Made by a program: the position numbers and the translations under genes. Below, one piece after another: positions 1-64,000 of a stretch of DNA of 64,000 nt (the stretch's first letter is position 1; each line of letters starts with the position of its first letter). The DNA comes from Tubulanus polymorphus (lineage: Eukaryota > Animalia > Nemertea). The stretch is from positions 24,718,299-24,782,298 of the forward strand of contig NC_134025.1 of NCBI RefSeq assembly GCF_964204645.1, read 5' to 3'. A model generated the notes under the pieces. The model worked only from the letters and a program-made list of their open reading frames with translations. It made no database searches and was not told the DNA's origin.

Positions 1-22
1 GGTCGCTTTGGATCCGCCACTG
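1..22. mobile_element. Probable right terminus of a small non-autonomous DNA transposon/MITE, truncated by the window edge
   Basis: GGATCCGCCACTG is the reverse complement of CAGTGGCGGATCC, a terminus type common in invertebrate MITEs; the partner end is not in the window. Confidence 0.3.
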
Positions 23-54
23 TGTTCATTGAGTTCACCTGCCAAAAGCAATAC

Positions 55-923
55 GGAAGGCAATAGCCACCAAAACATGGTTATATGTCATTCGATAATA
101 AAAAGGTTTAAATAGATGATGAAAACATACAAAAAGATAGTGAAAACATAAGAAAGGGTGATGAAAACATGAAAAACTGTCAAAAGGTGATAAAAAGTCA
201 ATTGATGGTATTTAATCATATTTTCATATTTTATCACCTTTTCATCTTTTACCACCTTTTCATTATCTTTCGACGGTTGCCAATAGCAACCATTCGATGA
301 TACTACTAACGTATTCATGAATTGTCCAAATTTTACAAATATGTGATACATAAAATTCTCACAGTCTAATAAAAGTTAGTAAGTCATCACAATAATGTTG
401 ACGCAAAGATTTTTTTAAGGAAAATTAACATTTCCTTACCAACGTTAAAGGTACTCCGAGAAGTCATGAATGGGAACAAAAATGCCTCAGAATCCAGGCA
501 TTCTTGATAAATTTACAAAAAATGATCAAAATTCATAAGGAAATAATGTATATGTAAAAAAAGGGATTCGAACAAGATAAGTAGGCCCTATATTCAATTT
601 GCTTGGGATTCAAAGATTATAGCGCGACAACGCAGTGCGGAGTAGAGACATTGGAAACCGCAACTCATCTACTGTTTACTAGAAATAGATTGATTGATAG
701 CCTCTATATGCACAGATGGCGTTAGTAGTATCATCGAATGGTTGCTATTGGCAACCGTGGAAAGGTGGTAAAAGATTAAAATATGATAAAATATGAAAAT
801 ATGATAAAATACCATCAATTGACTTTTTATCACCTTTAGACAGTGTTTCATGTTTTCATCACCTATTTAAACCTTTTTATTATCGAATGACATATAACCA
901 TGTTTTGGTGGTATTCGCCTTCC
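55..923. mobile_element. Foldback/MITE-like element with long inverted arms
   Basis: Arm 55-311 (GGAAGGCAATAGCCACCAAAACATGGTTATATGTCATTCGATAATAAAAAGGTTTAAATAG...GATGATACTACTAACG) is the imperfect reverse complement of 720-923 (CGTTAGTAGTATCATC...CTATTTAAACCTTTTTATTATCGAATGACATATAACCATGTTTTGGTGGTATTCGCCTTCC); about 400 bp spacer; no transposase ORF. Confidence 0.75.
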
Positions 924-3900
924 ATAGATGTGCAAGGATTATTGATGGATGTTGTTTTAAGAATGCATAAGAGTCTAGGATACGAAGATGCCTTTATAAC
1001 TCTATTGGGCAGTGAAGGCCTAAACCACAGGTAAAAGTAATACGTCCATGATTTTTGGTTCGAGTCCTTGAAATTATCATCATCCCGAACTTTATCCGAA
1101 TAACCCAGCCATCATCCCTATCGGCAATTCATAACTTCCTAGCTGTGAATTTGCCACTCACATGTTCGATACGTTTTTATTAAGATAAACGATAGCGTAT
1201 AGTTTTACAATCAATACGATGTAAAACTATCCCGATATTATCCAGCAAACCGAAGAAAATGGTATTCATCACGGGATAAAATACCAATACGTTGATGAAA
1301 TGACGATAATAAGATAAGTGACATCTTATGAGAGACTGTGATAGAAGATAATTGAAACGCCACTGGTAGATAAATGAACCAGTGCGTCTTCGTCGACAGG
1401 CACTTTATAACGACTCGGTCAGATAAAAGAGAAAAACAAGTTGTCATTGACATATATTGTTTACTGGTTAGAGGCAAACCAGGCAAAAATGCCAACAAAA
1501 GTGCGCCGAGTCAAATTCGTCCCGTGTGCGGGTGATATTAGTTTTCCAGCGCATTCGTCGTTCGCCGAGTGTCTAATGATTTTCGCCTCAGCGCCAAGTC
1601 CGCTCAGGTGTGCAGCGAACTTTCGCTACTTTCATTCATGCTCAGCAACTGATGATGGCGACTAGAATATTAATTATTTCGGAAAATCGTTGGTTTACTA
1701 CAAGCGTATCACTTGCTGTGATATGTGATTACTAGACTAAATAAAAGCATACGTTTCCCTTGACCTAATACCTAATATGAGAAACCGAATACCCTAACCT
1801 CTCGACCAAGCGCCCAGCTGATTCACGACCTAATGCGACAATGTGACAACTCACAACCCGCACTGCCGAACAGGGTGAGTTGTGGGTAGTGTCGAAATCT
1901 AGTGAATACTACTTATTTTCGACACGGCCAAAATGTATTTTAGAATTATTTTACATATCATGCGCATACATTTGCTACAGCTACTTTGTCGTGAGCATTT
2001 TTCCCGAGAACGGTAGAAGTGATATTCAAAATAATAGTAAGATTACGTAGACGTATGAAACGACCATCCATGGCGTTAAAACTGTGCAAAAAAGAAATCT
2101 CAATCGGTCTTTAACGGGACAGTCGGCTCTCAAACGATCTCATATCGATTTGAAGCCCCAAATGAAGCAATTATTGCAGTGTAAAAAGTTCAATGAATAG
2201 ATAAATTATTTAGGAAATTTACGATAAGATTCAATAGCATTTTTTGTAGCAATTTGTCATATATTTCTCTTCTTGAAGAATGGCTGCGTCTCCCATCATT
2301 AATGCTGATCTTACAAAAAATAACATACATTTAAAAAAAGTATTTCCCTGCTAGACTTAAACGATGAGGCGGCTATTGTTTCAATAGTTTTTAGTAAATT
2401 AAGAAGATGATGCATCGAACCAACATACTACTTACCATATGGATTTCGCTGTGCGTACGATGTTACATTCGAATATATTGGAAACCAAGATTGAGACTTG
2501 AATATAGTTTTCAGAAATATGCGTTTATTCGCGCGCGTCAAGTTTACCGTTTAGACTCAATGGATAAATGATACCGCTCCGTAAACAATACAATGAATTT
2601 AGAAGGTTTAGGCTGACAAACTGACAGTAAACAAATGCTAGCGAAAATAGACTTTGGAATTCTTTAGAAGCAGGTGTAACTGTCTAGTTACCAAGAATAA
2701 TTTTGACTCAGCCATTGTTAAGAAAAGTCTATAAATAAAAATCTGATTAATTTGTTAAGGAGTTCTACGTTTTTTCTCGGGGTATTTGATATATACGTTC
2801 TTAATACACCTTTTTACATGGAGAGCTTACAAGCAATTCCGAAAAATACCTGTGGCAAATTTGAAACCCATCCGGTTTTTCTATATACCCTTCCGCTTGC
2901 TTCATTTTCTCAGTCATTGTGTCAGGTGCAGCCGCTCATGAAAAAGGTCTCTTATAGACGTGTTGTCTACTGTCAGAACTGTGCTTCACTCGACTAACCA
3001 CGCATTTAGATATCGACATGTAAAACCCTTAGGTCGTTTCCGATAGTGGTACTCCAAATATACAAGATGACCTTGAAAGTATACTTTGTTCAGCAGGAAT
3101 TCTAACATTGTTTGTGATTTACATGTGCTTATCAATCTGATATATAATTGTACGGAAAAATGATCGGCGTTTTGGGAAAGAATATGATGTAGGCTTATCT
3201 GCGTTCTCGTACTAGATTCAGAATCCTGTACAAGCGTGATTTTCGTTCTGAAAGAAGCACCTTACCTTCATGAATCTGCAAGAAATATCCCTTCCTTAAG
3301 TTTCCATGCACATTACCCTGCACAGAATTTATGTCACAATATATGATAATACATACTCTATGAATTTAGCATGACCTGGATGATAATGCTCTTGAGGTTT
3401 TGGGGTTGGTTAAACAAAACGTGAATAAAAAGGTTCCCGGTGCGATATGAAGCAAACTTTACTCAATTGATCAAAAGTACTTTATGATATCCCCATTCCG
3501 TGAGAAATGGAAAACGACGAGCTTTGCTTGAAGCAAAATAAACGAGAGATGCAGTTGATTTAATGTAAATGACACATGAAACTATAGTGATAACAAATTT
3601 TTGGTAATCGAGAAATATCTTTCGAAAAAGTTTGCCGAACGGAGTTACGTTATACGATTGGTGCGTCAAGAAATCGGAAGATGGCAGAACGGTTTATTCG
3701 TCAACGAAACAAGTGAAAAATACTTGTATTTTCGAAGGGATTATTCGGATGGTCATTCAGTCTGAGCAGGAGGATATTGGTTCAGAAAACAATGTTATAA
3801 ATTCAAAAAGGTTTTCCCATCAAGGTCAAATCAAAATGAAATCTGATATATGAATACCGAATTTCAGTGCATGTATAGTTGAGTGCATCGTCAGTGCAGT

Positions 3901-4162
3901 CATCATTATTATCAACTCTGACTACTTGATGATCCTCGCAAAATATCCAATCACAGTCATTATCTTTGCGTTAGAAAATTGCGAAATTTGACCGAAAGTT
4001 TTCCATTGATTTTTACGTATTGCCCGCAGTCATTTTCACAAATTATAATGAAAATTCAGAAATCTTTTTTTTATCTTGACGTGAACAGAGGTAATGATAA
4101 GCCTCAACAGGATCCAGTAGCAATTCGCGGTTTCACTGTTCAGACTCTCCAAACCGTGGACC

Positions 4163-5007
4163 ATGAATAACAACTCTTTAGCAGCACCAGCTTACTGGTC
4201 GGCAATCGTGCTCACCAGTTTTTCTGACTTACCACCGAACTTGTTGAGAATATCGTTAATTGCTATGCCAGTTATATTTGTACTCGGTGCCATCGGTAAC
4301 GTGGCGAGTATTGCCATAATGACTAGTGGTTATTTTAGACATTTGTCATTTGCGAACTACCTGGCTGCCTTAGCTGCTTCGGATTTTGCGCGTTATACGA
4401 ATTTGTTTTTGATTTTGCCATGCATTGCAGTTCATGGATCGTGGTCGTGATAGCGTTTGAACGACTAATGTTGGTTCTATTCCCTTTTACTGCTCGTATC
4501 GTCTGCACACCAAATTTTGCTAGGTTGACCGTAGCTGGAGTCTCAATTGTCAACTTATGTATTTCATCCAATACGTTTTTTCTGGTGCATTATTCGGTTG
4601 TTTTCGGTTGTAAATACGGAAGTGCTGAAAGTCAAAACATAATATTTTTCATATCTGTCACGTACGATTATGTCTGTCCAATTTGTTTGACTGCGCTGTT
4701 CAACGTGATCATTATCGTTAAGCTGTGTAGAGAACGAGATTTTGGGTCCGGTGGTTCGAAATCGTCGAAAACTCGACAAACAACCATTATGTTAGTGACA
4801 GTTACCTTATCTTTCGCGGTAACTTCAATACCGAATACAGTAGCAACGTATCTAGATGTGTCGACAATTGAAAACGGTGAATTACTTGTTTCACTGACTA
4901 TTCTTCTCAGTCTCAATTACAATATGAATTTCTATATATATATTCTTGTTGGAAAAGAAGTCAGAAAATATTTGTCACTTCAATGCAAAGCAATTTGCAG
5001 TCAGTAA
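4163..5007 (+). pseudogene. Intronless class A (rhodopsin-like) peptide GPCR of the FMRFamide-receptor-like invertebrate group, with internal deletion and frameshift
   Basis: One frame gives TM1 (IFVLGAIGN) and TM2 (YLAALAASD). A second frame continues FCALYEFVFDFAMHCSSWIVVVIAFER (TM3), TM5 (YDYVCPICLTALFNVIII), TM6 (TTIMLVTVTLSFAVTSIP) and TM7 (LNYNMNFYIY). The frames join at about 4384-4387 with the second half of TM2 and ECL1 missing and no intron to repair it. Confidence 0.8.
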
Positions 5008-5403
5008 TGCTGGTTTTCAAACCCTTATCACATTTTCGGGTTTGTGATTTTCTGAACAGTATTAAACGTTTCTTAGGAAATTATGCAAATATTACAATGA
5101 ATGGATATCTAAAACCATATTCAATTTAGACGTAGAAGATCGCACTAAACTTAAATTTCATTTTTGGGAATCTATCCGTGCACTGTTTTCATCACACAAT
5201 CTTCACCTAGAGAATTTCAGGTATTTCTGATGATATCTGTATAATGAAGCATATATAATATCATTTGGTTCTCACTTCTACAACCAAACTAGCTTTATTG
5301 GCAAGTCTGATTCGCATACGAGAACCAACATCAGCAGCAACGCTGCAATTTCATTGATTTCCCCTTATTAAGTTGTATGTGCTCATATATTATGTACTGG
5401 TAA

Positions 5404-5411
5404 TGACGTCA
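5404..5411 (+). promoter_or_regulatory. Full palindromic cAMP-response element (CRE) upstream of PC2
   Basis: TGACGTCA about 280 bp upstream of the PC2 ATG, with an ACGTCA half-site about 15 bp further on. Confidence 0.5.
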
Positions 5412-5689
5412 GATCCAACGTCAGAATGCATCCGCAGTGATACAGGGACACCATAACAGCATCGACAAGAAGCAAGCAACTGATCATTGAAAGCTGACAT
5501 ATTTAGTTCACTGAGAATCCCTGCATTGCAAAAAATAAGCAGGGATAGACATCTTTTGTCTCGGGTACGTAAACTCATTTGTAAAGTGACAATTTCTCAA
5601 CGTGCGAACGGTAAATTAAAGAAAAGGGCGAAAAATAGCTTGAAACCGATCAACTCGGACACTGAAGAGGATCGAAGATCTCGTCGGCG

Positions 5690-8600
5690 ATGGTAAACCG
5701 TATATCATGGTGCCTACATAGCTTGCTGTGTATAGGGACGATTTTTCTATCTACAAGTCCGGACAATGTAGAAAGCGCAAAAGATGTGATGACCAACACC
5801 TGGCATGTCCACCTAAACGAGGATGGAGGCTCAGAACAAGCCAAACTGGTCGCCAAAAGGACAGGATTTACGTACATATCTCCGGTAAGTATCAGTGGGT
5901 TTCTAACGCACTATTGAAAATAGTTCGACAAAATCGAAAATGTATCTCGCAAAAATTATAGTAATATAACAATTTTTTATCTCATTTTGATGTCAAACCA
6001 ATATAAAAACCATCGATGGGTGGTTTGTAAAGCATTTTATACGGTAAATGAAGATTATCTATTTGAGAATAATTCACAGAAAATTATGGTGTAGTAGAAA
6101 TTTGACAAATGATTTCTTTCGTGTTGTATCGTGTTACTACTTCCACGTGCTCGTAAACGGCAAATTCTTTTCATACGAAAGCAGATTGTTTCATTCTCGA
6201 CGCTTGAGCTGAGACTTCAAATCTCTCTCGTTTCTGTATGGATCAAAATACGTATATTGTATACCATATAATGCGATGGGGCTGTAGAGGTTTAACTGTC
6301 AATAGTCGTATATTAATAATTCAACGAATCAATTTTCGCTTGCTGGCGGTCATTTTGTCCATTAGTTAACGCAATAGGCTGATCCAGCACATGTTATCAA
6401 CACCCACTGATGGAGAATATCGTGGTTTATAATTCACACATTTAGTCTTTTGTTCGTCGAATTATTTGACGCCAATTCTCACCAAGGTATAACTGCTCTT
6501 AAAACGCCTCAGACGAATATTATTCCCGATGACTAAGACGAATTAAAAGAAATAAGAAAACGAATTTCCTCACCACATCTTTACTTATTAAAGTGTAGGT
6601 TTCATTTAATAAGAATATGTAAATATCAACGTTATCTAAGACAAATTAATAGCATAGATACATAAGATAACTCTCAGTTCCACGGAAAAGGATGGTACAT
6701 GAAAAAACTAAGATAATTTTTACCTAAATGGCTATTGGTCAACAACTGAAACGTTGTGGGTATATAAACGGATATGTCATTTAGATAAAAGTTTTAATTC
6801 ACGAATAATACGAAAAATTCCAAAATATTGCTAGTATTATTTTCTAGGGTAAAAGGGTGAGTGTATGTTTTTCAAAATCGCTCACTGCGCTCCGTAGCCA
6901 ATTTTTAGAACTACTTTTGTGGGTGTGAAACGTCTAGAATTAGACTTTTCACTTAAAGAAGCTTTATGGGCATGCGAATTTCCTGGCAAAGTGGAATTGG
7001 CGTTCCATAAAGGTTTATAAATGTATTCTCCGCCAGTAGGCAAAATGTGACTACCCATCCGTATAAAACTATTTTATGGCCGCCGTGAACGGAAATTGGG
7101 GATGATTGCACGCACCGAATCGCTTCTCTCACCACGTCGCCATGTCGACATGTCACTAAATCCCCTGAGTAAGAATTTCTTCGTACACACCGGAGATGAA
7201 GAAATCGCTCTTCTAGCAATATCTCCATCACCGAAAACTGAAACTACAGTCAATACTATTTTTCCTTTACGAACCATTTACCGAATGAAATACCAAAAAT
7301 GTTCGCCATCGCTTTTTTGCTGTTGGGATATCTGAGCCCACGACCTCCTCCCTAAACTCAGTCAAATTGAGGACACTAATAAGAATCGTCAGAATTTATC
7401 GATTCAAATATTTATTGTCATGAGATTGCTGTTTGCTTTGCCGGTATTGGTATTATTGCTCATTTCTAGGTTTAGCTTTACATGAAGTAAGATTATCAAT
7501 GGAACATCCGGCGCCCACGTCACGATTGCTTCCCGTCGTGGTACTGGTGTTTATGCAAAAGACAGGACCTATATGCTTAATTCATGATACGTTTGAGTGT
7601 GAGACAATACATACAGTATAGATAGGATGCCATGGAAACGAGCTGATCTAATTAGCTTCGCATTAATTCAAGCATTGGCCCTGAATTAGTTATGGCTGAC
7701 GTTCAAGACTTAAGCCTAAAAGCGTAGAAGTTCACAAGAATTTCATATATTTCTTTGCATATTCAGTTGCAAAGACAACAGAAAATCATCAATAGATCAT
7801 AGAGATTTTCAGTGGAATGTAATTCGTTCGATCAACGAATAGTCACCATATTCATATGATATGATAATATTAATCATTCGACTGCTGCTTGGTGAAAGTT
7901 TCTCCGCTCTTTTCCTGAACGTAGATGATAGATTGAAGCTGATAGATTCAAGTGTATTCCCAATGATTATTATGTGCACTAAAAAGAAATTGATGAAGTC
8001 TAAATCGATATATACATATGGAAGTATGTACTTGAGCACCTTGATTAAATACCATCAATTCAATTATTTTCTGCGTCATTGTGATAAAAATTGTGAATCC
8101 TTGTGTCTTTCCTAGCATTATTTTAAGATGATAGAATAGTTTGATGATTTGTTTTCTTCAACATAGCTGGCCTCTTATATAAATGAAGTCTATAAATTCC
8201 TCCTTATTCAAGAAAGAGCAATGGTAGAATTATGTTTGAGTTAATTTCTAAAAAAAGTCGAATATTTTTATTGGGTGGCATATCCTCCAAGAGTCAAGAG
8301 GTCATACATCTACCTAACGAATTCGAAAGAAAACGCAGCAAATTTCCATCATCGCGCTCTGTCGACTACATCCGTAATCATGATAACGGCATTCCGATGG
8401 CAAATGTTTCCTGTGTGATTTTCCATTGGTGAAAGATGATGGTTTTATCCTACTTTGAAGCAGCAACTCAGCTTTGACACGAAAGGCTTATTGGCAACGC
8501 ATACGACCATGACTGAGTGTTTGACATAAGCAGTATTATACGACGACTTACACGATGAAACCCCGATTGTTCGATGAAAACACGATCTCGTCTGAAAGAA

Positions 8601-11600
8601 AACTCGTCGAAATCTTGACATTTCAGACAATGTCACAACTCATTCGCACGTTAATTTCAACGTTTGACTTCTGTGGAGATTCTATGATTGATTAATTATT
8701 CTAGGCTGTGATGAAAGGGAATGTTTCGATCTTGGGTGTATACTTAAGAAACGATTATATCATTTTTTATATTTGCTAATCGCGTGCAGAATAACGATTG
8801 ATTAGGAACGCCGTAGCATTTTTATCGGAGAAAGAAATAGTGGTTTCCCCTGTCCAAGTATGGGGGCAATTTGTACCGAATGACGAATATTCGTGAACAC
8901 AAGCGGTTGACAAAACGGTTTAATAGGAAAATACGCGTATAAAGAGAAAATGGCTAAATAAAGGATGAGAGAATTTCATCATCAGCGACAGCATCCAATC
9001 CCGTCGCTCCGTTCGGCCGTCTGATACGAGCGTTGCTATGGTAACTACTGGTACCTGTTCAAATTGTGCTGTACAGATGGGATTCGTGGGTCGATGGCGA
9101 TAAATAAAGCTGAAATCACGTTCGTAGAAACCGATGATTAGTGATAGAATGTTAATTAATTTCGGTTTACACAACGTACATTTCAAAATAGCTATTCCAA
9201 ATGATCAACAGAAAAATGACTCGTAAGTTTATTGACGCCTATAAGAAAGCATGCATATTATCGACAATGAATATACAATATATATGATTCACAATACAAT
9301 TATTTACAATACCATATACAATACAATATCAAGAATCAACAAAGTTATTTTGAATTTGAATATATCGACGATTGAATTGAATTGTTCGGCAACCAGTCTA
9401 GCCTCAATGTCTTTGCTTTTTGCTTTGGAAAAACGCGCTCCGATATTTGAAAACATGAAATTGTATTGAAATTGAAAATGAGAGTCGTGAAATTAATCAA
9501 ATTACAAAATTAACGCCAAAATTCACAATCGTTATGCCAATTTCGATGACGGAGTGGCGCATCGACTAACACAGTGCCCATAAGGCATCACGTAGTTATA
9601 ATGCATATAAACATTATTGTGAGGGTTTTTATTTCACTGCGTCAAATAAAGATTATAATAAAAAAGACCCTGCCATTCAGTGACACTGTAGATTTGGGCC
9701 ACACTGAAATTTTTTATCGGCCGTAACGTTAAATGTGATTAGAAGAAACAACTTTGGTTCGATGAAATTTTCAAAATTGCATCCAAATACGTCGGAGATC
9801 TTACAATACTTCTATTCAATTCGCGTACTCAGTGTTCGTTAAAGTCTGTAAATGCTCAGTACCGCTATCATATCATATCTTTACTAAGTTATCTACCTCC
9901 AGCAAATCTAATTACAAGTCGTAATGCAGATTCTACTGAAGGAGGGGTATCAAGCCGATACGTACACATATTATTTTCTACCATCAACATCAATTTATGC
10001 ACCACTGCAGTTCTGTCGCCTCGTTTCTGACATTTCCCTCGAGAGAGGATGAGGTTATAAATATAGCGTGCCGTTCATGCGATCAAAAAAATCTTTTCTT
10101 CTTCGTCGGTGGTGGATAATTTAGTTATGTATCAACGTGAGAATGGCCGGGGGAAGGTGGACCTGTCTGAACGGCGGGATGCATAATTTACGACTTTTCG
10201 TCTGAAACTGAACAAAAATGATAAGAAATGAACCTTTCTTCGACTTAACGATGGGCGTGTCTGTGTAGTTATCCACAGCCGGGTCGAATTCGGATTCGTA
10301 TGGCACAAAATAGTCTTAGTTGATATGATTGGGAAATTTTTCGTCGTGCAGCCGCAAATTGACGGTTGCAGATACTTTGCCGACAGCATCGCGCGAATCG
10401 GTTTGTACTGCGCTGCTGTCGACGCGTTTTGTCGTTAAATACGACATGATAGCGCTGCTAAAGACTGGGTGAAAATCTATACCCTTTGGTGGAAAGATTT
10501 TATCGCGTTGTGCTATCAGCGTTTAGTTTAAAATGATCCGAAGTGAACAGGGCTTTTATTGTCTTTCTCAGAAATGATGGGATAAAAATGACGCACGAAA
10601 ATATCGCTCAACTTTTTAGATTAATCAAGGGAAATAACGCATGTCTGCAAAGATAAAAATCCACCCTTCCCTATGTATAATATTATTTAATTTTAGTCAA
10701 ATAAAGTGGCTAAAGCAATACATTTGTATTTGGTAATTTTCTTTTAGGTGCTTGGATCAAAAAAAGAGTTCTATTTTGTACATAAAGCAGTTCCGCATAA
10801 CCGAATGAAGAGAAGTGTTCCTCACACCCGCAAACTACGAGCAGATCCATTGGTAAGTCCTTGGATGGCGGAGGCTACACTCGGGGCGGATTCCCCGAAT
10901 TCCCATATGCGGGGGTTTTCGTATGTCTTGGGAGTGCGTGTTTGTTTTAGAAACACGTCTGCCTGTCATACTAAGCCGCATCGATCATTTGAATAGCGTC
11001 CGCTGAAACAAGTTTATTAGAATCAAATTCATATGGAACATCCAACAGCAAAGTATAAATCATAGCGGATTAACTAAGCGCATAAATAAAGATCTCATTT
11101 GCAATTTACAAAATTATGACTGTAATGTTTTAAAGCTGATGGTATACACATGTTTATCTATTCATTTCGTAGCTGGAGATAATCATTAAGACTATAGCAT
11201 GTACTTGAACTTGTTTCCCTAGCATTTCAGAATATTTATTAGTCTCGGGGTGGATCCAAGTTCAAGAACGAATATGGATACTAAAAGGGTATTACTGATT
11301 GCAATGATCTTTATTCTGGTTATATCACATTTTTTACGAATCTAGGTTAGATTAGCAGTCCAGCAGGCTGGCTTTCGACGTACTAAACGAGGTTACAAGC
11401 CTATTCAACGGGGCGTGCCTTTGAACGGAAATTTCGACGACGGGCACATCAATAACAGACACGATAAATCAGCCCCAAACGATCCACTTTACGGAAAAGA
11501 ATGGTACCTGGTAAGGATCTTTTTTCGTTACAAATAAAGTTACAGAGCTTCATAACGTATCGTTATGCTTTGGAGAAAAATTCTATAATGTCAGATGCCG

Positions 11601-14600
11601 CTACACAGACACCTGAAGGTCAGGGGATGGGAAATATTTGTTTAGACGAGGAGACAACGACGTACAACGTGGGCTTAGACACAACGGTGTCATTTCGTGA
11701 AATTATATATCGCTAATTTTGTATTCTTAGAAAAATGTCGGCCAAGCGGGGGGAATAAAGAAATTGGATCTGAACGTAGAGGCTGCTTGGGCGTTGAATA
11801 TCACAGGCAAGGGCGTCACTACTGCAATTATGGACGACGGTAAGTCATGCGGTTTCGTTACTAATAACACCACATTATCATCAAAGCCCCTTGACATAAA
11901 CGGCTCTCCATCATCATTCACGGCCACTAGCGCAAATCCATGACATATATCCGACGAACCGCAGATTTCTATAAGATCCCTTCAAAAAAGTCATTTCAAT
12001 CGGGAAAAACTGCCAGAAGTAGTTTTTACTGAAGTAGATTTTTTCTTCTTTTCTGCATACGTAACTATCGGGAAACGCAAAAAAAGAATATAGAAATATG
12101 GGTCTGATATCGAAAAAAGTGAATTATAATATCAATTCCTTTTGAATGATTGAAAGATTAGAATATAAAAAATATTTCGAGATTTAGTTCGAATTGAAGA
12201 GCTTCAATGAAATGTCCGGGTCGTCGATTTTTGCTAGTTTACTTTCGTTGCGATACAGACGTTTTAAGTGTTCGGCATAAAATGAACATTCAGATTCGGT
12301 ACCACCGTCACCAATGATTTGTGAACCCACGCACATTTTACTATCGGTAGATAATGACTACTTTGCTTACATGATTGTCAACTGTACACTAGATATGACG
12401 TAAATGATGTTGCTAGTTTTATACGCCGATTGACTTGAATATAAAAACGAAGAAGTCGGCCATTCGCACACTGTTGTGCCCAAGTCTTGGAGAAAAATAG
12501 TATGATAAATAACGCAAAATTGAAGATATAAAATCATTGAAATTTAGCCCGGGATCAATGTCTCGGTCAAGAAACACTTATGATTGTAATGATAATAATG
12601 GCTGAGGGAATTTACTGATTTTTGTGATTCAAGCCTTTTTATGGTGGGCGATTGGGGGATGATTGCACTGACGGGTTCTATTGATGATATACAGAATTCT
12701 ATTGAAATAAGTCTATAATCGGTGATGGTACTTCATTGTTGATAAACTGGTGCGCATATCTAAGTATTTCTAACTATTGCTTGTAACCATAACATCCCTT
12801 TTTCAACATTTCACGATGATTTTCATTTTCTTAAAGGTGTCGATTACATGCATCCGGATATATGGGATAATTACGTAAGTGATATCAGTTTTCTTAAATC
12901 AATGTTTATAACCTTATTGCCATTTCCATTATGGTTTCATTTCAAATTTGATATGTCCGACTATTCATCGGAGATTCATTTAAAAGTAATGCACCCGTGC
13001 TCCAAGCCCACGAACGTTAGCAAAAATAAATTACCGCAACATGATAATGGTGGCTCGGATATGTTTTTGATACTCAATTATGTTTCGCTTAGCTGCAACG
13101 ATGCGGTTTTAAAGGTTAATCCCTGGGGGATTACTCAGCTTGGTGGTGCAAATCCTCGTTTGAGATTTCATGTTTCGTTCGTAACCCTAGACCGTGTACA
13201 CATCGGCTACATTGTGGCAATTTCATCATGATTAATTCAAAAATTACTCCCGCACTGTTACTGGAATATATCAAGCCTAACTACGCAAGCCGCATTCATA
13301 GAACGCTTTGCTCAGTCTGTTGAATGATATTTCGTTCAATAATTGCCAACGGCTCAAGAATACCAATTAATTGCATAGAATACGCACATTCGGTATTGTC
13401 AATAGTACAAATTCGGAATTTTCCTGCCATATTCTTTCGTTAGCAGTCTTGGAACAGAAGAACCGTTATCTCTAACGTTATGTAACGTTCATTCACGCCA
13501 ATTATTCATAAACAGATAGAAAAGATAAGAAAATGTTTATTTTCTTTTTTACTGACTTAAATTGGAAACAGGCCAAATTGCATTAGAAAGAAACCAAAAA
13601 TACATGCTCGGCTCACCTTGACTATTAATGATGGTCCTGTATTTGGACTCGCTGAGAAAAAAGTGATTGATATTAGCGCCGTGTTTGTCCAATCGATTAC
13701 TACAAAGAGACTCATGTTTGGTCGAAAACTGTAGGCGTGGAAATATTTGTTCTTTGTTGTACGAGATGATTAAATCGGGCGATACGGTTTTGTTCGCTTT
13801 CAGAATGCGGAAGCCAGTTACGATTTCAGCAGCAACGACCCGTACCCCTACCCGAGATATACGGACGACTGGTTTAACAGGTAAAATTTGAAATTTATCC
13901 CGCACATTTTCGCTTATCATTCTTCGTCATATTTCATTTCATAGCATAATGAAATATGCATGCAGTCCATTATTACATCAAGATCTTTGCAAATAGTGTT
14001 CATGACTAAATTTACGAATGAATATGGAATTGTTTTATCATTCGCCTACCGTTTGATGAGGTTTCTATGGACACGAGGATTCATTTTGAGGCAATGTATA
14101 AGGCATCTGCGATAGCCCACGCTTTTTCCTACGAACTCCCTTCCTTATAAGACATTCCCAGAATTTGAGACCATCAAATTACGCATTGTTCAAAAATACT
14201 GTATAGTATCTTAACTAAAATCTAAAATTCATTAGTTTATTAATTCCTTGCTGCGGAACACAAAAATAGCAATTATTTATATATTCGAACATTTGAAAAG
14301 TAATTGTTGACCGCAGTAATGATAGACAAAAACTTATCCCGGGTTAACAGCTATCAAAACCAGAGTAATAAAATATTATGTAATATCATTAAACCAAATG
14401 GAATAGTTTTCGTAGGTTAGGGCAAGACCGCTTTAAACGGCAAAGCAATCAATCACGTGGCTATAAGTTTGATTAGGCTTGGACACGAATGTTACGCGTT
14501 TGCGTGTTAGATTCGGTCTTGTTTGTCTTCTGGATAATTCACCACACCTAATCACGAGAAACCTAATATATTTCATGTATTTACAGCCATGGAACGAGAT

Positions 14601-17515
14601 GCGCCGGTGAAGTTGCGGCCAAACGTGACAACGAAATATGTGGTGTAGGCGTGGCATACGATTCTAAAATAGCCGGTATGATTCGCATTATCATATTTGA
14701 CGAATGCCCTCGCACTAGCCATCCAGAGATTAAATTAGATTTTTCAATTAAAAAATGTTTAAAATGATTAATGAATGACTGGGTGATGTTAATCTAAAGC
14801 TAAAGCACCCACTTATTTCAATATTCATGAAAAGATTTTTCTTAATGATTTTTCAAGGACTCCGTATGTTGGATCAACCATACATGACTGATTTAATCGA
14901 AGCTAACTCGATGGCCCACGAGCCCAATCTGATAGACATTTACAGCGCTAGTTGGGGTCCCACAGACGATGGTAAAACTGTCGATGGACCACGCAATGCT
15001 ACTATGCGAGCAGTCGTCAACGGTGTCAATGAAGTATGTGCAACATTTCAATAATGCTATTAAGACATTCTAAATCTGATTTTATGTATTGTTCATGAGG
15101 TATAATCTATTTTCCGAATAAAATATATATATCTATTTTAGGGTCGCCACGGTAAAGGTAGTATTTACGTCTGGGCATCGGGAGATGGAGGGCCCGATGA
15201 CGACTGCAACTGTGATGGATACGCGGCGAGCATGTGGACAATTTCTATCAACTCTGCCACAAACGACGGCCAAACTGCTAGCTACGACGAGTCATGTTCT
15301 TCAACCCTTGCATCGACTTTCTCCAATGGAAAGTCCTGGTTCATGGACGCTGGAGTGGTAAGATAAACGTTTCTTTTCAAAATGCAGTTACTCGCTTTGT
15401 TAGGGATCTAATGCAATTTACGCATCTGACGTTGGTTACAATATGCCATTTCAGGCAACAGTCGATCTGTATGGTGAATGTACGTTGAAACATTCGGGCA
15501 CATCGGCTGCTGCTCCTGAGGCTGCCGGAGTATTCGCGCTAGCGCTGGAAGCCAAGTAAGAAATCCTCTAGAATAATAATAACACAAAAGCTATGGCATT
15601 CTATGTGTCATTTCAAAAAATCACCCCTTTATTCAATGAAGAGATTGATATCTTGTTTTTCTGATATGTAAAATGAGTTGGGATTAGAATAAAGAAGACT
15701 CATTGCAATAGCGAAGGACTCGTATTTACACAACTTTCATGTTATCAGGAATTGTACATCCATGAGCTAATAAGAATTCAATTTTGGTTTACAGCAAAGG
15801 ACTGACATGGCGTGATGTCCAACATCTAACTGTTCTAACTTCCAAGCGAAATCATCTATACGATAATAGCGGTAAACATAATTGGACGATAAATGGAGCA
15901 GGACTGGAGTTCAATCATCTGTTCGGATACGGCGTGCTCGATGCTGGTGACATGGTCGACCTGGCCCTGAACTGGCGAAACGTTCCTGATCGCTACCACT
16001 GCACCGCGGGAACTGTCAAAGGAAAATAGTAAGTTCTTTTTGTTTAGACTCGATAGGGAAACAAACGCATCAGACACAGCTAATCTCAATCTCACGTTTA
16101 ACTACGCAATTTCTTAAAAAGCTCAATATTTAGATGATGCACGAGACGCAATGCAATAAGCTAAATGCTTTACAAAGGAAATGAAATAGTCTTTGTATTC
16201 ATGCGTGAGTAATTTGTGTAAAATCTTGAATGTAAGAATAATTGCTATCATCGTGTTCAGCTGCTGTCATGGACATGTTTACTGGAACTGCTCATTTCGT
16301 TACCATGGCAACGATGCTAATCAAGTAACGCTGAAATTAAAAGGCTTCGTTCAAAGGCTACGTTCAACTATTAATAACGTTCAGATGTTGTTGTTTCGAC
16401 GTTATCACTATAGCCCTTCCCTTCGAAACACTCCTTTGACGACATCAAAACTAATTTACCATCGTAATAATTTTTACATTTGCAAGAAATTTAAAAGAAT
16501 ACGTGTTACTATATCATTATCATTGAAAGGCGCTGTTAAAAAAAAATATTGCTGACGCATTTTCTTTCTATTTCGGTGAAATTAATTCATATTCGACTAT
16601 TTTAAATCGCGAATTATTTCTATTTGCATTAATCATACTACCGCAGGACCCAATGGACCTCATTCGAATAAGCATACATTTCAAATTGAATGTTAGACAA
16701 TGTCATCATTATCAATAGGAAAATATCAATATAATTTTTGATATATATAATTATAAATATATAATTTTTGAAATTAAGGTATGAACTCTAAAAAATTCTA
16801 GTCTGTCAAGATAAAAGATACATGACACCAAAGAGTCGTTAAGTTTGAAATCTCAATGCAAAAGATAAAGCTTTTTAGGATGGATTTTAAATGTATTGGA
16901 AACATTCGGTACTAATTTCATGGGGTGGGGAAATCACTTTCAAGTACAATGTTCAGTTTCCGTTCGTGTACAATTTCAGTGATTTTCATCAAGGAGAAGC
17001 CTTGCTTCTGACGATCACTACCGATGCTTGTAAAGGACATGAGAATCAAGTGAATTACCTGGAACACGTTCAGTCATTCATTACACTTCGAGCCAGCAGA
17101 CGGGGAGACGTTACAATTTTCCTCACCTCACCGATGAACACTACGTAAGTAGGGATGACCCACCCACACGTGTCAAAACATTTCAAAATGGAATTCGTTA
17201 CACATTGTACATATATCCTTTTACAGATCCATGATTTTGAGTAAACGCCCAAGAGACGAAGATGCGAAAGAAGGCTTCGTTAAGTGGCCGTTCATGACCA
17301 CACATACCTGGGCCGAGAATCCACGCGGTACGTGGCGCCTGGCCGTCATTTTCGACTCCGAGAAGCCACAAACCGGAACACTGTTCGAATGGACACTTCT
17401 TCTACATGGCACGAAAAAGGCACCTTACGCTCACCAGAAGGTCATCTTCGGAAAGCATTCCAAGTTGGCCGTAGTCAAGCGAGAACATCAGGGTCCGAAT
17501 TTCAAATTCGAGTGA
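5690..17515 (+). CDS. PCSK2: Neuroendocrine convertase 2 (prohormone convertase PC2), 13 coding exons
   Basis: Exons 5690-5884, 10748-10852, 11346-11510, 11731-11839, 12837-12874, 13804-13880, 14587-14675, 14858-15033, 15142-15357, 15455-15555, 15795-16028, 16980-17144, 17227-17515; all GT-AG and phase-compatible. Signal peptide, propeptide ending RRTKR/GY, catalytic Asp ([15 protein letters not shown]), His (HGTRCAGE), Ser ([10 protein letters not shown]), PC2-specific oxyanion-hole Asp (WASGDGG) and P-domain with RRGD. Confidence 0.98.
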
Positions 17516-19749
17516 GAACACAATTCCTCACATAAAAAAACGGCACCTTCCAATGAAAATGAAATAATGACGACGACTCTATCTTTGGTTTTGTGTGCCT
17601 CCCCTCGTCGACCTTTCTGTATTGAGTAAACTAAATAAGATATGTACATCTGTAGGCCTATAATTCATTTGTCTATCATGATAATCCTTCATGCTATAGG
17701 CGCAATTTTTGTTTCCGTTACATAGACGACCTTAATAAGATATATGTTTAATTATGATTAAATTAAATCATTATCATTACTTGATAATTGATGAAGTTTC
17801 ACAAATTGATCTCAGAAGGTTTCGTTAGTGAAATAACACACAAACAATGCGGATTGTATCTGTGCTATTGGTTAAACAACTACGAATCGGAACGAATCCC
17901 ACCGAAATTTATAGAATAGAATTATTAAAAACCTTTCATCTATTTTCGATTCTTTTGTAGGGATTTTGTGTTCTAAATACTTCAGTATTCTACGTAGGCG
18001 TTTGAACATCGCAATGCGTATAATCTATTCTAGTAGATTACAACTAGTCTTCTCAATATACTTAAGTTTGAAATTCTTAACTAGTAAATGATTTCACGAG
18101 TTCTTTTGCCTTGCACTTATTAAATGCTGTTTTGGATTGGTAACTTCTTACATGGTACGCACGCTTTGAGACCCTTGCACTAAATATATATAAAATGGAC
18201 TATATATTACTTCATGTTACAAAAAAAACTTAATCATCTATCAAAGCAATACTACAGAATTACTATTAAAGAATCAACTCAATGTAAATAGAATACTAAA
18301 GAATTCGGTTATTTGCATGCATATATACGTACGCTTGGCATTCTGGAATGGCTTATGAGGATGATGGAATATATTACGTGAAGCCCCTTTGTTAGTTTCG
18401 TACAACGTACGAACATCGTCGTGTTGTTCCCTTGTTAAATATTAACGAATTCGTTGTGGTATATATATAAGTGATAAGAAGCTTTTAAATTTCTGAGTGC
18501 ATTACGACATAGCATTCGACGAATTCAATCTATTCAAAGTCTTTAAGTGTTACTATTTTTGACATTTGGGTTTAACGGTCAAGGAACGTGTCGAGATTAA
18601 TTCTTCTCCATAAAGATTGAAAAATAAGTTTCTACACTTTTTCAAGCCACTCGTGCAGTACTATTAAGATTATATATTACAAATTTTCCGCTGATGTTCT
18701 CCAGTCCAACTTCTATTGGTAACCAAAGGCACCGCGATTTGTTGATTTTAAAAGATGCTGGATCATCCAAATGTTATAATAATTAAGGTTTATTATTCAT
18801 TATGAATACTACGATTAATTGAATCACTAATAACACACTTTTTCATTATTGATAGCCTTCTATATGATAATCAAACATTGTCTGTGCATGTTTCGCAGTA
18901 TCGTTACGCTATTACATTATCTATATTCATAAACAGCCTATGGAACCTTACAGAAATGATGGCTTCTTCTTGAACGCAGTAGAAATACAACATAACTTTT
19001 TGCCTTCAAATATCAACGATATTCTAAAAGCTCCGTCTGATTGGAAATATATCTAGTAGCATTTCACTAGCCATACGTTCGAATATCTAAAAGTTAGCGT
19101 TTCTCCGGAAATTTGGGAAGGCAGCCATCTTTTCCGAAGAATCTATAAAAGGGAAATTTGAAATACATACGAATTGCATTTAAATGATACGTGTTCGTCA
19201 TGCCTCCCCCGCTCCTCTATTAATTGTGAGCTCTCTATGTCTGTGATTTAGTTGATATTTTCTTGTACTGGTCTCTATTTGGAAATAACACCAAATCTAT
19301 ATACATATCATTTGTAATATATCGTACCTAAATACTCTATACTAACTGTTACAGTCGAGGTGGCCCTCCTGCTACTTAAAACATGTCCTATACGTCCTAA
19401 ATCTTAATTTCAGTAACGTTGCTTTGTCACTTCGCTGCCACTCAAAATGTAAAGTTGATATTGATTTTTAGAAATCCTGGGCTTGCCAAATATTTCTATA
19501 TCACTTTTTTCGGCGCAAAGAGTATCATCTATTTTGATTTATAAGAATACGTATTCAAACTGTGAATTGCTCTGCATGAAATTCAGTGACCTCGTTTATT
19601 TCTAACCCGCCGATGATGTTTTCCCACCAATATTACCGGAGGCTTTCTGTTTGTCTTGGTCATTTAAACGACATGAATTTATGGCGGCATAACTGAGCAT
19701 TTATCAAAAATATGTAAATTGTAAAGTTGTTGAATGATATTATGATATT

Positions 19750-19755
19750 AATAAA
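19750..19755 (+). other. Candidate polyadenylation signal of PC2 (implies a 3' UTR of about 2.2 kb)
   Basis: AATAAA followed by GT/T-rich sequence; earlier signals cannot be excluded. Confidence 0.3.
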
Positions 19756-20382
19756 AAGTTATTTTGTGATCAGAACAGATGTCCATACAATATATTTGTT
19801 GTCATTCATCATTTGTTTCCTGATTAGGATTCAAGGCAGTTCGCAATTTTATTTCATCACGTAGACGATGCACAGGAACTATAAACCAACAGAAAAACTC
19901 TAGCAAATGGTCAATGAATTAATGCTGTAAATTGCTGAGTTGTTCCGAGAAGGAAGTACCGGTGTAAATGTTCTGTCCCCATTGGTCCGGTATTCTACCG
20001 TATGTGTGATTATAGACCTATAACTAGAGGAATACTTTATCGGACGTCTTTTTCTGTTAAAGTCAACAAGGGGCAGTACCGAAGATAAACGAAATATGCA
20101 TCCAAATATATAGATTGCAATATAGTCTAGAGCGAATATCGTTTAAAAGTGACAATATATTTGCTTAACTCATTGATTTATTTGTGTTCAATATTTAAAT
20201 CGAATGCTCGACTTTGACATTTAAAGTTTATGTATACACTTGCTTTTTTCTTATCTTACAGATAAGTAAATTGTTCTTTGCCTACGTAATGTTTCACTTT
20301 TAAGACTAGTGACACAACGTTTACTTTATAAAGGATTATATATGTTAGAACCTATAGCCGCGCAAAGGCTAGGGAAGTTGTC

Positions 20383-21652
20383 ATGGCACATTTTTTCAAA
20401 ACGGTAGGTGTTTCAAAATTATCCATAAGCTCAGCAAAGATGAACTGAAATGTACATTAGTCTACTGAAGAAATAAAGAATTGGCTTCCCGTTTCTGTGT
20501 GCGGAGTTATGTGATATCTATATAGGAAATGCAAATTCCTGAACATTTCATCAATTTCAGGATCTCAGTGAAGCAGTTAAAGCGAAGAGTAAAGTTCCAA
20601 AATGTATCGCAGATCCACATCACTACATCGGTCAGTTTTTACACACTCGGGCTGCATCAGAACGAGACCTCACCGACAGGAATGACTCGCTAAACCGCAA
20701 AGAGCGGATGACACTTCGCAGAATAGACCGGCGTAGACAGCGAGTTATCGAAGAATTAGAAGCCGTACAGGTCAGAACAGTTAATTTGGACATTTTGGAA
20801 AACCGTCGTAGTAGTAACCCACAGAAGGCTCCAATCAAAGACATCGAAATTGATAGCATACCGAGACGAAATAGGTCAATGACACAGCCAACGAGCGTCT
20901 ACCACAATAATACTCATAAAATACCGAGAAGGAAAATTTCATCTGACCATTCTCTTCCACCACTGATCGTACAGAAACAAGAAGTCATCGATTCTAAGGT
21001 TCCCGACGTCCAGTGCTGTCCAGATCCACGTAAAAGACGCGTTTCTCAGCATGAAAGATATCGGCGAGATGCTGTCAAATACGAATCGTGTCAATCAGAA
21101 TCAAGACGTGCCGAAGCGAATCCGATATTACCATCACAACCATGTGCGAATTTGAGAAAAATTTCACTGCCGCAACTTCCTGCAAGTTCTTTCAGGAAAC
21201 TGAGGCCACAACAACAAATGTTACCACCGATCAGCAAATCATCGGATACCAGGCCGATAGGCGGCAACATAAACAACGTGAACTGGTTCACTCGCAAGAG
21301 CAGGTATTATTACCCGATGACATCACTTACTGCGTCATTAGATCAGTATAATAGCAGCCTAGCTATCAACGCTAACACGAAAAAAAGATTGAACGACGCG
21401 AAGAGGATCACGACGGTATTATCGAATATTCAGTTCCTGCGCGAATTCGAACCTGCCGATGATTCCGAGAGCATCGAAAGTGGCCCTAGCATCGGAAAAA
21501 CTTCGATAGGTAATAATTTGTGTGAGGAGACGCAACCGGCAAATTCTGATGGAAAAGCGGCAGTACAAGAAACCGAAGAAAAATCTACGATGAATGTCAT
21601 AGATATTTTGCAACTGGAAAACCGGCCACGATCATTTTCAGAACCACCGTAA
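20383..21652 (+). CDS. Uncharacterised protein of about 370 aa, N-terminal coiled coil and basic disordered tail; 2 exons
   Basis: Exon 1 20383-20403 (MAHFFKT|gtaggt). Exon 2 20561-21652 starts after tttcag and is open in phase 0 (DLSEAVKAKSK...AASERDLTDRNDSLNRKERMTLRRIDRRRQRVIEELE...). The long ORF is GC-richer than its flanks. Confidence 0.65.
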
Positions 21653-22500
21653 CAATAATTCGTGAACACGGAAGTGGAATCCTATGCTAGCTTAAGCTTA
21701 TGAATTAACGGTCATGGCGAACTTTCATGCCGTCAAAATACCGTGTAAACGTCTTCATACCGCGTAAAAATGCGATGTATGAATGCCTAGAAACGTAAAA
21801 TAGAAAATGTTCTCGTTTAGTTCATTTCTAGAATCTAGATTATTTGCATGTGTATTTGCAAGTATGTTATTATTTATCCATGTATTCATTTTGGAAATAA
21901 ATTGCAACATTGTGTACAATGAGCCAATCAATACATGATGTTGTAGCATAAAATTGCGGTTTCAGAAAAAGCTAGGCTTGTATATGAACTGAAACCCAGA
22001 ATAGGAATGTGAGATATAAAGTGTAGTAGTTGGTTATAGAGACCTACTGTGCAAAATCTACCTAAATACAGAGATTGAGATTCATAAATATAGCAGCTTA
22101 AAATGGACCAACAAAAGAGGATAGTCGATTATTAAGTGAAGATATAATGGCGTTTCATGTTTGATTTGAAATTATCCAAACTTTGGTAATCTGAGCAGAT
22201 TTGGATAAAGGGTCTGTGTATTCTAGGTAGTAATTTTAAGTGATGATTCTTAAGACTCTTTTTTGAAGTCTGTATAATTTACCGAAGTCGAAAATGTTGC
22301 CCGATACAACATTACAATAAAATAGGTGAGGGTAGATAAGGCTGACATACAGTTGTCTTATTATATTACAAGGTAAAAGTTTAGATAATTTGGAGATACG
22401 AATATGTTTTGCTACAATTGTAGTGGTGGTGATACTTGTGTGTTTTTCCCAGTTCAGTTTTTCGTCAATTTGAATGCCTAAGAATTGACGTGAAACCCTG

Positions 22501-22644
22501 GGTCCAGTTGCACATGTTATGGCTCAAATTCAAGACTAGCCTTAAACCAACATAGTTCGATAGCCAATCTAATCTAATTACTTAAGACCAGTTTTAAGAT
22601 TTAAGACCACTTTTTGACTTAAGTCACGACTGTGCAACTGGGCC
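22501..22644. mobile_element. PIF/Harbinger-like MITE
   Basis: TIRs GGTCCAGTTGCACA / TGTGCAACTGGGCC, flanked by a 3-bp CTG duplication (22498-22500 and 22645-22647). Confidence 0.75.
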
Positions 22645-22708
22645 CTGGCTGTTTATTCCTATATAGGTCACCTTCATCAGACCGAGTTGTATTTTCAATC
22701 GCGATATT

Positions 22709-22770
22709 GAAAGCGTTCTGGAATTCCCTCACCGGGAAAGCGTTCTGGAATTCCCTCACCGGGAATACCC
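22709..22770 (+). promoter_or_regulatory. 27-bp tandem duplication forming a cluster of three NF-kB-like sites
   Basis: GAAAGCGTTCTGGAATTCCCTCACCGG x2 (22709-22735, 22736-22762). TGGAATTCCC (= GGGAATTCCA on the minus strand) at 22719 and 22746, and GGGAATACCC at 22761. Confidence 0.6.
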
Positions 22771-23045
22771 ATTATCATAGAAAGTATGATTATGTCGAAG
22801 GAAAACTGAGCCGACTATTAATAACGAATACTCGGACGGATAGCTTGATCTTCGTAATATAACCAAGAGGGGACATTTAAAGTAGGTCTATTGCTGAAAG
22901 TGAATAAAGGTGAATCCTTAATCATTTGAAATGGTGTATAGTACTCGTTCACGATTTCTGAAATACATCGTTGCACATTTCAAGGTATATTATTTCATTC
23001 AAAAATTTTAAAAGAATGTCATTGTATCGTATTTTCAGCGGGAAA

Positions 23046-25106
23046 ATGTCATCATTGATCGGTATCTTCGTCGACGTGTCAGGCTCAATGAGGAGAAGCT
23101 TTACCGCAGGCAGCAGAGGCCAGAAAATGGAAGGAGGAAGCTGGGCGCGATCAATCTTTAAAACCGTTGATGAATTTATCAAACACGATGTTTCGTCTGA
23201 TGACAAAGTTTTCTCGATCGGTTTTGGTGCAAAGAATACCCCCGAGGTTTTTGACTTACTGAACACAGTCCGCTTGAATCGTGGCCACCTCGGAAATCGG
23301 CTGTACGATGATTTTGATAAAGTGGTTATATTGAACAAGTTGTTAACGATTCTAGAGAGTAATGGGGCTCCATACGTGCGAGATTGGGCAGATTGCAGTA
23401 TACTGTTGAATGAAGTTTCTCACAGAGATGCAAATACGATCCTTTCTTCAGTTGAAAAGAGTGACGAATTTAGAAGAGATTTTGTGCGGTCCTTACCTGA
23501 TGAATGTCGCATCCGATGTTATCGGTCTGAAATGGCCCGCCATTCTAGCGCAGTATTGAGTTGGTTTGGGCAAGGCACGATGTTAGGTGGCGTGTTCAAC
23601 GCACCGGAGAGAATGGTCAAGTCAAGAACAAAACAGTCCATCAGGGACGTAGTGCACAATAGTAGAATGTTGATGAAGATACGAACTCAAGATGTATCGG
23701 CTAAATCTATCATGAGTGTGGAAGAAGCATCAGCTATAATGCACGATGGCTCAAACGCCGACGAATTAAAGGAATCAGAGATTGACGAAATGATGGAAAC
23801 GGTAGAATCCGTCATCTATGGTGGAACTCCATTTTTTCAAGCGTTACGACAGGCGGAATCCCTTTTCAAAAGATCACCAAACAATGATGAAAAAAAGGTC
23901 TTAGTTATCCTGTCAGATGGTTTTCCTACAGATTCGAGAGATGTGACATCGTTTAGATCACGCTTTCTCGAAAATGGGGTTACGATTGTTACTTGTTTCA
24001 TTACGACAGATGATATTGACGACCCGAGACGGCTCTACAGCAAAAAAGGATTGTGGTGGAATGAAGGCGCTAGGTTTCTTTTTGATCTCAGTTCGACGAT
24101 TGCAACACAGGTGGTTCCTCGCACGATATTTGTCAAAAGAGGTTGGAATATCGATATAACCGACAATGAGACGCGGTTGTTTTTCCAAATAAGCCATCCG
24201 GATTTCATCGCAGATATTTGGTCATTTGCGCGAGATGTTGTATGTTCACAGGACGCTCTCGTTGATTTGTTGGCTTGGGTTGACTTGGACCTGCTGATCA
24301 ACAAGGCTAACCAGGGTTTCCGACCTCAGGAACAGAGCGGGGGTACTTGCTATGCCAATGCTGTCGCCGTGGTATTATACCTTGCAATGAAGCGTATCGT
24401 TGGTCGTACGGATGGATATCCTAACTTTTTCGATCTTCGAGCAAAAATCATCGACATCTATGGAATGCACGGGGCAAACACTCGCAATGTCCTCGATATG
24501 ATCTGTCCAGAATATCGCTTGCATCACAAACCGGTAGAAATAAAAGGAGCGCTTGTGGCTATTTCTAAAAAACGACCAGTAGTCGCAAGATTTAGACTAA
24601 CTGACGACGAGTGGCGTTCATTTTCATTGTTTTTTAGGCAAAATCCACGGGGAATTTTGTCAGAGCGTGACCTCAAGTGTCATCGACCGACGACCGACAA
24701 ACTATTCGGCCATGCAGTCGTCCTTACTAGTTACAACAGTGAATGTTTAAGATTCATGAACTCGTGGGGCACTGATTGGGCCGATAGTGGCTACTTTAAA
24801 GTAGCCAATGCCCGCGTGATCGATTTTGAATTCTTCGATGTATATTGGACGCTGTCCGATTTGCATCCATCGGAGATCCGCGAGTTCGAAAAATATGGAC
24901 CAGAAATAGCTGACCGACTATTCAAATCATTGCGGGGATTGCAATCAGCCACGTACACCTGTCCGATTTGTAGGAAACCATCGAAGGTCACAGAATTCAC
25001 GGGCAAGTTAGTTCAAGCGAAATGTCCGAATTGTTTGGAGTTGTTTAGTGTAGATGAGAGTTGTCATGATCTAGTATTGAATATGTACTTGACGTCGCTG
25101 GGTTAG
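23046..25106 (+). CDS. VWA domain + papain-family (C1-like) cysteine peptidase + C-terminal CxxC..CxxC Zn ribbon; single coding exon, about 686 aa
   Basis: MIDAS DVSGS, GGTP and LVILSDGFPTD (VWA); QEQSGGTCYANAVA, FGHAVVL and FMNSWGTDWADSGYF (papain Q/C/H/N); CPIC...CPNC. A splice acceptor (attttcag, 23038) just before ATG 23046 suggests a 5' UTR intron (donor about 22910). AATAAA at about 25231. Confidence 0.9.
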   Translation: MSSLIGIFVDVSGSMRRSFTAGSRGQKMEGGSWARSIFKTVDEFIKHDVSSDDKVFSIGFGAKNTPEVFDLLNTVRLNRGHLGNRLYDDFDKVVILNKLLTILESNGAPYVRDWADCSILLNEVSHRDANTILSSVEKSDEFRRDFVRSLPDECRIRCYRSEMARHSSAVLSWFGQGTMLGGVFNAPERMVKSRTKQSIRDVVHNSRMLMKIRTQDVSAKSIMSVEEASAIMHDGSNADELKESEIDEMMETVESVIYGGTPFFQALRQAESLFKRSPNNDEKKVLVILSDGFPTDSRDVTSFRSRFLENGVTIVTCFITTDDIDDPRRLYSKKGLWWNEGARFLFDLSSTIATQVVPRTIFVKRGWNIDITDNETRLFFQISHPDFIADIWSFARDVVCSQDALVDLLAWVDLDLLINKANQGFRPQEQSGGTCYANAVAVVLYLAMKRIVGRTDGYPNFFDLRAKIIDIYGMHGANTRNVLDMICPEYRLHHKPVEIKGALVAISKKRPVVARFRLTDDEWRSFSLFFRQNPRGILSERDLKCHRPTTDKLFGHAVVLTSYNSECLRFMNSWGTDWADSGYFKVANARVIDFEFFDVYWTLSDLHPSEIREFEKYGPEIADRLFKSLRGLQSATYTCPICRKPSKVTEFTGKLVQAKCPNCLELFSVDESCHDLVLNMYLTSLG

Positions 25107-27097
25107 TAATGGCGTAGAAACGACTGTGGAACAAACGCTAAATTACTTCCGATACCTATGCACTATGGCATTAGTGAAAATCAAATACGATTCAATTCAT
25201 TACATGTTGAAAAAAACAAACATTCATTGAAATAAATACATGTAGTGTTATTATTCATTTCCCTATGAGAATAAACTCGGGAGGTGTTCAGTATTATTAG
25301 TTTAGTTTATTGTTGTAACTATTATGTTCATATGTATGATTATTATTATCCGTATAACTCTTATTATCAATTATCTCCACTAACATTATATATATGTAAA
25401 AGTATGTAAAAGTATAAGTATCATCATTAACATCATAATTTTTTTTCTATTTTAGTCATTTTTATTATCATTATATTGAAGTATATGTATTATAGTTAGT
25501 GTATTATCATTATTACATGTACTATCATTTATATCTTTTATTGCTGCACCATTGATCATTTGACTGGTATCAAAATCGACAAAAATAAATATATATACAT
25601 GTATATTCAATATTGAATTGCACACTTGTAAATGTTTTCTCGCGATAAATTTCTTCTAAACATTACCTGTATTGCGACAAGTAAGTGAAGATATTGAGTG
25701 TCGAAGATAGTGGTACAGTGGTACAATCATCAGATCCTCTCTTATCCGAAATAAAAACGATTAATGGTAATTTTCGTCTTATTGTATTATTTATTGTAGA
25801 CAATGAGTCTATAGACAACATTAAAACATGTAGCAAGCACACTTTGTTTGGCTAAGTTATCATTAAGGCAAATTGTACGGAGCGTTACAAAGATGAAACT
25901 AAAATTCTTAAAGCAATAAAATAAATCTATCACTTCATCGAATACATTTGTTTATCTCAAACATTTCATACACTATGCTAGCGATGAACATATTCAAGGC
26001 ACCAGATATGGAATCCGTTAGAAACCCTTTATTAGAATGTTCCTATAAAAGTCGGGAAACTACGTTAGTAGTAACACATGTACTTGCGTATGCAAGTTTT
26101 ATAAAGTAATAAATACCCAGCGTAAGAGTAAGCAGAAAAAAGCTACATTACTACATAATAAAAGCACCAGTGGCAGACAGATTTTTACTAGTTTGTCTTC
26201 ACCTCTTTCAAATATAATCTGGTTTTGACAATTTTCGATGGTTTTAATTAATGCCGGAAAACGAACTTAACAAAAAACAACAGAAAAAAATAACCTAGAC
26301 CTAAAGACTTAAAGTGATATGTTTCCGTTTTATGATAAAATCTAAATGCAAATTGACGAAACATAACGACTAGGAGTAGGCCTACAAATGCAAAATTGGT
26401 TTTCTTGACTAGGTACTTGCAGTAGCATCGGCAACATTCTAAATTTGTCTATTTATCCAATGATTTTTCTAACGGAATTATCATCTCTCATATAAGATTA
26501 AATACCTAATCGATAAAACCGGTCTGATTCAAGATCGTTGCCATTTTTTACACGTACTACCAGTACTTAATCAATACAAAACGAATCAAATATTATGAGG
26601 TTAAAAATGTAAACAGTTTTGTCTAAGAGTCATCTCACCTTACACAAGCCAATTTACCAACACGTCACTACAGAAGTAAAATTCAATACCGATCAATCAA
26701 CCACAAATTAGTAACGAATAAATGTACATTCACTGTAGAATAGATTAATACTCTATACGTGTATATACGTCATGAAGAAGGCATTAAAGGTGGAAAAACA
26801 ATGACATATGTATATCTCATTATTTTGTATACGTGATCTAATGCAAGGCATTTAATAAATTGATTAATGGAAGCATTAGATTATTTGAGAACAGAATTCT
26901 AATCGTATTCAAGAACAGATTATTCATAATGCATCTTATACGATGAAGTCAATACGAAACTTTGTATGTTAGACACAATAATTGTTTTCATTGTTCATAC
27001 CAAGTCAAATACAGTAGTAATTGGAAAGATGGAAATTATGGAAGATATCTTGATTTCTGCCTCTGTTTAGATGAGATTGTCTGTCTGTCCTCTCCAG

Positions 27098-30085
27098 TTA
27101 CCAGTTATCCAAGAAATCGAATCCCGACTTGATGGTGTCTGATTTGATGTTTGCTCTCTGAAAATCAAAGCAAATAGAGCAACAATCACTTTCAATGATC
27201 TATAAATGTGAGAAATGACAAGCATTTGCATGACAATAGGATACACAATATACAGTAAAATGAATCAGTCAGAATACCAGTACTGACAATCAGTTCAGAA
27301 AAGGTTGAAAAGTTCATGTAATAAATGAATATTTACTCGCGCAACATATGATAAAGACAACCATGAACCTTTTGTCGCATTTTCTGAGTGATTGTGAGAA
27401 TTCTTACATGAACGAGCATTTATTCTATCAATATCTTGAGACAATACTTCAAACAAATTCTGCCAAAAAATTGTATGTATAATACGAGACTTACCGCATT
27501 TTTCTTGCGTAGGAAATCATCTTCGATATCTAGGGAATCATCGGAAGTAAGATGAACACTTTCTTCTCCTTGGTTGTTGTACCTCTTTGTTGTTACCTTG
27601 CGGTTGTCTTTATTATGCGGCTTCAGAGCTGGCGACTTATGCAACAATGCTGTTGTGGATGAATCACTTTCAACACTGGCTCGACGATCTTTCCTCATTG
27701 GAACTGGACAGTAGACGTCATCATCACGATTACCATTCGCCCTTCCGCAGTAATTCTCGTAAATAGAATCACCACCAACTTCCAATACGTCGTAAAGAGG
27801 CTCGCTGTCGATCATGGAGGCACGATCATTACCCGGGGCATTCATGTATGGGTTTCCAACATCCATAGCATTCATATACGGACCACTGCCCTCATTCATA
27901 TAAGGATTCCCACTGTCGTACAAAACATATGTGGGATCAGGGATATCTTCGATGGGATTTGAAGCTCGTTCATATAACATGTACGTTGGTTCTGTGCTCA
28001 CCGCATCTGGTTCATTGCCTCTAGCATCATACAGCGCGTAAGCCGGTTCTGCAGAATAATCTTGTTCATGAAGTGCATACGGTGGTTCTTCCGTATTGTT
28101 TGCATACGCTGGCTCTTTTTCTTTGAGTACATTGTATGCTGGTTCATTTTTCGATGACATTTTTTGCAGAATGCTCGAAACAGAAACAGGCCGGGAATCT
28201 TTATTGGTTTTTGTCTCACTGACTAGTTCGTTGTACTGTGGTTCGGTCTTACTTTTTCGCACAGCTGCAGTAGGTCGTGCCGCGATCTTCTCATCCAGAA
28301 CTTTATAAGGAGTATTTTCTCTCATAGCGTGTGTCAAATGTGTTGTAAATTTTTCGATTTTTTCATCAAGAACATTATAGGGGGGCTCAACTCTGGATTG
28401 ATTTCTAATTGGCTCTGCAGGTTTTCCTTCCAAAACATTATAAGGTGGATCTGGTTGTTTGCTCAGGCTTTTTGTGTTTTCTAATACATTGTAGGGTGGC
28501 TCCTTTCCAGGTCGATGTAATGATTGAGTCTTTTTTGAAGAAAACCTTTCTTCTTCAAGAACATTGTACGGAGGCTCTGGTTTCTTCCGGCGGAGGGACT
28601 GAGTAACATTCGAAGGAGGCACTTCCTCCAACTCATTATAAGCAGGTTCCGGTCTTTGGGATTGACTTACAGTTGTTGAGCTTTGCTCATCTAATTCATT
28701 ATAAGCAGGCTCAGTTTTATTCAAGTTGATTTTCCGGGGAGCAGCAACTGGGGCACACATGTTTACTTCTTCATCAAGTTCATTGTAAGGAGGATCAGTA
28801 TTGCCATCATCGAGCTCATTATAACGTGGTTCAGCACTATAGTTATCATCATGTTCATCATATGGAGGCTCAACATTCTCTTCTAATTCATTATAAGGCG
28901 GATCAGCATTTTCGTTTTTATATCTCGGTTCTTCTGCTTGAGCTTTTTCCACTTCTTCTTCCTTTTCTAGAGGATAATTGGCTTCGTCAAGATACTGAGG
29001 TTCATCTTCATATTTTGGTTCAAGGAGAGATGGTGGTGGAATCTTTGCATACATGTGTTCAGCATTTGGATCCTCAATATCAGGAAGTTTCAAACTATCA
29101 GCATCTGATTCACCCAAAGCGATGCTCATTTTGAAGTTTGCGAATAACTGTTCGGCTTCTTCAGTGATTGACTTAGCACGACTGAGCACTTTTGATTTTC
29201 GAGATCTTTTACGAGAGCCGTAGTCCGACTCTTTCGAGTTTTCATCAGCGTCTATGAGAGCTGCGCTATCATCCAGGTCTTCCAATGGCAACGAAAAATC
29301 ATAGTCATCTCCACGATCGAGAGCGAGGAAAGGTGAATCCCAGATACTTTTTTCCGGTTTCCAAGGAAAGTCAATTGTTTTATTGCCATCATTCGATGAA
29401 TCTGAATGGCGCTTTGGTTTCTTCGGTCGTTCAATCGTCCTTATTCTTTGGTTTGTTTCTTCTTCACTTTCGAAAAGTGGCATATCTAGTTGACTCTGCA
29501 ACAACGAGAACATACTCAATCAAAATTTTGAATTCATAGCTAACTAACAGAAAACCACAAGTTTCATAAAGAAAGTCCAAATCGACTCATAAATATAACG
29601 AAAAATTTCTTTAAGCGCACCTTTGTTTCCCAACAAAACGGTCCAGAGTGTTCATCCGTCCATGTCCAGCCCTGTTGAAATGAAAGATATGTTGAGCATG
29701 AATTCCTATATAGAACTATCGTATCAAAGTCATTATCTACAAAAATCAGTTTGAATCACTTTACCCGTTTAGCTTAAAAGGCTAATATTAGTTAGTCTAT
29801 GCATACCCCGTCGTTTTCGAAATCTACGATAATCTTTTCACCACTTCCGAGTTTGAGTTTCGGGAAAGGGTTTGTCATTTCTGGTTCGGGTATATCCGCG
29901 TATTGTTGAGCAACTAGTGGATCAATGAGATAGCTATCGATAACATCATCTCTTTCTTGTGGGGTCATCTCTTTCCAGTCATCACCGTACATGCGTTCGA
30001 TTATTTCTTGCTCATCCATAATTCTTTTAGCTATTGGATTAATTGATGAGAAATACTCATGAGCTAGATTCTCCACCAAAGCCAT
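27098..30085 (-). CDS. C1orf198: C1orf198 (DUF4706) homolog, about 796 aa, with a long Tyr-motif insert; 4 exons
   Basis: Exons 30085-29807, 29671-29621, 29495-27495, 27157-27098. The N-terminus YFSSINPIAKRIM...FPKLKLGSGEKII...WTDEHSGPFCWETKSQ and the C-terminus KSGFDFLDNW* match the conserved ends of C1orf198. Confidence 0.9.
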
Positions 30086-30149
30086 CTTCGTTTGTCGAAA
30101 GGCGGTGATTCCAAGCTGTCAAAAATTATTTTTGTTTTCACTTCAGGTA

Positions 30150-30195
30150 TATTTACTTCCGCATTCACTGAGTCACGCCGGAAGATGGCGTTTCA
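30150..30195. promoter_or_regulatory. Housekeeping-type promoter of the C1orf198 homolog
   Basis: ETS (ACTTCCG 30155; CCGGAAG 30178), AP-1 (TGAGTCA 30169) and YY1 (AAGATGGCG 30182) motifs within about 110 bp of the ATG. Confidence 0.5.
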
Positions 30196-30224
30196 GCATG
30201 TGCTTCCTAAACCACGGATATATC

Positions 30225-30275
30225 AAGGAATGCTCCGACAAAACGGGTTAAAGGAATGCTCCGACACAACGGGTT
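30225..30275. repeat. 26-bp tandem duplication
   Basis: AAGGAATGCTCCGACAAAACGGGTTA followed by AAGGAATGCTCCGACACAACGGGTT. Confidence 0.85.
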
Positions 30276-30485
30276 GTAACACCGCGATTCAGATTATTCC
30301 ACCGCATCTTGTCCGTCTATGTGTGAGCTTCCAACTAATCCGACCCATCCACCCGTGGCGTAGCGTTACAATCAACCCTCGAAACATCCGATGCCCCGTC
30401 ATGGCCGTAGGGACTGAGTCGTGGGCAGTCTCTCAGTCCATCTACTCAGTCTGCTCGCGGGCAGATCATGATGCATTACTAGCCG

Positions 30486-30560
30486 GCCCAGTTATCAAGG
30501 AAGTATCATAAAATGAAAGTTGCACTCTATTTCACTATAAAACTTCCTTGACAACTGGGC
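30486..30560. mobile_element. Tiny TIR element (Harbinger-MITE-like)
   Basis: GCCCAGTTATCAAGGAAGT ... ACTTCCTTGACAACTGGGC (18/19 complementary); termini resemble the 22501 MITE. Confidence 0.6.
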
Positions 30561-31062
30561 ACTTGTTACCATAAGCCACCCGGTCACCAAACACCAAAAA
30601 CATGTCTCCGCGGGGCGCGGACTAATAAACCCATGACTAATTATGGATTAGTCTGGACTATGAATTGTAATAGTAGTCTGCCTTACCACGACGTTCCACC
30701 CGACTGATATGCATTCAAATTCACTGAGATTAACTAAACCTTTGAATACCCACCGCGTGACCAGTGAATCGTTTAAGATAGTAAACATTTCTTAGTATTC
30801 CCGATTATAAAGATTAGAGAAGCCGTGTTCACCGGGTGTATAAATCAACGAGACGAGTTGTACTGTATAGGTTAACTATATGCAATTTGACGCACGAACT
30901 CTCGCTACTAATGTATAGTAGCTTCAAATGAGCCGATTGTGTAATGATGACAAATCCGCCCGGTGACACGAATTCAACAATTACAACAAAAAAAAATATG
31001 GGGCATGTTTGTTTTTGACCCGTTTCTACGCAGCCTGGGCGTTGTAACTGACATATTTCATC

Positions 31063-31178
31063 CACAGGGGCTTGTCACAATTTGATAATGAATGCATGAT
31101 ACCAGTATCCAAAAATCTTTTTTTATATAGGGATACTGGTATCATCCATTCATTATCAAATTGTGACAAGCCCCTGTG
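31063..31178. mobile_element. Palindromic hairpin element (48-bp arms, 20-nt loop), MITE-like
   Basis: CACAGGGGCTTGTCACAATTTGATAATGAATGCATGATACCAGTATCC ... GGATACTGGTATCATCCATTCATTATCAAATTGTGACAAGCCCCTGTG, one mismatch. Confidence 0.8.
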
Positions 31179-31793
31179 ATTTCATCCCGCGTGAACGCCG
31201 CTTTATGTCCTGTCGTCAATTTTCGTTCGTGATCGTTGTGAAATTGTCTGTTGTGAATGCTGTATAGAAAAAAAATCAACTGATCAAAATGAACACCAAA
31301 ACCCTTACTGTTTGTTATCACTTGTATTTTGTATTGTTCGCATTCATTTTTCATTTGGTTGTTACATTTTTACATTATTGATATTGTGAAAAAGTGTAAC
31401 AAGAAAATTTAGGCTACACGGAGAGATAACAAGGATCTATCCGAGCCGTGCTACCCCAAAAAACAAAATCAAACCAATCACTCTTACACATGCACACTAG
31501 ATGCAACATGCTGTAAACTAGTGTGCAACGATTAAAGGTGAAAACTCTAAGAAATTGACACGAAAAAAAAACACTCATTTGTGCACTAAGAAATTGATTT
31601 GTTTGATTAGGATTTTTAGTTGACATTTAGTTGTAACGAAGTGACCGTCGCCAAGTGACCTATTGACCAATTAAAGCCCGTGTCACTACCAATCCGAGTA
31701 AACGAAATCCCATAAGAGGGCTTCTGATTGGATATAAGTTGCTAGAAAATTATATTTATAGGGAGATTTTCCCATTTGCTGAATTGAGACAAC

Positions 31794-34700
31794 ATGGGTT
31801 CAATAAGTATAGCAACAATATTGTTGATCTGCTGTGTCGGATTGAGTGCTGGTAAGTTTAGTTAATGATTTACTAATTATGTATTGTTTTGAAAAGACTT
31901 GTATGAATATATCTATAACACTTTCATGTCAATTTAGGATTTTGGGGGAGAAAAAGACCTCGTTATCCACCGGGTAAGTAATTATGTTTGTTCATAGTTT
32001 ACATTGGTCCGACCATCGACATCGCACGACTGACTTCATCTAATTTCAGCTCCATCGATTGCGGGTTATCAAAGACGAAATGGTGACTGCTATGGTCATG
32101 ATATCGGTCGTGTAACTAGGATTAAGGATTTGAATACATGTAAATCAACATGCGACAATAATCCGAATTGTAAAGGTTTTGTCTCCACGAAATCGACACC
32201 GTATCAATGTTGGTACAAAAATGTAAATTGTAAAACATTGAGACGTTCCTCGAACCGGCTAACGTATGATAAGACGCGTAAGTCCCTTCGTGTGTGCTTT
32301 TCTCAATGCTATGTATTCTCAATTTACAAATACGTTTCCGCAGGATAACTTGTGATATTCTTTTGTTGAATATATTCTGAATAGTTTCACCAGAATGTGG
32401 TAGTGCTCCTAGTTGTCCAGAAAATTCTTACTGCGATCATTCGTTGCAAGAATGTGTATGTAAACGTGGTTTTGCTATGAGTTCAGATGGTGAATCCTGT
32501 GAGCGTGAGTATCATATATAGTCTACATCCTTTTTTCTTGCCAATATGTACAAGTTATACTTATCAGCTGTATTCATTCATTAATTTAGCTGCATGTTCC
32601 TGTCGAGGTTCTGGCGATCCTCACTACAAAACATACGATGGCATAAAGATTGACTTCTACGGCATTTGTAAGTATACATTGACCAAATCGATTGACGACT
32701 CCGGTCCGTGTGCATTCAATGTGGAAGTAAAAAATGAAAGACGTGGTTGGAACAAACGTGTATCGTATACAAGACTGGTCGATGTAAAATTCGCTGGGAA
32801 AAGATTCAGACTCCATCAGCGTAGCAATTTATTTGTAAGTCGCATACAATTGAATACTTTCAAACTTTTCGAATCCCTTGATTTATCAGAATATCCACCT
32901 CATTATATTCACTAGGTTGATAAATCCACTACGGCTACCGCATTGCCATATACATACAAAGACGCCTCAATTATTAGAGAAGGTCGAAAGATTGTTTTCT
33001 TGGCAGAGAAATGTGGTATACGAGTATCTTTCGACGGAAGAAGTTCGGTTGAAGTAGAAGTACCCCGAAAATATTCAAACAAAATGAATGGTATGCAAAT
33101 TATATCAGATTCTATAAAATGTTCCATTTTCTAAATATCTATGGCACGAATCGATCGCCAGGAGATCGCACTGCTGCATCATTTAAGTACAATTTAATAT
33201 TAATCCCTACTGCCATGAACCGTTACGTGAAGTCAAGATTATGACAAAATATTCCAACTCGGATTCAAAGCGATATATATCCATCTGATTTCTTGTTTGA
33301 AAATATTTTCCAGGTTTATGCGGAAACTGCAATGGAAATAGAAACGATGATTTGACTACTTTAGAAGGAGACAATGTTGCTGGAAAACGAAATGCGCAAA
33401 GTCTTGTTGGTGTTAGTTAATCTGTTCCCGATGATTCGGACATGCCATCACCTAAGTATTAGAATTTGCAATCACAACCGTACGTATATCTGATCGTTTT
33501 ATTACTAATTGATAATATTTTCGTAATTTTTAGTTGTAAAGCCGTCCCACCTATCGATGTGGAAATCAAATGTGATGCTGACAGGCTTCGCGACATAGAT
33601 TCGCCGCACGTTTGCGGTTATTTTAAGCACGGACCGTTCGCCGAGTGTATCAGATCTGGAAAGGTAAACACGCATTGATTATTATTTCTCTGAACACTTC
33701 ACAAACATAATCGACGGATTTCGATTCAGTTTTATTTTTCATTTCGTATACTCTTTAACTCTGGACAGGTTGATTCGAAATCTATGTATGAAAGCTGTAG
33801 AACTGATGTTTGCGCTTATTCTAAGGACCAGGAAAGAAAAATGGCCTGTGGTATGTTGGCTGAATTCGCCGATCAATGTATAAAGCATGGATTTTACCCG
33901 AACTGGAGAAAGGATGATTTCTGCCGTAAGTCCCGAGCAAACCAGCCGACGCAAGCTACTACAAACAAGCGCTTTAAATTCATTATAGTATTTGTTTATC
34001 TCAAACAGCTCTTTGGTGTCCAGCAAATTCCGAATATAATCACAAGATGAAAGCTTGCCAAAATAACTGTAAAGATAAAAATGCAGAAAGTAATTGTCAA
34101 GCACCAGATATCGAAGGTTGTGTCTGCAAACGAGGATTCATTTTGGCAGGTCCATCTGGAGACCGTTGCATTCGAGAATCAGATTGTGGAGGTAGTTTTT
34201 AAGTTTTCGCTCAGTTTTCAGAAATAATTATGGAAATAAGCTAGCAACGTTTTCATTAATATATGGATTTAAATGGCTTTATATTTTGTAGAACCCGCTC
34301 CGCCCGCCCCTACACAAACAGTCCTAACTTTGCCATCGTCAGATAATTGCGTTGACACTTTACCAGGTGATTTTTGTAAAACCTTGAAAACGAAAGGCAA
34401 ATGTAAGGAAAGACATACCTTAAGTTTGTGTGGAAAAACCTGCCGAGAAGATTGCCAGGAAAAGAATGACTGCAAGAATAAAATCGCGCACAAATTCTGC
34501 ACGTTTTTGGAGAAGATCGGGCAGTGTGATGATATAAAGATAAAAACACATTGCCCGCAGAATTGTGATCCCAGTTGTAGAAAGAAGAATCCAGACAACA
34601 AAGAAACGAGTAGCGCATTACCGTGCAAAGATAATCTGCCCCGTGATGCATGTGCTGGAATGAAACAACTTTGTGAAAATTCTGTCGTCTCCGCCATGTG

Positions 34701-35335
34701 CCACAAGACCTGTCAACCGCACTGTGTCTGCGACAACGCTTTGCCAGAGAATGTATGCAAGAAGCTGCATAAGATGGGCGCGTGTGCTCACACCATCGCG
34801 TCAGCGTCTTGTCGGAGATCATGTGACCCGGCTTGTAAAAAGCCAAATACCACTCCACCAGACGTGCCGCTCAATATCAAAACGTGCGAAGACAACCTGC
34901 CATTTGGTATGTGCGCCAACATGGAAAAAGACAAATTATGCGAAAACGTAATCGTCAATAGACTTTGCCAGAAATCGTGCAAACCCGAATGCAAAACATC
35001 ACGTAAGCTCGTTTTACTTTTTGTAGATCACATTTTGTAATTAGATTTAATCGTTCCTTGGAAATAATTGTTTATTTCAATGTTCTCGTTGCAGTAGTTT
35101 CAAAGCCATCCCCACATGACTATTGTAAGAATGTGTTGTCTGAACCAGTTTGTATGATGCTTGGAAACGACTGCCACAGACCTTGTATTCGTGCTTTGTG
35201 TGGCACAACATGCGGATTATGCAATGGTTAGAATATTGTAGATTTAGAGCTCCACGAAAGTATCTAATCTTAAACCTTATTATCCACTTGGTCACCATAA
35301 TATGCTATTTCTTTGCAGGATGTGATAGTGAATGA
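31794..35335 (+). pseudogene. Paralog A: secreted PAN-like/EGF/VWD/C8/TIL/6xShKT protein (FCGBP/zonadhesin-like) with an in-frame premature stop
   Basis: Signal peptide exon 31794-31851 (MGSISIATILLICCVGLSA), PAN-like CKSTCDNNPNCKGF..CWYK, EGF, VWD (CSCRGSGDPHYKTYDG...GLCGNCNG), C8 (YESCRTDVC), TIL, five ShKT in the exon at about 34292-35002, one more at about 35095-35226, and last exon GCDSE*. TAA at 33418-33420 where paralog B has TAT. Confidence 0.8.
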
Positions 35336-36629
35336 AATTTAGGAAAATTCGCAGGAAAAAACTTCAAATGATTATTCTAACTCGATCATCCAACCGCCAC
35401 TTTGCCACCAGTTCCATATTTGTGGATTAATTACGACACTTTCGGTCTAAGAAAGTAGGAAATCAGTTTATTTCAATGATCTTAATCGACAAACTCGGAA
35501 CTGGAACAAATAAGTCGTGTGTGTACGATCTCCTTTGAAATTATATGTAGTATAAAATGTGGTTATGTACCCGTGTCAAAGGCCGACTTGAAATATATAA
35601 TATTGTGTTGTCATCACTAATGAAACTATTACGTTGGTCTGCAAAACGGGTGTCTTTAAATTTTGAGATGATAGAAAATATGTCAATCCAACCGGTGATC
35701 TTTGCTCACTATTGTGCAATAATGTAATAACAAAAAAAAACACAATCACTCTTTAAAACAATTGATCTTTTCTACTACATGTATACTCAAAACAGTCCAA
35801 TTATATATTAACATTTATTAACCGGTTTTGAATTATTGTTATGATTAATAGGAAGTTAAGTAGTGTTCTAGATTATTGAATGAAATAAAATCATGCTTGA
35901 AGTATGGAATGTAGCTCTGGTCACTTTATTTATTGATGGAACTCGTCCGTTCTTTCCACCTCGGACAAGTAGATTTGCAGCTTAATTCAAAGATGGACCC
36001 ATACCGATGGCTCTATCTCGAGGCATGGATACTCTAACATAGAGTAACATTAATTAAAAACAGTCAAAACCAACATTTGTCGATAATCGATCTACCATTT
36101 TGAAAGTTATTTGATCGAAGAAATTTCAACCACATAGTGAAGATATCGGCGAAGTTTTTAAGATATCAATGGAATAGTAACTTGAATGACATGTTAATGA
36201 CTTCATGAATGTCAATATTTGAAATAATAAGGAATAAATACGAAGATTTTCTACTATTGCATTGAAGGATTATTTTAAACCGATCTTCTCGCCGAGAAAA
36301 TCAATGGTGGTTTAGATTATTTATTGGTAGTTCATAGGACCCAGATGATCTGCTTTAAGCTATTGTTGCCAACTTGTCAACGGTGCAACACCATATAATG
36401 CTATTATTTCTGAAGTGCTTTTGGTTGAGACTTTGGCCAACATTCAAAGGCTTATATATGGCTGCACCAAGTGAGATGCATTATCCTGGCCGACCAATAA
36501 AATCATGTGTTACTTACAAAATGCATTGGACGCACCAGTGAAAGAAGGCTCTTGATTGGATTTTTGCTGATATTTAAAGAGAATTTGCGAGAATTTCGCA
36601 CTTAACGAAGCAAGTGGGAATGCATTAAC

Positions 36630-39600
36630 ATGGGTACACGTGTTGCAATATTGTTCCTTAGCTGTGTTGGGTTGAGTGCTGGTAAGTTCAAATATCATTT
36701 CAATTACTGGCTAATATTTCCACATATCTTAAATGCTTTCAACACATCTCGCTTTAAATTTTAGGGTTTCTGTTCAAATTTGGTGGGCGGAATCGTAACC
36801 CTCCTGGTAAGTAATTCTTATTTGAAATTTATCGTGTCTACATATTGACGCTATTGATATTTCATCAATGTTAATGTCCATGACTTTTCACTTCAGCTCC
36901 ATCGATTGAGGGTTATAGAAGACGAAATGGTGACTGCTTTGGTCATGACATCAAACACGTAACCAGGATTACTAATTTGAATACATGTAAATCGACATGC
37001 GACCGGATGCCGAACTGTAAAGGTTTCGTCTCAACGAAATCAACTCCGTATCAATGTTGGTACAAAAATACAAATTGTCTGATTTTGAACAATCTATTTG
37101 CGGGGAAAAATAGATTAACCTACGACAAAACTGTTTCCCCACGTAAGTTAATTTTATCTGAATTGTTATCGAATTATAAATATTTAGTACACTTAAGTAT
37201 TTTCCAAACTTTTATCATATTGTATTATTTCAGGTTGCGGTAGTGCTCCTAGGTGTCCAACAAATGCTTATTGCGATCGTTCACTCAAACAATGTGTATG
37301 CCGACGAGGTTTTACTTTGAGTTCAGATGGAAAATCCTGCCAACGTGAGTCTTGTCGACTTATCTACTACGCGTATCGTGAATATTTTGCCATTATTCAG
37401 AACTGGCTAACCAGTCATGTTATCTTATCATTTAGCTGCATGTTCCTGCCAAGGTTCCGGCGACCCCCATTACCGAACGTACGATGGTATCATGATCAAC
37501 TTCTACGGCATTTGTAAATACACGTTGACCAAATCGATTGACGACTCCGGACCGTGTGCATTCAACGTTGAAGTTAAGAACGAGAGACGAGGTTGGAACA
37601 GACGTGTATCGTACACAAGACTCGTTGATGTAAAATTCGGCGGGAAAAGATTCAGACTCCATCAGCGTAGCAATTTATTTGTAAGTTATTAAATGCGTAC
37701 TGAATCGAAAATTCTCTGCATACTTTATTTGAAATCGAAACATAAATGATTTCCGATATTGGCTTTAATCCTAGGTTGATAAATCCACTACGGCTACCGC
37801 ATTGCCATATAAATTCAAAGACGCCTCGATTATTAGAGAAGGACGAAAGATTGTTTTCTTGGCAGAAAAATGTGGTATACGAGTATCATTCGACGGAAGG
37901 AGTTCGGTTGAGGTAGAAGTACCCCGAAAATATTCGAATAAGATGATCGGTAAGATTATTTGGAATTCACAACGCCAGTTATGCTTAAGTTCATTCATAA
38001 CCTAGTGTGAAATGTTCTTTCAGGTTTATGCGGGAACTGCAATGGAAATAGGAACGATGATTTAACCACATTGGAGGGACGAAACGTCGCAGGAAGACGA
38101 AATGCACAAAGTCTTGTTGGTGTCAGTTATTCTGTTCCCGACGATTCGGACAAGCCAGCAGCCAAGTAAAAAATAGATTCTCAAAACTAAGCACGTTTCT
38201 TGAATGTTTTTTAGTGTTTTATAATATTATGGTTTATTTTCCCGTAGTTGTAAAGCTGTTCCACCTATCGATGTAGAAATCAAGTGCGATGCTGCCAGGC
38301 TCAGAGATATCGATAAGCCATTTGTTTGTGGATACTTTAAGAAAGGGCCCTTCGCCAAATGTATTAAATCTGGAAAGGTCATTAAATAGACTAGCTAGAT
38401 TATTTCCTTAATTGGAATCGAAAAACGTCGATGAAAATACTTTCTCTTTAACCAGGTTGACTCGAAATCTATGTATGAAAGCTGTAGAACTGATGTTTGC
38501 GCTTATCCTAAAAACCAGGAAAGAAAAATGGCTTGCGACATGCTGACAGAATTTGCCGATCAATGCATAAAGGTTGGATTTTATCCGAACTGGAGAACGC
38601 GAAATTTTTGTCGTAAGTCCTTGGAAGATCTGCTATCACAAATGATACAAATCCTCAAGATTCCATATAATGTTTTTATTTTTCCATAAAACAGCTCTTT
38701 GGTGCCCTACAAATTCTGCATATCGGCATAAAATGAAGGCTTGCCAGAATAATTGTAAAGATAACAATGCAGAAAGCAAATGTCAAGCACAAGATATCGA
38801 AGGTTGTGCCTGCAAACAAGGATTTATCTTGGCAGGTCCATCTGGAGATCGTTGTATTAGAAAATCCGATTGTAGAAGTAAGTTTTTTCGAATATTCCGT
38901 GGTTAATCTGCAAATCTGGGAAAATATCTGCAGATGAATGATATTCTTTCAATTTACCTTCTTAGAGCCACCGCCTCCACCTCCAACTCAACCAGCTCCG
39001 CCGCCACCACGTATGTAGCAATCTTCAACTATTTTATGATAGCCATCAAAACTTATTTGTTTGAATTTCATTTGATTTATATTCATTTTCATCCGAAGCA
39101 TGTGGTAGAAAATGTCCGCTTCAGTCATACTGTGATAGATCATCCAAAGAATGCCAATGCAAACGGGGATTTAGCTTCAATTCAGATAGGACTGCATGTG
39201 AACGTAAGAAATACATTCAACATACTAAAGGGTGAAATTTTTGGTATAATCATTCTTAATACATTTTCACCTTTCCATTCTAGCTGCCTGTGTTTGCCGA
39301 GGTTCTGGTGATCCTCACTACAGAACCTACGATGGTATTATGATCAACTTCTACGGTATTTGTAAATACACGTTGACCAAGTCGATTGATGAAGACACTG
39401 CATGTGCGTTCAAAGTGGAAGTTAAAAATGAAAGACGAGGTCGGAATAGACGCGTATCTTATACAAGACTTGTTGATGTTAAATTCGGTGGAAAACGATT
39501 CAGACTTCATCAGCATAGCAATTTATTTGTATGTACATAAAAAGCGTATGTTGGAAATATTCTTTGATTTATATGATTAATAAATTGTATAACGTTTTGT

Positions 39601-42600
39601 GATTTTAACTTTAATTTTCAAGGTTGGAGATTCTAATACGGCAGCAACGCTACCATATATCGATGGAGATCGGCAGAACGTTTTCATTCGTAGAGAAGGA
39701 AGAACGATAGTTTTCACATCGAGTAAATGCGGCATACGGGTGTCGTTTGACGGTCGCCATTCCGTCGAGGTCCAAGTGCCCAGGAAATATAAAGCCAAAA
39801 TGACAGGTACTTAAAACAATACTAAAAGAAAATCAATGTATTCACAATGAATTAACTTTATTTGCTGGCTATATAAAGGTATCTGTGGTGATTGCGATGG
39901 AAGTAAAACGAATGATTTGACAACATACGAAGGAAAAAATGTAAAGGGTCGCAGAAATGCTCAAAATTTAGTCGGTGTCAGCTTCTCTGTACCAGATGAC
40001 TCGGATCGCCCATCAACTAAGTAATATACATAAAGAAACATCTTTTAAATCGTTTCTATTTTCCGCTTATTTATCTTTCTAATTTTAATCCCTATTTTTC
40101 CAGTTGTAAGAAAGTACCAACTGTCGATGTGGAAATAAAATGTGACGCTGCCAGGAAGAAAGATATCGATAAGCCAAATGTCTGTGGTTATTTTAAGACC
40201 GGACCCTTTGACGCGTGTATCAAATCTGAAAAGGTAATTTCGAGATCACATTGAAATATGCTAAATCAAACAATATTTAACGTGAATATTTTGTTTTGTT
40301 TAGGTTGATGTCAACGCGCTATACAAGAATTGCATTACGGATGTGTGCGCTTACCCAAAAGAACAAGAAAGCAAAATAGCTTGTGCAATGTTGTCAGCTT
40401 TTGCCGACACTTGTATTGGATTTGGATTCTACCCAAATTGGCGCAGACAAAATTTCTGTCGTAAGTGATATTTAGACACTTATGGAGATATCACATGGAG
40501 ACTCGGATTATCAAATATCATTATGAAACGATTTTTTCAGAGATGTCATGCCCAGCCAACTCTGAATATCAGTACCGAATGCTGGTGTGTCAAAATAATT
40601 GCCAGGACAATGAAGCTGAAGATAACTGCGAGGCTCCTGATGTTGAAGGTTGTGCTTGTAAAGATGGTTTTATACTAGACAGACCGTCTGGAATCAGATG
40701 CATAAAAAGGATTGATTGTGGAAGTAAGCTGGTAACGATTACAGATTTTTAAACAGGATTGTATATTATGCACAGTATTGAATTGATTTTATTCTTTTTC
40801 AAAGAACCTGCTCCTCCTGCACCTACCCAAAATGTCGTCACATTGCCGCCGGTAACGAAACCAGCGGAGATAAAGCCTCCTGGTACACGACCGACAACGA
40901 AAGAATCCACAATTCAAAAATGTATTGACAGTTTACCAGGTGACTTCTGCAAAACCGTGAAACTAAAAGGACAGTGTGATGATCCAGTCGCCCGATCAAC
41001 GTGCATGAAATCTTGTGACGAAGATTGTCAGCCGACGCCACAGCCACCACAGACTACGTTGAAAACGCCAGCAACCAAGGAATGCGAAAATAAAATTTCA
41101 CACAAATATTGCGAGTTCTTTGAACTGGCTGGACAGTGCAACGATGAAAAGATTAAAAGAAATTGTCCACAAGATTGTGATCCTGTTTGCAAAAAGAAGA
41201 ATCCAAACAACGAAGGTTATGGTAAAGCAATGCCGTGTAAGGACAACCTTCCTGGTGACGCGTGTGCTGGTATGAAGCAACTTTGTGGAAACGCAGTTAT
41301 CCTTGCCATGTGCCACAAAACTTGTCATCCTCAGTGTGTTTGCGACAATAAATTGCCAAGAAAGATTTGTCACGGATTACATAAAAATGGGTTCTGTAGC
41401 AACAGAAACGTGCTTATCTCTTGTCGAAGCATATGCGATCCAGCTTGTCAACGGATACCTGGTAAACCAAAACCGACACCACCTGATATGCCACTGGATA
41501 TCAAGACGTGCGCAGACAACCTTCCTGACAACGTATGTGAAATATCATTGAAATCTCTCTGTGAAAGGCCTTTACTTCAACGTATTTGCCAGAAGACCTG
41601 CATGAAATCGTGTATTACCTGTAAGTAGTGATCATAAATTGCACGAGAAAAATTGCATATCAATAATTGTATCATTATCATTACAGATACAAAGCCAAAT
41701 CCGTCAGCCCTGGGTCCTCGTTATATCATTTACATCAATTGTTTTTCTAACATCATTTTCATTTATTCATCTAGATCCACCGCCCAATCCACCAGGCCCA
41801 CCAAATCCGCCAGCTCCGGGTCCTTATTGCTCAAACACTTTGCCAGGAAAGTTCTGTGATTTATTGAAACTCGGAGGAATGTGTGGAAATCGTAACGTAA
41901 AGGTCACTTGTCGTAAAGTATGCGATGATTATTGTACGACTGAACCAGAACCGGGAAAGCCGAAACCACCTCCACCACCAAAAGAAACCCCGGAAGAAAT
42001 TCCTTGCTTGGACAATCTACCATTGGATATGTGCAGCAATATGGAAAAAGTTGGATTCTGCAAAAATATGGTCGTAACCAATCTTTGCCAGAAGTCTTGC
42101 AAACCACAATGCAGCAACCCACGTAAGTTCTTCTACGGCAATTATTGTACATTCCGTGTTCATTCCGTGTTCTTTCATATGGTTTTAAATCAATTGTTTG
42201 AACATATAATTTTCATTATTCAGAACCGACCCCGAATCCGCCAGGCCCACCAAATCCGCCAGCTCCGGGTCCTTATTGCTCAAACACTTTGCCAGGAAAG
42301 TTCTGTGATTTATTGAAACTCGGAGGAATGTGTGGAAGTCGTAACGTAAAGGTCACTTGTCGTAAAGTATGCGATGATTATTGTACGACTGAACCAGAAC
42401 TGGGAAAACCGAAACCACCTCCACCACCAAAAGAAAACCCGGAAGAAATTCCTTGCTTGGACAATCTACCATTGGATATGTGCAGCAATATGGAAAAAGC
42501 TGGATTCTGCAAAAATATGGTCGTAACCAATCTTTGCCAGAAGTCTTGCAAACCACAATGCAGCAACCCACGTAAGTTCTTCTACGGCAATTATTGTACA

Positions 42601-45600
42601 TTCCGTGTTCATTCCGTGTTCTTTCATATGGTTTTAAATCAATTGTTTGAACATATAATTTTCATTATTCAGAACCGACCCCGAATCCACCCGGTCCTCC
42701 GAATCCGCCAGGCCCACCAAATCCGCCAGTTCCGGGTCCTTATTGCTCAAACACTTTGCCAGGAAAGTTCTGTGATTTATTGAAACTCGGAGGAATGTGT
42801 GGAAATCGTAACGTAAAGGTCACTTGTCGTAAAGTATGCGATGATTATTGTACGACTGAACCAGAACCGGGAAAGCCGAAACCACCTCCACCACCAAAAG
42901 AAACCACGGAAGAAATTCCTTGCTTGGACAACCTACCATTGGATATGTGCAGCAATATGGAAAAAGTTGGATTCTGTCAAAATATGGTCGTCACTAATCT
43001 TTGCCAGAAGTCTTGCAAACCACAATGCAACAACCCACGTAAGTTCTTCTTGCCCATTTTTGTACATTCCGTATTCTTTGTCATTTTACATCAATTGTTA
43101 ATTGACCATACTACTTTCATTAATTCAGATCCACCTCCGAATCCGCCAGGCCCACCAAATCCGCCAGCTCCGGGTCCTTATTGCTCAAACACTTTGCCGG
43201 GAAAGTTCTGTGATTTATTGAAACTCGGAGGAATGTGTGGAAATCGTAACGTAAAGGTCACTTGTCGTAAAGTATGCGATGATTATTGTACGACTGAACC
43301 AGAACCGGGAAAACCGAAACCACCTCCACCACCAAAAGAAACCCCGGAAGAAATTCCTTGCTTGGACAACCTACCATTGGATATGTGCAGCAATATGGAA
43401 AAAGTTGGATTCTGTCAAAATATGGTCGTCACTAATCTTTGCCAGAAGTCTTGCAAACCACAATGCAACAACCCACGTAAGTTCTTCTTGCCCATTTTTG
43501 TACATTGCGTTTTCTATCATTTTACATCAATTGTTATTTGTCCATGCCACTTTCATTAATTCAGATCCACCTCCGAATCCGCCAAGCCCACCGAATCCGC
43601 CAGGTCCACCAAATCCGCCAGCTCCGGGTCCTTATTGCTCAAACACTTTGCCAGGAAAGTTCTGTGATTTATTGAAACTCGGAGGAATGTGTGGAAATCG
43701 TAACGTAAAGGTCACTTGTCGTAAAGTATGCGATGATTATTGTACGACTGAACCAGAACCGGGAAAGCCGAAACCACCTCCACCACCAAAAGAAACCCCG
43801 GAAGAAATTCCTTGCTTGGACAATCTACCATTGGATATGTGCAGCAATATGGAAAAAGTTGGATTCTGCAAAAATATGGTCGTAACCAATCTTTGCCAGA
43901 AGTCTTGCAAACCACAATGCAGCAACCCACGTAAGTTCTTCTACGGCAATTATTGTACATTCCGTGTTCATTCCGTGTTCTTTCATATGGTTTTAAATCA
44001 ATTGTTTGAACATATAATTTTCATTATTCAGAACCGACCCCGAATCCGCCAGGCCCACCAAATCCGCCAGCTCCGGGTCCTTATTGCTCAAACACTTTGC
44101 CAGGAAAGTTCTGTGATTTATTGAAACTCGGAGGAATGTGTGGAAGTCGTAACGTAAAGGTCACTTGTCGTAAAGTATGCGATGATTATTGTACGACTGA
44201 ACCAGAACCGGGAAAACCGAAACCACCTCCACCACCAAAAGAAAACCCGGAAGAAATTCCTTGCTTGGACAATCTACCATTGGATATGTGCAGCAATATG
44301 GAAAAAGTTGGATTCTGCAAAAATATGGTCGTAACCAATCTTTGCCAGAAGTCTTGCAAACCACAATGCAGCAACCCACGTAAGTTCTTCTACGGCAATT
44401 ATTGTACATTCCGTGTTCATTCCGTGTTATTTCATATGGTTTTAAATCAATTGTTTGAACATATAATTTTCATTATTCAGAACCGACCCCGAATCCACCC
44501 GGTCCTCCGAATCCGCCAGGCCCACCAAATCCGCCAGTTCCGGGTCCTTATTGCTCAAACACTTTGCCAGGAAAGTTCTGTGATTTATTGAAACTCGGAG
44601 GAATGTGTGGAAATCGTAACGTAAAGGTCACTTGTCGTAAAGTATGCGATGATTATTGTACGACTGAACCAGAACCGGGAAAGCCGAAACCACCTCCACC
44701 ACCAAAAGAAACCACGGAAGAAATTCCTTGCTTGGACAACCTACCATTGGATATGTGCAGCAATATGGAAAAAGTTGGATTCTGTCAAAATATGGTCGTC
44801 ACTAATCTTTGCCAGAAGTCTTGCAAACCACAATGCAACAACCCACGTAAGTTCTTCTTGCCCATTTTTGTACATTCCGTATTCTTTGTCATTTTACATC
44901 AATTGTTAATTGACCATACTACTTTCATTAATTCAGATCCACCTCCGAATCCGCCAGGCCCACCAAATCCGCCAGCTCCGGGTCCTTATTGCTCAAACAC
45001 TTTGCCGGGAAAGTTCTGTGATTTATTGAAACTCGGAGGTATGTGTGGAAATCGTAACGTAAAGGTCACTTGTCGTAAAGTATGCGATGATTATTGTACG
45101 ACTGAACCAGAACCGGGAAAACCGAAACCACCTCCACCACCAAAAGAAACCCCGGAAGAAATTCCTTGCTTGGACAACCTACCATTGGATATGTGCAGCA
45201 ATATGGAAAAAGTTGGATTCTGTCAAAATATGGTCGTCACTAATCTTTGCCAGAAGTCTTGCAAACCACAATGCAACAACCCACGTAAGTTCTTCTTGCC
45301 CATTTTTGTACATTGCGTATTCTATCATTTTACATCAATTGTTATTTGTCCATGCCACTTTCATTAATTCAGATCCACCTCCGAATCCGCCAAGCCCACC
45401 GAATCCGCCAGGTCCACCAAATCCGCCAGCTCCGGGTCCTTATTGCTCAAACACTTTGCCAGGAAAGTTCTGTGATTTATTGAAACTCGGAGGAATGTGT
45501 GGAAATCGTAACGTAAAGGTCACTTGTCGTAAAGTATGCGATGATTATTGTACGACTGAACCAGAACCGGGAAAACCGAAACCACCTCCACCACCAAAAG

Positions 45601-48600
45601 AAACCCCGGAAGAAATTCCTTGCTTGGACAATCTACCATTGGATATGTGCAGCAATATGGAAAAAGTTGGATTCTGTCAAAATATGGTCGTAACCAATCT
45701 TTGCCAGAAGTCTTGCAAACCACAATGCAGCAACCCACGTAAGTTCTTCTACGGCAATTATTGTACATTCCGTGTTCATTCCGTGTTCTTTCATATGGTT
45801 TTAAATCAATTGTTTGAACATATAATTTTCATTATTCAGAACCGACCCCGAATCCACCCGGTCCTCCGAATCCGCCAGGCCCACCAAATCCGCCAGTTCC
45901 GGGTCCTTATTGCTCAAACACTTTGCCAGGAAAGTTCTGTGATTTATTGAAACTCGGAGGAATGTGTGGAAATCGTAACGTAAAGGTCACTTGTCGTAAA
46001 GTATGCGATGATTATTGTACGACTGAACCAGAACCGGGAAAGCCGAAACCACCTCCACCACCAAAAGAAACCCCGGAAGAAATTCCTTGCTTGGACAACC
46101 TACCATTGGATATGTGCAGCAATATGGAAAAAGTTGGATTCTGTCAAAATATGGTCGTCGCTAATCTTTGCCAGAAGTCTTGCAAACCACAATGCAACAA
46201 CCCACGTAAGTTCTTCTTGCCCATTTTTGTACATTCCGTATTCTTTGTCATTTTACATCAATTGTTATTTGACCATACTACTTTAATTAATTCAGATCCG
46301 CCACCGAATCCGCCAGGCCCACCAAATCCGCCAGCTCCTGGTCCTTATTGCTCAAACACTTTGCCGGGAAAGTTCTGTGATTTACTGAAACTCGGAGGAA
46401 TGTGTGGAAATCGTAACGTAAAGGTCACTTGTCGTAAAGTATGCGATGATTATTGTACGACTGAACCAGAACCGGGAAAACCGAAACCACTTCCACCACC
46501 AAAAGAAACCCCGGAAGAAATTCCTTGCTTGGACAACCTACCATTGGATATGTGCAGCAATATGGAAAAAGTTGGATTCTGTCAAAATATGGTCGTCACT
46601 AATATTTGCCAGAAGTCTTGCAAATCACAATGCAACAACCCACGTAAGTTCTTCTTGCCCATTTTTGTACATTGCGTATTCTATCATTTTACATCAATTG
46701 TTATTTGTCCATGCCACTTTCATTAATTCAGATCCACCTCCGAATCCGCCAAGCCCACCGAATCCGCCAGGTCCACCAAATCCGCCAGCTCCGGGTCCTT
46801 ATTGCTCAAACACTTTGCCAGGAAAGTTCTGTGATTTATTGAAACTCGGAGGAATGTGTGGAAATCGTAACGTAAAGGTCACTTGTCGTAAAGTATGCGA
46901 TGATTATTGTACGACTGAACCAGAACCGGGAAAACCGAAACCACCTCCACCACCAAAAGAAACCCCGGAAGAAATTCCTTGCTTGGACAATCTACCATTG
47001 GATATGTGCAGCAATATGGAAAAAGTTGGATTCTGCAAAAATATGGTCGTAACCAATCTTTGCCAGAAGTCTTGCAAACCACAATGCAGCAACCCACGTA
47101 AGTTCTTCTACGGCAATTATTGTACATTCCGTGTTCATTCCGTGTTCTTTCATATGGTTTTAAATCAATTGTTTGAACATATAATTTTCATTATTCAGAA
47201 CCGACCCCGAATCCACCCGGTCCTCCGAATCCGCCAGGCCCACCAAATCCGCCAGTTCCGGGTCCTTATTGCTCAAACACTTTGCCAGGAAAGTTCTGTG
47301 ATTTATTGAAACTCGGAGGAATGTGTGGAAATCGTAACGTAAAGGTCACTTGTCGTAAAGTATGCGATGATTATTGTACGACTGAACCAGAACCGGGAAA
47401 GCCGAAACCACCTCCACCACCAAAAGAAACCCCGGAAGAAATTCCTTGCTTGGACAACCTACCATTGGATATGTGCAGCAATATGGAAAAAGTTGGATTC
47501 TGTCAAAATATGGTCGTCGCTAATCTTTGCCAGAAGTCTTGCAAACCACAATGCAACAACCCACGTAAGTTCTTCTTGCCCATTTTTGTACATTCCGTAT
47601 TCTTTGTCATTTTACATCAATTGTTATTTGACCATACTACTTTAATTAATTCAGATCCGCCACCGAATCCGCCAGGCCCACCAAATCCGCCAGCTCCTGG
47701 TCCTTATTGCTCAAACACTTTGCCGGGAAAGTTCTGTGATTTATTGAAACTCGGAGGAATGTGTGGAAGTCGTAACGTAAAGGTCACTTGTCGTAAAGTG
47801 TGCGATGATTATTGTACGACTGAACCAGAACCGGGAAAGCCGAAACCACCTCCACCACCAAAAGAAACCCCGGAAGAAATTCCTTGCTTGGACAATCTAC
47901 CATTGGATATGTGCAGCAATATGGAAAAAGTTGGATTCTGTCAAAATATGGTCGTCACTAATCTTTGCCAGAAGTCTTGCAAACCACAATGCAACAACCC
48001 ACGTAAGTTCTTCTACGGCAATTATTGTACATTCCGTGTTCATTCCGTATTCTTTCATGTGGTTTTAAATCAATTGTTTGGACATATTATTTTCATTTTT
48101 CAGAACCGACGCCGAATCCACCCGGTCCTCCGAATCCGCCAGGCCCACCAAATCCGCCAGCTCCTGGTCCTTATTGCTCAAACACTTTGCCGGGAAAGTT
48201 CTGTGATTTACTGAAACTCGGAGGAATGTGTGGAAATCGTAACGTAAAGGTCACTTGTCGTAAAGTATGCGATGATTATTGTACGACTGAACCAGAACCG
48301 GGAAAACCGAAACCACCTCCACCACCAAAAGAAACCCCGGAAGAAATTCCTTGCTTGGACAATCTACCATTGGATATGTGCAGCAATATGGAAAAAGTTG
48401 GATTCTGCAAAAATATGGTCGTAACCAATCTTTGCCAGAAGTCTTGCAAACCACAATGCAGCAACCCACGTAAGTTCTTCTACGGCAATTATTGTACATT
48501 CCGTGTTCATTCCGTGTTCTTTCATATGGTTTTAAATCAATTGTTTGAACATATAATTTTCATTATTCAGAACCGACCCCGAATCCACCCGGTCCTCCGA

Positions 48601-51600
48601 ATCCGCCAGGCCCACCAAATCCGCCAGTTCCGGGTCCTTATTGCTCAAACACTTTGCCAGGAAAGTTCTGTGATTTATTGAAACTCGGAGGAATGTGTGG
48701 AAATCGTAACGTAAAGGTCACTTGTCGTAAAGTATGCGATGATTATTGTACGACTGAACCAGAACCGGGAAAGCCGAAACCACCTCCACCACCAAAAGAA
48801 ACCCCGGAAGAAATTCCTTGCTTGGACAACCTACCATTGGATATGTGCAGCAATATGGAAAAAGTTGGATTCTGTCAAAATATGGTCGTCGCTAATCTTT
48901 GCCAGAAGTCTTGCAAACCACAATGCAACAACCCACGTAAGTTCTTCTTGCCCATTTTTGTACATTCCGTATTCTTTGTCATTTTACATCAATTGTTATT
49001 TGACCATACTACTTTAATTAATTCAGATCCGCCACCGAATCCGCCAGGCCCACCAAATCCGCCAGCTCCTGGTCCTTATTGCTCAAACACTTTGCCGGGA
49101 AAGTTCTGTGATTTATTGAAACTCGGAGGAATGTGTGGAAGTCGTAACGTAAAGGTCACTTGTCGTAAAGTGTGCGATGATTATTGTACGACTGAACCAG
49201 AACCGGGAAAGCCGAAACCACCTCCACCACCAAAAGAAACCCCGGAAGAAATTCCTTGCTTGGACAATCTACCATTGGATATGTGCAGCAATATGGAAAA
49301 AGTTGGATTCTGTCAAAATATGGTCGTCACTAATCTTTGCCAGAAGTCTTGCAAACCACAATGCAACAACCCACGTAAGTTCTTCTACGGCAATTATTGT
49401 ACATTCCGTGTTCATTCCGTATTCTTTCATGTGGTTTTAAATCAATTGTTTGGACATATTATTTTCATTTTTCAGAACCGACGCCGAATCCACCCGGTCC
49501 TCCGAATCCGCCAGGCCCACCAAATCCGCCAGCTCCTGGTCCTTATTGCTCAAACACTTTGCCGGGAAAGTTCTGTGATTTACTGAAACTCGGAGGAATG
49601 TGTGGAAATCGTAACGTAAAGGTCACTTGTCGTAAAGTATGCGATGATTATTGTACGACTGAACCAGAACCGGGAAAACCGAAACCACCTCCACCACCAA
49701 AAGAAACCCCGGAAGAAATTCCTTGCTTGGACAACCTACCATTGGATATGTGCAGCAATATGGAAAAAGTTGGATTCTGCAAAAATATGGTCGTAACCAA
49801 TCTTTGCCAGAAGTCTTGCAAACCACAATGCAGCAACCCACGTAAGTTCTTCTACGGCAATTATTGTACATTCCGTGTTCATTCCGTGTTCTTTCATATG
49901 GTTTTAAATCAATTGTTTGAACATATAATTTTCATTATTCAGAACCGACCCCGAATCCACCCGGTCCTCCGAATCCGCCAGGCCCACCAAATCCGCCAGT
50001 TCCGGGTCCTTATTGCTCAAACACTTTGCCAGGAAAGTTCTGTGATTTATTGAAACTCGGAGGAATGTGTGGAAATCGTAACGTAAAGGTCACTTGTCGT
50101 AAAGTATGCGATGATTATTGTACGACTGAACCAGAACCGGGAAAACCGAAACCACCTCCACCACCAAAAGAAACCCCGGAAGAAATTCCTTGCTTGGACA
50201 ACCTACCATTGGATATGTGCAGCAATATGGAAAAAGTTGGATTCTGTCAAAATATGGTCGTCGCTAATCTTTGCCAGAAGTCTTGCAAACCACAATGCAA
50301 CAACCCACGTAAGTTCTTCTTGCCCATTTTTGTACATTCCGTATTCTTTGTCATTTTACATCAATTGTTATTTGACCATACTACTTTAATTAATTCAGAT
50401 CCGCCACCGAATCCGCCAGGCCCACCAAATCCGCCAGCTCCTGGTCCTTATTGCTCAAACACTTTGCCGGGAAAGTTCTGTGATTTATTGAAACTCGGAG
50501 GAATGTGTGGAAGTCGTAACGTAAAGGTCACTTGTCGTAAAGTGTGCGATGATTATTGTACGACTGAACCAGAACCGGGAAAGCCGAAACCACCTCCACC
50601 ACCAAAAGAAACCCCGGAAGAAATTCCTTGCTTGGACAATCTACCATTGGATATGTGCAGCAATATGGAAAAAGTTGGATTCTGTCAAAATATGGTCGTC
50701 ACTAATCTTTGCCAGAAGTCTTGCAAACCACAATGCAACAACCCACGTAAGTTCTTCTACGGCAATTATTGTACATTCCGTGTTCATTCCGTATTCTTTC
50801 ATGTGGTTTTAAATCAATTGTTTGGACATATTATTTTCATTTTTCAGAACCGACGCCGAATCCACCCGGTCCTCCGAATCCGCCAGGCCCACCAAATCCG
50901 CCAGCTCCTGGTCCTTATTGCTCAAACACTTTGCCGGGAAAGTTCTGTGATTTACTGAAACTCGGAGGAATGTGTGGAAATCGTAACGTAAAGGTCACTT
51001 GTCGTAAAGTATGCGATGATTATTGTACGACTGAACCAGAACCGGGAAAACCGAAACCACCTCCACCACCAAAAGAAACCCCGGAAGAAATTCCTTGCTT
51101 GGACAACCTACCATTGGATATGTGCAGCAATATGGAAAAAGTTGGATTCTGTCAAAATATGGTCGTCACTAATATTTGCCAGAAGTCTTGCAAATCACAA
51201 TGCAACAACCCACGTAAGTTCTTCTTGCCCATTTTTGTACATTGCGTATTCTATCATTTTACATCAATTGTTATTTGTCCATGCCACTTTAATTAATTCA
51301 GATCCACCTCCGAATCCGCCAAGCCCACCGAATCCGCCAGGTCCACCAAATCCGCCAGCTCCGGGTCCTTATTGCTCAAACACTTTGCCAGGAAAGTTCT
51401 GTGATTTATTGAAACTCGGAGGAATGTGTGGAAATCGTAACGTAAAGGTCACTTGTCGTAAAGTATGCGATGATTATTGTACGACTGAACCAGAACCGGG
51501 AAAACCGAAACCACCTCCACCACCAAAAGAAACCCCGGAAGAAATTCCTTGCCTGGACAATCTACCATTGGATATGTGCAGCAATATGGAAAAAGTTGGA

Positions 51601-52092
51601 TTCTGTCAAAATATGGTCGTCACTAATCTTTGCCAGAAGTCTTGCAAACCAGAATGCAACAAACCATGTAGGTTCTTGCAACCCAGTTGTACATTCCACC
51701 CTTGCTTTATATTTAATTTGACATTAGTTGAATAGTCATCTTGTTATTTCAGTTCCAAGTCCAGGCACAACGTCAGCTCCGCAGAAGTCATGTAAAAATT
51801 CGTTATCTGAACAACTGTGTTTGATGCTGAAACATAATTGTCACAGACCTTGTATTCGAACGTTATGTGCTGCAACTTGCGGGATGAAATGCAATGGTAA
51901 ATAAAATAATTCATTTATTTTTGATATTTGAAATACTGTATTTTAAACCTTAATGAATCGCCATTTTCTTTTCTTCTAGGTTGTTCTGATAGAGCCAAAA
52001 CTGAAACTTGTCATATTCTGAAGACGCAACTTAGCTGTTCTAATCCGATTATGCAATCCGTTTGTAGTAAATCCTGTCGTTCATGTGCTTGA
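36630..52092 (+). CDS. Paralog B: giant secreted PAN-like/EGF/(VWD-C8-TIL)x2 protein with about 51 ShKT-like domains separated by Pro-rich linkers (roughly 3,800 aa)
   Basis: ATG 36630 (MGTRVAILFLSCVGLSA); VWD1 from about 37436 and VWD2 from about 39283, both GSGDPHY; five ShKT in the exon at about 40805-41620; 22 repeated exons with 2 ShKT each (41775-51667); two final ShKT exons (about 51753-51896 and 51980-52092, ...CSKSCRSCA*); AATAAA at 52104. No stop seen in the exons checked. Confidence 0.88.
41775..51667 (+). repeat. Tandem array of 22 near-identical exon+intron units (438-467 bp)
   Basis: Each exon encodes PPNPPGPP..PYCSNTLPGKFCDLLKLGGMCGNRNVKVTCRKVCDDYC-TTEPEPGKPKPPPPPKETPEEIP-CLDNLPLDMCSNMEKVGFCxNMVVTNLCQKSCKPQC, bounded by phase-1 introns (C|gtaagttc ... 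ttcag|A). Confidence 0.97.
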
Positions 52093-52400
52093 AATAGTCG
52101 TATAATAAATCTAGTTGAAATTAACTCGGCCACTTGTTTTTCTTTCCTGTTTCTCTATTGCATTTGGACATATTGCAACTAGTGGACAGCTTAAAGGACC
52201 CATCAACATGATAGAATGATCTTATAATTCATTACTTTTATTTCTTTAAATGAATCTATATTTACAAGACATGACGCAAAGTATTTCCAATGCATGGAGG
52301 CGTCGATAATTTTCATCTACAGTATAATTTCCAGTTACAATCAAACTTAACGTTAAAGAAAAAGCATGACGCTGTCTCGTATCATTCAAGAAATTGTTTT

Positions 52401-52492
52401 GCTAATTAATCTCCATATAGATTTTAACAAAAATGGTGGTATGAATAATTCATACCACCATTTTTGTTAAATCTGTATAGAGATTGATTAGC
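52401..52492. repeat. Near-perfect 92-bp palindrome/hairpin
   Basis: GCTAATTAATCTCCATATAGATTTTAACAAAAATGGTGGTATGAAT-A-ATTCATACCACCATTTTTGTTAAATCTGTATAGAGATTGATTAGC. Confidence 0.85.
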
Positions 52493-52543
52493 ACCAATAA
52501 TTGATGTAAAGATTGAAGAAACACTATTCCGAGTTGTGGCGAT

Positions 52544-52681
52544 AATAGAAAATCCAACACTGATATGACGAATAAGTCCGAAAAGTTTCCTTATAGCTAA
52601 TAATTCATTGGTTCGACGTTTCGACTATAACCTATAACAGTCATCTTCAGGAATTCTTAAATCAGTTTGGTATTTTCTATT
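52544..52681. mobile_element. 138-bp inverted-repeat-bounded element containing a hammerhead motif
   Basis: AATAGAAAATCCAACACTGAT (52544-52564) versus ATCAGTTTGGTATTTTCTATT (52661-52681); GAT lies directly on both flanks. Confidence 0.6.
52612..52653 (-). ncRNA. Minimal type I hammerhead ribozyme (short-stem-III, Penelope-like variant)
   Basis: Minus strand: UUC-CUGAAGA-U-GACUGU(UAUAGGUU)AUAGUC-GAAAC-GUC-GAA. It has the core CUGANGA and GAAA, stem II, a palindromic ACGU stem III, a GUC cleavage triplet and a UUC/GAA stem I. Confidence 0.65.

Positions 52682-64000: not shown

What the first reader, a model, noticed from the sequence alone, without database searches (positions are those of the whole stretch)
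23046..25106. Intronless cytosolic VWA-papain protease-Zn ribbon fusion: candidate undescribed immune/conflict effector, possibly horizontally acquired
Seen: a 2-kb coding region without introns in an intron-dense neighbourhood; no signal peptide and no I29 prodomain; intact MIDAS motif and Q/C/H/N catalytic residues; an insertion of about 190 aa inside the VWA fold (between SIGFG and GGTP); terminal CPIC..CPNC. Established: animal papain-family cathepsins have a signal peptide and propeptide and lack VWA. The GGTP and SDGxPTD motifs resemble bacterial TerY-type vWA proteins of Ter stress/defence systems. Inference: a sensor(VWA)-gated protease, of HGT or retrogene origin, acting in innate immunity; consistent with the upstream kB sites.
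Basis: partly seen in the sequence, partly recalled or inferred. Interest (0 to 1): 0.78.

Follow-up and report, generated by a model that had tools for sequence, protein, structure and literature searches.

The report
Animal vWA-papain protease, likely immune switch
This is an intact, spliced animal gene for a von Willebrand A domain fused to a papain-type protease and a zinc ribbon; it belongs to a family already named in 2023 but with no function that I could find in print, and it likely works inside the cell as a ligand-gated protease of innate immunity rather than being a recent import from bacteria.

Summary
In detail: window 23046-25106 encodes a 686-aa vWA (with a helical insert) + papain-fold + Zn-ribbon protein with all MIDAS, catalytic and Cys4 residues, no signal peptide and no I29 hit. 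One run holds a spliced transcript with a 129-nt intron in the 5' leader, so only the coding part is intronless. It is not undescribed: it fits the 'vWFA-C1 peptidase' lineage named by Kordis and Turk 2023, and a 46%-identical Acropora protein is listed as GT4+TRADD-N+vWA+SERAprotease+ZnR in a Kaur 2021 supplement. No function was found in print. Relatives occur in cnidarians, molluscs, an annelid, a flatworm, a fish, fungi, ciliates and Rhizaria; the query sits with the other animals (SH-aLRT 100), and no credible prokaryotic or viral full-length copy was found, so recent transfer is not supported. An immune role is likely but inferred: coral paralogue sets, fusions to Death, TRADD-N and GT4 domains (4 of 28 long relatives), and a fast-evolving Gly-rich segment in an insert with no fold match. 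The kB-like sites are weak support. New member of a named, unstudied family.

The parts
22497..22648 (.). MITE-like high-copy repeat (18-nt terminal inverted arms) just upstream; not part of the gene, it breaks the contigs so the transcription start is unknown
   Evidence: I1; depth in the 22208-22641 bin 2,000-38,000 against 5-45 over the ORF
22619..22909 (+). 5' leader exon as far as the X1 contig reaches (true start not determined); two short upstream ATGs out of frame (7 and 5 codons)
   Evidence: (contig of 2,699 nt)
22709..22770 (.). perfect 27-bp tandem duplication carrying two of three one-mismatch kB-like sites (22719, 22746, 22761)
22910..23038 (+). 129-nt GT..AG intron in the 5' leader
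   Evidence: joint in run X1; ends checked
23046..25106 (+). single-exon coding region, 686 aa, vWFA-C1 peptidase family
23046..23255 (+). vWA N-terminal part (aa 1-70) with MIDAS D10-x-S12-x-S14
23256..23816 (+). all-helical insert (about aa 71-257): a module at aa 90-156 that is repeated 2-3 times in 17 of 233 relatives, then a hypervariable, often Gly-rich hydrophobic segment (aa 156-193)
   Evidence: no fold match
23817..24245 (+). vWA C-terminal part (aa 258-400) with MIDAS T261 and D291
24246..24854 (+). papain-fold catalytic domain (aa 401-603): Q430, C435, H556, N572; aa 414-431 poorly ordered in the model
24855..25103 (+). long helix, Cys4 zinc ribbon (C639, C642, C660, C663) and terminal helix
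   Evidence: weak zinc-ribbon family hits
25107..25446 (+). 3' untranslated region as far as the X1 contig reaches; AATAAA at 25231 and 25270

Best explanation
The gene encodes a vWFA-C1 peptidase, an old animal-lineage protein that is likely cytosolic and is predicted to work as a self-contained, ligand-gated cysteine protease of innate immunity or cell-death signalling. Shown: intact ORF, spliced transcript, vWA and papain folds, conserved MIDAS, catalytic and zinc residues, grouping with other animal members. Inferred mechanism: with no propeptide and no route to the lysosome, the enzyme needs another off-switch; the vWA domain and its helical insert would supply it. The metal-dependent MIDAS and the fast-evolving Gly-rich segment of the insert (which by topology rejoins the fold just before the MIDAS threonine loop) would recognise a foreign or damage-linked protein, or a membrane; this would reposition the poorly ordered segment 414-431 that carries the oxyanion glutamine and switch on cleavage of an invader protein or a host signalling or death substrate. 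The zinc ribbon would be a structural or substrate-docking appendage. In some lineages Death, TRADD-N or GT4 domains are added in front and would recruit the module to immune complexes.
For: Conservation in 112 aligned members (ungapped rows): D10 102/103, S12 103/103, S14 99/103, T261 103/112, D291 107/112, Q430 110/111, C435 109/111, H556 112/112, N572 111/112, four Zn cysteines 106-107/107. Folds. Transcript. Fusions among 28 selected, mostly long relatives: P0142 two Death domains (8e-17), P0288 GT4-conflict + TRADD-like_N, P0054 GT4-conflict, P0088 TRADD-like_N; P0288 is A. digitifera LOC107356762, 46% identical over the whole query and listed among TRADD-N and GT4 immune architectures in PMC8195603 source data. 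In 11 disjoint close pairs the segment 156-215 has dN/dS 0.78 (bootstrap 0.61-1.05) against 0.36 (0.32-0.40) for the rest; the segment 156-193 is 2-99 aa long and strongly hydrophobic in 17 of 107 members, including fungal and animal ones. Patchy spread with frequent loss (PMC10380794).
Against: No activity, localisation, substrate or induction data. The query itself has no immune adaptor domain and is the only copy in the window. Only 4 of 28 long relatives carry such domains, three are from Acropora, where GT4 genes number over 500 (PMC8195603), so the fusions may be incidental; two of the four (P0288, P0088) have Ser for the catalytic Cys. dN/dS of the variable segment is not above 1 and its dS is also raised in several pairs, so relaxed constraint or misalignment can explain it. 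kB-like sites are not enriched upstream of relatives (37 against 37.4 shuffled). Model coordinates could not be inspected, so occlusion of the active site was not tested.
Confidence: 0.55

Rival explanations
1. A cytosolic housekeeping or stress protease (for example a processing or deconjugating enzyme) in which the vWA domain is a plain substrate- or complex-docking module, as in Rpn10 or TFIIH p44, with no immune role.
For: Strong purifying selection outside the variable segment (dN/dS 0.31-0.48); one conserved architecture from fungi to animals; intracellular vWA proteins such as TFIIH p44, Ku and Rpn10 are among the tied top structural matches; expressed in the one spliced run found.
Against: Rare in deuterostomes and sparse elsewhere, which is unusual for housekeeping; paralogue sets, split copies and Cys-to-Ser copies; Death, TRADD-N and GT4 fusions.
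Confidence: 0.27
2. A membrane-attacking executor: the protease cuts its own chain and frees the helical insert, whose Gly-rich hydrophobic hairpin inserts into membranes, in the manner of gasdermin or HeLo-type effectors.
For: Glycine-zipper-like hydrophobic segments at the same place in Aspergillus, Owenia and other members; all-helical insert with no fold match; faint MLKL_N hits in 2 of 42 inserts (E 0.016).
Against: The hairpin is weak in the query (best 15-residue hydropathy 1.07) and strong in only 17 of 107 members; it is nearly absent in some. The MLKL_N hits are at chance level and the structure searches did not return MLKL, HeLo or gasdermin with any significance.
Confidence: 0.1
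3. A recent horizontal import from bacteria or a virus, or a fresh retrocopy, into this animal.
For: Single coding exon among spliced neighbours; TerY-like vWA signal in the family; one full-length hit on a contig labelled Chlamydiae.
Against: All 15 named non-tardigrade animal rows, the query included, lie on one side of a branch with SH-aLRT 100. The Chlamydiae contig is 5.8 kb with one long ORF and gene-empty flanks, like a eukaryotic contaminant; the other 78 of 79 prokaryotic loci and all 25 viral loci match only the protease part. The gene has a leader intron; GC3 is 0.45 against 0.33 and 0.42 for two neighbouring exons; single-ORF coding regions are common in the family.
Confidence: 0.04
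4. A secreted or extracellular-matrix protease whose vWA binds collagen-like substrates, like the vWA domains of collagen VI or integrins.
For: Collagen VI, integrin I-domains and TRAP are the best PDB sequence hits of the family profile.
Against: No hydrophobic leader; the spliced leader adds no in-frame upstream coding exon; in most relatives the first Met lies 3-12 residues before DxSxS; a Cys4 zinc ribbon and Death/TRADD-N fusions point to the cytosol.
Confidence: 0.04

Closest known systems
vWFA-C1 peptidase lineage (Kordis and Turk 2023, PMC10380794)
   Same: Longer C1A peptidase with a vWFA domain; widespread in basal metazoans and protostomes, a few fishes, fungi, sparse in SAR: the same spread as the named hits.
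   Different: In the passages and sections I read (8, 10, 15) the paper gives it one paragraph, no accessions (its one supplement lists none), no mention of the insert, the zinc ribbon, fusions or a function.
[quoted passage not shown] 2021, PMC8195603, Figure 4 and 6 source data)
   Same: Same vWA + papain + Zn-ribbon module, 46% identical over the whole query.
   Different: The coral protein has GT4 and TRADD-N in front and Ser in place of the catalytic Cys; the main text does not contain 'SERA' or 'ZnR', so the module is listed, not discussed.
Classical C1A cathepsins and papain (cathepsins B, C, F, L; Der f 1; xylellain)
   Same: Papain fold and Gln/Cys/His/Asn active site.
   Different: No signal peptide, no I29 propeptide hit, 13-19% identity, vWA in front and zinc ribbon behind.
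TerY-type vWA proteins of bacterial Ter and defence systems
   Same: GxTP and SDGxxxD motifs; PADLOC TerY model hits 8 of 20 members; one fragment is named YegL by its source.
   Different: The query is not hit at E<=0.05; TerY lacks the insert and protease (recalled); structural matches to many vWA families are tied; no shorter stand-alone relative of the vWA half was found.
[quoted passage not shown] 2020, PMC7159879; as summarised in PMC8195603)
   Same: Logic of an effector placed C-terminal to a vWA domain.
   Different: No MoxR ATPase, VMAP or iSTAND partner seen; a eukaryotic single gene. I saw passages only, and none described this fusion.

Membership tests
vWFA-C1 peptidase (Kordis and Turk 2023) | C1A papain-fold peptidase domain with catalytic residues | tested here: met
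   Peptidase_C1 above cut-off; Z 16.4 to Der f 1; Q430, C435, H556, N572
vWFA-C1 peptidase (Kordis and Turk 2023) | vWFA domain in the same, longer polypeptide | tested here: met
   vWA fold over residues 1-402, Z 17.3; 686 aa
vWFA-C1 peptidase (Kordis and Turk 2023) | Spread: basal metazoans and protostomes, few fishes, fungi, sparse in SAR | tested here: met
   Named full-length relatives in corals, Hydractinia, Owenia, Mya, Mytilus, Ruditapes, Macrostomum, Coilia, Aspergillus, Zopfochytrium, Paramecium, Leptophrys; choanoflagellates and echinoderms not seen among the named rows
vWFA-C1 peptidase (Kordis and Turk 2023) | Sequence match to the authors' own reference members | not testable with these tools
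   No accessions for this lineage in the text read or the supplement
vWA+SERAprotease+ZnR module (Kaur et al. 2021 source data) | Full-length homology to the listed protein LOC107356762 | tested here: met
   46% identity over 697 columns
GT4/TRADD-N immune effector proteins (Kaur et al. 2021) | GT4 or TRADD-N domain in the polypeptide | tested here: not met
   No such Pfam hit in the query; the spliced leader adds no coding exon
Lysosomal or secreted cathepsins | Signal peptide and I29-type propeptide | tested here: not met
   No I29 hit at E<=1; no hydrophobic leader (hydropathy only, no dedicated predictor)
TerY-type vWA | Match to the TerY profile ahead of other vWA families | tested here: inconclusive
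   8 of 20 members hit the PADLOC TerY model, the query does not; that library holds few vWA models; structure matches tied
TerY-type vWA | Operon with Ter genes, PP2C phosphatase and kinase (recalled) | tested here: not met
   Animal gene between unrelated spliced genes
Innate-immune sensor-gated proteases (functional class) | Ligand-dependent activation and induction by infection | not testable with these tools
   Needs biochemistry and challenge data

The most novel reading that the evidence does not exclude
vWFA-C1 is an overlooked one-chain immune switch shared by invertebrates, fungi and protists: a MIDAS-bearing vWA domain and a helical insert of undescribed fold sense an invader, release a papain protease that needs no propeptide, and self-cleavage frees a hypervariable glycine-zipper hairpin that acts on membranes, giving a caspase-independent cell-death route that is wired to Death and TRADD-N adaptors in some animals.
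Probability: 0.15. Interest if true: 0.85.

Novelty: new member of a known kind. Interest (0 to 1): 0.42.

Why it matters
The family has a name but, in the searches I ran, no function, structure or mechanism. If it is a gated cytosolic papain protease of immunity, it adds a protease class beside caspases to invertebrate and fungal defence, and Aspergillus nidulans (XP_682209) gives a laboratory route to test it. PMC10380794 also says fungi lost all ancestral cathepsin lineages, so this is one of few C1A enzymes they keep. The insert may be an undescribed helical domain. The gene in this window is itself an ordinary member of the family.

Tried and rejected
No whole genome is held, so copy number and synteny in this species were not tested; one copy in the window. 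Prokaryotic source: 79 GTDB loci, one full-length (gene-empty 5.8-kb contig, judged a likely contaminant), the rest protease-part matches; 25 viral loci, protease part only; plasmids, 6 weak C1 hits; viral structure library, single-domain matches only. These scans use short exact patterns and can miss distant fusions. Stand-alone shorter relatives of the vWA half: none at E<=0.01 among 86 candidates. Insert: no usable Atlas hit, no Pfam family for the query insert, only a designed-repeat hit in PDB sequences, Foldseek best E 1.3, best Z 5.2; this does not prove a new fold. kB, IRF and STAT motifs upstream of 32 relatives: kB 37 against 37.4 shuffled; IRF-like no higher upstream than downstream; TTCNNNGAA 29 against 17.5 shuffled upstream, not followed (the true promoters may lie beyond leader introns). 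The run search listed no holder on record as RNA; run X5 laid nothing, which is no evidence. Literature: 'vWFA-C1' 1 paper; von Willebrand+papain+SERA+Acropora 0; six locus names 0; TerY+vWA+papain 0; searches gave no paper on the family's function by listing. The library lacks most subscription papers. Earlier findings of this scan: none by sequence, words or place. No complex prediction was run, as no partner is proposed.

Full report
Observation. Pfam hits are weak: VWA_2 3e-5 and VWA 1e-4, both just under cut-off, and Peptidase_C1 9.5e-5, above it; no I29 propeptide. An AlphaFold model from 112 aligned sequences has pLDDT 84.6 and pTM 0.75. It matches vWA domains over residues 1-402 (Z 17.3) and papain-fold enzymes over 399-601 (Z 16.4) (Foldseek agrees on the papain part). 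The vWA fold is interrupted by an all-helical insert, and a long helix, a Cys4 zinc ribbon and a terminal helix follow the protease. MIDAS, catalytic and zinc residues are kept in 92-100% of ungapped rows.

Gene structure and expression. Run X1, whose kind is not on record, holds a 2,699-nt contig from 22619 to 25446 that skips a 129-nt GT..AG intron (22910-23038) seven bases before the ATG; five other GT..AG or CT..AC joints occur in neighbouring genes in that run. So the gene is transcribed and spliced in at least one sample of one study; only the coding region is intronless. The leader adds no in-frame coding exon. The 5' end is unknown because contigs break at a high-copy MITE-like repeat at 22497-22648. 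A second sample (X2, unspliced contigs) differs at 7 coding positions, 4 replacements (all in the vWA or insert) and 3 silent, with no indel listed in the ORF; too few to test selection.

The kB-like sites. No exact GGGRNWYYCC occurs in the window; three one-mismatch sites lie at 22719, 22746 and 22761, the densest cluster of 41 merged sites in 64 kb. Two come from one perfect 27-bp duplication, all lie inside the X1 transcript contig, and the first G of the third is A in both X1 and X2. Upstream of 32 related loci such sites are not enriched (37 against 37.4 in shuffles). They are a weak, local hint.

The family. 236 proteins scored E<=0.001, the best 120 listed at 42-49% identity, mostly full length; the exhaustive search found 227 clusters at E<=1e-30, and the Atlas has a 322-member eukaryotic cluster, commonest phylum Ascomycota. 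Named members: Owenia, Montipora, Acropora, Hydractinia, Coilia; of 30 representatives looked up, 11 named an organism: Mya, Mytilus (2), Ruditapes, Aspergillus nidulans, Leptophrys, a tardigrade, Paramecium, Macrostomum, Dendronephthya and Zopfochytrium. In a 59-row tree (IQ-TREE quick, LG+G4, insert left out, midpoint root) the 15 named non-tardigrade animal rows, query included, lie on one side of a branch with SH-aLRT 100, apart from fungi, Paramecium, Leptophrys and the tardigrade; 37 rows are unnamed and branching inside the animal group is poorly resolved. In prokaryotic genomes 1 of 79 loci is full length, on a 5.8-kb contig labelled Chlamydiae with no other long ORF; 25 viral loci match only the protease part. 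In metagenomes 37 of 79 loci carry 600 or more profile positions in one ORF, mostly with gene-poor flanks (the scan favours intact copies). A single coding exon is thus a family habit, and recent transfer into this animal is not supported. An older bacterial origin of the parts is open: the TerY model hits 8 of 20 members but not the query.

What is in print. Kordis and Turk 2023 (PMC10380794; abstract, passages, sections 8, 10, 15 and the one supplement read; table squares not held) name a 'vWFA-C1 peptidase' present in basal metazoans and protostomes, rare in deuterostomes, found in fungi and choanoflagellates, and sparse elsewhere, where they suspect horizontal transfer. They give no function and no accessions. 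Kaur et al. [quoted passage not shown] That protein is P0288, 46% identical to the query over its whole length. Kaur et al. 2020 (PMC7159879; passages) did not show this fusion. 'vWFA-C1' occurs in one paper of the library; other searches found no functional study. So the thing is named and listed, but not studied, as far as this library shows.

Evidence on function. Of 28 selected, mostly long relatives, 4 carry immune adaptors or effectors in front: two Death domains (P0142, source unnamed), GT4 plus TRADD-N (P0288), GT4 (P0054), TRADD-N (P0088). Three are Acropora, and two of the four have Ser at the catalytic Cys (6 of 203 motif matches have Ser). A module of the insert (aa 90-156) is repeated two or three times in 17 of 233 proteins (some of these repeat a larger vWA part), and the segment after it is 2-99 aa long and strongly hydrophobic and Gly-rich in 17 of 107, weakly so in the query. 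In 11 disjoint close pairs of unnamed origin, dN/dS is 0.78 (0.61-1.05) for aa 156-215 and 0.36 (0.32-0.40) for the rest: faster, but not shown to be positively selected. The insert folded alone (pLDDT 76.9) has no convincing match.

Mechanism. Established knowledge (recalled): C1A proteases are held off by a propeptide until they reach an acidic compartment, and MIDAS motifs bind a metal that clamps an acidic residue of a ligand. Here there is no propeptide hit or leader, yet MIDAS and catalytic residues are both kept from fungi to animals, so both are used. I infer that the vWA and insert gate the protease: ligand binding at the MIDAS and variable segment would reorganise the poorly ordered stretch 414-431 that carries the oxyanion Gln430 and start cleavage. 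The target is most likely an invader protein or a host signalling or death substrate (0.55); a housekeeping role with vWA as a docking module is the main rival (0.27); a self-released membrane hairpin is a bolder variant (0.10). None of these steps was tested, and I could not inspect the model's coordinates.

Verdict. A real, expressed, intact member of a named but functionally unstudied eukaryotic family. Interest 0.42.

Noticed in passing
window 27420-29519 (-): 699-codon open exon with many spaced Tyr motifs (YNEL, YNVL, YALY), like a phosphotyrosine docking tail; spliced in run X1; no Pfam hit.
   Followed up: partly
window 32481-51735 (+): A VWD exon followed by a long tandem array of near-identical Cys-rich, Pro-rich exons (ShKT-like by recall; no Pfam hit for two tested), probably one large secreted mucin-like protein.
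   Followed up: partly
window 22497-22648: 152-bp MITE-like element with 18-nt inverted ends and very high copy depth, abutting the leader of the gene.
   Followed up: partly
window 55422-55856 (-) and 4339-5007 (+): TALE-class homeobox exon and a rhodopsin-type GPCR exon.
   Followed up: partly
window 10885-10920: A second pair of one-mismatch kB-like sites.
   Followed up: no
protein P0020 (Coilia grayii): The fish member is 61% identical to an Owenia member, against 44% for Owenia-Mya; with the family rare in deuterostomes, animal-to-animal transfer or slow evolution is possible.
   Followed up: no
protein P0187 (tardigrade): Falls outside the group of other animals, among fungal and protist-side rows: separate paralogue or separate acquisition.
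   Followed up: no
L026:671-2902: Full-length family member on a gene-empty 5.8-kb contig in a Chlamydiae MAG; likely host or other eukaryotic contamination.
   Followed up: partly
L177:2516-4807 and 9472-11769: Two neighbouring copies both stop at a TGA at the same profile position (538); the first resumes in frame right after it, which may mean TGA is read as a residue.
   Followed up: partly
L134, L135, L136: Members whose frames open only under NCBI table 6, so ciliate-like hosts.
   Followed up: partly
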